From an uncultured Elusimicrobia bacterium (GTDB lineage: Bacteria > Elusimicrobiota > Elusimicrobia > 2-01-FULL-59-12), in the NCBI GenBank assembly GCA_964441955.1, contig CAYTWA010000002.1, forward strand, positions 137,170-169,169: a DNA stretch of 32,000 nucleotides, written 5' to 3'. This document shows positions 1 to 32,000 of this stretch, in pieces; within the stretch, counting starts at the first letter, position 1; every line of letters starts with the position of its first letter. The translations under genes were made by a program, and so were the position numbers. Under the pieces are notes generated by a model. It was not told where the DNA came from. It saw nothing but the letters and a program-made list of their open reading frames with translations, and did no database searches.

Positions 1-160
1 CGCTTACCTACTGAAGCTTCCGGACGGCTCCGAGGTTCCCATTTTCATGCGGCGCCCTGTCTTGAAGGATGTCGCACTTGCACTTGTCATGGCTGGGCAT
101 GTCGTCTGGGTAAACAATGCTCTTTGTTGGGTGATTCGCGGTGGCAGCGACAAGGTGATC

Positions 161-1390
161 ATGAACTCTTTCGAAAAGGCCTTGGATTATGTCCATCAGT
201 TGATCGCAAAGGGCCGCCTGGTAGAGGCTGACGCATTGCTTTTTAGCCTTAAGACCACATTTCAGCAATATAGTCTTGACGAATTATTCGCCTATTGGAA
301 TGATCAATTTCCGATCTCCACTGCGTTCATTCCGCTAAATGCCTCTCAACGCTACACGGAAAACTTGGAATATCTCCTACAGACTTTAGCAAACGAGGTG
401 ATTCAGACGGTGCCGACAATCACCAAACAGCAACAGCAAAACCCGACATTTATGAATCAATTAATGAACTATTTAGCAGTCTCCGAGACACTCAATTATG
501 ACGTGACGGTCGTCTTGAACGAAGATTTAACCAGAGAATTAGGAATCAAAAATCGTTTGGTCAGGGTGGTTTTCCGCAAACCGGAAATTCCTACAGTGCA
601 AAATTTGGGGATCCTTTTGGCCCAGCGTTTTCCGCTTTTCCATCAACGATCTGAGATTGCAATACAAGTGGACGGGACATTCGTGGAGCGGGAGGCCCAC
701 CTAATACGTCCGAACGAATCGGTGGCGGCTTACGCTGGAATGAAATCGGTGGCGGGGGCTCGTCTTCCGTACTACGACGCGGAAAGTTTACTGCAGACGC
801 CTATCGATTTGCCGCTAGACGGATATCCAAAGGAGGTGCGCGACCTGCTGATTCGAGTGGCTCGAGCGGAATCCGATTTCCAGGAGGAATGGATTCGCCT
901 AGTTCGATTGGATTTATCAGGCGATTGCAGAACCCATGCCCAGCGCGCGTTTGCCGCGCTCCTCCTCGCGCATAGTTTCGCGGATGTGTCGGACATCCTC
1001 GACTTTATCGCAGCACCTCATTTCGATTGGCTGGAAATGGAGGCCATGGTTAGAAAGCTAAATGATCGATATGCCCAACGGCCAGAGGACATTGAGGACC
1101 GTTTAATCCCTGATCTTCCATGGTCGAGGCTACGAGCGAGCATCCTCAGTGAAGATCGTTACATCCATGATCCGCGTCTTGAGGGTTTTGTCAATGCTGA
1201 CGACCTGCGCGGGGTGCGCCGTTTGTCGGCTTCGACAGTCGAGGAGGAAGCCCACTTGTGGGCAGCATCGAATCTGACTGAAGACCAGTACAACGATATG
1301 CTAAGCCGTATCTATGCGGCTATCAAGAACCATATCATTCGTTTTACGCCGCCCGTACCGGCTCCAACAGCCCTATTGTCTGCCGGCTAA
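161..1390 (+). CDS. hypothetical protein, no recognisable family
   Basis: Uninterrupted ORF (track 47..1390). ATG at 161 (MNSFEKALDYVHQLI...) is preferred because AAGGTGA lies just upstream; ATG at 47 is the alternative. I can name no catalytic or binding motif. The 5' third is visibly AT-richer (KQQQQNPTFMNQLMNYL). Confidence 0.5.
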   Translation: MNSFEKALDYVHQLIAKGRLVEADALLFSLKTTFQQYSLDELFAYWNDQFPISTAFIPLNASQRYTENLEYLLQTLANEVIQTVPTITKQQQQNPTFMNQLMNYLAVSETLNYDVTVVLNEDLTRELGIKNRLVRVVFRKPEIPTVQNLGILLAQRFPLFHQRSEIAIQVDGTFVEREAHLIRPNESVAAYAGMKSVAGARLPYYDAESLLQTPIDLPLDGYPKEVRDLLIRVARAESDFQEEWIRLVRLDLSGDCRTHAQRAFAALLLAHSFADVSDILDFIAAPHFDWLEMEAMVRKLNDRYAQRPEDIEDRLIPDLPWSRLRASILSEDRYIHDPRLEGFVNADDLRGVRRLSASTVEEEAHLWAASNLTEDQYNDMLSRIYAAIKNHIIRFTPPVPAPTALLSAG

Positions 1391-1430
1391 GCGAAGGCGC
1401 CCCGCACAGAGTGTTTAGCATGAGGCATCG

Positions 1431-1562
1431 AACTGGATCAAATCTGTTTGGATTGATCCAGTTATGAGCCACCCAATGATCCAGTTGTTTCCGTCGAAAA
1501 ACAGGCAACTGGATCAACTGGATCAAAATTGTCAGTAAGATGTGCACCTCTTTGATCCAGTT
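1431..1562. repeat. six copies of the 10-nt motif AACTGGATCA in alternating orientation (REP/BIME-like palindromic cluster)
   Basis: Exact copies read directly: forward at 1431-1440, 1507-1516 and 1516-1525; reverse complement (TGATCCAGTT) at 1454-1463, 1477-1486 and 1553-1562. The cluster lies in the 247-nt gap between convergent genes (stops at 1390 and 1638). Every copy contains GATC. Confidence 0.9.
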
Positions 1563-1565
1563 AAA

Positions 1566-1585
1566 GTCCCGGGGGATACCGGGAC
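1566..1585 (-). terminator. weak candidate intrinsic terminator for the MNT gene
   Basis: GTCCCGG / CCGGGAC forms a 7-bp GC-rich stem with a 6-nt loop. On the minus strand it is followed only by TTTAA, so the U-tract is poor. Confidence 0.25.
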
Positions 1586-1637
1586 GCTACATCATCGAAA
1601 TCGCGTTGAGCCCGTTTGCTGCGGCACCAAAACCTAT

Positions 1638-2069
1638 TTACGTTCGTTCCTGGTGACACCGAGACCTGGGCGTTGTGGGTAATCTTCGATCTTCGTTTCC
1701 TTCTCTGAAAAAGGTCTGAAAATCGAGGTATTCGGTGAGTCGCGCGAACTCGAATCGCACGCGATGTCGAGGGCTCGCGCAATAGAGGATTTTTCCATCC
1801 TTCAGTATTCGGTGGACCAAAAGAGGGGGTGCTTCTTCGAGGTCCACGATATCGATGTCGTTGGTTTTTAGGGCGCGAGACATACGGTCCCGTACGTTCA
1901 ATTTAAGAGCAAAACGCTTTTTTGGGTTCAGGCCGGATTTGGCCTGAAAGGCAAAATCAAAATCACTGAGCGGCCCTTGTTTCCCGCGTGCCGCGGAACC
2001 AAACAAATACAAGGTGTTGACGGGCAGCATTCGTATCGCCCGACATATTTTCTGTCTTGGAAAAATCAT
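1638..2069 (-). CDS. minimal nucleotidyltransferase (MNT / MntA-like, pol-beta superfamily)
   Basis: LYLFGSAARGKQGPLSDFDFAF matches the GSxxRG...DxD nucleotidyltransferase signature. The DIDIVDLEEAPPLLVHRILKDGKILY tail is typical of MNT antitoxin-type proteins. ATG at 2069 is preferred; TTG at 2087 (track start) is the alternative. Confidence 0.75.
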   Translation of the reverse strand: MIFPRQKICRAIRMLPVNTLYLFGSAARGKQGPLSDFDFAFQAKSGLNPKKRFALKLNVRDRMSRALKTNDIDIVDLEEAPPLLVHRILKDGKILYCASPRHRVRFEFARLTEYLDFQTFFREGNEDRRLPTTPRSRCHQERT

Positions 2070-2177
2070 GGCTGAATTGTATCTCAACGCGAATTCTTTG
2101 TTTTCGTTTTAGGGAAAATAAGCTGCCGAAGGCGGTCGCTTGCTGTGGCGGGCGATAAGTACAATTTCCACTCCGAC

Positions 2178-3884
2178 ATGGACAAAACTCAGGTTGCCGT
2201 TTTCATGGAAGAAATTGGGACCTTGCTTGAACTTAAAGGGGAAAATCCATTTAAGTCACGCGCCTACCACCAGGCGGCGCGCATCATTCCTGCGATCGAT
2301 CGCTTTGAAGAGCTTGTTCAAACAGGTCAGCTTACATCCATAAAAGGGATTGGCGAAGGCTTGGCTGAGAAGATCACCGAAATGGTGACGGCGGGCAAGT
2401 CGTCTTACCTCGAAGAATTGCAAAAAGGGCTGCCCGCTGGGCTCATGGAAATAATCCGCGTCCAGGGCGTGGGGCCTAAACGCGCCAAAATCCTCTACGA
2501 CAAACTCAAAATCAAGGATATTCCAGGCCTTGAGAAAGCGGCCAAAGAGGGAAAAATCGCCAAGCTGGAAGGTTTTGGCGAAAAATCGCAGGAGAATATT
2601 CTTAAGGGCCTTGCCTTTTTAGGCCAGCACGCCGAGTACCATCGCTACGACGAAGCCTTGGCGGCGGCCGAAAGCGTTTTAGCGGAGCTTAAGAAAATCC
2701 CAGGCATCCAGCGGATGTCGGTGTGCGGAAGTTTGCGGCGCCGCCGCGAAGTGATCCGCGATGTCGACATTTTGATCAGCTCCCAGAGCGGTAAAGCGGT
2801 ACTGGATAAAGTCGTCGAGCTCTCATGGGTCAAACGCGTGTTAGCCCACGGCGACACCAAGGTGAGCGTACTGTTTAAAAGCGGCATTCAAGTCGATGTG
2901 CGTGTTGTTCGTGACAAGGAATTCCCATACGCCCAACACTATTTCACAGGTTCCAAAGAACACAACATCCGCATGCGCCAACGCGCGATTGAAAAAGGCT
3001 GGAAGCTAAGCGAGTACGGTCTCTTCGATAAGGAAGAAACGCTCATCCCTTGCAAAGATGAAGCGGACATCTTCAAAAAACTGGGGCTGGGCTACATTCC
3101 TCCTGAATTGCGCGAAGATCGCGGGGAGATGGAGGCGGCTGAAGCCGGAAAACTGCCGAAACTCATCGAACCGTCCGATATTCGCGGCGCTTTTCACGTG
3201 CATAGCACCTGGTCGGATGGCCGTGCGACCTTGGAAGACATGATCGCGGAAGCGCAGGCGTTGGGCTGGGAGTATGTGGGAATCTCGGACCATTCCAAAT
3301 CCGCGGGCTACGCCAACGGCTTATCGGTAGAACGGGTGGCCGAGCAGCGCCAGGAGATTGAGCGGCTTCGCAAGCAATACAACATTCGAATTTTCTGGGG
3401 GACGGAGTGCGATATCCTGTCGGATGGCGCATTGGATTACCCGGACAAAGTGCTCGCCGCCTACGATTATGTCATCGCCTCCATCCATTCACATTTCACC
3501 CAGCCGCAGGAAGAGATCACGAAGCGACTGCTTAAAGCGATCCGCAGTCCCTACACCACCATTTTGGGGCATATGACGGGCCGTCTTCTGCTGCAGCGTG
3601 AAGGGTATAGGGTGGACGTGGAAACCGTCTTAAAAGCCGCCGCTGAAAATGACGTGGCAGTTGAAATCAACGCTCAACCTAAACGTTTTGATATCGATTG
3701 GCGCCACCTGCCAAAGGCCAAAGAGTTGGGCGTCCAATTGGTGATCAACCCCGATGCCCATGCCGTAGAGCAGCTGCATGTGATTCCTTTCGGGGTGGGG
3801 CTTGCTCGCAAAGGGTGGTTGACCAAAGACGACGTGCTCAACACATGGCCACTGGCCAAGATGGAAGCCTGGCTGGCCAAATGA
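2178..3884 (+). CDS. polX: DNA polymerase/3'-5' exonuclease PolX (pol-beta-like domain + PHP domain)
   Basis: HhH motifs (GIGEGLAEKI, VQGVGPKRAKILY), the catalytic nucleotidyltransferase segment CGSLRRRREVIRDVDILI, and C-terminal PHP motifs (FHVHSTWSDG, ISDHS). ATG 2178 (MDKTQVAVFMEEIGTLLELKGENPFKSRAY) fits the usual PolX N-terminus; GTG 2145 is the alternative. Confidence 0.9.
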   Translation: MDKTQVAVFMEEIGTLLELKGENPFKSRAYHQAARIIPAIDRFEELVQTGQLTSIKGIGEGLAEKITEMVTAGKSSYLEELQKGLPAGLMEIIRVQGVGPKRAKILYDKLKIKDIPGLEKAAKEGKIAKLEGFGEKSQENILKGLAFLGQHAEYHRYDEALAAAESVLAELKKIPGIQRMSVCGSLRRRREVIRDVDILISSQSGKAVLDKVVELSWVKRVLAHGDTKVSVLFKSGIQVDVRVVRDKEFPYAQHYFTGSKEHNIRMRQRAIEKGWKLSEYGLFDKEETLIPCKDEADIFKKLGLGYIPPELREDRGEMEAAEAGKLPKLIEPSDIRGAFHVHSTWSDGRATLEDMIAEAQALGWEYVGISDHSKSAGYANGLSVERVAEQRQEIERLRKQYNIRIFWGTECDILSDGALDYPDKVLAAYDYVIASIHSHFTQPQEEITKRLLKAIRSPYTTILGHMTGRLLLQREGYRVDVETVLKAAAENDVAVEINAQPKRFDIDWRHLPKAKELGVQLVINPDAHAVEQLHVIPFGVGLARKGWLTKDDVLNTWPLAKMEAWLAK

Positions 3885-4594
3885 ACGACAACCCCGAGTA
3901 CATTAAGAGACTTCTCCCGTTACTCAAAAAACACTGGCCCAAACCATTGTGCGAGGTGAAGCACGAAAATGCTCTTCAACTGATGGTAGGCGTCATTCTT
4001 TCGGCGCAGTCGACCGATAAAACGGTCAACGACATCACCCCTGCGCTTTTCAAGAAATACCCCACGGCCAAAGCGTTTGCCGATGCCGATCCTCTTGATA
4101 TCGAGAAAATGATTTTCCGCTGTGGTTTCTTCCGGGCCAAAACCAAGTCGATCCAAAGGGCGTGTCGAATGTTGGTAGAAAAACATGGGGGCGAAATCCC
4201 CAAAACCATGGAAGATCTTCTCGAGCTTCCGGGGATCGGACGCAAAAGCGCCAATGTGATTTTAGGGGCTTGCTTCGGTATTACAGCCGGGATTGTGGTG
4301 GACACACACATGATAAGGCTTTGCACGGAGCGTTTGAAGCTTTCGCGAAACATAGACCCCGTCAAACTGGAAGCCGACCTCATGAAGATCGTTCCCCAAA
4401 AAAGCTGGATTTACTTCTCCCAGTCCATGGTGCTGCATGGCCGCTATATTTGTATCGCGCGCACGCCGCGTTGTTGGGAGTGTCATCTCATTAAAATGTG
4501 CCCCTATGCCGACAAGGTGCTCTCGACTAAATTAGAAGACAAAACATTCCCGTCCCGTCAAACGATTACCGGCGTTCCCGTTCTTGTCCGTTAG
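3881..4594 (+). CDS. nth: endonuclease III (HhH-GPD DNA glycosylase/AP lyase)
   Basis: HhH-GPD segment LLELPGIGRKSANVILG...VDTH and a 4Fe-4S cluster loop C-x6-C-x2-C-x5-C (CIARTPRCWECHLIKMC). ATG 3881 overlaps the polX stop (ATGA). The 61 upstream codons of the track ORF lie inside polX and are not coding. Confidence 0.9.
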   Translation: MNDNPEYIKRLLPLLKKHWPKPLCEVKHENALQLMVGVILSAQSTDKTVNDITPALFKKYPTAKAFADADPLDIEKMIFRCGFFRAKTKSIQRACRMLVEKHGGEIPKTMEDLLELPGIGRKSANVILGACFGITAGIVVDTHMIRLCTERLKLSRNIDPVKLEADLMKIVPQKSWIYFSQSMVLHGRYICIARTPRCWECHLIKMCPYADKVLSTKLEDKTFPSRQTITGVPVLVR

Positions 4595-4597
4595 GGC

Positions 4598-5650
4598 ATG
4601 CAGACATTTTCCGATTGGATGCAGCACGCCTTGTACGGCCCCAAGGGGTATTACGCCTCCGGAGAGGCGCAAAGTGGACGCGAGGGAGATTATTTCACCG
4701 CGCCGGATACGGGGCTTGCCTTCGGCGTACTGCTCGGCGCCATTTTTGAGCAGTGGGCGGATTCCTTCGCCGCGCGGCCGTTTCATCTGGTCGAATGCGG
4801 GGCGGGCACCGGAAAGCTAGCCCGCCAGTTGGAGTCATGTCCGCTTCCTTACATGGCGATTGAAAAAAGCGCCGCGCGATTTAAAATTCTCCAAGAAACA
4901 AAGCGCGCGGGCATGACCGTTTATCCCGACCTTCTTTCCATCCCCGCACGCCCGCTCCACGGAGTCATTTTTTCCAATGAGTTGTTTGATGCGATGCCGG
5001 TTCACCGAATCCGAGTTCACGAGGGGCGGCTTCAAGAAGGTTTTGTCACTCCGCAAGGCGAAATGTTTTGGGGCAACCCCTCTACGCCGGCATTGGAAGC
5101 GTACTTCAGCCGCCTTCATCTCACGCTGCCGGAAGGATATGAAACGGAAGTCAATTTGGCGATGCGCGCGTGGATGAAGGAGGCCGCGCAAACGCTTCAA
5201 TCGGGTCTTGTCGTGGCCATCGATTACGGTCGCCCGGCCTGGCAATACTACGACCGCGAACGTAGCGGGGGCACTTTGCGTATCTTTAAAGATCACGTGG
5301 TTCGGAAATTAGGGTCAGCGACTCAAGTGACATTGGGCGTGGATCCCCCGGTCGATATGACCGCGGATATCGACTTCACCAGTTTAGCGCTGGATGGAAT
5401 CGAAACGGGTTTTGAGCCCATCGCGTTTATGGAGTTAGGGACGTTTCTCATGAATGGCGCGCGTGCCATCTTGGGAAAGGGGGACTACAAAGCCAAGGCG
5501 CCTTCGGGGATGCGCTATCTCCTTCATCCGGAGGGCATGGGCAGCGCCTTTCATGTGCTTGTGTTAGGCAAAGGAATCGATAAAAACGACTGGGCATTTG
5601 AAGGCAACCGCCTTTCTCGGTTAGGATTGCCCTCATGGCACTGCAAGTAG
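4598..5650 (+). CDS. class I SAM-dependent methyltransferase, MidA/NDUFAF7-like (DUF185)
   Basis: The N-terminus FSDWMQHALYGPKGYYASG...GDYFTAP and the SAM loop LVECGAGTGKLA match what I recall of the MidA family. The start lies 3 nt after the nth stop. Confidence 0.75.
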   Translation: MQTFSDWMQHALYGPKGYYASGEAQSGREGDYFTAPDTGLAFGVLLGAIFEQWADSFAARPFHLVECGAGTGKLARQLESCPLPYMAIEKSAARFKILQETKRAGMTVYPDLLSIPARPLHGVIFSNELFDAMPVHRIRVHEGRLQEGFVTPQGEMFWGNPSTPALEAYFSRLHLTLPEGYETEVNLAMRAWMKEAAQTLQSGLVVAIDYGRPAWQYYDRERSGGTLRIFKDHVVRKLGSATQVTLGVDPPVDMTADIDFTSLALDGIETGFEPIAFMELGTFLMNGARAILGKGDYKAKAPSGMRYLLHPEGMGSAFHVLVLGKGIDKNDWAFEGNRLSRLGLPSWHCK

Positions 5651-6090
5651 GCGACAAAGCCCCCGACTTTGACTTAATGGCTGACCACGGCAAGCAAATC
5701 CGTCTGAAAGACCATGACGGGAAAAGCCTCGTGCTTTATTTCTATCCTAAAGACGATACCTCGGGCTGCACGAAAGAAGCTTGCGCCTTTCGCGATGATT
5801 TCTCGGCGTATGCCAAAAAAAACGCCGTCATCTTGGGGGTGAGTCTAGACCCCGTATTGTCGCACCAAAAATTTAAGAAGAAATACGACCTGCCGTTTCC
5901 ACTGCTGGCCGATGACGGGGCTACGGTGAGTAAGGCCTACGGCGTGTACAAACAAAAAAGCATGTACGGCCGCACCTATTGGGGTATCGAGCGTACGACA
6001 TTTGTGATCGGCACCGACCGCCGCATAAAAGGTATTTTCCCGAAAGTAAAAGTCGAGGGACATTCCGCGGAGATCCTGGCCGCTTTGTGA
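5635..6090 (+). CDS. bcp: thioredoxin-dependent thiol peroxidase (Bcp / PrxQ peroxiredoxin)
   Basis: LVLYFYPKDDTSGCTKEACAFRD carries the peroxidatic Cys in the T-x-x-C context, with a second Cys after four residues, as in Bcp. The gene overlaps the upstream gene by 16 nt. Confidence 0.9.
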   Translation: MALQVGDKAPDFDLMADHGKQIRLKDHDGKSLVLYFYPKDDTSGCTKEACAFRDDFSAYAKKNAVILGVSLDPVLSHQKFKKKYDLPFPLLADDGATVSKAYGVYKQKSMYGRTYWGIERTTFVIGTDRRIKGIFPKVKVEGHSAEILAAL

Positions 6091-6731
6091 CCGAAGTCGA
6101 CGCGCTGTTGTTTGATTTAGACGGCACCCTCATTGATTCCACCCGCGACTTAGCCGAGTCCGTCCGCCACGTTCAAGCGCATTACCAGTGTCCTTTAAGT
6201 TCGGATTCCCAAGTGGCGGCCTTTATCGGGGATGGCATCGTCAAATTGGTAGAGCGCGCGGTCCCCGGTTTTACCGGCCCAAAGCTCCATGAAGCCGTCG
6301 ATTTGCTGAAAGCGTTTTATCGAACGCATTGCCTGGATCACACACGCCTCCTTCCCGGGGTAAACCAAGTTTTAGAGCATTACCGTACGAAAACCTTAAC
6401 GGTTGTGACGAATAAACCCGAACGCGTTTCGCGCCGCATTTTAAAGGGGCTAGGAATCGACGGGTATTTCAAAAGCGTTTTAGGCGGCGATTCACGGCCC
6501 ACCAAAAAGCCGGACCCGGAACCATTGTTATGGGTTTTAAATACGTTCCAAGTTCCGCCCCGCCGCGCGGTGATGGTGGGCGATGGCCCAAACGATGTTT
6601 TGGCAGGACGAGCGGCCGGGATATGGACAGCCTCGATTCGCTCAACGATTTCTCACAGCCAGCCGCCGACCCCACACAAGGCCGATATCGAGCTTCTCAA
6701 CTTGGCCGATTTGATGCGATTTTTCAACTAG
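6087..6731 (+). CDS. HAD-IA family hydrolase, phosphoglycolate-phosphatase-like
   Basis: HAD motifs I (LFDLDGTLIDS), II (VVTNKP), III (KKPDPEP) and IV (MVGDGPNDVLAGRAAG) are all present. GTG 6087 overlaps the bcp stop (GTGA). The track ORF start at 5979 lies inside bcp. Confidence 0.8.
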   Translation: MTEVDALLFDLDGTLIDSTRDLAESVRHVQAHYQCPLSSDSQVAAFIGDGIVKLVERAVPGFTGPKLHEAVDLLKAFYRTHCLDHTRLLPGVNQVLEHYRTKTLTVVTNKPERVSRRILKGLGIDGYFKSVLGGDSRPTKKPDPEPLLWVLNTFQVPPRRAVMVGDGPNDVLAGRAAGIWTASIRSTISHSQPPTPHKADIELLNLADLMRFFN

Positions 6732-6881
6732 GATAAACGCCTTTAATCTCACCTCACAGACTTCTCAACACGCCGACAAAAATGAAAGATTCAAATGTCA
6801 AAAACCCTCTCTAAATAAGCCTAATTAAACGTTACAGGATCTTTACTTTCGTTTGAGGTCGCTTCCCTTAATAAAGGATAC

Positions 6882-7832
6882 GTGCAAAGCAAAAAGTTTC
6901 TCTTTGCCATTCTCCTTTTCCTTCCCTGCTGGGTCTGGGGCTCGTTTGAAGAGCTGCCCACGGGCGCTCGTCAAGCCGGCATGGGCAGCGCCTTTTCTGC
7001 GCTAGCCGACGATGTCTACGCCGCCTATTACAACCCGGCCGGCCTCGTGCAGCTGCACCGCTCGGAATTTACCGCCTATTATTCGAAGCTTTATGCCGGT
7101 TTAGACGACGGCTCCTCGATCAGTCGCAATTACGTCGCCTACGGTCACCCAACGCGCCGCGGCACGTTGGGTTTCAGCTATCTTTCGCTTTCGCTCTCCG
7201 GACTTTATTCGGAATCGGTGATGGCGCTCCACTACGCGACGGCGATCAAAGATAAATGGAACATCGGCACGAGCCTCAAATTTTTGCGCAAATCGTTCGG
7301 CTCCGACGCATATACGGAAAACGCCATCAACTCAGACACGGGCGTCTCGCTCGGCGCGCCAGACCCGCTTTTTTCCCAAAACGGCTCTTCGAAATCGGGG
7401 ATGGCGCTTGATGCAGGCATCCAATACCGCCTCTCACGCCTCTACGGTTTAGGCTTTACCATCTTAAATCTCAACAGCCCGAATATGGCCATCGCCAGCT
7501 CGGACAGCGACCCAGTCTCGACGGTCTATAAAACAGGTTTGGCTCGCCGCACGAAGAGTTCCTCCGTGGATGCCGAAGTGTCGATGCGCCAATTTACGGG
7601 GAATGAATTTCGCATCAACATCGGCGGCGAACGCTGGCTCAAGGGCGGCTTCGGGTTCCGTGGGGGCTTGGGGTTTGGGCAGCGTCAGTACCAGATGACC
7701 TCCTTCGGCGTTTCATACCGCTGGGAAGCCCTCCAGTTCGACTACGCAATGCTCTACCCACTCTCTGGTGTTAAAACGGGGTTTGGGTCGCACCAGCTGT
7801 CCATGACGTTTCGATTTGGAAGGAAAAATTAG
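6882..7832 (+). CDS. outer-membrane beta-barrel protein, FadL/PorV-superfamily-like
   Basis: GTG start after AAAGGATA and the signal peptide MQSKKFLFAILLFLPCWVWG. The N-terminal motif GARQAGMGSAFSALADDVYAAYYNPAGL is one I recognise from FadL/TodX and PorV/PorQ-type barrels. The sequence has an alternating-strand character with a near-terminal aromatic strand (HQLSMTFRF). Confidence 0.6.
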   Translation: MQSKKFLFAILLFLPCWVWGSFEELPTGARQAGMGSAFSALADDVYAAYYNPAGLVQLHRSEFTAYYSKLYAGLDDGSSISRNYVAYGHPTRRGTLGFSYLSLSLSGLYSESVMALHYATAIKDKWNIGTSLKFLRKSFGSDAYTENAINSDTGVSLGAPDPLFSQNGSSKSGMALDAGIQYRLSRLYGLGFTILNLNSPNMAIASSDSDPVSTVYKTGLARRTKSSSVDAEVSMRQFTGNEFRINIGGERWLKGGFGFRGGLGFGQRQYQMTSFGVSYRWEALQFDYAMLYPLSGVKTGFGSHQLSMTFRFGRKN

Positions 7833-7914
7833 CATGGTTTTACACTTTCGTTACAGGCTTGTGATGCGCACTTTACAGAGGGCCTTTAGACTCCTAGAGA
7901 GAGGTACAAACGCC

Positions 7915-9024
7915 ATGCGAATACTCCCGGCAATGATGGCAGGCTTGCTGATCCTGACGGGACCGGCTGCCTCCCTCCATGCCTGGAGTTGGGATGACGA
8001 TGAATCGATCGGGAAAGACGAACTGGAAACCCAGCTCTTAGGCTACCGCAAACGCGTCGAATCCGGCATCCCGCTTTCCGAACGCATCGTTCTTTTGGAC
8101 CGCCTCATCAAACTCTACGGAATTCATGGCCGAGATGCGAAAGCTCTCGAATTGGAACGCGCGCAGGTGATTGCCGACGAGCAGGCGGTCGCTAACGTGA
8201 GCGCGGCGTCGCGTGAAAAATCCCAAAGCCTTTTCCAACAGGCCTTCGAGCAGATTAAAAACGGTCATTTCCGTGAAGCGCAGCGCCTTTTGGTCGAAGC
8301 CGAACACCTAAACCCCCAGGACAAAATCATCAGCGATCTGCGCGCAAAGACCGACCAAGTGGCCGCCATTTTGGCGGAAGCGCCCCTCGACCCAACGGTC
8401 GGGGATTTAGTCAAGCGCGGGGTGTTGCAATATGTTCAAAACGAGCCGTCCAAAGCGCTTAATTTCCTTGTTTATGCGCAGCAAAAAGACGATACCAACC
8501 CGGATCTTCCGGCTTTGGTGGAATTGGCCAAACGAAGCGTCCCCGAATCGTCCGAAATTTTGGATACGCGTTTGAATTTAATCGACCAGAAGCTTCAGCG
8601 AGCCCTCGAGAAAATTTACTCCGGCGAATACTTGGTGGCCGCCAAAGAATGCCAAGAGGTCTTAGACCTTGAGCCGGATAACGCCTTGGCGCTCACCCGG
8701 TTAGGCTCTGTTTATTACGCCATGGGCCAGGTCAAGCAAGCGCGGTCCTATTGGAAGCAAGCGCAGACACTTGACCCCAAAAACAACGTGCTTAAAAGCT
8801 TTATGGACCAAACCGCCACGGAGGCCGACCGTGCGCCGGCTCAGGCGCTTACCTATAAGGTGGAAAAAGGCGATACCCTTCAAACGATTGCTGAAAAGGT
8901 CTACAAAAACAAAAGTGCCTGGCGGCGAATTTATGAGGCAAACCGGGCGTATATGAAAAACCCGTATCAATTAAGCGCCGGGCAAGTCCTGGTGCTGCCT
9001 CCGGGCGGCGTGTCGGCCCCCTAA
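7915..9024 (+). CDS. secreted TPR-repeat protein with C-terminal LysM (peptidoglycan-binding) domain
   Basis: ATG 7915 gives the signal peptide MRILPAMMAGLLILTGPAASLHA. TPR-like repeats are present (AKECQEVLDLEPDNALALTRLGSVYYAMGQVKQARSYWKQAQTLDPKN), followed by a C-terminal LysM (YKVEKGDTLQTIAEKVY...YQLSAGQVLVLP). The track start 7816 overlaps the upstream gene and is less likely. Confidence 0.7.
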   Translation: MRILPAMMAGLLILTGPAASLHAWSWDDDESIGKDELETQLLGYRKRVESGIPLSERIVLLDRLIKLYGIHGRDAKALELERAQVIADEQAVANVSAASREKSQSLFQQAFEQIKNGHFREAQRLLVEAEHLNPQDKIISDLRAKTDQVAAILAEAPLDPTVGDLVKRGVLQYVQNEPSKALNFLVYAQQKDDTNPDLPALVELAKRSVPESSEILDTRLNLIDQKLQRALEKIYSGEYLVAAKECQEVLDLEPDNALALTRLGSVYYAMGQVKQARSYWKQAQTLDPKNNVLKSFMDQTATEADRAPAQALTYKVEKGDTLQTIAEKVYKNKSAWRRIYEANRAYMKNPYQLSAGQVLVLPPGGVSAP

Positions 9025-9033
9025 TGGAGTGAT

Positions 9034-10518
9034 ATGAAGCGAACGTCCCTTATTGGCTGCATGACTGCGATGCTCCTCGTCGCGGGGTCCATCTTCTCTT
9101 GGGCCAAACTTGAGCGTGAACAATTGGCCATTGAAAGCCAACTGCAAAACCGCATCGAGGGCATTTTGTCGAAAACCCTACCCGCGAACAGCTATTTGGT
9201 CACCGTCAAAGTGGAGATGGATACGACCTCCAAGCCGGTAGGGGGGCGCGCCGCGCGCGCCTCGCGAAATGGAAAAAACCCGTTTTCTTCTCAAAGCCAG
9301 TTCGTCCTACCCGGGGTGCCTCAAAAGAAAGAATTCATCATGCAGGATGAAAAACCCGTGGAGGAAACCGCGGATATTTTCGAAACCGAAACGTTGGTCC
9401 GCCGTATCCTCATTACCATCTTGGTGGCGCCGGACATTGCCGCGGATCAAGTTCGCGGCCTTCGGGAAGTGGTGCAAGCCAGCATCCCATTTAACCCGCT
9501 GCGCGGTGATGAGCTCCAAATTCAAAATTCCAACCTTTTAAAACCGGTTAATCCCAGCAGCGCCAATTCCAAAAATACGCCAGCAGGCCAAACGCCTTCG
9601 CGCAGCGCTCTTTTTGACCGAGCCAATGCGCCTCTTTGGATTTTATTTGGTGTGATCGGCACGTTGTTCATCATCTTCTTGGCTTTTTTGTTTGGTCCAG
9701 TACGCAGTTTTTTGAACCGTCTCTTGGCGGTTTTGCCGCGCGTGGGCGAACAAGCCGCTTATGCCGTCAACAATGCTCCGGCCAAATCGGGAATGGCAGG
9801 AGGGAACGGGAATGGCACGCTCAATGGAACCCTCCAATCTCGGCGGAATGGGACGGACGTAGACGAGGGCCCATTCCGCTTTATTCGCGAGGACCAACTG
9901 AACAAACTTCCCATTCTTTTACGCCAAATGCCGCCCGCGCAGGCGGCTATTGTGGTGGCTTACCTGCCGCCGGAGTGGGCCAGTAAAATGTTTAGCGCTT
10001 TGGATTCCGGGGCGCAGGGGGCGATTATGGGCGAGCTGGCCCAAGCGCGCGAAGTCCCGGCAGAAACCGTCAAAGAAGTGGAAGCGTTTGTGAAGGGAAA
10101 ATTGCCGTATTTAGTCGGCGGGGTGGATTGGGTCCAGTCGGTCTATCAATTAACCCAGCCGCAAACCCAACGGGCGTTGTTAGGGTCGCTGGCGCAGCAG
10201 TCTCCTGATTTAGCGCAAAACCTACGTCGTAAAACATTTTTCTTTGAAGATGTGGCGGTCTTGCCGGCGGGTGCGATGCGTCTTTTGGTCGCCGAAGCGG
10301 GTTACCCGGCGCTTGCTCAAGCCCTGCGCAGTGAAAAAGTGGAATTTCGAAACAGCGTGCTTGTACGCTTGCCCGCCGCCACCCGCGAAATTATTCTTCA
10401 GGAACTCGAATTATCCGGCGAGGACCGCGCCGCGACCACCGAAGCTAAAGTCAAAATCGTCAACTTGGGCCAGCGTCTTTTAATGGACGGCCGCATCCAG
10501 CTGCCGGAGAGGAAATAA
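9034..10518 (+). CDS. bitopic/bi-TM membrane protein: periplasmic FliF/YscJ-like ring-building-motif-type domain + TM + cytoplasmic FliG middle/C-terminal (torque) domain
   Basis: aa 5-23 are hydrophobic (signal or TM). aa 27-165 follow a helix-strand-strand-helix-strand pattern (ESQLQNRIEGILSKTL / YLVTVKVEM / RRILITILVA / ADQVRGLREVVQASIP / DELQIQ), like the LExxLxxxIxxIxGVxxVxVxI ring-building motifs of FliF/YscJ/SpoIIIAG. TM2 is LWILFGVIGTLFIIFLAFLFGPV (aa 200-222), followed by a G/N-rich linker. aa 282-490 are FliG-like: ARM-type repeats (PPAQAAIVVAYLPPEWASKMFSAL), the MFxF-equivalent TFFFEDV, and a charged helix TREIILQELELSGEDR. Confidence 0.6.
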   Translation: MKRTSLIGCMTAMLLVAGSIFSWAKLEREQLAIESQLQNRIEGILSKTLPANSYLVTVKVEMDTTSKPVGGRAARASRNGKNPFSSQSQFVLPGVPQKKEFIMQDEKPVEETADIFETETLVRRILITILVAPDIAADQVRGLREVVQASIPFNPLRGDELQIQNSNLLKPVNPSSANSKNTPAGQTPSRSALFDRANAPLWILFGVIGTLFIIFLAFLFGPVRSFLNRLLAVLPRVGEQAAYAVNNAPAKSGMAGGNGNGTLNGTLQSRRNGTDVDEGPFRFIREDQLNKLPILLRQMPPAQAAIVVAYLPPEWASKMFSALDSGAQGAIMGELAQAREVPAETVKEVEAFVKGKLPYLVGGVDWVQSVYQLTQPQTQRALLGSLAQQSPDLAQNLRRKTFFFEDVAVLPAGAMRLLVAEAGYPALAQALRSEKVEFRNSVLVRLPAATREIILQELELSGEDRAATTEAKVKIVNLGQRLLMDGRIQLPERK

Positions 10519-10521
10519 TTT

Positions 10522-11349
10522 ATGGATTGGGTTACCCTTTTAGGCTACGTGATCGGGTTTGGCACCGTGGGTTTTGTGCTTATTTCCGGCAATTCGCTGG
10601 GGCTCATTTTTAACGCGCACGCTATTATCTTGGTGTTTGGGGGGACGGCTGGTAGCGTACTGCTAAGTTTCCCCGGTCCGATTTTGGCGCAAGCGGTCAG
10701 GGCTTTTCGGGTATTCCTGTTCCCGGGCCGGCGCCCGGAAGCGACCGCCGTCATTAATTTGTTGATGCGTTTTTCGGAAAAAGCGCGCCGCCAAAACCTC
10801 GAAAGTCTGGAGGGGGACGTGGCCTCGGTTCGAATTCCCTTTCTAGCCAATGGGCTGCGCATGGTGTTGGACGGCTTACCCGCGGAGATGGTGCGCAGCA
10901 ACCTTATTAAGGAAATACGTTTCTCGCGCGACCGGCATGCCCAAGTGGCCAACGTGTTTAGAAGTGCGGCGTCCTATGCCCCGATCTTTGGTTTGCTCGG
11001 CACGCTAGTCGGCGTGGTCCAGGTGCTCATGACTTTAACCGACCCTAAAACCATCGGCGCATCCATGGCCATTGCCATGACGGCCACGTTTTATGGAATT
11101 TTTGCGGCTAACTTTTTATTTTTGCCGGTGGCGGGCAAATTGAATGTTTACGCCCAAGAGGAAACCTTTTTGCAGGAACTGATGATCGAGGGCATTTTGG
11201 CCATCGGCCAAAACGAAGTCCCCGCCCTGGTCTTTAGAAAACTCCAAGGATTCGCGGAAGCACACAAACGCGATCAATTGGCGGCTGGACGCCTGGGAGC
11301 CGTGGGGGACGCGGCTCCCGGCGCCGGCGGCCGTCGTGAGGCGGCATGA
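10522..11349 (+). CDS. motA: MotA/PomA-type stator proton(ion)-channel subunit
   Basis: Four TM segments with a ~90-aa R/E-rich cytoplasmic loop between TM2 and TM3. The C-terminal channel helices ASYAPIFGLLGTLVGVVQVL and TATFYGIFAANFLFLPVAGKL match MotA family hallmarks. Confidence 0.85.
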   Translation: MDWVTLLGYVIGFGTVGFVLISGNSLGLIFNAHAIILVFGGTAGSVLLSFPGPILAQAVRAFRVFLFPGRRPEATAVINLLMRFSEKARRQNLESLEGDVASVRIPFLANGLRMVLDGLPAEMVRSNLIKEIRFSRDRHAQVANVFRSAASYAPIFGLLGTLVGVVQVLMTLTDPKTIGASMAIAMTATFYGIFAANFLFLPVAGKLNVYAQEETFLQELMIEGILAIGQNEVPALVFRKLQGFAEAHKRDQLAAGRLGAVGDAAPGAGGRREAA

Positions 11350-11981
11350 TTGAAAAACTGGGTCCCATTTTTGTTGAACGCCGAAACCAATACATTTGGC
11401 TGACGATCTACTCCGATCTCATCACGAACCTCTTTTTGCTGTTCCTAAGTCTTTTCGCCTTGTCCTATTTCGGTCCGGACGCCCTTCAAGATGCGATGGC
11501 TTCCATGAAAACTCGCCTTGAATACCAAAAGAAGGCCGCCCCCTGGTACGCGGATTTGGCGCACAACCTCAAAATGGTTTCTGACCAAGATGCGCCGATT
11601 GTGGCGCGTGAAGACCGCTTGCAGATGGCCCTTCCGGAAGAGGTGTTGTTCGGCGCGGGAGCAGGAGAGCTTCGCACGCAGGACCAGCTCGTGCTGCATG
11701 GCTTGGCTAATGCCCTGCGAAACGTTCCGTACACCGTTTTGGTGGAAGGCCATACGGATGACACGCCGCTTAAGGCCGGAAGTCGTTACGCGTCCAATTG
11801 GGAGTTATCGATGGCTCGGGCAATGGCGGTGGTCCGCTATTTGGTCAAGGTGGAACGCATGCCTCCAGAGCGGGTGGGGCTTGCCGCTTTTGGAGAACAC
11901 CACCCCCGCGTGCCCAACCTCTCGGAGGAAAACCGCGCGATGAACCGGCGCATCGAAATCAGCGTGCTGCGTTATGAATGA
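11346..11981 (+). CDS. motB: MotB-like stator subunit with OmpA-type peptidoglycan-binding domain (paralog 1)
   Basis: A single N-terminal TM carries the invariant Asp (WLTIYSDLITNLFLLFL). The C-terminal OmpA-like domain reads VLVEGHTDDTPL...SNWELSMARAMAVVRYL...NRRIEISV. The start overlaps the motA stop (ATGA). Confidence 0.8.
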   Translation: MIEKLGPIFVERRNQYIWLTIYSDLITNLFLLFLSLFALSYFGPDALQDAMASMKTRLEYQKKAAPWYADLAHNLKMVSDQDAPIVAREDRLQMALPEEVLFGAGAGELRTQDQLVLHGLANALRNVPYTVLVEGHTDDTPLKAGSRYASNWELSMARAMAVVRYLVKVERMPPERVGLAAFGEHHPRVPNLSEENRAMNRRIEISVLRYE

Positions 11982-12609
11982 GGATTTTGCCAACCCCTAC
12001 AAGCCCCTCATTGACGAGGATCGGTCCGAAGAAATAAGCCACCTTTGGATTGTTTCGTACAGCGACTTTATGACCATTTTGATGATTTTTTTTCTGATGT
12101 GTTTTGCGCACCGCGTCTGGGAGAAAAAAGTGTTTTTCGAAGACCAAAAAATCCGGCGCGAGCGCGCCATCCGGGAAGTTCAAGACGGCATGGTTCGACG
12201 GTTGGACCGTTTAAGTACCATCGACGTCCAAGCCGAGCGCATCGATATCCACCTGCCCGATTCGCTTCTTTTTTCCGGGGGGCAGTCCGACATGCGGGGC
12301 GCCGCTAAATTGCTGCTGGCCGACATTGTGCCCGACCTTAAGAAATTCAAAGGCGACATTATTGTGGAAGGCCATACGGACGATTTGCCCTTAGGTCGTC
12401 ATTCGCATTTCGGTTCAAACTGGGAGCTTTCAACGGCGCGCGCCTTCAGTGTGATCAAATTTCTCGAGCAGGAAGGGGTTGACCCCGGAAAAATGTCGGC
12501 GCGAGGCTACGGCGAATACCGTCCACGCGTGCCCAACATTTCGCCCGAAAACCGGGCCGAAAACCGGCGCATTGAATTGATTCTGCTCAACCCCAGGAAA
12601 GACGGTTAA
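11974..12609 (+). CDS. motB: MotB-like stator subunit with OmpA-type peptidoglycan-binding domain (paralog 2)
   Basis: The TM carries Asp (WIVSYSDFMTILMIFFLMCF). The OmpA-like domain reads IIVEGHTDDLPL...SNWELSTARAFSVIKFL...NRRIELILL. The gene overlaps the upstream paralog by 8 nt. Confidence 0.8.
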   Translation: MNEDFANPYKPLIDEDRSEEISHLWIVSYSDFMTILMIFFLMCFAHRVWEKKVFFEDQKIRRERAIREVQDGMVRRLDRLSTIDVQAERIDIHLPDSLLFSGGQSDMRGAAKLLLADIVPDLKKFKGDIIVEGHTDDLPLGRHSHFGSNWELSTARAFSVIKFLEQEGVDPGKMSARGYGEYRPRVPNISPENRAENRRIELILLNPRKDG

Positions 12610-12611
12610 TC

Positions 12612-14723
12612 ATGCCTAAAAAATGGTTTCTGATCATTTTGGCCATCGTGGTCATCCCCGTGACGATGACTTCATGGAAGGTGATTCAGTATGCCCGGGA
12701 ATCCAAAAGTCAGATTTACGAGCTCCACCGGCATATTGTAACGGCCTTGGCGCTCAATACGACCGCTTACTTCCAGCAGCTCAACATGCGCTTGGCCTTC
12801 GCGCCATTGTTGTCGCGTGCCAAAGGGTGGGGGGAACAAGTGGCGGTGCTCAATAACGCTTTGTTGTCAAATAGCGACTTTTCCTGCGTGGCCGTCATCG
12901 ATGCTTCCGGAAAGGAATTGGCCAAAGCCTTCGATATTAAAGCGCGGGGTTTCGCTCCGGCGCTAACCCGCGGAAACGATCCCTTTTTTCAAAAGGTGAG
13001 CCGCACGCGCAACGCCGATACGGGACCCGTTTATGAGCGCGACGGCATTTCCTATTTCGACGTTTTGTATCCGCTCGCCTCCGGGCAAATGTTGATGGTG
13101 GCGATTCGCTGGGAGGGCTTAAAAAAGGTGCTCTTCGACCAAAAAGTCGGACAAGAAGGCTACATCCGCCTGTTGGATGAAGAGGGCCGCATCGTCGGGG
13201 ATTCGCTCAACAGCCACGTGGGAAAGACGGTTTCTGATTGGTATTTTTTTCAAGATCGAAAAGAAAACGCAGCCCCTTGGTTCGGCGAATTCGACGATAC
13301 GCAAAAGGTCCCCTCTGTGGGGGCTGGGCAGTGGATCGCGGGTGCTGGGTGGTTTGTGCTTTCGGCGCAACCCCAATCGGAAGCTTATGCCAAAACGCGG
13401 GACTTGCGAAACAAAGCCTTCCTCTGGATGGCCGGCAGTTTCGTCGGGGTTTGTTTTTTTGGTTATTTTTGGGTCATGCACATCAGCCGCCCGATCACTC
13501 GCTTAGCGGCGGGTGTCACGAACGTGGCGCGAAGGCGCTTTGACCAGCACGTCCCGGAAGACTACGGCCTCGAAGAATTCCGCGCTTTAGGGCAGGCGTT
13601 TAACCGGATGATGACGGAACTTAAAAGCTACAACGACTTGCAGGTTGAAAAAATTATTGAAGAACAAACCACGAGCAAATCCCTTCTCTTTAACATCCGT
13701 GACGGCATCGTGATGATTAACGAAAAAAGCGAAATTCTTTTCGCCAATGACCCAGCCAAACAATGGACCAAAGACACCGCGGGCCGTGGAAAAGAGGACT
13801 TCAATAAATCGTGGGCTTCCTTACAAGAGTACCCGCCTTGGATGGACCTGTTGCAGCCCGTTTTAGATGGGGAAAAAGCTAGCTCTTCAGAAGAGTTCGA
13901 ATTTCCCGTGCAAGGCCGTCCCCGGTGGGCCCGCGTATTGGCCCAACCTGTTTCCACGGAATCTGGACGACGGTTGGGCATCATGGTGTTTATTCGAGAC
14001 ATTACCCAAGACAAAGAGTTGGACCGCATGAAAGAAGACTTTTTTAACGGGATCACGCATGACTTGCGTACGCCGCTGGCGGCGACGATCGGTTACTTGG
14101 GGTTGTCCGAGCTTCAGGTGCCCCAAGGCGAACAGGAACTGAGCAAATTGGTGAGTTCCGCGCGGCAATCGGCCAAGCGCGCGCTGGGGCTCGTAGAAAC
14201 CATTTTAAGTTTGGCGCGCTTGCAGGCCGGAAAACTGAACCTTAATTTTTCGCCCGTTCAGATCAAAGGGGTGTTGGAAAAAATTGCCGGGGATTTGCGT
14301 TTCCATGCGGAAGCCAAAAAAATCCACTTAAGCGCCGAATGTTTAGATGAGAAACTTTGGGTCAATGCCGATGCCGGTATGATCGACCGCGTGATCGAAA
14401 ACTTAACCGGAAACGCCATCAAATACACGATGGAAGGCGGGTGGGTGAAACTCTCCGCCAAGGCGGTGGATGAGGGCGTCATGATCTCCATCCAAGACAA
14501 TGGCCGAGGAATCCCTCCGGAGGCCATAAAAAAACTTTTTGGCAAATTCCAGCAAGTGAAAGCCGAAGACCGCGCTGTAGGATTCGGTATCGGGTTGTCC
14601 TTCTCGAAAGGGATTGTAGAAGCCCACGGGAGCGCCATCGATGTAGAGTCGGAAGTCGGTAAAGGGAGCCATTTTCACTTTACGTTGCAGCGCGCCCAAG
14701 CCCCCGCCGCCAAAGCCGCTTAG
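12612..14723 (+). CDS. sensor histidine kinase (periplasmic sensor domain, HAMP, PAS-like, HisKA, HATPase_c)
   Basis: Two TM segments (aa 5-22 and ~268-290) flank a ~245-aa periplasmic domain. Then come a HAMP-like segment (ISRPITRLAAGV...AFNRMMTELK) and the H-box FFNGITHDLRTPL (His483, nt 14058-14060). The N box LTGNAIKYT, G1 IQDNGRGIP and G2 GFGIGLS follow. Confidence 0.85.
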   Translation: MPKKWFLIILAIVVIPVTMTSWKVIQYARESKSQIYELHRHIVTALALNTTAYFQQLNMRLAFAPLLSRAKGWGEQVAVLNNALLSNSDFSCVAVIDASGKELAKAFDIKARGFAPALTRGNDPFFQKVSRTRNADTGPVYERDGISYFDVLYPLASGQMLMVAIRWEGLKKVLFDQKVGQEGYIRLLDEEGRIVGDSLNSHVGKTVSDWYFFQDRKENAAPWFGEFDDTQKVPSVGAGQWIAGAGWFVLSAQPQSEAYAKTRDLRNKAFLWMAGSFVGVCFFGYFWVMHISRPITRLAAGVTNVARRRFDQHVPEDYGLEEFRALGQAFNRMMTELKSYNDLQVEKIIEEQTTSKSLLFNIRDGIVMINEKSEILFANDPAKQWTKDTAGRGKEDFNKSWASLQEYPPWMDLLQPVLDGEKASSSEEFEFPVQGRPRWARVLAQPVSTESGRRLGIMVFIRDITQDKELDRMKEDFFNGITHDLRTPLAATIGYLGLSELQVPQGEQELSKLVSSARQSAKRALGLVETILSLARLQAGKLNLNFSPVQIKGVLEKIAGDLRFHAEAKKIHLSAECLDEKLWVNADAGMIDRVIENLTGNAIKYTMEGGWVKLSAKAVDEGVMISIQDNGRGIPPEAIKKLFGKFQQVKAEDRAVGFGIGLSFSKGIVEAHGSAIDVESEVGKGSHFHFTLQRAQAPAAKAA

Positions 14724-14774
14724 GTCTGGAATCCTAATTTGTGACTTCAAAAGTCTGAGTGGCATAATGTAGGC

Positions 14775-14957
14775 GTGTCCCTTGAAACCCATTCTGTTCA
14801 GTGTCCCTACTGTGGCGAGACCATCGAAATAGATGTGGAGCCGTTAGAAGAAACCCAATCCCTCATCGAAGATTGCACCGTTTGCTGCCGCCCGGTGCAG
14901 TATGAAGTCACATCAACAGACGAAGGCATCGAAGTAACGGCCGCTCGCTCGGACTGA
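14775..14957 (+). CDS. CPXCG-motif cysteine-rich small protein (putative zinc ribbon)
   Basis: 60 codons from GTG 14775. CPYCGE ... EDCTVCCRP is the paired-Cys pattern of the CPXCG small-protein family. Confidence 0.65.
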   Translation: MSLETHSVQCPYCGETIEIDVEPLEETQSLIEDCTVCCRPVQYEVTSTDEGIEVTAARSD

Positions 14958-14981
14958 CGGCGAGACCTTAAACGGCAGAAA

Positions 14982-15369
14982 GGGCGGTAAGCCTTGACGA
15001 CGGTAAGCCTTGAAGGCAGCGAAAGGAAACAATTTTTTAGAAAGACACAAACCGGCGTGGCCTGATCAATGCGTTCCTCAATGCTAATTCCACTGGCTGC
15101 CGTTTAGGCATACCGCCCCCCAGGTTTACCGCCGTCTGGTGTTGGAGAGACTCGGCTACCTCGAAGGTCGAGACGGGGCGGTACGCCTTGACGACGGTAA
15201 GCCTTGAAGGCAGCGAAAGGAAACAATTTTTTAGAAAGACACAAACCGGCGTGGCCTGATCAATGCGTTCCTCAATGCTAATTCCACTGGCTGCCGTTTA
15301 GGCATACCGCCCCCCAGGTTTACCGCCGTCTGGTGTTGGAGAGACTCAGCTACCTCGAAGGTCGAGACG
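14982..15369. repeat. tandem direct duplication, 2 x 194 bp, each unit internally self-complementary
   Basis: Unit 1 (14982-15175) and unit 2 (15176-15369) differ at only two positions (14990 a vs 15184 c; 15154 g vs 15348 a). Within unit 1, 14983-14993 pairs with 15123-15133, 15001-15009 with 15107-15115, and 15015-15020 with 15096-15101. Confidence 0.9.
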
Positions 15370-15538
15370 GGGGCGTGGGGGGCGTCTTACGTTTGGGGAT
15401 GGGAAGGCAAATGCAGCCGCTAAAGCCGCACCCCATGCAGCAGTAATTCTTTTTGCCGATTTGAAAACCTTGTGCGGTGGCCCAGCGGGACTTCTTTAAA
15501 TTGCAGTTAGTACAGGCGGCCATGGCGCATTGTAGCAT
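15350..15538 (-). CDS. possible small Cys-rich metal-binding protein (TRASH/YHS-like C-x2-C-x20-C-x3-C; SmtA-reminiscent)
   Basis: The minus-strand translation from ATG 15538 is MLQCAMAACTNCNLKKSRWATAQGFQIGKKNYCCMGCGFSGCICLPIPKRKTPPTPPSRPSR, with 8 Cys in the first 44 aa. The spacing C9-x2-C12-x20-C33-x3-C37 fits the TRASH signature, and GKKNYCCMGC recalls the NGLYYCSEAC of SmtA. No Shine-Dalgarno is visible, and the 3' end runs into the 194-bp repeat. Confidence 0.3.
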   Translation of the reverse strand: MLQCAMAACTNCNLKKSRWATAQGFQIGKKNYCCMGCGFSGCICLPIPKRKTPPTPPSRPSR

Positions 15539-15545
15539 CTGCCGG

Positions 15546-15725
15546 AAGGCGTTCGGGGGGATAACAACGTTTAAGGACAGCAAAGCGTTCAGGGTCCTGA
15601 CGGCGTTCAGGGACACACAAGCGTTCAGATTCAAAACGTCGTTCTTCGTTGAACGCCGTCATGCCTCTGAACGCCTTTGCGTCCCCGAACGCCGTCAAGT
15701 CATTGAACGTCGTTGTAAGTTGTTT
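15546..15725. repeat. ten tandem 18-bp units forming a long imperfect palindrome (GCGTTCAG arm / CTGAACGC arm)
   Basis: Units read in register from 15546: AAGGCGTTCGGGGGGATA, ACAACGTTTAAGGACAGC, AAAGCGTTCAGGGTCCTG, ACGGCGTTCAGGGACACA, CAAGCGTTCAGATTCAAA, ACGTCGTTCTTCGTTGAA, CGCCGTCATGCCTCTGAA, CGCCTTTGCGTCCCCGAA, CGCCGTCAAGTCATTGAA, CGTCGTTGTAAGTTGTTT. The symmetry centre is near 15645-15650. Confidence 0.85.
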
Positions 15726-15771
15726 TAAGGCCCAGGGCCCTTCAGGCTCATTTTTCCAGCCCTTTCGCTCA

Positions 15772-15800
15772 TTGGCCATTCCCTCGCGTTTGCCTATAGT
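15772..15800 (+). promoter_or_regulatory. candidate sigma70-type promoter of the giant ORF
   Basis: TTGGCC (15772-15777), a 17-nt spacer, then TATAGT (15795-15800), 37 nt upstream of ATG 15837. It is flanked by the direct repeat TCCCTCGCGT(T/C)TGC at 15780-15793 and 15800-15813. Confidence 0.35.
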
Positions 15801-15836
15801 CCCTCGCGTCTGCACCAAATAAAAGGCAACCTTACT

Positions 15837-18800
15837 ATGCACTTATTAACCCGCGTTCTTTCAACCGTTTTATCCTTCGCGCTCTTAATTCCATCCCTGG
15901 CACAACCGTCTTTGGCTTCTCCGGTCGCTCTTCCTTTTGACTTATCGCCACGCTTGGGCTTTATCACCGAGTCTTGGGCGAGTTCTTCTTCGGCCCCCCG
16001 TATCGTGATCATCCAAGACCTCCACCTGCACTACGAAACGCAGAAACGCATCATCAAAATTTTAGATCACCTCTTTACCCAGAAGATCGTCTCGGGCCCC
16101 GTGGCCGTGGAAGGGGTCGAAGGCGTCTACGACACCACCAAATTAGCCGTCTACCCCGCGGGCAAACTCAAAACAAAACTCGTGGACTATTTCCTTAAAA
16201 AAGGCGAGCTTTCGGGGGATGAGGCGTTCTCGATTCTCAAGGGTGACGGCAAGATTCTTTATGGGGTAGACAGCGCGTCTTATTACGGCCTTAACAAAGA
16301 CCTCTACAAAAAAACCCTGGCCAGCCGCCAAGCGTTGGAGGCCAAGCTCAAACCCATCCAAGAAGAACTTTCCTACTTAAAGAAGAAGCACCGCCGCGAC
16401 ACCTCGGTTTTAGGCCAAAACGTCAAACAGGCGGGTGAGATGGTGAACCTTTTGCAGCGCCTCTTGCATCAAGAAGTGACGTTGGAAGAAGCGCGGTATA
16501 TCGCCCAGCGTCTCCCGGCGTTCGTGGAGGTGTCCGAGAAACTTCTCTCATCTTCGTCCCCGCAGGTCGTAGGCGGGGACCCAGCGTCTTCAGATCTCGA
16601 AGAAACCATCCGCTCAGCGGTCGACTTCTACATCGTAGCCCTGATGCGCGACAAGCCGCTGGCGCAGAACACGGTGAAGCTGTTGAAGCGATTAAGCGAT
16701 GAAGCGAGTAAGCGAGTAAGTGATTCTCCTCACTCACCCACTCGCTCAATTGCTTATTCTCCATCACTCGCCCTTGTCACCGGAGGCTTCCACACCGCGG
16801 GCCTCACCCGCGCCTTTAAACAAGCCAACATCAGCTACACCGTCATCACCCCCCGCCTAGACAAAGCCCCCAGTGCGCAGTCCCGTGCGCTTTATGAAAA
16901 ACGACTTTCCAATATTTCTTTGGATCAGGCAGAGATGTCTTCAGATCTGCACCTTTCAGTAACAATGGTTGCTGTTCGTGCTAGTAAGGTTTTTGAATTG
17001 CTTCCTCTGGCTTGGGACAAGTTAACCGCAAAGCGAACACTCCGATTCCCTTCCATCCGGTTTCGTTCCCCGCGGCGTATGCGTACTCAGTTTGGTGGTA
17101 TCCCTTTTAACTCCTCGAACTCTGACAGAGAGGAAACGAAAAATTTGGCCGAGGTCCTTTCTCGGTGGTCTGGCTTAAAAGAAGATCTTCGCAATGGGAT
17201 CGCTCTGTATTTAGATAAAAAGAAATCCGAAGGTGTTTTTACGGCTGAAAAGGCTGCGGCATTGCTTGAAAAGACAATGACCCAGGTGGAGTTGTGGGCG
17301 ATCAGTTCCTCGATTGACCGGTTTACTCGTTTGGGCATCGTTCGGGCGATTGAAAATCAGCGCTGGGAAGACATCGTGACGGCCTTTAGTGATCAGCTGA
17401 AGTTTGGCACCGCGGGCCCTCGGTCAAAAGCGGCACTCACCACTGATGAATTGGTGTCACTTCGTGATCATGGTTTTACAGCGCCTATTTTAAAAGGATC
17501 CAACACCGTCAACAATGTGACGATCGCTCGTTTGACGACGGGTGTGGCGCGACACTTTAAGCGAACTCAAGTGGCGAAAGGGCGCACGACGCGCCCCCGT
17601 GTCTCCATTACATGGGACAGCCGCGTTCATGGGCGTGGTTTTGCCGATCTTGTGGCGGCCATTTTTATTCATGAGGGGTTGGATGTTTTCCTTTTCGATG
17701 TGAGTTCTCCAATGCCAGAAATGTCGTTTTCTGTGGCGGAACTCAAGTTGGACTTAGGGATCTTAATTAGCGCCTCTCATAATCCAGAAGCCTTCAATGG
17801 GTACAAAGTGAGCGACCCTGTGGGCGCTCAATTATCGCCAACACTGCGAAAAGCCATTGAAGCTTCCATCTATGGTGATCCTGCGAACGGCATTTTTCCC
17901 GTGACGTTGGAAGATGTCGCTTGGATTGTGAAGGCGTCCGCAAATCTTGCAGATCCTACGGGCGTTATTCGGCTACCCTCCAAAACCATGGGGCCTTTAA
18001 CATTCATGGCTTGGCAAGAAAACGGCAGGAAGGGTTTAACTTTTTTGGGACAGGAAGATCCCCCTGCAACTGCAAACGGTATTCCGGCCGTTCGCAATAT
18101 TCATGAAGCCCATCGCCGGCATGTGTTGGACCTTTTGTTGTTGCCAATTAACGTTATTCGTGAACATCTTGCGAATATGTATTCTTTGTATTCAGCCATG
18201 TATGGTAATGGGGAAAATACGTACAACCGCTTGCTGATGAATCCCGAAGGCCTGGGGTTGCCTTCCCATTCTGTAAAAGAGTTTGCCCGCTTGGATGGGC
18301 TTTTTCCTCTATTTGCAAACCACAAACCCAAAGCCTTGATCCCTGACCCTGGGAATTCGGCTGGGCAAGCCCATGCGTGGGCCGTGGTCATGCAGTCGCT
18401 TCGGGAAGAATTGGGTTCTGAAGAAAAAATGAAGCGAGTGCTTTTTCAGATTGGACAAAAGCGAGGGCTTGTAATGGGTACGGATCCCGACGCCGATCGC
18501 GCGGGTGTGGCTGTCCCCATACCAGCGGAGCAATTGTCCGATGACCCGTCCATTCAAGAAAAACAACTCGTCTTTTACGTGGTGCCGCCTCAATGGCGTG
18601 AGGAGGTGGATTTTGCGGCGCTGCGACTTCTTCCTGCAAACGATACCTGGGCGTTGATTACAAAATACCGCATCGATCGCCTTTCAGAGATTTTGACGTT
18701 TGATCAAAAGAAAAATCTGCACTTTTCGATCATTAAGACGCACGTCACAACGGATCAAATCAAAGCCCTTAAGGCCTATGCTGAGTCCAGAGGGTTTGCT

Positions 18801-21800
18801 CATATCGAAATTATTGAACCGTTCGTGGGGTTTTCGTTGGTGGCGGATGCTATTCGAGACGGATGGCGTCGTGGTGTCATCAATATCAGCGGACAAGAGG
18901 AAAGCGGGGGTTTTTCTATTGGAGGAGCGCCGCCGGTGATTTATGCGTTGCTTCACCTTTTTCAAAAAGATAATCAGCTTGGATTAGATTGGGATGAGGA
19001 GGAAAATTCTTTAATTAAAAAAAGTTCTCCCTCTTCGACTGATTCTGTGTTGTTATCAGACAAAGTGAGCTATTACGGATACTCGCAGCAAGAACTTACC
19101 GAAGCTTTAGGATATCTTCTAGATCAGAATATTCTAATGATAGATGGTGCCGGATATTATTCTTTGCGTCATGATTATCGAGGATTAAATCATGATGATT
19201 TTTGGGCGCGCGTAAATGGGTTTGTTGATGATGCTCCAGGATCGCGCCTCGGAAAACGCGGGCACACCATGGAAAAAGACGGTCTCATGGCGTTGGTGTT
19301 GCTGGCCGAAGTGGCTGCGTATGCGTCCAGCTTGGGGAAAACACTCAACCAGTATTTGTGGGATGAGCTCTATGCAAAGGTGGGGTACTTCTCAACTACC
19401 AATCAATCCAAAGAGTTTGCTTTTACTCAAGCCGGGGCAGCGGAAAAAATTAGGTATCTCCAAAGCGTTCTCGAGCATGCTCGCCGAGTGGGCAATGGCT
19501 GGAATCTCAGCATTGACCATAAATTGGTTGCTCGGGTTGAGATCTTTGTTCCTAAGGATCAAAAATATGCCGATTCCGAAAATTTCCCGGTCGAATCGTA
19601 TAAGGATTTGCTGCCACTTTTAAGCGATCCAGAGCTTCGAAACAATCCAGCCTTGCTCAAAAGTTTCTTCCCTGAAGAAGGAGTGCGTTTTTACTTCACC
19701 GATGGCAGTCATTTGACCGTTCGTCCTTCGGGAACCGAACCCAAGCTTCGCTTTTACGTTCAGTGGCTCGCCACCGACATCCAAGGTGACATGACGGAGG
19801 CCCAGCGATACCAAAAAGCCGACATCACCGCCTACGATGTGGCCATCGCCGCCAAATCCGTTTTGGGTGCAGCGCCAATAGCCCATTTAATGGCAAATGA
19901 GCCTATTAATTTGATCCATTTCAAGTCAGGCGCCGCCGATGGGCCGGCCCCGGAGAGCGGTTTGGTTCGAATCGAGGACATCATTAGGGCCGTAGTTTGG
20001 GACGAAATTCCTGGGGCAAAGAGGCTGGCTCATGGGCTTACGGGAAAGAAGCTCCGCCATTATGGGGCCGCGAGAGTTTTCGTTAATAATCTCCGTTCCA
20101 ATGACATCGTAATCGGAATCCCTCTGGAGGAAGCAGCAGGCGCTCGCGGCAGAGAAACGATTGTCGGAAAAGTTCGTTCTGTTGTTAGCACCGGCGACGA
20201 CCGACCCGGCGCTGTCATTGACTTTCGAACGGTATATCCTGAAGACGAACATCACTTTGCCTTCTACCGGCTCGCCTTTTGGGCGAATGAGATCGTTATT
20301 CCGCAGCCACACGTAAATCACCTGCTAAACAATCGACTAACGCCACAAGAGGCGCACAAAAAGTTAAGGGGTCGCAAAATTGTCCTAAGTGGTCATGGCC
20401 CTTTCACGCTGGCAGCGCTTGCCAACGCCTACCGAGAAGCGTTCCCAGAATTCCGCTCGGGATTTATTTCTGTTCTGGTCGATGGCAGGCAGCGCATCAC
20501 CGATCCCGAGGCCGATTTAACGCCGTATGAAACTTTTGAGTTGGCCAGTTTCGGGTCAGGCGCCGCAGACGGGCCGGCCCCACGCGAGCGTAGTCATGAC
20601 AAAGACGCCATCCTGGCTGATATCGCCCCGTATCTGGAGGCCGGCGTTCGACGCTACCTCGATGCGGAACACAAACTTGGTTACATCACTTCGTCAGAGC
20701 GAGTTGCACATGAACAAAAAACATTGAGCCGATTTTTAATGTTGTTTGGAGACCCAGGAATTGGCAATGAGGTGCGGCGTTTGATGGTCAAAGCCGTCGT
20801 AGAAAGGCGTTGGGAGGCTTTGGTTCATACTTTTGGCGTCCTTCTCGACCCCGTCATGCCCCATTCTGACCAGGAACTACTTTCACCTGAGCGAATAAGC
20901 CCTGTCATTCTGAAAGGGCTTATCCCACCGCTGACGTTGTTGCGCACTCGTATTTGGAGCTTTGTTATGTATTTGTGGCGTTTAATCTACCCTCCCCAAC
21001 ACTGGGAGAAAACAGTACATATCCCTTTTCAGTTGAAGATTGGAATTGCAGACCCTGGGATGGGGGGCGTTCCGGTTGTTCTCCGCGGTGAAGGAAAGCC
21101 TACGTTAGGGAATATCCTTGATGCGTTGCGTACTCACTATCCACTAGCCAAAAATATAAAGCTTGCAGCGTTTGTGGATGGTCAAATATCAACTACTGAT
21201 CGTAGAGCCAATTTAGGCCGCGCAAAAAAAATTGAGCTTGTATGGCACCCTAGCGGCGCCGCTGATGGGCCGGCCTCAGACGCGGGTAGTCATGACAATG
21301 ACGCCATCCCGGCCGATATCGCCTCTCATCTTGAGACCGGAATTCGAAATTATCTCGATGGGGAAGACGAACGTGGTTACATCATTTCATCAGAGCGAGT
21401 TGCATATGAACAAAAAACATTGAGCCGATTTTCAATGTTGTTTGGAGACCCAGGAATTGGCAATGAGGTGCGGCGTTTGATGGTCAAAGCCGTCGTAGAA
21501 AGGCGTTGGGAGGCTTTGGTTCATACTTTTGGCGTCCTTCTCGACCCCGTCATGCCCCAATCCGACAGCGAATCTCTATCCGCCCAACGTATTATTCCCG
21601 TAATTCAGCAGGGGCTTGCCTTGCCACCGACCATCCAGGGTCCCCATTGGGCTAGATTGGTTTCGTTGTCCGAGCAATTGTCCGCAGCGACAGGGCAGGC
21701 GAAAGGAACCGCGATTCGTTTGGATGGTACGGAGAGTCAACGGTTTACGATGCAGGATCTCTTGGATGCTTTTTGGGAGAAATTCCCGAATCTCCGAAAT

Positions 21801-22475
21801 CAGCGTTTAGCAGTTCAGGTATCCCCGACACCGATGTTTGGGACAAGGCTGATCTTGCATCCGGATGTGGAACTAACACAAGCCATTGACATTGAAATCA
21901 TCTTGCACTTAGAAGGTGTGGTCTACGTTAAATATAAGCGGCCTACATTGCTTGCTCGTTTGTTGAACTTTCTTACCATGTCTAGTAAAGGATTGGGCAG
22001 ATGGTTTTTGGGCGGAATTGTTTCAGCGCTTGTAGCCGCGGCCGGGCTTTTGTTAAGCCAAGCCCAAGGCATGGCACAGGCGACGGTCCCACTGAAACCC
22101 TTAACAGAAGCGGTTCAGCCTCATGCGCAAGCCGTTTTGAACGTGGTCGGGACGTCGTTAGATGTTCTTCTTCCAGTAGGGTTGGTGGTGTTGGGTTTAT
22201 GGTCAATGTTCCAAATCGGTCGGAGTGTATTGCGTGAGTTGGAGAGTCAGCGCGCGCTGGCCGTCCGTGCGGGTGCCCGTGAAAATCAGCTTAAGGCCCC
22301 CGGGTTGTTCTCCGCGTTTCAAGCCGCGATGCGTAAGCCTGCGGGGTATTTGCCTTCCATTGCGCTGTTGGGAGCTATTGCGCTTGGCGTCCCCGAGGCG
22401 GCGCGTCCGGAATTCCTAGCCAATAATCAAGTGGCCACGGCGACTCTGTTGGCCAGTTTTGCCGCCGCGGCTTAA
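15837..22475 (+). CDS. giant (2212 aa) exported, membrane-anchored mosaic protein with an alpha-D-phosphohexomutase core
   Basis: Single uninterrupted ORF. The signal peptide is MHLLTRVLSTVLSFALLIPSLAQPSLA. aa ~455-1345 carry all four phosphohexomutase loops: ISASHNPEAFNGYK (Ser647, nt 17775-17777), GTDPDADR (aa 881-888), GQEESGG (aa 1019-1025) and RPSGTEPKLR (aa 1296-1305). They also carry the family-typical leader ...RWEDIVTAFSDQLKFGTAGPR. aa 1364-2026 form three modules separated by SGAADGPA(P/S). The C-terminus has 3-4 hydrophobic segments (aa ~2056-2076, 2108-2126, 2172-2185). Confidence 0.85.
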   Translation: MHLLTRVLSTVLSFALLIPSLAQPSLASPVALPFDLSPRLGFITESWASSSSAPRIVIIQDLHLHYETQKRIIKILDHLFTQKIVSGPVAVEGVEGVYDTTKLAVYPAGKLKTKLVDYFLKKGELSGDEAFSILKGDGKILYGVDSASYYGLNKDLYKKTLASRQALEAKLKPIQEELSYLKKKHRRDTSVLGQNVKQAGEMVNLLQRLLHQEVTLEEARYIAQRLPAFVEVSEKLLSSSSPQVVGGDPASSDLEETIRSAVDFYIVALMRDKPLAQNTVKLLKRLSDEASKRVSDSPHSPTRSIAYSPSLALVTGGFHTAGLTRAFKQANISYTVITPRLDKAPSAQSRALYEKRLSNISLDQAEMSSDLHLSVTMVAVRASKVFELLPLAWDKLTAKRTLRFPSIRFRSPRRMRTQFGGIPFNSSNSDREETKNLAEVLSRWSGLKEDLRNGIALYLDKKKSEGVFTAEKAAALLEKTMTQVELWAISSSIDRFTRLGIVRAIENQRWEDIVTAFSDQLKFGTAGPRSKAALTTDELVSLRDHGFTAPILKGSNTVNNVTIARLTTGVARHFKRTQVAKGRTTRPRVSITWDSRVHGRGFADLVAAIFIHEGLDVFLFDVSSPMPEMSFSVAELKLDLGILISASHNPEAFNGYKVSDPVGAQLSPTLRKAIEASIYGDPANGIFPVTLEDVAWIVKASANLADPTGVIRLPSKTMGPLTFMAWQENGRKGLTFLGQEDPPATANGIPAVRNIHEAHRRHVLDLLLLPINVIREHLANMYSLYSAMYGNGENTYNRLLMNPEGLGLPSHSVKEFARLDGLFPLFANHKPKALIPDPGNSAGQAHAWAVVMQSLREELGSEEKMKRVLFQIGQKRGLVMGTDPDADRAGVAVPIPAEQLSDDPSIQEKQLVFYVVPPQWREEVDFAALRLLPANDTWALITKYRIDRLSEILTFDQKKNLHFSIIKTHVTTDQIKALKAYAESRGFAHIEIIEPFVGFSLVADAIRDGWRRGVINISGQEESGGFSIGGAPPVIYALLHLFQKDNQLGLDWDEEENSLIKKSSPSSTDSVLLSDKVSYYGYSQQELTEALGYLLDQNILMIDGAGYYSLRHDYRGLNHDDFWARVNGFVDDAPGSRLGKRGHTMEKDGLMALVLLAEVAAYASSLGKTLNQYLWDELYAKVGYFSTTNQSKEFAFTQAGAAEKIRYLQSVLEHARRVGNGWNLSIDHKLVARVEIFVPKDQKYADSENFPVESYKDLLPLLSDPELRNNPALLKSFFPEEGVRFYFTDGSHLTVRPSGTEPKLRFYVQWLATDIQGDMTEAQRYQKADITAYDVAIAAKSVLGAAPIAHLMANEPINLIHFKSGAADGPAPESGLVRIEDIIRAVVWDEIPGAKRLAHGLTGKKLRHYGAARVFVNNLRSNDIVIGIPLEEAAGARGRETIVGKVRSVVSTGDDRPGAVIDFRTVYPEDEHHFAFYRLAFWANEIVIPQPHVNHLLNNRLTPQEAHKKLRGRKIVLSGHGPFTLAALANAYREAFPEFRSGFISVLVDGRQRITDPEADLTPYETFELASFGSGAADGPAPRERSHDKDAILADIAPYLEAGVRRYLDAEHKLGYITSSERVAHEQKTLSRFLMLFGDPGIGNEVRRLMVKAVVERRWEALVHTFGVLLDPVMPHSDQELLSPERISPVILKGLIPPLTLLRTRIWSFVMYLWRLIYPPQHWEKTVHIPFQLKIGIADPGMGGVPVVLRGEGKPTLGNILDALRTHYPLAKNIKLAAFVDGQISTTDRRANLGRAKKIELVWHPSGAADGPASDAGSHDNDAIPADIASHLETGIRNYLDGEDERGYIISSERVAYEQKTLSRFSMLFGDPGIGNEVRRLMVKAVVERRWEALVHTFGVLLDPVMPQSDSESLSAQRIIPVIQQGLALPPTIQGPHWARLVSLSEQLSAATGQAKGTAIRLDGTESQRFTMQDLLDAFWEKFPNLRNQRLAVQVSPTPMFGTRLILHPDVELTQAIDIEIILHLEGVVYVKYKRPTLLARLLNFLTMSSKGLGRWFLGGIVSALVAAAGLLLSQAQGMAQATVPLKPLTEAVQPHAQAVLNVVGTSLDVLLPVGLVVLGLWSMFQIGRSVLRELESQRALAVRAGARENQLKAPGLFSAFQAAMRKPAGYLPSIALLGAIALGVPEAARPEFLANNQVATATLLASFAAAA
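16685..16772. repeat. palindromic element built from 8-nt tandem units, embedded in-frame in the giant ORF
   Basis: The left arm is five tandem octamers GAAGCGAT TAAGCGAT GAAGCGAG TAAGCGAG TAAGTGAT (16685-16724). It is followed by its approximate reverse complement (TCACTCACCCACTCGCTCAATTGCTTA...). It shares AGCGAGTAAGT and ACTCGCTCAAT(T/C)GCT with the element at 22910-22990. Confidence 0.7.
20556..21914 (+). repeat. internal tandem duplication of a ~232-codon module within the giant ORF
   Basis: Module starts at 20556 and 21252 (offset 696 nt) both encode SGAADGPA...ERVA(H/Y)EQKTLSRF(L/S)MLFGDPGIGNEVRRLMVKAVVERRWEALVHTFGVLLDPVMP. Block 20694-20863 versus 21390-21559 differs at only 2 of 170 nt, while the flanks are much more diverged. 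Confidence 0.9.
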
Positions 22476-22503
22476 GCATTTCCGGTTTCGAGAGGCGGCT
22501 TAC

Positions 22504-22614
22504 GGCATAACAAAAAGAAAATAGCACCAAAGAATCAGCGTTTAAAGGCAAAAAGTCGTCACTTTATGTCTTTTTGCCTTTAGCGATTTGGTGCTGTTTT
22601 CTTTTTGTTATGTC
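22504..22614 (+). terminator. long AU-rich hairpin 29 nt after the giant ORF stop; possible terminator or inserted palindromic element
   Basis: The left arm GGCATAACAAAAAGAAAATAGCACCAAA...AAAGGCAAAAAG (22504-22555) pairs with CTTTTTGCCTTT...TTTGGTGCTGTTTTCTTTTTGTTATGTC (22570-22614). This gives a 28-bp outer stem with 2 mismatches, an internal loop, a 12-bp perfect inner stem and a 14-nt loop. There is no clean U-tract after the stem. Confidence 0.4.
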
Positions 22615-22795
22615 GTTTAACAGCCACCCCCGCAGGCCCGACACCGCCCCCGTTCGTCCGGCTTTCAATAAAGTCACCTCAACTCCCACTGCCTCTGCCG
22701 TTGCTTAAGGCTCGGGAGTTGTTCAGGCGTTTCCCCACACAGCCGGGATCGGTGTCGGTATCGGGGAGGATCGATATCGGAGCTTAAAGAACTTG

Positions 22796-22825
22796 TTGAC
22801 AAGATGTTGCACCTGCGACCATAAT
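22796..22825 (+). promoter_or_regulatory. sigma70-type promoter driving the riboswitch leader
   Basis: TTGACA (22796-22801), an 18-nt spacer, then CATAAT (22820-22825), placed ~25 nt upstream of the riboswitch P1 stem. Confidence 0.6.
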
Positions 22826-22849
22826 CCGTCCGCTTCATTTGTTCTTTCA

Positions 22850-23045
22850 AACGCGACGGGTAGAGGAATCTCGTGAAAATCGAGAGCTGCCCCGCAACGG
22901 TGAATGGTGGTGAGTAAGCCAGTAAGCGAGTGAGCGAGTAAGTAAGGAGTGACTTTCCATAATCGCTTACTCGCTCAATCGCTCACTCACTTCTTTAAGT
23001 CCGGTCTACTGTCCGTCGCCATCCTAAAACTTCGAGGGAAGGAGC
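22850..23045 (+). promoter_or_regulatory. cobalamin (B12) riboswitch
   Basis: GGAAUCUCGUGAAAAUCGAGAGCUGCCCCGCAACGGUGAA (22865-22904) matches the conserved cobalamin-riboswitch core as I recall it (GGAAnCnGGUGnnAAUCCnGnGCUGnCCCCGCAACUGUAA; compare the E. coli btuB leader). There is a B12-box-like AAGUCCGGUCUACUGUCC at 22997-23014. The P1 candidate is GCGACGG 22853-22859 / CCGUCGC 23013-23019. The SD GGAAGGAG precedes ATG 23051. Confidence 0.75.
22910..22990. repeat. second copy of the octamer-array palindromic element, forming the variable arm of the riboswitch
   Basis: GTGAGTAAGCCAGTAAGCGAGTGAGCG (22910-22936) pairs with CGCTTACTCGCTCAATCGCTCACTCAC (22964-22990): 27 positions with 5 mismatches and a 27-nt loop. 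The unit GAGT(A/G)AGC is the same as in the element at 16685-16772. Confidence 0.7.
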
Positions 23046-23050
23046 CTTAC

Positions 23051-23575
23051 ATGTTTAACTTACGTTTCTGGACTTTGACCGGAGTCGTTGCTCTCGCCGC
23101 TGCACTGCGTCTAATGCCTCATCCTTGGAATGCGACGCCTATTGCCGCGATGGCACTTTTTGCAGGTGTGCATTTCTCCAATCGAAAAATAGCCTTTTTG
23201 GTGCCTCTCTTGGCCATGTTCATCTCGGATCTGGTCCTGGGTTGGCATTCATTGGTTGGGGTGGTGTATGGGTGCTTTGCCGTCACCGTGTGGCTTGGCC
23301 AGTGGGTACGGCGCGACCTTTCAGTCCTCCGTGTGGCATCCGCGAGTTTAGGCGCTTCCATGCTTTTTTTCCTTGTGACGAACTTCGCGGTGTGGCTGAC
23401 AAGCGGTCTTTACAGCCAAACCGGCGCCGGGCTGTCGGCTTGTTTCGTGGCGGCATCGCCATTTTTTCGTCATACGCTACTTGGCGACCTGGCCTACACG
23501 GCGCTTTTCTTCGGGGCTTTCCATTTGTCCCAGCTGCGTTTTCCCGTTTTGCGGGAAAGCGCTGTTTCTCTTTAA
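23051..23575 (+). CDS. small 6-TM membrane protein, riboswitch-controlled; candidate corrinoid transporter (resembles the family annotated DUF6580 putative transport protein)
   Basis: ATG 23051 sits 6 nt after GGAAGGAG. The 174 aa contain six hydrophobic segments, and the N-terminal LMPHPWNATPIAAMALFAG is as I recall for that family. The track ORF start at 22949 lies inside the riboswitch and is not coding. Confidence 0.65.
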   Translation: MFNLRFWTLTGVVALAAALRLMPHPWNATPIAAMALFAGVHFSNRKIAFLVPLLAMFISDLVLGWHSLVGVVYGCFAVTVWLGQWVRRDLSVLRVASASLGASMLFFLVTNFAVWLTSGLYSQTGAGLSACFVAASPFFRHTLLGDLAYTALFFGAFHLSQLRFPVLRESAVSL

Positions 23576-23588
23576 GAGCGAGGGCGTC

Positions 23589-25532
23589 ATGAACACACGC
23601 GCTCTTTTGGGGATATTTTGTCTCTGCACACCCTTTGCGGCGGCCGATCAGGACGTTTTCCTCTCCTTAACACGTGCCCCTTTGCCTATGGATACCCTCC
23701 CGACGTCCGTCGAGTCCGTTGGGCCAACGGAATTTGCGCGTTGGAATGCGCAAACCGCCGGTGAAGCGGTTTCACGCCTGACCAGCATCCAGGTTCAGCC
23801 GGTGGGTTCCCTGGGAGCTCTCCAGACGATTCGGCTGCGTGGTTCAAACACCAACCAAAACCTCGTCATGATCGATGGACGTCCGATTGGAAGTGTCGCC
23901 TTTGCCTCTTCTCAGGATTTAACGGAAATACCCATAGAGGCGATTGAGCGTATCGAAGTGATTCGAGGAGGTGCCTCATCGCTTTACGGGCCCAATGCGT
24001 TGGCCGGTGTCATCCATATCATCACCCGGCGCGGCACCAACGAAAAAACGAGTGGTTCCTTAGGCTACGACTACGGGTCTTATGGGCGCAATATTTTCCG
24101 CGGCTCGGTCGGGTCAAAAAAAGGGCCATTCGATTATTTCTTGTATGGAAATAAACAAAACGAGAGCGGTTTTCGGGATAATTCCGAAGCCGCAACCTTA
24201 AACGTCGGAACCCACCTGGGTCTTTCGCTGGGAAAAGCCGGGGGGGTAGAGCTCAGCGGTGCGCTGTATCAAGCCGACCAGGGAATTCCTGGGCAATTTT
24301 TCCCGGCTATTCCAACGAATCGCTTCGATACAAACCGCGAACGCGCGGCGGTTTCGTCCCAGGCCAACCAGACCACACAAACCCAGTCACTGCGAGCCTC
24401 TCATGAAATCGGCTTGCCAAGGGATTCGAAGCTGACCACTTCCGTTTGGGGGTCCGAGCGCAGAGTCATCTATAAAGACCGGCCCAGCTTCGTAAATACG
24501 GACCGCACAGAATGGTCGAAAGGAAGCGAGGTGAAGGTGAATGCGCCCTTGGGGTTGACGTTCGGCGGAAGTTTCCTTCAAGACAAGGAAGACAGCATCG
24601 ATCACATCACGCCGAGGAGCTCCTTTACGCGAAAGGCCGAAAACGTGGGGTTTTTTATTGAAGAAAAGTTTTATTGGAAGCCGTTGACGGTAATCCCCAG
24701 TGGTCGTTTTGACCGGCATAGCCAGTTTGGCTGGTCTAAGAACCCACGCGTGCAAACGATTGTGGATGCCACCGACAACCTACGTATCTCCTGCTCTGCC
24801 GCCAGGTCGTTTAGGGCTCCGACGATAGATGAACTCTATTATCCATTCACAAACTTTGGTTTTGGGTTTAGCTATCGAGGCAATCCGAGCCTGCAGCCCG
24901 AAACGGCGTGGAGCTATGACGGTGGGTTTGAACTTTACAACGATGCCGTAAGTTTTAAAGCCACCTATTTCCGTACCAACGTAAGCAACTTAATCCAAAG
25001 TACGCTGGATAATGCTTCAACAGTGATCAATATCGGCAATGCTCGCCGTCAAGGCGCAGAACTTCAGTTGGATAAAACGGACGGCTCAATCCTTCTGAAT
25101 GCATTGTTTGGAATCCTCCCTTCGATGGGGGAGTCAAAAAATAAAATTACGGACTTTATTCGAACCCACTCACGCGACACGGTGAATTACACGTATTTGG
25201 ATAATCGCGGTATCCCTCCGGGCTTTACGGATGATGTGGAGTTACGCTACAGCCCGCGGCATACGGTCAACTGGGTCGCGACGTTTTCTCCCTGTTCGCA
25301 TTTTGACTGGGACAACGCGGTTCGCTACGTGGACGCGCGCTTCTCAGGTAATAATGAAACGGGAACGAAGCTGGGTTCGATGGTGCTCTGGGATACGAAA
25401 TTGACCAAACGCTGGAAACAACTCGAAGCTTACCTCAGCGTTCGCGATGTGACCAATCGCCGCTACGAAGAGCAAGCGGGTTATCCGTTGCCTGGCCGTA
25501 CGTTCTTGGGTGGAGTTGCCTGGAAGTACTAA
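23589..25532 (+). CDS. TonB-dependent receptor, BtuB-like (paralog 1)
   Basis: Signal peptide MNTRALLGIFCLCTPFAAA, TonB-box-like DVFLSLTR, and plug motifs IEVIRGGASSLYGPNALAGVIHIITRRG. The barrel motif is FRAPTIDELY and the terminal strand is aromatic (GGVAWKY). The gene is co-transcribed behind the B12 riboswitch. Confidence 0.9.
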   Translation: MNTRALLGIFCLCTPFAAADQDVFLSLTRAPLPMDTLPTSVESVGPTEFARWNAQTAGEAVSRLTSIQVQPVGSLGALQTIRLRGSNTNQNLVMIDGRPIGSVAFASSQDLTEIPIEAIERIEVIRGGASSLYGPNALAGVIHIITRRGTNEKTSGSLGYDYGSYGRNIFRGSVGSKKGPFDYFLYGNKQNESGFRDNSEAATLNVGTHLGLSLGKAGGVELSGALYQADQGIPGQFFPAIPTNRFDTNRERAAVSSQANQTTQTQSLRASHEIGLPRDSKLTTSVWGSERRVIYKDRPSFVNTDRTEWSKGSEVKVNAPLGLTFGGSFLQDKEDSIDHITPRSSFTRKAENVGFFIEEKFYWKPLTVIPSGRFDRHSQFGWSKNPRVQTIVDATDNLRISCSAARSFRAPTIDELYYPFTNFGFGFSYRGNPSLQPETAWSYDGGFELYNDAVSFKATYFRTNVSNLIQSTLDNASTVINIGNARRQGAELQLDKTDGSILLNALFGILPSMGESKNKITDFIRTHSRDTVNYTYLDNRGIPPGFTDDVELRYSPRHTVNWVATFSPCSHFDWDNAVRYVDARFSGNNETGTKLGSMVLWDTKLTKRWKQLEAYLSVRDVTNRRYEEQAGYPLPGRTFLGGVAWKY

Positions 25533-25555
25533 AAACACCTTGATACACTGGCACG

Positions 25556-27568
25556 GTGAATAAGCGCGCCTTAGCCTTTTCTTTCCTTATCCTGATGGGT
25601 AGTGATGCCTGGGCGGACCCGAGCGCTTCCGAACCGGTGGGCCCGCCTTTGTCGTATCCAGTCGCGCCTGTTTCTACCATCACCGCTTCTGTCGCGTTAA
25701 CCGGTGAAACGCTTTCCGCGCCGGCTCCCCGGGCCATGACGGATTCTTCAGACGAAAATGTAATTATCTCGCTCACCCGCTCTGCCCAAGATTCAAAATC
25801 GCTTCCAACGACCGCGGACGTAATTTCGGCGAATGAAATTCGGCGTTTGCGCGTGCGGACCGCGGGAGATGTGCTGGCGCTCTTGACACCGTTTCGTTTC
25901 CATACGCAAGGCCACCTGGCAAGTCCTCAAAAGGCGAGCCTTCGCGGGGCGCCTTCTGCCCAAACGCTCGTCCTCGTGGATGGGCGGCCTTGGGGCGGTG
26001 TGGCATTTAACGGAAGCCAAGACCTGGCCGAGATTAGCGTGCAGCAAATAGACCGTATCGAAATTGTCCGAAGCGATCAGTCTGTCCTTTATGGTCCAAA
26101 TGCCTCAGGCGGCGTGATCAACATCATCTCGGCACGCGCGTCGCATGAGGGCTTGCCGACCAGTCACGTTGGCGTGGAAGGCAATTCCTTAGGCGGGCCT
26201 ACGTATCGATTGGACGCAGGGTCCCGTTATGGGCCTGTTGATTTCTTTTTCTTTGGGAATCAGTCCCGTGAAAGCGGTTTTCGAATCAATCAGGATGCGA
26301 AAATCTACACCCTTGGAGGCAACGTAGGGCTGGCCATGGGGAAAGCGGGAAAACTTCTTTTTGACGCCTCTTCGTATCAAGCGCGGGCGGGTATTCCGGG
26401 CCGGCTAAACCCTGATTTACCGGTCAGCCATTATGACGGCAATAGTGAACGGATAGGGCCCACGCCAGGGGCAAGGCAAACCACGGGGAGTGACGCGCTC
26501 CGTGCGTCATATCTTTTAGCGTTTTCGAAGGATGCGATGCTCAGCGTTCGAGCCTTCGGCTCGCAACGACATGTCGATTATCGTAATTTGGATTTTCCTC
26601 GAATCTCCGAACGGCATGAGTTTAACCGCGGCTTGGAAGCGCAGCTAAATCTTCCGCGCGGTCTATTAGCTGGGGGGACGTTTCTGCGGGATCGTCTGGA
26701 TAACCAAGACCATACGACACCGCAAAAAAATGTGACGGCCCATGTGGAAAATTGGGGATGGTTCTTACAGGAAACGTGGTCCTGGTCGCGTTTTACGCTG
26801 ATCCCCGGCGTTCGGTTTAGCAACAACAGTCAATTTGGTCCTTCGACGGACCCCAACATCAAAGGTTGGGTTGAAGTGTCCGACAGGCTGCGTTTCTCCG
26901 GTTCCGCTGGGCGCGCGTTTCGAGCCCCTACCTTAGATGATGTGTTTACGCCGCTAACGTTTTTGGGAGATGGGTTCAGCATTCAGGGCAACGCGGCGCT
27001 CCGTCCCGAAAGAATATGGACTTACGACGCCGGGTTTGAGCTTCATCGTGATTCCGCCAGCGTCAAAGCGACCTATTTCCGTGCCATCGCGTCCGATTTG
27101 ATCCAAACCACGGGGAATGTGGCGGATGCTCCCGTGAATGTCGATCGCGTGCGTCGCCAGGGAGGCGAGATCGCCTTTAACTATTCGCGAAGCCCTCGGT
27201 TTTTAAACCGTGTCACCTATCAATACTTGGAGAACCATGGAACTCCGCCGGGGTTTTCACGTCCTGTGACTTTGCGTTTAAGCCCGCGACATCAAGCCTC
27301 CTATCACGCACAATTTCTTCTGGGTAAAAAATTTACGATGACTCATATTGTGCGCTACAGGAGTTCCTCATATGAAAATGATAATCGAACGGGATCCAAA
27401 ATGTCCTCCGTGGCCACTTGGGACGCGCGATTTCAATATCCGGTTCGTCAGATGGATTTTTATCTCGGGGTAGATAACATTCTGGGGAAACGCTTCCGTG
27501 AACGCGGCGGGTATCCGCTTCCGGGCCGGATGGTCTATGGCGGCGTGGACTTGCGTTTATGGGGATAG
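25556..27568 (+). CDS. TonB-dependent receptor, BtuB-like (paralog 2)
   Basis: GTG start and signal peptide MNKRALAFSFLILMGSDAWA. NVIISLTR, IEIVRSDQSVLYGPNASGGVINIISARA and FRAPTLDDVF are colinear with paralog 1. Confidence 0.9.
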   Translation: MNKRALAFSFLILMGSDAWADPSASEPVGPPLSYPVAPVSTITASVALTGETLSAPAPRAMTDSSDENVIISLTRSAQDSKSLPTTADVISANEIRRLRVRTAGDVLALLTPFRFHTQGHLASPQKASLRGAPSAQTLVLVDGRPWGGVAFNGSQDLAEISVQQIDRIEIVRSDQSVLYGPNASGGVINIISARASHEGLPTSHVGVEGNSLGGPTYRLDAGSRYGPVDFFFFGNQSRESGFRINQDAKIYTLGGNVGLAMGKAGKLLFDASSYQARAGIPGRLNPDLPVSHYDGNSERIGPTPGARQTTGSDALRASYLLAFSKDAMLSVRAFGSQRHVDYRNLDFPRISERHEFNRGLEAQLNLPRGLLAGGTFLRDRLDNQDHTTPQKNVTAHVENWGWFLQETWSWSRFTLIPGVRFSNNSQFGPSTDPNIKGWVEVSDRLRFSGSAGRAFRAPTLDDVFTPLTFLGDGFSIQGNAALRPERIWTYDAGFELHRDSASVKATYFRAIASDLIQTTGNVADAPVNVDRVRRQGGEIAFNYSRSPRFLNRVTYQYLENHGTPPGFSRPVTLRLSPRHQASYHAQFLLGKKFTMTHIVRYRSSSYENDNRTGSKMSSVATWDARFQYPVRQMDFYLGVDNILGKRFRERGGYPLPGRMVYGGVDLRLWG

Positions 27569-27609
27569 AAAACATGTCGCGAAAATTCGGAAATTGAGGG
27601 GAAATTTTC

Positions 27610-27637
27610 TTGACTCGTAGAACAGAAAATCTATAAT
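27610..27637 (+). promoter_or_regulatory. near-consensus sigma70 promoter immediately upstream of speH
   Basis: TTGACT (27610-27615), a 16-nt spacer, then TATAAT (27632-27637). The -10 ends 10 nt before the TTG start codon at 27648. Three GAAA(A)TT repeats (27581-27609) lie just upstream of the -35. Confidence 0.6.
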
Positions 27638-27647
27638 TTCGCTCATC

Positions 27648-28028
27648 TTGAGATCACTCGGCCGCCATCTACTCATCGAGCTGTACAGTTGCGACCCCAA
27701 AATTCTGAACGATGTTCATAAAGCAGAAGCGGTTATGGTGGATGCCGCGAAATACGCCAAAGCGCGAATTGTGGATGTGGTGTTTCACACGTTCAACCCT
27801 CATGGGATATCCGGTGTGGTGGTTATCGCCGAGTCGCATTTAGCGATCCACACCTGGCCCGAATTCAATTATGCTTCGGTCGATGTCTATACGTGTGGAA
27901 CCGAGATTAATCCGTGGAAAGCCTATCACTATATGGCCAAACGATTTAAGGCCAAGAACATGACCGCGATCGAACTTAAACGCGGGGTTCTCCCCATTCC
28001 TGCAAAACTTCTGAAACACAAACCCTAA
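27648..28028 (+). CDS. speH: S-adenosylmethionine decarboxylase proenzyme (small, pyruvoyl-dependent type)
   Basis: MRSLGRHLLIELYSCDPKILND aligns from residue 1 with the small SpeH-type proenzymes as I recall them. The self-processing site ESHLAIHTWPE and the motif DVYTCG are present. The start is TTG. Confidence 0.9.
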   Translation: MRSLGRHLLIELYSCDPKILNDVHKAEAVMVDAAKYAKARIVDVVFHTFNPHGISGVVVIAESHLAIHTWPEFNYASVDVYTCGTEINPWKAYHYMAKRFKAKNMTAIELKRGVLPIPAKLLKHKP

Positions 28029-28029
28029 A

Positions 28030-28992
28030 TTGGACGTATTGGATCCTTCTGCCACGGGCTCTGCGCCCACGCCAGTAGAAACGGAAATTTCTTCCGATTG
28101 GTTCACGGAGCGCTTTTCACCTCACGAATCGCACACCCATCACTTTAAAGAAATTCTTATACGCAAGCGGACTCAATTTCAAAATGCGGTGCTGGCTGAT
28201 TCGCATTCTTTTGGCCGTTGTCTTATTTTGGATGGGGAAATGCAGTCCGCTCAATTGGATGAATTCGTTTATCATGAATGTTTGGTCCAGCCAGCGATGA
28301 CGCTTCATGGAAATGTAAAAGACATTCTCATTTTAGGCGGCGGTGAAGGGGCAACGGTTCGTGAATTGCTGCGCCATAAAAGTGTCAAACGCGTGACAAT
28401 GGTGGATATCGATGGTGAAGTGGTGGATTTTTGTAAAGAATATTTGGGCGAATGGCATCGAGGCACGCTCACCCATAAAAAAACACGGCTTATCATCGAT
28501 GACGCGCGAAAATTTGTTCTTGAACAAAACGAGCAGTTTGATCTAATCATTTCCGATTTACCCACGCCCATTGAAGGCGGCCCGGCCTACCAGCTTTATA
28601 CGCTTGAGTTTTATAAAAAAATGCTCACACGACTTCGCCCCGGAGGATTGTTTATTGCGCAGGCCGGTTCGGGGAGTTTAATTCAGATCCATTTTCATGC
28701 CGTTTTGGCCAATACATTAAGCAAGTTGTTCAAAGTTGTTCGTCCCTTTTACGCGTTTGTGCCGTCTTTTGATGTGCCTTGGGCATTTTTGTTATGCAGC
28801 CAAAAAGCGGACCCCGCCGCACTTTCTGCCAAAGAAGTAGACCGTCGTTTGGGAGCGGTCGGTAAAAATCTTCGCTTTTACGACGGCCAAGCCCATGTTG
28901 GGTTGTTTAACATCCCCAAATATCTGCGGACACACCTAGCTCGCGAGAAAGCAGTCATTTCGGAAAAGAAACCCGTATTTTTCTTTAAGTAG
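28030..28992 (+). CDS. speE: spermidine synthase (aminopropyltransferase)
   Basis: LILDGEMQSAQLDEFVYHE, ILGGGEGATVRELLRH and MVDIDGEVV are present. The TTG start lies 1 nt after the speH stop and no SD is visible. Confidence 0.9.
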   Translation: MDVLDPSATGSAPTPVETEISSDWFTERFSPHESHTHHFKEILIRKRTQFQNAVLADSHSFGRCLILDGEMQSAQLDEFVYHECLVQPAMTLHGNVKDILILGGGEGATVRELLRHKSVKRVTMVDIDGEVVDFCKEYLGEWHRGTLTHKKTRLIIDDARKFVLEQNEQFDLIISDLPTPIEGGPAYQLYTLEFYKKMLTRLRPGGLFIAQAGSGSLIQIHFHAVLANTLSKLFKVVRPFYAFVPSFDVPWAFLLCSQKADPAALSAKEVDRRLGAVGKNLRFYDGQAHVGLFNIPKYLRTHLAREKAVISEKKPVFFFK

Positions 28993-29019
28993 CGCGGCTC
29001 TTCCTTATATAAGGCATTT

Positions 29020-30480
29020 ATGGAAAATCCCCAGGACCGTACCCCCTTAATGGATACCTTAATTCGTCACGCTAAACGTGAAGTGGTGTCGTTCCACACT
29101 CCCGGGCACAAAAACGGACAAGGAATCGACCCGAAATTGCGTGCTTATACGGGTCGAAATGTGTGGCGAATGGATGTGACGGTATTCCCAGAGGTCGATT
29201 CGCTCCATGACCCGGTGGGACCCATCAAAAAAGCCCAAGCGCTCATGGCGCAAGCTTATGGGGTTAAATACTCCCAGTTTTTAATCAACGGATCGTCTTG
29301 CGGAAACATGGCGATGCTCATGGCTTCCTGCCATCCCGGGGATTCCGTTATTTTGTCGCGCAATGCCCATAAATCGACGTTGTCGGGCGTCATCATGTCT
29401 GGGATTTGGCCCATTTGGATTCAGCCGAAGGTTGATCAGCATTTGGACATTATTTTTGATTCGGATGCCGCGCAAATTGAAGAAGCCCTTCGCCAATACC
29501 CCGAAGCCAAGGCGGTTTTTGTCACAAGTCCGACCTATCACGGCGTCGTGACGGATTTAAAAAAAATCGCTGACCTCTGCCATTCAAAGGGGAAAATGCT
29601 GCTGGTGGACGAGGCTCATGGGGCGCACCTGAAGTTTCATAAAGATTTGCCGATGTCGGCCGTGGAGGCCGGGGCGGATATGTGCGTGCAGTCGACGCAT
29701 AAAATTTTAAGCGCCATGTCTCAAGGCTCCGTGCTTCACATTAACTCGGATGCAGTGGATATCAACCGCGTAAGGAAAATTCTTTCGATTCTTCAAACGA
29801 CTAGCCCCAATTATGTGACCCTGGCCTCTCTCGATGCGGCACGCCGGCAAGCTTACTTTCATGGGGAAAAAATATTCTCGCGTGTCATGAAGTTAGCCGA
29901 AATGGCACGAGAGCGAATTAATAAACTCCAGCGAATCTACGCCATCACGCAGGGAGAAATTCGAGCGAAAGGCTACGACTTGGATGTGACCAAGCTGACG
30001 TTTAACGTAACGCGCACGGGTCTTTCCGGTCATGACGTGGAGGAGTTATTGGCCCATAAATATCAGATTCAGGTGGACTGTGCTGATTTGTTTAATTTGA
30101 TCGCTATCATGGGGGTGGGGACCACCAAAAAAGACGTTGAACGGCTGGTTGCCGCCATCGAAGACATTGACCGTATGGATGTGGGCAAAGAGAAAAATTG
30201 GGTGTTCCAGTTGCCTTCGTTGTCAACCGAGATGGTCATGACGCCTCGCGATGTTTTCCTGCAGCAAACCGCCAAACGCGTACCGCTGCGAAAATCCGTG
30301 GGCCATATCAGTGCTCAAACGCTGACCCCTTACCCTCCCGGTATTCCGGTGTTAATTCCAGGTGAACGGATCACGCAGGAAATCGTCGAATTTTTAGAGG
30401 ATCTCGCCGAGAAGGACGTTCGCATCAGCGGTCAAGAAACAGAAGAACTGCGTACCATAAAAATCGTTACTCCTCGATAA
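29020..30480 (+). CDS. PLP-dependent Orn/Lys/Arg decarboxylase family protein (probable arginine decarboxylase of the Bacillus SpeA type)
   Basis: The N-terminal SFHTPGHKNG and the PLP lysine motif QSTHKILSAMSQGS are present. The position behind speH-speE supports a polyamine role, but substrate is not determinable from sequence. Confidence 0.8.
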   Translation: MENPQDRTPLMDTLIRHAKREVVSFHTPGHKNGQGIDPKLRAYTGRNVWRMDVTVFPEVDSLHDPVGPIKKAQALMAQAYGVKYSQFLINGSSCGNMAMLMASCHPGDSVILSRNAHKSTLSGVIMSGIWPIWIQPKVDQHLDIIFDSDAAQIEEALRQYPEAKAVFVTSPTYHGVVTDLKKIADLCHSKGKMLLVDEAHGAHLKFHKDLPMSAVEAGADMCVQSTHKILSAMSQGSVLHINSDAVDINRVRKILSILQTTSPNYVTLASLDAARRQAYFHGEKIFSRVMKLAEMARERINKLQRIYAITQGEIRAKGYDLDVTKLTFNVTRTGLSGHDVEELLAHKYQIQVDCADLFNLIAIMGVGTTKKDVERLVAAIEDIDRMDVGKEKNWVFQLPSLSTEMVMTPRDVFLQQTAKRVPLRKSVGHISAQTLTPYPPGIPVLIPGERITQEIVEFLEDLAEKDVRISGQETEELRTIKIVTPR

Positions 30481-30506
30481 CGTTTTACTTCTTTCCTAAA
30501 TAAATG

Positions 30507-30535
30507 TTGACAGCTTAAAAATCTTTTTCTAGATT
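30507..30535 (+). promoter_or_regulatory. candidate sigma70 promoter for the cyclase/SRPBCC genes
   Basis: TTGACA (30507-30512), a 17-nt spacer, then TAGATT (30530-30535). This leaves a ~90-nt leader ending in GAGAGGAG before ATG 30633. Confidence 0.5.
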
Positions 30536-30632
30536 CACCGCGCTCTTAAACGAGCATGGCCTGCCAGGTCAGTGAAAGTAAACATCTCCCTAGCGACACA
30601 CACCTCTGAGAAGTCCCGAGAGGAGCCCAACT

Positions 30633-31481
30633 ATGGGTGCGAACTTGCGGGATCTCCGTCGTTGTCGAGTGGTCGATTTAAGTCTTCCGATTTCGCCCAA
30701 TACGGCGGAGCCAGGTCCGCCTCAAATTCAATATATTGATCATGCCCATGCAGCGCATGAGCTCGCGGCTGTGGCCACGCATCTCATCCAGCAGGCTTCG
30801 CCACAAGGCAGTCCCTCGCCCACCATCACGACAGATGCGTTTCATGATCATCTCGGGCTAGCCAACGAAAACCTCCAACTGGATTCTCATGCCGGAACGC
30901 ATATGGATGCTCCCTGGCATTTTGGCCCGCTCAGCGGTTCTCTAACCGCGAAAACGATCGATCAAATTCCCTTGTCTTGGTGCTGGGGTCCTGGGGTCGT
31001 TTTGGATTTAAGGCATAAGGCGCCAGGTTCGCTTATTTCTATTGATGATTTGAAATGCGCTTTAAATCGAATTCCTCACACTCTTGCCGCGGGAGAGATT
31101 GTTCTATTAATGACCGGGGCCGATAAGCACTTTGAAAAGCCCGATTATTTTTCTGCACACCCGGGCATGGGACGTGACGCTACGTTTTGGCTCTTAGATA
31201 AAGGGATACGCGTGATTGGTATCGATGCGTGGGGTTTTGACCGCCCGGCCGGGAACATGCTGAAAGACTATTTAGCTTCCGGGGATAACAGCGCCATTCT
31301 TCCCGCACACATGGCGGGTCGCGAACGAGAATATTGCCATATTGAAAAGCTTGGGAACCTCGATCAACTCCCTTGTGCAAACGGCTTCTGGGTATTTTGC
31401 TTTCCGATCAAAATTGAAAAAGGCAGTGCGGGCTGGGTTCGTGCAGTGGCTCTGGTGGAGGATTCCGATGCTGCAGCTTAA
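30633..31481 (+). CDS. cyclase family protein (kynurenine-formamidase-like metal hydrolase fold)
   Basis: HAGTHMDAPWHF matches the HxGTHxDxPxH signature. VIGIDAWGFD is the second conserved metal-site segment. Confidence 0.75.
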   Translation: MGANLRDLRRCRVVDLSLPISPNTAEPGPPQIQYIDHAHAAHELAAVATHLIQQASPQGSPSPTITTDAFHDHLGLANENLQLDSHAGTHMDAPWHFGPLSGSLTAKTIDQIPLSWCWGPGVVLDLRHKAPGSLISIDDLKCALNRIPHTLAAGEIVLLMTGADKHFEKPDYFSAHPGMGRDATFWLLDKGIRVIGIDAWGFDRPAGNMLKDYLASGDNSAILPAHMAGREREYCHIEKLGNLDQLPCANGFWVFCFPIKIEKGSAGWVRAVALVEDSDAAA

Positions 31482-31917
31482 AGATTCCATTGAGGTGCAT
31501 TGCTCCGTTGATCACCTGTACGGCGTGATCAGCGACGTTGAACGTCATGCTTCCTTATTGCCTGGGTATATTGAAAGTCGAATTGTGGAACGGCGCTCCG
31601 AGGGTGCCGTGGTTCAGCGCGAAGCCATGATCCACGGTCGACGTCGACGCTGGTTGTCCCTTGTTCATTGGGAGCCGAACGTTGGGCTTCATTTTGAGCA
31701 ACTGGAAGGCCCGCTGCAAGGCATGCGGATTCAATGGTTGATTGCCCCAGCCACTCAAGGTGCGTCTCTTTGCATTCGTCATGATGTTCATGTGCGCCCA
31801 TGGTGGAAACGCTGGTGGATGGAGCGCTGGGTAGCCAAGCCTGCAATCGAAAAGACCGCACGCCTTGTACTTAAAGCCATCAAATCCGTAGCCGAAAAAA
31901 AAGAGGATCGCTTATGA
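31468..31917 (+). CDS. SRPBCC-superfamily protein (polyketide cyclase/dehydrase / RatA-like)
   Basis: ATG 31468 follows GGAGGA and overlaps the upstream gene by 14 nt. The N-terminus SIEVHCSVDHLYGVISDVERHASLLPGY is typical of this fold family. The track start 31342 lies inside the cyclase gene. Confidence 0.65.
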   Translation: MLQLKDSIEVHCSVDHLYGVISDVERHASLLPGYIESRIVERRSEGAVVQREAMIHGRRRRWLSLVHWEPNVGLHFEQLEGPLQGMRIQWLIAPATQGASLCIRHDVHVRPWWKRWWMERWVAKPAIEKTARLVLKAIKSVAEKKEDRL

Positions 31918-32000
31918 CGCCCTATGTGTTTATCGGAGGGTATGGGATTTTAAGTCTCTTGTTTCGCTTGAGTCGCTTAATTGTGGTGGTTCGACAGGCG
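31914..32000 (+). CDS. 5' end of an unidentified gene (truncated by the window edge)
   Basis: ATG 31914 overlaps the upstream stop (ATGA). The open frame runs to the window end (MTPYVFIGGYGILSLLFRLSRLIVVVRQA). It is too short to classify. Confidence 0.25.
   Translation, partial: MTPYVFIGGYGILSLLFRLSRLIVVVRQA

Follow-up and report, generated by a model that had tools for sequence, protein, structure and literature searches.

A flagellar-type rotor-stator gene block with an outer-membrane module and no other flagellar genes nearby in an uncultured Elusimicrobia bacterium: a candidate envelope motor

What is the role of a flagellar-type rotor and stator that are encoded together without the rest of a flagellum? 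This question is raised by a run of eight forward-strand genes (positions 6882-14957) in a window of 32 kb, i.e., the whole stretch of DNA analysed, which is part of a 540-kb contig from an uncultured Elusimicrobia bacterium. An earlier note, made from the letters alone, had described the run as a self-contained operon with no other flagellar genes beside it and with a composition matching no described system. It was reported in a published phylum-level survey that most free-living Elusimicrobiota lack flagellar structural genes and yet possess motAB and fliG, and that a few Elusimicrobiota genomes encode complete flagella. In addition, Uzun et al. (bioRxiv 10.1101/2022.07.08.499144) reported that non-flagellated free-living Elusimicrobiota carry homologs of motAB, flbD, and fliG, whose role is unclear. 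No description of a system with the present composition was found in the literature. The system itself appears to be undescribed, but the presence of motAB and fliG in non-flagellated Elusimicrobiota had already been noted by the preprint.

Re-derivation of the ORF coordinates reproduced the eight genes and their spacing, with intergenic gaps of 82, 9, 3, -4, -8, 2, and 51 nt; motB1 overlaps motA by 4 nt and motB2 overlaps motB1 by 8 nt. The seven genes from the barrel to the kinase are collinear, up to contig ends, in all eight of the distinct species-representative Elusimicrobiota loci recovered (MAGs whose proteins share 47-77% amino-acid identity with the window), and the coupling or overlap of start and stop codons is preserved among orthologs. 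This level of identity is comparable to or above that of the flanking housekeeping genes (Methyltransf_28, 45-51%; HAD, 48-54%; Bcp, 67-70%). The gene arrangement exceeds chance, although synteny in the close clade partly reflects relatedness, since the upstream housekeeping genes are syntenic there too. The eighth gene (14775-14957, +), which encodes a CPXCG zinc ribbon (Pfam Cys_rich_CPXG, 58.5 bits), has no tblastn counterpart at any related locus, and a promoter-like site at 14739-14768 belongs to it alone. It is therefore probably a neighbour outside the unit and not the operon member that it was first taken for, so that conservation of the block in related genomes holds for seven genes and fails for this one.

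At the centre of the block lies the gene (9034-10518, +) of a 494-aa rotor protein, which is composed of a signal peptide or first transmembrane (TM) helix, an RBM3-like domain, a TM helix, a conserved juxtamembrane helix, a linker, FliG_M, and FliG_C. The cytoplasmic FliG_MC part (aa 286-484; 9889-10485, +) comprises ARM_M, helix_MC, a GG linker (G362-G363), an FFFED hinge (aa 401-406), and a torque helix (aa 448-460) with the residues R451, Q456, and E457. It is detected by Pfam/NCBIfam models (FliG_C, 57.3 bits; FliG_M, 33.2 bits), and it matches FliG_MC of T. maritima (1lkv) both by family profile (E=2.7e-31) and by Foldseek (E=2.3e-10). The GG linker and an MFxF-type hinge, features shared with the flagellar motor core, are conserved in the fusion family. 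On the other hand, the FliM-binding EHPQ(R) motif is replaced by MPPA in the window protein and is degenerate across the family, and a separate FliG_N was not found in the fusion, where a weak FliG_N match (22 bits, below cutoff) sits on the M domain.

With regard to the periplasmic part (aa 27-166; 9112-9531, +), the AF2 model predicts the alpha-beta-beta-alpha-beta fold of an RBM3-like domain, whose core has a pLDDT above 90 in the monomer. A 55-aa insertion (aa 63-116) with an invariant LPGVP motif occupies the position of the FliF beta-collar and is disordered in the model. Foldseek matched the domain to the FliF RBM3/S-ring structures 7bk0_B, 8ftf, and 8z4g, with E-values of about 3e-3 to 2e-2 and a target TM of up to 0.58, the fusion family profile matched FliF 9yh6_Oj (E=0.0019), and the window protein itself aligned collinearly but weakly (E about 0.02) with FliF residues 241-287 and 404-449. 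A search with the N-terminal half of the fusion alone yielded 64 relatives, and, among the 31 scanned distant relatives (those over 400 aa), Pfam detected FliG_M in 28, FliG_C in 27, and YscJ_FliF_C in 18 (best E-value, 6.5e-14). It takes the intermediate sequences and the predicted fold to make the likeness to FliF convincing. No profile match to YscJ_FliF (RBM1/2) was obtained in the fusion, in which an RBM3-like domain is the only RBM present. AF2 predicts helices at aa 196-220 (the TM helix; 9619-9693, +) and 222-246, and the TM helix is followed by a juxtamembrane FLFGPVRxF motif that is invariant in the family (F218, L219, G221, P222, R224, and F226). As far as profiles and predicted structure can tell, the protein is a fusion that joins FliF RBM3 via one membrane helix to FliG_MC, in agreement with its earlier description. 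A covalent FliF-FliG link is also found in engineered Salmonella and Vibrio fusions, which assemble into MS-rings in Vibrio (PMC11481574, PMC10941966); those are full-length laboratory constructs in a complete flagellum, whereas the present fusion is natural and contains RBM3 and FliG_MC only.

The stator genes follow directly. The motA product (10522-11349, +; Pfam MotA_ExbB, 80 bits) matches MotA 9lu9 over its full length (E=3.4e-42), and its residues 1-250 align to residues 1-247 of PomA (8bri; E=1.1e-40). The flagellar MotA models of NCBIfam give 170-184 bits, which is under their equivalog cutoffs, with PRK09109 at 184.5 bits versus 17 bits for TolQ. Judged by these alignments, it is a flagellar-type, PomA-like stator A subunit (FIT clade, putatively TGI4), with four TM helices and a long cytoplasmic torque-generating interface, and MotA/PomA can be aligned with it over the entire length. 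Its loop ARRQNLESLE aligns with ARKGGFLALEE of PomA (R88/K89/E96; R90/E98 in E. coli), so that the rotor-facing charged residues are also present. Both MotB1 (11346-11981, +) and MotB2 (11974-12609, +) contain MotB_plug and OmpA domains (Pfam) and a TM Asp in a YSD motif, and their nearest solved relatives are flagellar MotB, PomB, and MotS; the claim of two MotB proteins with OmpA-type peptidoglycan anchors is thereby upheld. The two proteins have features expected of B subunits of a peptidoglycan-anchored, ion-driven 5:2 stator. The TM Asp of MotB1 is retained in every ortholog examined, while that of MotB2, present in the window, is replaced in two deep relatives (T in L014, N in L017). In each of the deep relatives tested (L011, L014, and L017), MotB2 forms an orthologous lineage distinct from MotB1.

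Several features bear on the contact between rotor and stator. A basic pair (RR/RK/KR) occurs in every MotA encoded beside an Elusimicrobiota-type fusion, and the positions equivalent to FliG D288/D289 are Q/E-E throughout the fusion family. The window clade, L019, and L020 retain the rotor-facing Glu of MotA. A second salt-bridge pair, formed by MotA E97 and a basic residue near the start of the torque helix, co-varies: both residues occur in the window clade, L019, and L020, and both are missing in L011, L013, and L014.

The first two genes encode the OM-side partners. The barrel (6882-7832, +) carries a signal peptide and belongs to the PorV/PorQ/PorP (FadL-like) family. NCBIfam PorV_fam covers residues 24-312 with 71.5 bits, short of its cutoff of 90, and reaches 105.6 and 112.2 bits (same cutoff) on the relatives in L016 and L018, respectively. 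The AF2 model has 14 strands (pLDDT 90.4, pTM 0.85), and the PDB folds that it matches best are type 9 translocon PorV (6h3i_F; E=4.8e-12, TM 0.70) and 8gl6_F, ahead of FadL/TodX, which agrees with the FadL/PorV-like barrel first proposed. Orthologs of the barrel share 61-84% identity and occur on contigs that also carry the fusion gene. The second gene (7915-9024, +) encodes a periplasmic TPR protein with a signal peptide and a C-terminal LysM domain (Pfam TPR_2, 52.5 bits; LysM, 33 bits), as its description as a peptidoglycan-binding TPR protein implied. Its longest ORF begins at 7816, and a GAGAGAGG ribosome-binding site belongs to the ATG at 7915, with which the signal peptide begins. Related loci carry the gene upstream of the fusion gene with 64-72% identity, and weak NCBIfam matches of its product include the flagellar collar protein FlcA, tol-pal YbgF, and GltE. 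In four distant loci (L014, L015, L016, and L018), barrel and TPR form one polypeptide, with TPR as the C-terminal half, and the gene of this barrel-TPR fusion always lies directly upstream of the FliF-FliG fusion gene. No axle or output component could be identified in the block.

The last conserved member is a sensor histidine kinase (12612-14723, +) with the Pfam architecture dCache-TM-HAMP-PAS-HisKA-HATPase. Its gene follows MotB2 in every close locus that reaches that far, and in L011 a HAMP kinase gene comes after MotB2. No response regulator is encoded within the 32-kb window. Across the block as a whole, Pfam/NCBIfam searches supported the assignments of FliG_C, FliG_M, MotA_ExbB, OmpA, LysM, and TPR.

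More distant loci show which parts travel together. The core of fusion, MotA, and two MotB proteins persists at 25-35% identity in L011, L014, and L017, and in L020 an 800-aa protein and FlbD are encoded between the fusion and MotA. Next to the block in L011, L014, L015, L016, L018, and L020 lie genes whose products have a C-terminal domain like that of T9SS type A. The 2,235-aa protein of L018 matches Por_Secre_tail at 31.2 bits (cutoff 23), the small proteins of L014 and L015 match it weakly (17-18 bits), and PorU and PorZ C-terminal models weakly match those of L015 and L016; the same sorting-type domain ends a 14,454-aa protein in L020 and a Kelch protein in L011. One cultured carrier of a distant relative is known, the flagellated Vibrio agarivorans, in which the distant module adjoins flgT/O/P.

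The absence of other flagellar genes beside the block was borne out within the window and in the flanks of the Elusimicrobiota loci. No genes for an export apparatus, FliM/FliN, rod, hook, or filament occur in the 32-kb window or within 10 kb of the block at any Elusimicrobiota locus. In particular, every locus, with its 10-kb flanks, is free of fliE/H/I/J/K, the usual neighbours of fliFG. The block thus shares with the flagellar motor core homologous RBM3, FliG_M, and FliG_C, the rotor-facing Arg/Glu of MotA, and the plug, TM Asp, and OmpA-like domain of MotB. It differs in that it lacks RBM1/RBM2, FliG_N, the FliM-binding motif, and, in the window and loci, FliM/FliN, type III export, rod, hook, and filament. 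It also differs in carrying FliF and FliG in one polypeptide, in having two conserved MotB paralogs, and in its partners, namely a PorV-like barrel, a TPR-LysM protein, and a histidine kinase.

The best explanation, which is held to be somewhat probable, is that the products of the block make up a rotary motor of the cell envelope that works on its own, independently of any flagellum, and is coupled to an OM module; here we infer both the rotation and the output. Briefly, the fusion would oligomerise into a membrane ring, i.e., a minimal MS-ring with an attached FliG ring, in which the covalent link would stand in for the joint between the FliF C-terminus and FliG_N of real flagella. Such a ring could not build or switch a flagellum, since RBM1/2, the export gate, the rod, FliM, and FliN are lacking. 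Ion flow through MotA5-MotB1/MotB2 would turn the ring, with torque passed on through contacts between the conserved Arg/Lys of MotA and the acidic FliG torque helix, and MotB1 and MotB2 may form a heterodimeric axle. It is proposed that the periplasmic face of the ring works with the co-encoded PorV-family barrel and the TPR(-LysM) protein, and the dCache histidine kinase is taken to act either as a regulator of the motor or as a reporter on it. The weakest step is the output: at the OM, surface proteins with a T9SS-like C-terminal sorting domain may be moved, anchored, or exported. By analogy with PorV/SprF and the gliding/T9SS motor, such an OM output would be the most likely of the outputs considered, and the whole may be regarded as a putative envelope-spanning machine for motility, secretion, or OM remodelling.

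It is possible, but rather unlikely, that the rotor-stator core is real and the barrel and TPR-LysM protein serve as a static stator scaffold, with the output being force transduction or tethering, or sensing of load or ion-motive force through the kinase. Models for such a scaffold are the T/H-rings of Vibrio (MotX/MotY/FlgO/FlgP/FlgT) and PflA/PflB of Campylobacter, and Tol-Pal is a model for tethering. LysM and both OmpA-like domains anchor to peptidoglycan, and the presumed LysM tie of the TPR protein to peptidoglycan would fit a static scaffold better than a moving part. The weak TPR matches to FlcA, YbgF, and GltE point the same way, as do the conserved sensor kinase and the window itself, in which no gene for a sorting-domain protein occurs. 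Against this, a Tol-Pal/CpoB system is already present in Elusimicrobia, the resemblance of the barrel is specifically to PorV, sorting-domain proteins recur beside the block in six deep relatives, and a ring-forming rotor would be an odd choice for a pure tether or sensor. The Vibrio MotX/MotY/FlgO/P/T and Campylobacter PflA/PflB scaffolds also differ in that they surround a real flagellum. Tol-Pal and stator scaffolds share with the block a 5:2 motor, peptidoglycan-binding domains, a TPR protein, and an OM component. Membership in Tol-Pal itself was rejected, since MotA scores 17 bits on TolQ versus 184 on the flagellar MotA model and since, among the block proteins, Pal (35 bits, cutoff 125) and YbgF (15 bits, cutoff 90) remain far below their NCBIfam cutoffs; in Elusimicrobia, Tol-Pal is separate.

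The block might also be the motor cluster of an ordinary flagellum whose other genes lie elsewhere, with the fusion serving as both FliF and FliG. All motor parts are true flagellar homologs, the survey lists complete flagella in a few Elusimicrobiota genomes, and the distant module of Vibrio agarivorans lies beside flg genes. Nevertheless, this is very improbable: the fusion lacks RBM1/RBM2, which house the export gate, as well as FliG_N and the EHPQ motif; fliE/H/I/J/K are missing from all the loci, including their 10-kb flanks; according to the survey, most free-living members of the phylum have motAB and fliG without flagellar structural genes; and in the Vibrio carrier a polar flagellar cluster of its own lies next to the module. 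Equally improbable is a decaying, now functionless relic of a lost flagellum, even though a phylum that mixes flagellated and non-flagellated members is a setting where relics arise. More than 70 intact full-length orthologs retain 52% mean column identity with dozens of invariant columns, coupled and overlapping start and stop codons are kept, the block proteins are conserved as well as or better than neighbouring housekeeping genes, and the core is still found at 25-35% identity, where domain fusions and new partners occur. Such ortholog conservation, codon coupling, and survival of the core with new partners are what purifying selection and innovation would leave, and they do not look like decay. 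An anti-phage system of the MotAB-like Zorya type can practically be dismissed, since both MotB proteins match ZorB models in PADLOC (60-80 bits) but score higher (117-132 bits) on flagellar MotB/MotD models, MotA has no ZorA match, no ZorC/D/E-like gene or other Zor component was found by PADLOC, and FliG and FliF domains are foreign to Zorya.

The proposed stand-alone envelope motor can also be set beside two gliding or secretion machineries. T9SS and Bacteroidota gliding likewise combine an ion-driven 5:2-type motor with a PorV-family OM barrel, and relatives of the block have neighbouring proteins, some of them giant, that end in a T9SS-type-A-like domain. The differences are that the block would use MotAB on a FliG ring, whereas T9SS relies on GldLM with a periplasmic GldM shaft, and that its phylum stands outside the FCB group; no matches to GldL/PorL, GldM/PorM, GldK/N, SprA, or PorU/PorZ were found in the block proteins, the window, or the loci examined. 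The block is not assigned to T9SS here. The Agl-Glt machinery of Myxococcus is similar in having one A and two different B subunits (AglR with AglQ/AglS) and TPR proteins plus OM barrels in an envelope-spanning motility complex. However, AglRQS is of the TolQR type (a generic, non-flagellar clade), lacks peptidoglycan-binding domains, and does not act on FliG.

A more specific proposal, put forward tentatively as somewhat doubtful, is a new envelope-spanning rotary machine, in which a minimal rotor of RBM3 and FliG, driven by MotA5-MotB1/MotB2, would power PorV-family anchors for T9SS-like-domain proteins. The minimal rotor in this proposal would be either flagellum-derived or flagellum-ancestral, and the anchored proteins would include giant adhesin-like ones. 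If true, the machine would represent a third, independently assembled gliding or secretion apparatus outside Bacteroidota, and it could explain the movement of non-flagellated, chemotaxis-equipped, and even magnetotactic Elusimicrobiota.

The block at 6882-14957 carries flagellar rotor-stator parts placed in a conserved, phylum-wide, very probably non-flagellar system. All eight plus-strand open reading frames described in the earlier note are present, and the spacings reported between them (82, 9, 3, -4, -8, 2, and 51 nt) were reproduced when gene 2 starts at ATG 7915, which has GAGAGAGG just 5′ of it and at which the signal peptide begins. The GTG start of gene 1 at 6882 follows an AAGGA site and a gap of 150 nt that is rich in AT. 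Pfam and NCBIfam models confirmed the domain assignments of all eight genes, namely, a PorV/PorQ-family barrel (NCBIfam, 71.5 bits, with residues 24-312 spanning nearly the whole model), a TPR protein with LysM, a 494-aa protein (9034-10518) with FliG_M (33 bits), FliG_C (57 bits), and weak fliF and YscJ_FliF_C matches in its N-terminal half, MotA, two proteins that each carry MotB_plug and OmpA (MotB1 and MotB2), a dCache-HAMP-PAS-HisKA-HATPase kinase, and a CPXCG zinc ribbon. The last of these had been counted as a member of the transcription unit; it has no counterpart in any related locus and has its own promoter-like site, and was therefore dropped from the unit. A promoter and terminator scan of 6400-16000 gave counts at or below shuffled expectation and revealed nothing upstream of 6882. 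Outside the block, the window carries genes for DNA repair, for polyamine and TonB-receptor functions, and for other housekeeping tasks, and no flagellar or chemotaxis genes were found elsewhere in its 32 kb.

Some features downstream of the block are also recorded here. Between the CPXCG gene and the next large gene is an 880-bp non-coding gap that holds a 194-bp unit in 2.0 copies of 98% identity (14982-15372). The large gene (15837-22475) encodes a 2212-aa protein in which phosphoglucomutase domains I and IV are combined with a signal peptide, two near-identical internal segments of ~110 aa, and a C-terminal tail that is hydrophobic, an odd architecture for an enzyme of the phosphoglucomutase family. 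A DUF6580 protein adjoins two TonB-dependent receptor genes at 22949-27568 and one such gene in the close related locus L001 (L001:18180-21016), where the DUF6580 gene is on the opposite strand; in both cases the arrangement lies a few kb downstream of the block, which shows the broad synteny of this clade.

The family profile of the 494-aa protein, built from a 72-sequence alignment, matched FliG_MC of T. maritima (1lkv) with E=2.7e-31 over profile positions 290-501, and the FliF chain 9yh6_Oj with E=0.0019 over positions 32-166. Searched alone against the PDB by sequence, the periplasmic half gave marginal FliF matches (E=0.02-0.03), collinear with FliF residues 241-287 and 404-449, which are the halves of ring-building domain RBM3 on either side of the beta-collar. 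Beyond these direct matches, the FliF assignment required the profile, intermediate sequences, and the predicted fold. In the AF2 model (mean pLDDT 79.6), an alpha-beta-beta-alpha-beta ring-building fold with pLDDT >90 is formed by a helix up to residue 48, strands 54-62, 122-131, and 160-165, and a helix at 137-150, interrupted by an unstructured 55-residue insertion (63-116) that bears an invariant LPGVP motif. It is followed by a transmembrane helix (196-220), a conserved juxtamembrane helix (FLFGPVRxF...), a variable linker, and a confidently modelled FliG_MC (286-484). When this model was compared with the PDB by Foldseek, FliG_MC structures ranked first (E=2e-10) and were followed by FliF RBM3/S-ring structures (7bk0_B, 8ftf, and 8z4g; probability 1.0, target TM up to 0.58), while matches to other families, such as EscJ, were marginal (E=0.1 and above). 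An exhaustive HMMER search with the N-terminal 262 residues retrieved 64 proteins; among the 31 distant relatives longer than 400 aa that were scanned, FliG_M was detected in 28, FliG_C in 27, and YscJ_FliF_C in 18 (best E 6.5e-14), and only one was a canonical FliF. A word-indexed search with the N-terminal profile added only P0171 and P0172 to the family. Profile, fold, and the domains of the relatives therefore identify the 494-aa protein as a natural fusion of FliF RBM3, a transmembrane helix, and FliG_MC and make it the founding member of a protein family.

None of the elements with which a flagellum is built or switched is left in this rotor protein. RBM1 and RBM2, which house the export gate in flagella, are absent from the fusion, as is FliG_N, which would be dispensable because the FliF and FliG parts already form one polypeptide. 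The FliM-binding EHPQ motif reads MPPA and is degenerate family-wide. The parts retained are the invariant GG linker (G362-G363), the MFxF-type hinge (FFFED), and helix_MC. With regard to variation within the family, an extra TPR domain, which would be cytoplasmic, follows FliG_C in L015 (L015:3791-5779), L016 (L016:10001-11890), and L020 (L020:10001-11923), all deep relatives of the locus. In one family protein, P0116 (L012:1691-3127), FliG_M is followed by ADH_zinc_N in place of FliG_C, and this protein may be a true chimera or an assembly artefact.

Over its full length, the MotA of the block aligns with flagellar stators (MotA 9lu9, E=3.4e-42; PomA, E=1.1e-40), and it scores 170-184 bits with flagellar MotA, PomA, and MotP models versus 17 bits with TolQ. 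In the classification of PMC12505986, this alignment and these scores point to a flagellar-type (FIT, PomA-like) stator and not to a generic one. The sequence of its loop, ARRQNLESLE, lines up with R88/K89...E96 of PomA. When eleven fusions were compared together with their MotA partners, all MotA proteins of the Elusimicrobiota type had kept the basic pair, and the FliG positions that match E. coli D288/D289 are Q/E-E. In addition, MotA E97 and an early basic residue of the torque helix are both present in the clade of the window, L020, and the Vibrio agarivorans locus L019, and both missing from the relatives L011, L013, and L014; as far as these few lineages indicate, such a co-varying second pair would be what a real MotA-FliG contact predicts. 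MotB1 and MotB2 belong to two distinct orthologous lineages, both of which are kept in L011, L014, and L017. The channel Asp is always kept in MotB1 and has been lost from MotB2 in L014 (T; L014:6270-6869) and L017 (N; L017:13195-13965). The combination of a single MotA with two B paralogs, both obligatory and one able to lose its Asp, suggests a heterodimeric, asymmetric MotB1/MotB2 axle, for which AglR with AglQ/AglS is a known parallel of one A subunit with two B paralogs.

On the outer-membrane side, the PorV-like character that the earlier note attributed to gene 1 was borne out by its AF2 model (pLDDT 90.4, pTM 0.85, 14 strands), the two best PDB fold matches of which are PorV of the type 9 translocon (6h3i_F, E=4.8e-12, TM 0.70; 8gl6_F), followed by FadL and TodX. 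The barrel and the TPR protein are a single polypeptide of 523-650 aa in L014, L015, L016, and L018, and two such fused proteins exceed the PorV_fam cutoff of 90 (105.6 and 112.2 bits). The fused gene immediately precedes the gene of the fusion rotor in every case, also where motAB is not a neighbour, as was observed for L016 and L018.

In six deep relatives, neighbouring proteins share a C-terminal domain of ~90 residues similar to the type A sorting domain of T9SS. Small proteins composed of a signal peptide and this domain alone occur in L014, L015, and L016 (17-18 bits), and the C-terminal regions of the PorU and PorZ models also match small proteins of this group weakly. Larger examples are a 2,235-aa protein in L018 (Por_Secre_tail, 31.2 bits vs a cutoff of 23) and a 1,248-aa Kelch protein that follows the kinase in L011. 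In L020 (L020:1-16306, Elusimicrobia MAG GCA_002412545.1), a 14,454-aa protein ending in this T9SS-like domain is followed by a barrel-TPR protein (614 aa), a fusion-TPR protein (640 aa), an 800-aa protein, FlbD (PF06289), MotA, and two MotB. No sorting domain of the relatives' type was found in the window. The closest sampled relative, L001, encodes two proteins ~5 kb upstream of the block (L001:1-2958), an fn3 protein of 1091 aa and one of 129 aa that is just a signal peptide plus a sorting domain, both with a CHU_C/T9SS type-B-like C-terminal domain and both lacking an equivalent in the window.

The 494-aa protein has ~80 full-length relatives of 46-72% identity, and all source names given for them are Elusimicrobiota. 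When one genome per species was scanned, the block was found at 8 loci, all in Elusimicrobiota MAGs and one of them on the 2.72-Mb chromosome OY969767.1. The gene neighbourhood is conserved, with barrel, TPR-LysM, fusion, MotA, MotB1, MotB2, and kinase genes collinear in 8/8 loci as far as the contigs extend. Identities across loci are 64-74% for the barrel, 64-72% for TPR, 47-58% for the fusion, 66-77% for MotA, 71-77% for MotB1, 59-66% for MotB2, and 60-68% for the kinase; those of flanking housekeeping proteins are comparable or lower (Methyltransf_28, 45-51%; HAD, 48-54%; Bcp, 67-70%), which argues for purifying selection on the block. Within the close clade, its synteny partly reflects relatedness, because upstream housekeeping genes are also syntenic. 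Elusimicrobiota-labelled family members include those of L016 (Endomicrobia), L017, and L020, as well as P0127, P0140, and P0154, and the taxonomically labelled members have only two exceptions. One is a 705-aa protein (P0295) on a 4.9-kb contig labelled 'Thermoprotei archaeon' at NCBI, which is most likely mis-binned and of bacterial origin.

The other exception is the cultured, flagellated Vibrio agarivorans (GCA_965139855.1, L019:8473-13127), in which a divergent five-gene module, directly after flgT/flgO/flgP, encodes an OMP-like protein (347 aa), a TPR protein (157 aa), an RBM3-TM-FliG_MC protein (567 aa, WP_290299576.1), MotA, and one MotB. WP_290299574.1 marks the same neighbourhood. 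The N-terminal domain of the 567-aa protein matches the family with an hhalign probability of 96.8%. The 347-aa protein is not detectable as a relative of the PorV-like barrel (hhalign probability 0.4%). Since this species is cultivable, part of the hypothesis is open to genetics.

The identity of the parts is shown, as is their tight and ancient genetic linkage. RBM3 builds a 33- to 35-fold S-ring, FliG_C takes torque from MotA via R90-D289 and E98-R281, and MotB is a peptidoglycan anchor; given these established roles, the fusion would form a ring turned by MotA5B2 units. On balance, we lean towards a stand-alone rotary motor coupled to an outer-membrane module. An output at the outer membrane or surface, resembling T9SS or gliding, is speculative but favoured by the repeated presence of a PorV-family barrel and its TPR arm in the periplasm, together with the sorting-domain neighbours; that the motor handles surface proteins or drives gliding can be offered only tentatively. 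A static scaffold with another output, or a sensory device, would fit the LysM anchor and the kinase equally well, and we regard this reading as rather unlikely on the whole. It is highly improbable that the block is the motor cluster of a canonical flagellum, whose parts it shares, in view of the domain losses and the gene neighbourhoods, and just as improbable, in view of its conservation, that it is a decaying relic of one. An equivalent of Tol-Pal is ruled out by the scores and by the separate Tol-Pal/CpoB of Elusimicrobia. A Zorya defence system can be practically dismissed, as PADLOC shows generic ZorB similarity alone, with no ZorA and no ZorC/D.

To our knowledge, FliG and the MS-ring have been described solely as parts of the flagellum, and the other characterised 5:2 motors that we know of (ExbBD, TolQR, GldLM, AglRQS, and ZorAB) all act on quite different partners. 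Literature searches that covered FliG in Elusimicrobia, non-flagellar FliG, FliF-FliG fusions, T9SS in Elusimicrobia, PorV together with FliG and MotA, and new ion-driven rotary motors returned no published account of such a system. Engineered FliF-FliG fusions have been reported to assemble MS-rings (PMC11481574, PMC10941966). It was also reported that genes for a whole flagellum are confined to a few Elusimicrobiota and that most free-living members have homologs of motAB, flbD, and fliG, whose role is "unclear" (Uzun et al., bioRxiv 10.1101/2022.07.08.499144); this FlbD probably corresponds to PF06289, a small stator-associated protein encoded ahead of motA in L020.

The block has a credible chance of representing a categorically new envelope machine. 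If a conserved rotor-stator works without export apparatus, rod, and filament, the flagellar torque generator would be a separable module that has been redeployed; alternatively, such a module could predate the flagellum, a point of relevance to the long-standing question of how the motor came to be combined with type III export. If true, this would break the working rule that FIT stators belong to flagella (PMC12505986) and would offer structural and single-molecule work a natural rotor of very small size, one 494-aa protein. It would also supply a candidate explanation for motAB and fliG of non-flagellated Elusimicrobiota, genes described as enigmatic by Uzun et al.

Follow-up and report, generated by a model that had tools for sequence, protein, structure and literature searches.

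A single-chain FliF-FliG fusion encoded with its own stator genes, a candidate rotor subunit for a small rotary module driven by ions

In flagella, FliF and FliG are joined non-covalently, through the FliF tail and FliG_N. The ORF at 9034..10518 of the window (i.e., the whole 32-kb stretch of DNA analyzed here) raises the question of whether both can be carried by one natural polypeptide and, if so, what such a polypeptide might do. The earlier note on this DNA had suggested a miniature FliF fused to FliG that reproduces the FliF topology in one chain, and hence a minimal rotor. Using Pfam/NCBIfam, a PDB profile search, AlphaFold, and Foldseek, we assigned the following features to the protein.

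9034..10518, + strand: FliF(RBM3)-TM-FliG(M+C) single-chain protein, 494 aa
9034..9105, + strand: N-terminus (aa 1-24), signal peptide or anchor with K2/R3, a hydrophobic core, and SWA/K (the slash marks the cleavage-like site), read from the sequence
9106..9531, + strand: FliF RBM3-like ring-building domain (aa 25-166), with alpha1, beta1, insert, beta2, alpha2, and beta3, ending in FNPLRGDE
9220..9396, + strand: beta1-beta2 insert (aa 63-121), located where FliF has its beta-collar and about half as long, with an invariant LPGVP-KK motif
9619..9699, + strand: TM helix (aa 196-222), equivalent to FliF TM2
9697..9774, + strand: juxtamembrane cytoplasmic helix (aa 222-247), GPVRSFLNRLLAVLPRVGEQAAYAV
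9775..9888, + strand: disordered Gly/Asn-rich tether (aa 248-285)
9889..10104, + strand: FliG middle (ARM_M) domain (aa 286-357), from Pfam FliG_M (6e-8), the alignment to Thermotoga maritima FliG, and a motif table
10120..10503, + strand: FliG C-terminal domain (aa 363-490), after Gly-Gly, from Pfam FliG_C (2.2e-15), 1lkv (8e-21), and Foldseek (2.5e-10)
10231-10251, + strand: KTFFFED hinge, inside FliG_C
10375-10413, + strand: torque helix, inside FliG_C

The 494-aa ORF runs without interruption. Its ATG has a GGAG Shine-Dalgarno sequence 7 nt upstream, and the N-termini of homologues (MKxx...) also back a start at 9034. The chain is ordered as a signal peptide or anchor, an RBM3-like periplasmic domain, one TM helix, a juxtamembrane helix, a Gly/Asn linker, and FliG M+C. 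At its N-terminus, the proposed hydrophobic stretch (aa 5-23) is indeed present, with K2/R3 ahead of it and a family-conserved A/K-[YLF]-E-x-E pattern behind it (A24, E27, E29, and Q30 are conserved in the family). Since the segment ends in a conserved AxA-like site, at which it may be cleaved, it is probably a signal peptide rather than the FliF-type TM1 that had been envisaged. A lipoprotein reading of 'LIGC' (aa 6-9) was rejected because the Cys lies too near the N-terminus and is not conserved.

The ring-building motif proposed for the periplasmic segment was borne out by profile and structural searches. In a PDB profile search with this domain, the top 4 matches were all FliF (E 2.5e-4 to 0.18), and the aligned region takes in the terminal RGD motif of RBM3. 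AlphaFold predicts a helix to residue 48, a strand at 54-62, disorder at 63-117, a strand at 122-131, a helix at 137-150, and a strand at 160-165, i.e., the alpha-beta-[insert]-beta-alpha-beta fold of ring-building domains. When this model was submitted to Foldseek, the top 17 matches (17/17) were FliF RBM3/S-ring structures (E 3.6e-5 to 5e-3), and EscJ/SctJ and OsmC-like folds appeared only at E>0.04. Pfam YscJ_FliF_C (PF08345) was matched by all 33 family members searched (33/33; best E 3.6e-7); the fusion of the window scored 14.1-17.9 bits, under the cutoff of 23.8, and distant fusions exceeded that cutoff (24.2-37.9 bits). Homology of the periplasmic domain to RBM3 is thus supported, though its own PF08345 score lies under the curated threshold. 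The TIGR00206 fliF model matched the fusion at E 3.7e-6, with 26.2 bits, far under its equivalog cutoff of 129.75.

A comparison with FliF of Salmonella (6SCN/6SD1/8T8P) and Vibrio (8Z4D), the best profile and structural match, revealed the same fold followed by a TM helix, as well as an RGD motif ahead of the last strand. Unlike FliF, the fusion gave no Pfam match to RBM1/RBM2 (PF01514, YscJ_FliF), its RBM3 beginning just past what is probably a signal peptide in place of TM1, and it has no C-terminal FliG_N-binding tail. Of the FliF ring-building motifs, the fusion has RBM3 alone. The collar insert also differs, comprising ~59 aa in the fusion and ~110 aa in FliF. It is disordered (low pLDDT) in the monomer AlphaFold model. 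Its residues L92-P96 never vary in the close family, and L/P/G/P hardly do so in fusions of 20-25% identity; the aligned Vibrio FliF segment differs from this superfamily-specific LPGVP motif.

The TM helix, placed at aa 200-222 by the earlier note, corresponds to an AF2 helix at 196-220 through which the fliF HMM alignment passes. It leads into the juxtamembrane helix (AF2 helix 222-247), the most conserved stretch of the fusion, with 12 invariant columns from G221 to A241. The Gly/Asn-rich linker that follows was likewise recovered as a disordered region in the AlphaFold model (247-285, with pLDDT <50 over 247-276), and it varies in length and sequence among close-family fusions. By the positive-inside rule, FliG_MC is cytoplasmic, as the proposed topology requires. 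The fusion is probably a bitopic inner-membrane protein, and its peptide tether stands in for the non-covalent FliF-tail/FliG_N junction of flagella.

The assignment of the C-terminal half to the middle and C-terminal regions of FliG was upheld. FliG_M (PF14841) matched aa 295-357 with 33.2 bits (cutoff 25) and FliG_C (PF01706) matched aa 385-490 with 57.3 bits (cutoff 23.3). In addition, this half matched T. maritima FliG-MC (1LKV) at E 8e-21 by sequence, and Foldseek returned FliG at 2.5e-10. The two proteins share ARM_M, Gly-Gly, ARM_C, the MFxF hinge, and a torque helix whose acidic residue is conserved. In the alignment with T. maritima FliG, TFFFED, suspected earlier to be the hinge, lies opposite MFVFED, and TREIILQELE falls on the torque helix. 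Gly-Gly (362-363) and the MFxF hinge are invariant in the fusion family; in the close-family alignment, F402, F403, E405, D406, and E457 are invariant and R451 and Q456 are conserved in at least 90%. The equivalent of Escherichia coli K264 is R/K in the fusions and that of D289 is the invariant E457. The position of R281 is occupied by Ala/Gly (here Ala, with R451 two residues on) and that of D288 by Gln, and the equivalent of R297 is R465 by HMMER alignment but not by MAFFT. The torque helix is therefore where it had been predicted to be, with its charges kept only in part, and the R281 and D288 replacements imply a MotA-FliG interface unlike that of E. coli.

Unlike FliG, the fusion is covalently tethered to a membrane helix, and its FliM-binding EHPQR site is lost (MPPA stands in place of EHPQ, and E in place of R160), the site being variable across the close family. 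FliG_N, the FliF-tail-binding domain, was not found in the fusion, as anticipated; a weak match of 22.2 bits (<25) overlaps FliG_M. Of the 338 positions of the TIGR00207 fliG HMM, only 112-326 were matched (68.5 bits versus a cutoff of 226.7).

To date, we have found the same architecture in well over 100 independent assemblies. These include ~80 full-length colinear close homologues with 47-72% identity to the fusion, and in an exhaustive search, 85 of the 150 top-ranking representatives of 50%-identity clusters had the architecture. By name, the homologues come from Elusimicrobiota, Margulisiibacteriota/Saganbacteria, and Nitrospirota. This taxonomic breadth was taken from cluster look-ups, because a profile search with the distant-fusion alignment, in whose word index the first sequence's family predominated, returned one paralogous Elusimicrobiota family only. 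Among 41 orthologues, 71 columns are invariant and mean column identity is 54%, a degree of conservation that, judging from the alignment, is far beyond chance. No description of a natural FliF-FliG fusion or of its operon was found in open-access papers and bioRxiv.

What had gone unmentioned in the earlier note is that a MotA gene and two MotB genes lie directly downstream of the fusion. This finding greatly strengthens the idea of a minimal rotor, although ring formation and rotation are still inferences.

10522..11349, + strand: MotA, flagellar-type (PomA/MotP-like) stator A subunit (Pfam MotA_ExbB 1.5e-22)
11346..11981, + strand: MotB paralogue 1, with the TM Asp in 'YSDLIT', a plug, and an OmpA-like peptidoglycan-binding domain (MotB_plug 4.4e-7, OmpA 1.6e-16)
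11974..12609, + strand: MotB paralogue 2, with the TM Asp in 'YSDFMT', a plug, and an OmpA-like domain (MotB_plug 2.1e-8, OmpA 8.2e-14)

MotA matched the NCBIfam flagellar MotA/PomA/MotP models at 1e-50 to 1e-54 and MotA/PomA in the PDB at 3e-42. The equivalent of R90 is R/K in 15 of 16 sequences, that of E98 is E/D in 13 of 16, and those of P173 and P222 are kept in all 16. Together with the plug, the TM Asp, and the OmpA-like domain of the MotBs, these residues mean that the stator of the fusion operon meets the criteria for flagellar MotAB. Since the equivalog cutoff is not reached (184 versus 237 bits), we regard it as a divergent flagellar-type member. On the evidence of residue conservation alone, MotA and the two MotBs keep all residues predicted to be needed for ion-coupled rotation and for contact with FliG. 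MotB paralogue 1 forms a separate orthogroup across loci, and paralogue 2 shows 32% identity to it, compared with 44% among paralogue 2 orthologues. The conservation of two MotB orthogroups suggests a heterodimeric stator axle, which to our knowledge is not known for flagellar stators.

The fusion and stator genes, with 0-10 nt gaps or overlaps between them, belong to a tight seven-gene operon that encodes a PorV/PorQ-like barrel, a TPR-LysM protein, the fusion, MotA, MotB, MotB', and a dCache histidine kinase. The remaining genes are as follows.

6882..7832, + strand: PorV/PorQ-family (FadL-like) outer-membrane beta-barrel with a signal peptide, operon gene 1 (NF033709, TraF_2)
7816..9024, + strand: periplasmic TPR protein with a C-terminal peptidoglycan-binding LysM domain (Pfam TPR_2 3.9e-14, LysM 6.7e-8)
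12612..14723, + strand: dCache-HAMP-PAS-HisKA-HATPase sensor kinase, the last operon gene in the close family (Pfam)

The barrel matched NCBIfam NF033709 (PorV/PorQ) at E 9e-20 over aa 24-312, scoring 71.5 bits where the cutoff is 90, and Pfam TraF_2 at 2.8e-6; its orthologues match UPF0164. The true start of the TPR-LysM gene is likely the ATG at 7915, which would give a signal peptide (MRILPAMMAGLLILTGPAASLHA/W). The TPR-LysM gene adjoins the fusion in both close and distant loci, and in L016 and L018 it forms a single ORF with the barrel. Across 17 locus groups, we found the fusion in all 17, barrel/TPR in 16 (with the barrel directly upstream in 16), MotA in 16, and MotB(s) in 12, and the operon core recurs beside fusions of only 20-25% identity. 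Among close-family loci, the kinase keeps its position in groups W, L001/L002/L005, L003, L004, and L008; in L020, a related kinase is encoded upstream of the gene cluster, and paralogous loci encode REC-GGDEF or PilZ proteins. Scans of 6500-16000 for promoters and terminators yielded sites no more numerous than in shuffled sequence, and the limits of the operon therefore rest on gene spacing and synteny. Beyond the fusion and stator set, no flagellar genes were found elsewhere in the 32-kb window, nor was any found within 8-10 kb at the 11 close-family locus groups (0/11).

Given that the operon is conserved, has its own MotA and MotB, and carries no other flagellar genes, we consider it probable (roughly 60%) that the fusion serves as the rotor subunit in a small rotary module powered by ions, with ring formation and rotation being inferred. 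More specifically, tens of fusion copies would oligomerize via RBM3 and ARM_M/ARM_C stacking into an inner-membrane ring, and MotA5(MotB/MotB')2 units, held to peptidoglycan through their OmpA-like domains and probably positioned by the TPR-LysM protein, itself tethered to the PorV-like outer-membrane barrel, would push the FliG_C torque helix and so turn the ring. With neither the EHPQR FliM site in the fusion nor a fliM/fliN gene in the vicinity, the rotor is probably switch-less, and control may come from the co-encoded sensor kinase (or from REC-GGDEF or PilZ in paralogous loci). Since no export-gate, rod, hook, or filament genes lie alongside and RBM1/2 are missing, the module is most likely non-flagellar in this lineage. 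The operon is thus probably a switch-less, non-flagellar rotor-stator module, with the reservation that flagellar genes were surveyed in the window and nearby loci only. Ion flow would then be coupled to a periplasmic, outer-membrane, or cell-surface process, for which no axle, adhesin, or substrate has been identified. A further step, which we put forward only tentatively, is that the operon encodes an undescribed, non-flagellar, envelope-spanning rotary machine in which a switch-less ring, heteromeric MotA5-MotB-MotB' stators, and a TPR/PorV-like cage anchored to peptidoglycan and the outer membrane drive a surface process, e.g., moving or secreting large CTD-bearing proteins.

Alternatively, the fusion could be the MS-ring plus FliG of a real, divergent flagellum whose other genes lie elsewhere in the genome, with the covalent link replacing the binding of the FliF tail by FliG_N. 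In published MS-ring structures, RBM1/RBM2 form inner rings around the export gate, and neither was found in the fusion. This explanation also has to accommodate the lost EHPQR site in the close family, the neighborhoods of the 11 close-family locus groups, where the partners are a PorV-like barrel, a TPR-LysM protein, and a kinase, and the fact that divergent fusion families each have their own MotA and MotB genes. In its favor is the homologue P0134 from Ca. Margulisiibacteriota (480 aa, same architecture), which heads a motA-motB-fliK-flgD-flgE/G-fliM-fliN-fliOPQR-flhBA cluster; because this is a genuine flagellar operon, the superfamily cannot be intrinsically non-flagellar. Moreover, the stators have a plug and belong to the flagellar type, and flbD, a typical neighbor of flagellar motA, precedes motA in L012. 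Complete flagellar sets occur in a few Elusimicrobiota, but most free-living members reportedly have no structural flagellar genes, even though homologues of motAB, flbD, and fliG, 'enigmatic' in role, are present (bioRxiv 10.1101/2022.07.08.499144). Overall, we deem a true flagellum unlikely. That the operon is instead a decaying, functionless relic of a lost flagellum might be supposed from the presence of isolated flagellar homologues in a mostly flagella-less lineage. However, the ORF is intact and rich in invariant residues, catalytic and interface positions are conserved, the operon is tight, MotB1 and MotB2 are kept as separate orthogroups, and the architecture is maintained in most of the cluster representatives described above; such conservation effectively refutes this idea.

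It is also conceivable, though doubtful, that the ring stays static, as a platform for docking or activation on which FliG_MC recruits and unplugs MotAB, so that ion flux or MotA rotation energizes the TPR protein and the barrel, the fusion being the scaffold of a Tol/Ton/T9SS-like conduit. The system does span the envelope (barrel, TPR-LysM, inner-membrane protein, stator), barrel-TPR fusions exist, cargo-like CTD-bearing proteins, PorV barrels, and giant ORFs adjoin several distant loci, and 5:2 motors commonly power outer-membrane processes (PMC12204202). Nevertheless, the parts retained are those that receive torque in flagella (the acidic residue of the torque helix, the MFxF hinge, and MotA R90/E98), and a ring bound to rotating MotA pentamers would itself turn unless anchored, no peptidoglycan anchor being seen in the fusion. 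Finally, an assembly or gene-calling artefact joining two genes, in favor of which nothing was found, is refuted by the same colinear architecture in independent NCBI, ENA, JGI, and Logan assemblies, including a complete 2.72-Mb chromosome (OY969767.1, which carries the orthologue P0018).

A rotor of the kind that we favor has partial counterparts in known systems. Engineered FliF-FliG fusions of Salmonella and Vibrio are likewise one covalent chain and assemble MS-ring-like rings (PMC6079021, PMC10941966, PMC11481574). These are laboratory constructs of full-length FliF with full or N-truncated FliG inside a complete flagellum, whereas the natural fusion has a minimized FliF, its own stator genes, and non-flagellar partners. 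The TPR-LysM protein resembles stator scaffolds without detectable orthology: MotX/MotY of the Vibrio T-ring, PflA/PflB of Campylobacter, and FlcA of spirochaetes are periplasmic TPR/Sel1-type and peptidoglycan-binding scaffolds that surround the rotor and hold MotAB. It matched the C-terminus of FlcA only weakly (E 0.006) and, unlike those scaffolds, is coupled, sometimes by fusion, to a PorV/FadL-like barrel. Type IX secretion and Bacteroidota gliding rely on the GldLM 5:2 motor, PorV/PorQ/PorP barrels, the TPR and peptidoglycan-binding protein PorE, and giant CTD adhesins such as SprB. The fusion operon similarly combines an ion-driven motor with a PorV/PorQ-family barrel and a TPR/peptidoglycan-binding protein, but its motor is MotAB with a FliF/FliG ring, no SprA/Sov or PorK/N was identified, its barrel is under the PorV/PorQ family cutoff, and T9SS-like CTD-bearing or giant proteins lie beside some distant fusion loci only, not in this window.

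On this reading, the locus presents a flagellar rotor reduced to one ~500-aa polypeptide and accompanied by dedicated stator genes. Such a minimal rotor-stator system from nature would be far easier to express, image, and reconstitute than a flagellar basal body. The torque core (FliF RBM3, FliG_MC, and MotAB) occurs here separated from a type III export apparatus, a rod, and a FliM/FliN switch, which bears directly on the question of how evolution put the flagellar motor together or took it apart, and the rotor hypothesis offers a concrete explanation for the many motAB and fliG homologues of the mostly non-flagellated Elusimicrobiota. If the surface-process reading were true, Elusimicrobiota and neighboring phyla would possess an analogue of type IX secretion/gliding powered by a flagellar motor.

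With respect to the surrounding DNA, an Rfam scan of the repeat-rich intergenic region returned only spurious miRNA-hairpin matches. Unidentified proteins of ~800 aa recur beside the distant fusions in L012, L016, and L019; they have no Pfam domains, and clustering of the ORFs of these loci uncovered nothing common to all three except the fusion, barrel/TPR, MotA, and MotB families. At several distant loci, we also observed adjacent cargo-like proteins bearing a CTD (Por_Secre_tail/CHU_C/FlgD_ig), PorV barrels, and giant ORFs (14,454 and 16,931 aa).

The 494-codon frame at 9034-10518 (+ strand) runs without interruption, and a GGAG ribosome-binding site lies 7 nt upstream of its ATG. The public database copy of the protein (P0001, 485 aa, 539,981-bp contig) begins at Met10; since homologues in our 41-sequence family alignment (A1) begin with the same short basic N-terminus, the start at 9034 is favored. 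The earlier note had read this protein as a miniature FliF fused to FliG in one chain, and all of the elements that it listed are there. The protein has the following features:

aa 122-166: YscJ_FliF_C, sub-threshold Pfam match
aa 196-220: transmembrane (TM) helix
aa 222-247: juxtamembrane helix, strikingly conserved (12 invariant columns)
between the juxtamembrane helix and FliG_M: disordered Gly/Asn tether
aa 295-357: FliG_M, Pfam E 6e-8, above the curated cutoff
aa 385-490: FliG_C, Pfam E 2.2e-15, above the curated cutoff

The fusion matches the NCBIfam fliF model over positions 402-497 of 555 (i.e., the end of the ring-building motif RBM3 and TM2) and the fliG model over positions 112-326 of 338 only (i.e., the middle and C-terminal domains, FliG_MC). 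FliG_N is not covered by the fliG match, in keeping with the claim that this domain is missing. Given the positive-inside rule, the charges that follow the TM helix (R224, R229, and R236) and precede the first hydrophobic segment (K2/R3) would put RBM3 on the periplasmic side of the membrane and FliG_MC on the cytoplasmic side.

Four independent lines (PDB profile, Pfam, AlphaFold, and Foldseek) concur in identifying the predicted periplasmic half as FliF RBM3. The four top matches of the periplasmic-domain profile in the PDB were all FliF (E 2.5e-4, 3.6e-4, 0.033, and 0.18); one FliF alignment spans the whole domain, and FNPLRGDELQIQNS of the fusion pairs with GFSDKRGDTLNVVNSPF of Salmonella FliF. 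When the domain (aa 24-172) was cut from A1 and realigned (A2), 33 of 33 members matched PF08345 (best E 3.6e-7). AlphaFold predicts a helix, a strand (54-62), a disordered insert (63-117), a strand (122-131), a helix (137-150), and a strand (160-165), which corresponds to an RBM fold interrupted by an insert at the position of the FliF beta-collar. In a Foldseek search of the domain model against the PDB, the top 17 matches were all FliF RBM3/S-ring (E 3.6e-5 to 5e-3, TM about 0.52), followed only at E>0.04 by OsmC-like folds and EscJ of the T3SS. Unlike FliF, the fusion lacks RBM1/RBM2 (PF01514), and its insert of about 59 aa carries an invariant LPGVP-KK motif. LPGVP (window 9307-9321, aa 92-96) does not vary within the close family and hardly varies even in fusions that are merely 20-25% identical, whereas the Vibrio FliF segment aligned to this region differs.

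The cytoplasmic half is, by alignment and by model, FliG-MC. Residues 269-494 match the sequence of the T. maritima FliG-MC crystal structure (E 8e-21), which together with the Pfam domains bears out the proposed FliG middle/C-terminal region, and the full fusion model matches 13 FliG structures in Foldseek (E 2.5e-10 to 1.7e-7). The Gly-Gly linker (G362, G363) is invariant, and the MFxF hinge, also part of the initial proposal, is kept as KTFFFED with F402, F403, E405, and D406 invariant. The proposed charged torque helix holds only in part: E457 (equivalent to E. coli D289) is invariant and the K264 equivalent is R/K, but Ala stands at the R281 position (R451 follows two residues on) and Gln at the D288 position. 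In addition, the FliM-binding surface of FliG, EHPQ...R160, is replaced by MPPA...E and varies within the family.

Full-length close homologues number ~80 (47-72% identity); the named ones all come from Elusimicrobiota MAGs, and one sits on a complete 2.72-Mb chromosome (OY969767.1), which rules out an artefact. When 1.84 billion cluster representatives were searched exhaustively for the periplasmic domain (HMMER), 209 matched at E<=1e-3, and we re-scanned the best 150 of these with local HMMs. Among these 150, 85 display the fusion architecture (signal/TM, RBM3, TM, FliG_MC; median 496 aa), which likewise excludes a singleton and answers whether the same fusion occurs in other genomes. The others are canonical FliF (n = 20; domain at about 230-370, two TMs, no FliG; P0156 verified by PF01514 and PF08345), RBM3-like domains without FliG_MC (n = 8), and fragments (n = 37). 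Source names of the distant fusions are Elusimicrobiota, Nitrospirota, Ca. Saganbacteria, and Ca. Margulisiibacteriota, plus a 4.9-kb contig labelled Thermoprotei that is probably misbinned. TPR repeats extend some of the distant fusions at the C-terminus, and one fusion (P0239, 836 aa) carries a HisKA-HATPase_c histidine-kinase core ahead of RBM3-TM-FliG_MC.

Other domain combinations were also seen. FliG_MC occurs with TPR repeats in P0084 (629 aa, Endomicrobia MAG) and with an NHL/SGL beta-propeller in P0083 (578 aa). P0180, P0185, and P0191 (~480-570 aa) are RBM3-only relatives: each combines a signal peptide and a late TM helix with a match to YscJ_FliF_C (RBM3/collar) in Pfam, without RBM1/2 or FliG; P0209 and P0241 resemble them in the local HMM scan only.

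Seven + strand genes, with overlaps or gaps of <=10 nt between neighbors, make up the operon, and the fusion is the third:

6882-7832, +: PorV/PorQ-family outer-membrane barrel (NCBIfam E 9e-20, below cutoff)
7816-9024, +: TPR-LysM protein
9034-10518, +: fusion
10522-11349, +: MotA
11346-11981, +: MotB paralogue 1
11974-12609, +: MotB paralogue 2
12612-14723, +: dCache-HAMP-PAS histidine kinase

The remaining window genes are repair, redox, TonB-receptor, and polyamine genes, and we found no flagellar genes elsewhere in the 32 kb. All seven operon genes recur in orthologous loci. We clustered the ORFs of the window and 20 fetched loci (21 sequences, or 17 locus groups once redundancy is removed); this placed the fusion in 17/17, barrel and/or TPR in 16/17, MotA in 16/17, and MotB in 12/17, usually as two copies. 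The operon core also surrounds paralogous and distant fusions:

L014 (paralogous system): TPR, fusion, MotA, MotB, MotB', REC/GGDEF
L012: giant ORF, TPR, fusion, unknown protein, FlbD, MotA, MotB, MotB
L016: giant ORF, barrel::TPR fusion, fusion, MotA, MotB; PilZ nearby
L017 (Nitrospirota): fusion, MotA, MotB, MotB, TPR
L018 (Saganbacteria): FlgD_ig protein, barrel::TPR, fusion, MotA, LysM-type B subunit
L019: TPR, fusion; two PorV barrels and two CTD-bearing proteins <=9 kb away
L020: TPR-LysM, fusion, MotA, MotB, MotB

The barrel (UPF0164/Toluene_X-like) and TPR protein form a single ORF at L016 8336-9883 and L018 788-2368, a Rosetta-stone link which argues that the products of operon genes 1 and 2 function jointly. 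The giant ORFs of 14,454 aa (L012 1-7823) and 16,931 aa (L016 1-8090) end directly upstream of the TPR/barrel gene, and that of L016 has a weak FlgD_ig/Por_Secre_tail-like domain at its C-terminal end.

The stator genes look functional, as judged from their sequences. The operon MotA is nearest to flagellar MotA/PomA/MotP (NCBIfam 1e-50 to 1e-54; PDB 3e-42). Operon-linked MotAs from 16 loci were aligned to that of E. coli, which served as a landmark only; the PDB alignment to solved MotA is consistent with it. On this basis, 15/16 have R/K at the R90 position and 13/16 have E/D at the E98 position, and P173 and P222 are kept in 16/16. Both window MotBs have the plug, the OmpA-like domain, and the TM Asp (YSDLIT, YSDFMT). 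Identity is 47% among B1, 44% among B2, and 32% between them, and nearest neighbors stay within type, the paralogous L014 system included. Since B1 and B2 thus form separate orthogroups, the duplication is old and both copies have been retained, as would be expected of either a MotB/MotB' heterodimer or two stator types with a common MotA. The TM Asp is missing from one of the two MotBs at L012 (MotB1, 15680-16306, SYTGM) and L017 (MotB2, 10231-10887, PYSTFM) and retained in the other copy, a hint that the two B subunits may pair asymmetrically. Recent work surveying how MotAB evolved regards the plug as a trait linked to flagellar motility (PMC12505986); the plug-bearing stators described here, whose operons are apparently non-flagellar, would then be exceptional.

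Collectively, our data establish that FliF(RBM3) and FliG(MC) are covalently joined in one natural chain, whose gene shares an operon with those of a flagellar-type stator that is apparently competent; the finding belongs with the flagellar rotor-stator pair, as a variant of it. The idea of a single-chain MS-ring/rotor-like protein is thereby supported, and that the fusion works as a rotor is likely, albeit only inferred. In Vibrio, Campylobacter, and spirochaete motors, stators are held by TPR plus PG-binding scaffolds. We postulate that fusion chains oligomerise into a ring in the inner membrane, that MotA pentamers push FliG_C and turn this ring, and that the TPR-LysM protein and barrel may form a scaffold anchored to peptidoglycan and the outer membrane. 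Since EHPQR and FliM/N are missing, the rotor would have no switch; regulation could proceed via the kinase or, in paralogous loci, via c-di-GMP components. Covalent linkage is compatible with assembly, given that rings are formed by engineered FliF-FliG fusions (PMC6079021, PMC10941966, PMC11481574). Tentatively, with a probability of roughly 0.3, the entire operon may encode a novel kind of rotary machine that spans the envelope.

The window family might instead belong to a real flagellum. P0134 (480 aa, Ca. Margulisiibacteriota; locus L021 3096-14538, JBAZKV010000024.1), a distant member with the same RBM3-FliG_MC architecture, is directly followed by motA, motB, fliK, flgD, flgE/G, fliM, fliN, fliO, fliP, fliQ, fliR, flhB, and flhA; because it heads a genuine flagellar cluster, the superfamily is tied to real flagella, and P0134 may itself be a flagellar rotor. 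The MotB of that locus differs from the window MotBs in that its plug is accompanied by a LysM domain in place of the OmpA-like one. In the window family, however, flagellar neighbors occur in 0/11 locus groups, the operon partners are non-flagellar, and RBM1/2 and the FliM site are lost. Moreover, free-living Elusimicrobiota are reported mostly to lack structural flagellar genes, with a full set in only a few, and to have "numerous" motAB, flbD, and fliG homologues of "enigmatic" role (bioRxiv 10.1101/2022.07.08.499144). We consider a flagellar role for the window family improbable and do not dismiss it, since the rest of the genome was not scanned for flagellar genes; a non-flagellar status is probable and unproven.

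MotAB and fliG homologues in non-flagellated Elusimicrobiota had already been noted in the same study, and databases name the fusion proteins "FliG C-terminal domain-containing protein," "flagellar motor switch protein FliG," or "hypothetical." In the searchable literature, we found no description of the FliF-RBM3 half, of a natural family with the single-chain FliF-FliG architecture, or of the conserved barrel/TPR/MotA/MotB/MotB' operon. The finding is of high interest for motor structural biology and flagellar evolution.

Downstream of the histidine-kinase gene, an intergenic 194-nt unit is duplicated in tandem and in perfect register (14977-15364; copies 98% identical) without an Rfam family match. 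A large imperfect palindrome with 18-nt-spaced GAACGCC/CGTTCAG repeats (15546-15722) may be a regulator-binding array; Rfam gave only spurious miRNA-hairpin matches there. It lies just upstream of a 2,212-aa ORF (15837-22475) in which Pfam recognizes only phosphoglucomutase domains I (aa 556-678) and IV (aa 1267-1308), far from each other, and nothing in the C-terminal 500 aa; this ORF is not kept beside the operon in orthologous loci. The stretch 22949-30480 encodes a DUF6580 protein, two adjacent TonB-dependent receptors, and a polyamine cluster (AdoMet decarboxylase, spermidine synthase, and Orn/Lys/Arg decarboxylase). At the homologous locus L001, DUF6580 with a TonB receptor and an Orn/DAP/Arg decarboxylase of a different family are likewise found near the operon.

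Follow-up and report, generated by a model that had tools for sequence, protein, structure and literature searches.

A gene of an uncultured Elusimicrobia bacterium appears to place a phosphohexomutase, normally an enzyme of the cytoplasm, behind a signal peptide, in the middle of a protein of 2,212 aa, which raises the question of whether such a gene is real and, if so, to what kind of protein it belongs and on which side of the membrane the enzyme would act. In the window, that is, the whole stretch of 32,000 nt that was analysed, the gene and the features within it are as follows:

15837..22475, + strand: gene of the giant protein, with an ATG start, 2,212 codons and a stop codon
15837..15917, + strand: Sec-type signal peptide, aa 1-27, by inspection (basic n-region, 16-aa h-region, SLA/SLAS sites in the c-region)
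15924..16961, + strand: family-defining N-terminal domain (N-domain), aa ~30-375 (~345 aa), TIKI/ChaN/Ere-like according to conservation, model and structure matches
16674..16760, + strand: in-frame palindromic element with 8-nt periodicity (GAGTAAGC-like), in a variable N-domain loop, aa ~280-308
17154..19874, + strand: long-form alpha-D-phosphohexomutase unit, aa ~440-1346, including a native helical N-terminal leader, aa ~440-577
17769..17786, + strand: catalytic phosphoserine loop SASHNP, aa 645-650, with S647 as the predicted phospho-acceptor
18483..18500, + strand: metal-binding loop DPDADR, aa 883-888, by motif
18891..18911, + strand: sugar-binding loop GQEESGG, aa 1019-1025, by motif
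19722..19751, + strand: phosphate-binding loop RPSGTEPKLR, aa 1296-1305, by motif
19926..20555, + strand: module 1, aa 1364-1573 (junction SGAADGPAP, N-part, ubiquitin-like segment at aa ~1496-1572)
20556..21251, + strand: module 2, aa 1574-1805 (junction, degenerate copy of the PGM leader, ubiquitin-like beta-grasp at aa ~1722-1805)
21252..21926, + strand: module 3, aa 1806-2030, built on the same plan as module 2
21993..22220, + strand: two hydrophobic helices, aa ~2053-2074 and ~2103-2128, a putative membrane anchor by hydrophobicity
22221..22472, + strand: Arg-rich stretch, third hydrophobic helix (aa ~2169-2185) and the end ...FAAAA-COOH

The open reading frame is one real, intact gene. 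It runs for 6.6 kb without a break, as had been claimed for a giant mosaic protein encoded in a single frame, and 2,212 stop-free codons at ~52% GC would arise by chance with a probability of about e^-100 by our rough estimate. A protein identical to its translation is recorded for a 540-kb NCBI contig. That the window stems from a metagenome-type assembly, and that frameshifts break a related locus, L082, would both fit a chimera or pseudogene that unites ordinary genes. However, the N-domain precedes the phosphoglucomutase (PGM) unit in L082 and also in the relative P0195, where one HSP covers aa 249-1161 of the query; because these independent assemblies show the same order, the fusion is not a product of chimeric assembly. 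In addition, the relative P0054 and the 2,212-aa protein have the signal peptide, the N-domain, the beta-grasp domain with its junction and the C-terminal anchor in common, and the general plan is common to thousands of relatives. An assembly chimera or pseudogene is thus hardly credible. The architecture originally read from the translation was right in all its parts when checked by motifs, Pfam and hydrophobicity.

All four catalytic loops of the PGM superfamily, SASHNP, DPDADR, GQEESGG and RPSGTEPKLR, were found in the expected order, in agreement with the original prediction of a complete core. Pfam detected domain I (PF02878, PGM_PMM_I, E=5e-23, aa 556-678), which was also aligned to GlmM 6gyz, and domain IV (PF00408, PGM_PMM_IV, E=1.8e-7). 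Domain III reached only E=0.02 with PF02880, short of the cut-off, and its GQEESGG loop is present; domain II (PF02879) was undetected here and detected in long-PGM homologues, and DPDADR lies where it is expected in the order. The homology extends from end to end, helical leader included, to stand-alone enzymes of 700-920 aa that likewise carry all four loops, suggesting an intact mutase core of this cytoplasmic-type 'long PGM' lineage. The unit is ~47-52% identical to the full-length homologues closest to it and ~30% identical to long PGMs more broadly. In contrast to the unit studied here, which lies inside a signal-peptide protein, the stand-alone enzymes lack a signal peptide, and Cys makes up 0.5-1% of their residues. 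P0192, with 908 aa, no signal peptide and 47% identity throughout, is the valid stand-alone control. P0191 (906 aa, 52% identical) was rejected as a stand-alone homologue, since tblastn placed an N-domain just upstream of it in other frames; it is a giant gene whose frame is shifted in an assembly from nanopore reads.

The N-domain carries the motifs QDLH (aa 60), VEGVEG (aa 91) and GGFH (aa 316), with the invariant residues D61-x-H63, Q69, E92-G93, R271 and G316-G-F-H319. Among these, D61-x-H63, E92 and G316-G-F-H319 were unchanged in 20 sequences and sit directly after predicted strands. The AlphaFold model (pLDDT 86.9, pTM 0.84) has a predicted parallel beta-sheet core with flanking helices and a large helical insertion. 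Its 12 best PDB matches include 3b55, 2g5g, 5t09 and 2qgm, the last of which we take to be the related Bcr136, and each match is weak (E 0.05-1.3). The first three represent the TIKI superfamily as Bcr135, ChaN and HopBA1, respectively (PMC6254334). Weak matches to PF04187 (ChaN) were obtained in 8 of 20 family members (best E 8.8e-4), while in the 2,212-aa protein Pfam gave no match to PF04187 or another TIKI-type curated model at E<=1, and the N-domain sequence profile searched against PDB sequences retrieved no TIKI structure, only coiled-coil noise. Taken as a prediction, the model supports a resemblance to the TIKI/TraB-PrgY/ChaN/erythromycin-esterase fold, which had been guessed at low confidence. 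Superfamily members are among the best structural matches, and the acid-x-His, Glu and GxxH residues are conserved at predicted strand ends, a putative likeness to Bcr135 and RRSP at the level of motifs. However, the N-domain differs from the superfamily in having Asp for the first Glu, in its helical insertion and in scoring below every Pfam family threshold.

Behind the mutase, the three predicted modules separated by SGAADGPA junctions were found, with the junctions at aa 1364, 1574 and 1806. Modules 2 and 3 are 90% identical in DNA over their first 300 nt. Both are degenerate duplicates of the N-terminal leader of the mutase itself, in which FGTAGxR has been lost. The model of module 2 has a pLDDT of 82.6 overall and of 85-92 at residues 149-232, and its top Foldseek matches in the PDB are ubiquitin, Hub1, SUMO and Atg8 (probability ~1; target-normalised TM-score, TMt, 0.6-0.67). 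Modules 1 and 3 and P0054 can be aligned to this beta-grasp, so each module is predicted to terminate in a ubiquitin-like domain. The predicted beta-beta-alpha-beta-beta fold is shared with ubiquitin, ThiS, MoaD and Atg8, and in the model the module tail exits at the position of the LRGG of ubiquitin. Unlike these domains, however, the modules are internal, repeated spacers, and their tail reads xSG-AADGPAP instead of GG-COOH; no free Gly-Gly is present, and no E1, JAB or sulfur-transfer partner was found among the genes of the window. A homologue search with modules 1-3 alone returned no match and missed even the 2,212-aa protein itself; the modules may be lineage-specific, or the word index may have overlooked them.

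The protein ends in two or three hydrophobic helices, and most family members end in [S/A][A/L/V]-COOH, for example IWAAA or LWSA. A longer tail motif for the whole family was rejected, as an HMM of Omnitrophota tails scored neither Elusimicrobial tails nor the 2,212-aa protein, and our family-wide claim at the C-terminus is the terminal dipeptide rule only. Tail-specific proteases favour non-polar tails.

At E<=1e-3 the N-domain profile retrieved 9,953 cluster representatives, of which 6,767 remained at E<=1e-30, and the domain was always N-terminal. The proteins are mostly 1-6 kaa long and come from Omnitrophota, Elusimicrobiota, FCPU426 and Firestonebacteria. At the genome level, 400 loci were confirmed, chiefly in Omnitrophota and several per genome. 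The closest relatives, P0004 and P0011, are from Elusimicrobia MAGs. Fifty-one relatives match the 2,212-aa protein over aa 4-373 only and have other enzymes behind, and the central enzymes swapped among relatives include PGM, PGI, FBPase, TIM, iPGM, PGK, PPDK and glycogen synthase, among others. These searches indicate that the protein belongs to a very large unnamed family (~10,000 clusters) of giant proteins. Its common plan comprises a signal peptide, the TIKI/ChaN/Ere-like N-domain with its conserved acid-His, Glu, Arg and His residues, a variable cargo slot occupied by enzymes of cytoplasmic ancestry, and the constrained C-terminal dipeptide. The earlier view that it could not be matched to any described family therefore did not hold, and PGM/PMM-type domains in long Omnitrophota proteins with signal peptides or TM helices are already in two preprints (10.1101/2023.11.21.568195; 10.64898/2026.06.07.730766).

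The giant Omnitrophota proteins ('Archaeovorins' and others) resemble our family in that they embed cytoplasm-type PGM/PMM, PGI, TIM, FBPase, PPDK and starch synthase, possess a signal peptide, TM helices or both and in many cases have a predicted extracellular location; Omnitrophota are also the source of most relatives found here. According to DeepTMHMM, 39% of long Omnitrophota proteins have a signal peptide with TM helices and 9% have a signal peptide only (bioRxiv 10.64898/2026.06.07.730766). However, those giants reach >10-30 kaa, compared with 2.2 kaa here, and Pfam found no SecA-DEAD, C39 or dockerin domains in the 2,212-aa protein. Archaeovorins are described as >30 kaa, with many TM helices and SecA-DEAD and/or C39/S8 peptidase domains, while the present protein has 2,212 aa, 2-3 TM helices and no such Pfam domain; an embedded glycolytic-type enzyme appears to be the only trait in common (West-Roberts 2023). 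Neither the 2023 nor the 2026 preprint mentions a TIKI-like N-domain, ubiquitin-like modules, a C-terminal dipeptide rule or a depletion of Cys. A housekeeping PGM that leaves the bacterial cytoplasm is known from Chlamydia trachomatis, which secretes CT295 to allow the conversion of Glc1P to importable Glc6P outside the bacterium (PMC9251005). This external conversion resembles the mechanism proposed below. CT295 differs in being of normal size, with a type 3 secretion signal and without a Sec signal, giant fusion or membrane anchor, and homology to the mutase unit is claimed at the superfamily level only.

We propose, as a quite possible but tentative reading, that the giant protein is of modular build, leaves the cytoplasm through Sec and stays tethered to the inner membrane, and that its mutase would convert scavenged hexose phosphates outside the cytoplasm. 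Sec would move the unfolded protein, the signal peptide would be cleaved and the body would fold extracytoplasmically, while the C-terminal helices would keep it at the membrane. Ahead of uptake, at a periplasmic or surface site, the mutase would interconvert scavenged hexose 1-phosphates and 6-phosphates of the glucose, mannose or glucosamine series, and paralogous family members would add PGI, FBPase, TIM and similar activities. The hydrolase-like N-domain and the C-terminal tail might then be shared handles for maturation, turnover or anchoring, with no part in the sugar chemistry. A wider reading, which we regard as doubtful, is that the family forms a general modular export system for cytoplasm-type sugar-phosphate and glycogen enzymes, with universal handles at both ends, and that the SG-AADGPAP tails here mark processing sites. 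If so, any enzyme could be inserted between the signal peptide with its TIKI-like domain and the [S/A][A/L/V]-COOH tail, and the carbohydrate-phosphate pathway would be hard-wired outside the cytoplasm, be it periplasmic, surface-bound or host-facing.

The side of the membrane is the point on which the proposed mechanism meets its main competitor, an enzyme scaffold pinned by both hydrophobic ends to the inner face of the membrane and acting on ordinary hexose phosphates in the cytoplasm, within a metabolic assembly bound to the membrane. By inspection, the N-terminus (MHLLTR-VLSTVLSFALLIPSLA-QPSLAS) has a basic n-region, a short h-region in the ~10-20-aa range that is less hydrophobic than true TM helices, and small residues at -3/-1 in AxA-type sites, as in a cleavable signal that leaves the body outside; because it has no Cys, the signal is not of the lipoprotein type. 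A signal-peptide-like N-terminus was seen in 167 of 189 family representatives and in 1 of 114 signal-peptide-less long PGMs. The whole protein contains no Cys, against ~20 expected with the non-envelope proteins of the window as the baseline (P~1e-9), and mean Cys is 0.37% in the family versus 1.03% in the signal-peptide-less long PGMs. From the signal to aa 2053 the protein is free of TM helices, and a strong TM helix past the N-domain is missing in 135 of 188 representatives, so that N-domain and cargo share one compartment. These observations favour an extracytoplasmic site. However, the C-terminal helix pair has basic residues on its outer flanks and a neutral loop between, an in-out-in charge pattern repeated in 10 close relatives, so that the positive-inside rule would place the body in the cytoplasm; signal peptide and charge pattern thus seem to point to opposite topologies. 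The claim of an exported protein anchored at its C-terminus is favoured by the signal peptide and the missing Cys, and opposed by the charges at the helices meant to anchor it. Some relatives carry ATP-, NAD- or nucleotide-sugar-dependent cargo (PGK, PPDK, UDP-glucose dehydrogenase, GHMP kinase, glycogen synthase), which counts against the periplasm because the substrates would be missing there, and in some, such as P0025, a strong TM helix separates the N-domain from such cargo. Two further points speak against the proposed mechanism: the mutase depends on a bisphosphate cofactor and on phosphorylation of its active-site serine, which might not be available outside the cell, and no sugar-phosphate transporter was found among the genes of the window. 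Sugar modules have been considered compatible with the cytoplasmic face where TM helices are present and a signal peptide is not (bioRxiv 10.64898/2026.06.07.730766), and West-Roberts et al. (10.1101/2023.11.21.568195) caution that overlooking a TM helix could assign such domains to the wrong compartment. On balance we consider the cytoplasmic scaffold unlikely.

The junctions invite another explanation, namely a polyprotein or effector-delivery protein with a MARTX-like logic, in which, after export, the TIKI-like N-domain or a tail-specific protease would cut at SG-AADGPAP, setting the mutase and modules free and perhaps delivering them to the interior or surface of a host or prey cell. The TIKI fold includes proteases, one of them RRSP, an effector that is part of MARTX, a giant toxin of modular build (PMC6254334). 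All three copies of the junction peptide are strictly conserved. Copies 1 and 2 differ in DNA at two synonymous positions only, while identity in their flanks has fallen to 75%, and the junction recurs in P0054 as AAGAADGIPAP. Each junction trails a ubiquitin-like domain or a beta-strand, where the C-terminal tail of ubiquitin would be in the model of module 2; the family C-termini resemble substrates of tail-specific proteases, and predators and symbionts are among the host phyla. Nevertheless, the junction and beta-grasp modules were found only here and in P0054, the cargo consists of housekeeping enzymes and not toxins, Pfam found neither the glycine-rich N- and C-terminal repeats nor the cysteine protease domain of MARTX, and no secretion genes are adjacent in the window, so that this explanation seems quite improbable to us. 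Very improbable, in our judgement, is a mutase domain that is non-catalytic and serves a giant surface protein as a sugar-phosphate- or glycan-binding or adhesion module. An adhesin role is widely proposed for giant proteins of these phyla, and Pfam does not detect PGM domains II and III with confidence because of their divergence, but the four loops are kept despite the low identities given above, and the leader copies in modules 2 and 3, with FGTAGxR gone, show what loss of function looks like in the same protein.

If the body is extracytoplasmic, as in the mechanism that we propose, thousands of relatives would bring enzymes of central carbon metabolism (mutases, isomerases, phosphatases and even kinases) into the periplasm or onto the surface of poorly understood, often ultra-small, host-dependent bacteria, and models of their nutrition and of their interaction with host or prey would change. 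Compared with the two descriptive preprints, our results add a sequence-defined N-domain that retrieves ~10,000 clusters, the C-terminal rule and the Cys-depletion signature. They also add a compact 2.2-kaa member with a testable enzyme and a stand-alone cytoplasmic homologue as control, which make the questions of location and function directly testable.

Outside the domains, the following elements were found around the gene:

14977-15364: tandem repeat of two 194-nt copies, from the repeat search
15568..15715, no strand assigned: mirrored CGTTCA/TGAACG array with ~18-nt spacing, an imperfect inverted repeat with 59-nt arms, 78% complementary
15772..15800, + strand: sigma-70-like promoter match TTGGCC-17-TATAGT, a consensus match only, 37 nt upstream of the ATG
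22502..22616, + strand: long near-perfect hairpin, 27 nt past the stop codon (-67.4 kcal/mol, z = -12.9)

The flanking repeats, internal palindrome and downstream hairpin noticed earlier are all real according to the repeat search and folding. In contrast, their interpretation as a contingency or accessory surface locus was rejected, given the housekeeping neighbours in relatives, the imperfect 8-nt repeat and its downstream copy at a cobalamin riboswitch. Inside the gene, short-period repetition is confined to five imperfect copies of an 8-nt unit (84% matches), which make up one arm of the palindromic element, and a perfect simple-sequence repeat able to shift frame or spacing, as in phase-variable loci, was not found. 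The relatives examined show no conserved gene neighbourhood, their neighbours being unrelated housekeeping genes, and for this reason the upstream cluster of FliG-like, MotA, two MotB and histidine-kinase genes probably has nothing to do with the giant gene; it is not Zorya. The CGTTCA/TGAACG array could be an operator upstream of the giant gene, and the hairpin could be a terminator or a stabiliser. The N-domain loop that holds the palindromic element contains odd low-complexity inserts in relatives as well, and the downstream copy of the 8-nt repeat overlaps the 3' end of the cobalamin riboswitch, which precedes the next operon, and extends just beyond it.

The giant gene is real, and the anatomy assigned to its product in the original prediction was right. 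The ORF is intact as claimed, and the databases already list an identical protein, from a 540-kb NCBI contig. The signal-like N-terminus, the N-terminal domain (N-domain) motifs, the four phosphohexomutase loops, the three junctions and the C-terminal hydrophobic helices were all present in the translation (aa numbers refer to the 2,212-aa product).

15837-22475, + strand: giant gene, uninterrupted ORF of 2,212 codons with an ATG start
N-terminus: signal-peptide-like, MHLLTR-VLSTVLSFALLIPSLA-QPSLAS, with a basic n-region, a 16-residue hydrophobic core and small residues at -3/-1
aa 60, 91 and 316: N-domain motifs QDLH, VEGVEG and GGFH
aa 645, 883, 1019 and 1296: phosphohexomutase loops SASHNP, DPDADR, GQEESGG and RPSGTEPKLR
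aa 1364, 1574 and 1806: SGAADGPA junctions, each opening one of modules 1-3
About aa 2053-2074, 2103-2128 and 2169-2185: C-terminal hydrophobic helices
22461-22472: C-terminal end of the protein, covered by the dipeptide rule of the family

A whole-protein search returned a further 51 proteins, 1.2-3.7 kaa long, from Elusimicrobia and Omnitrophica, with P0004 and P0011 (Elusimicrobiota) as the closest relatives. Only aa 4-373, always N-terminal, are common to these proteins and the giant protein, while the middles are swapped. Some of the middles belong to sugar-phosphate or glycogen metabolism (PGM/PMM, PGI, GlpX-type FBPase, TIM with GHMP kinase, iPGM, PGK, PPDK, UDP-glucose dehydrogenase, and glycogen synthase), and others are CofD/YvcK, methyltransferases, GNATs, ABC1 kinases, and M48 peptidases. 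Against 1.84 billion cluster representatives, a profile built from 20 N-domains matched 9,953 proteins at E<=1e-3 and 6,767 at E<=1e-30. The best 150 matches were up to 6.4 kaa long, and in almost every one the domain started at residue ~30-80. In species-representative genomes, a scan confirmed 400 N-domain loci, mostly in Omnitrophota and otherwise in Elusimicrobiota, FCPU426, and Firestonebacteria, with more than one locus in several genomes.

The alignment showed invariant N-domain residues at Q60, D61, H63, Q69, E92, G93, R271, and G316-G-F-H319 (full-protein numbering). In a confident AlphaFold model (pLDDT 86.9, pTM 0.84), these residues lie just past predicted beta-strands and flank a large helical insertion. 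A Foldseek search of the N-domain against the PDB gave weak scores, with 3b55 (Bcr135) at rank 1, 2g5g (ChaN) at rank 5, 2qgm, which we take to be Bcr136, at rank 9, and 5t09 (HopBA1) at rank 12. The structures 3b55, 2g5g, and 5t09 belong to the TIKI superfamily and have a 2His/2Glu catalytic set (PMC6254334). Sub-threshold matches to PF04187 (ChaN) were also found in 8 of 20 N-domain family members. Thus, the earlier low-confidence suggestion of a ChaN/TraB/Tiki fold is supported by the structural model and profile matches as a likely remote superfamily relationship. In the close relatives P0002, P0003, and P0011, an HExxH motif (HEMTH, HELSH, and HELGH) was observed between the N-domain and the cargo at aa ~500-650. 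Hydrophobic segments follow it directly in P0002 and P0003, and the nearest TM helices of P0011 are ~190 aa further. This region may be an additional metalloprotease-like module; the motif is absent from the giant protein.

In the giant protein, Pfam detected PGM_PMM_I (E=5e-23) and PGM_PMM_IV (E=2e-7), with PGM domain III below threshold and domain II not detected, and NCBIfam gave only partial GlmM-type matches. Alignment showed that aa ~440-1346 match a long PGM lineage end to end. P0192, a protein of 908 aa without a signal peptide, is 47% identical to the mutase unit, occurs on seven contigs and has neighbours on the opposite strand. A broad set of ~740-aa long-PGM relatives was found in Planctomycetota, Gemmatimonadota, Latescibacteria, and other phyla. 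The helical leader at aa ~440-577, before the catalytic domains, belongs natively to this lineage, so the cargo is a cytoplasm-type enzyme that was captured whole. P0191 (906 aa, 52%) was rejected as a stand-alone PGM because an N-domain is encoded just upstream in other frames on its nanopore-assembled contig, and it is therefore another fused gene. In P0195, one HSP (q249-1161) spans the N-domain and then the PGM. The same order thus recurs independently in the P0191 contig and in P0195, which excludes the chimeric assembly raised as a concern in the original prediction. At locus L082 (ENA ERZ26871208 contig_194069, 4217-8721, nanopore assembly), an orthologous N-domain and PGM gene is split over three frames, and its pieces are annotated as separate "proteins" of 269, 333, and 906 aa. 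Database entries of this family can thus be mistaken for stand-alone enzymes.

The mutase leader also recurs in the modules. Modules 2 and 3 share 90% DNA identity over their first ~130 residues, which show detectable homology to the leader of the mutase. In these stretches the GxxxYLD, RWE, and PVILKG landmarks remain and FGTAGxR has been lost; they are degenerate partial duplications of the cargo. A ~80-residue end segment aligns across all three modules and with one other protein, P0054. In the model of module 2 (pLDDT 82.6 overall, 85-92 in the end segment), this segment forms a beta-beta-alpha-beta-beta unit, and its best PDB matches were ubiquitin, Caldiarchaeum ubiquitin, Hub1, SUMO, and Atg8/GABARAP (probability ~1, target-normalised TM-score 0.6-0.67). 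The junction xSG-AADGPAP comes after the last modelled strand, at the position of ubiquitin's tail. The peptide is invariant between copies with diverged flanks, its DNA differing at synonymous positions alone, and its counterpart in P0054 is AAGAADGIPAP. No E1, JAB, or sulfur-transfer partners were found near the giant gene. We read these predicted ubiquitin-like domains as spacers or possible processing marks rather than a modifier system.

The C-terminal end of the family is also conserved. Among 16 close relatives inspected, 15 end in xAA- or xSA-COOH, the exception being P0057, a 417-aa fragment. An [S/A][A/L/V]-COOH ending was found in 130 of the 189 family representatives (P0001-P0189), most commonly SL, AA, SV, and SA, and signal-peptide-less long PGMs end mostly in RS, RT, or PR. 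A ~40-aa tail motif, ...LLxxMPIxPFDxxxQLxxRRKVMWSV, is conserved within an Omnitrophota subset. Its HMM did not reach the Elusimicrobial tails, and therefore only the dipeptide rule is claimed family-wide. P0190, which has a signal peptide and a 66% identical PGM without an N-domain or TM helix, is still AAAA-terminated. Tail-specific (Prc/Ctp) and ClpXP-type proteases prefer such non-polar tails, and the resemblance of the family tails to them offers a lead by analogy. Conserved C-termini of this kind form a putative signal on proteins that bear signal peptides.

Export of the giant protein appears somewhat more probable than a cytoplasmic location of its body. Signal-peptide-like N-termini were found in 167 of 189 relatives vs 1 of 114 signal-peptide-less PGMs, and the N-terminal hydrophobic core of the giant protein is weaker than a true TM helix, a difference to be expected of a cleavable signal. 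There is no Cys among its 2,212 residues, whereas ~20 were predicted from the window's non-envelope proteins (mean 0.93% Cys; Poisson P~1e-9), and mean Cys is 0.37% in the family vs 1.03% in signal-peptide-less long PGMs. In addition, a strong TM helix after the N-domain is missing from 135 of 188 representatives, and therefore the N-domain and cargo are placed in one compartment.

These observations speak against the rival explanation, in which the body is cytoplasmic and the C-terminal helices form an in-out-in hairpin. However, the C-terminal helix pair of the giant protein and ten relatives has basic residues on its outer flanks and a neutral connecting loop, a charge pattern that fits such a hairpin. 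The rival is also favoured by ATP- or NAD-dependent cargo in several relatives, in some of which (e.g., P0025 with PPDK) a single strong TM helix separates such cargo from the N-domain. On the sequence features, the giant protein is still most likely an exported, membrane-tethered enzyme carrier, whose mutase would act on hexose phosphates outside the cytoplasm. Chlamydia CT295, a secreted PGM, is a functional precedent for a mutase at work outside the bacterial cytoplasm (PMC9251005). Similarly, RRSP of MARTX toxins is a TIKI-fold enzyme within a giant modular exported protein (PMC6254334).

The giant protein is outside every curated family. Its class had already been noticed. Giant Omnitrophota proteins were reported to contain TIM, PGI, FBPase, PGM/PMM, aldolase, and PPDK domains in parts predicted to be extracellular, with a caution on missed TM helices (West-Roberts et al., 2023; 10.1101/2023.11.21.568195). 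In a 2026 preprint (10.64898/2026.06.07.730766), the "sugar metabolism module" catalogued for 916 long Omnitrophota proteins includes PGM/PMM and starch-synthase domains, and DeepTMHMM assigned SP+TM to 39% and SP only to 9% of such proteins. The TIKI-like N-domain, ubiquitin-like modules, C-terminal rule, and cysteine depletion are in neither report. The giant protein is a compact member of this recently noticed class, and adds several features not yet described. Its closest relatives, P0004 and P0011, point to a probable origin in Elusimicrobiota.

The repeat arrays, hairpin, and palindromic insertion noted originally are all present.

14977-15364: 194-nt unit in two tandem copies (98% identity), within the 1.1-kb intergenic stretch that precedes the giant gene
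15568-15715: mirrored CGTTCA/TGAACG array, before the promoter-like site, ~120 nt upstream of the start codon
15772-15800: promoter-like site upstream of the giant gene
16674-16760: in-frame palindromic element in the variable loop of the N-domain, aa ~280-308
22502-22616: very stable hairpin 3' of the giant gene
22822-22945, + strand: cobalamin riboswitch aptamer (RF00174, 40 bits, E 6e-7)
22949-23575: DUF6580 gene, downstream of the riboswitch
23481-27568: two TonB-dependent receptor genes, downstream of the riboswitch

Nothing supports the contingency locus proposed from these elements: relatives have unrelated housekeeping genes as neighbours, no conserved neighbourhood was found, and a look-alike of the palindrome overlaps the cobalamin riboswitch. 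The giant gene appears to be monocistronic. The array at 15568-15715 has four CGTTCA(GGG) motifs at ~18-nt spacing and then about four mirrored TGAACG(CC), jointly an imperfect inverted repeat with 59-nt arms, and could be a multi-site operator. Each 194-nt copy contains internal inverted repeats, and no Rfam match was obtained at gathering thresholds. One family of 8-nt-periodic palindromic sequences is represented at two sites of the window, 16674-16760 and 22904-22993, and GAGTAAGCGAGTAAG had 9 matches at <=3 mismatches vs 0.4 expected. At the N-domain loop that holds the palindrome, P0004, P0005, P0006, and P0011 have unusual low-complexity inserts, for example QDAGRGTQDAGRETQDAGR, suggesting that this loop tolerates in-frame repeat-element insertions. 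At 22904-22993, the GAGTAAGC-type palindrome covers the 3' end of the aptamer, runs on a little beyond it and takes in the AAGGAG/GTG start region of the DUF6580 ORF; its appearance is that of an RBS-sequestering stem.

A further group of genes lies upstream of the giant gene.

6882-14723, + strand: co-directional cluster coding for a TraF_2-like outer-membrane protein, a TPR+LysM protein, a 494-aa FliG-domain protein with a hydrophobic N-terminus, MotA, two MotB/OmpA proteins, and a Cache-HAMP-PAS histidine kinase

A Zorya identity was rejected, as PADLOC gave only generic MotB (ZorB) and no ZorA. No other flagellar genes were found in the window, and the cluster is predicted from its gene content to be a stator-like machine.
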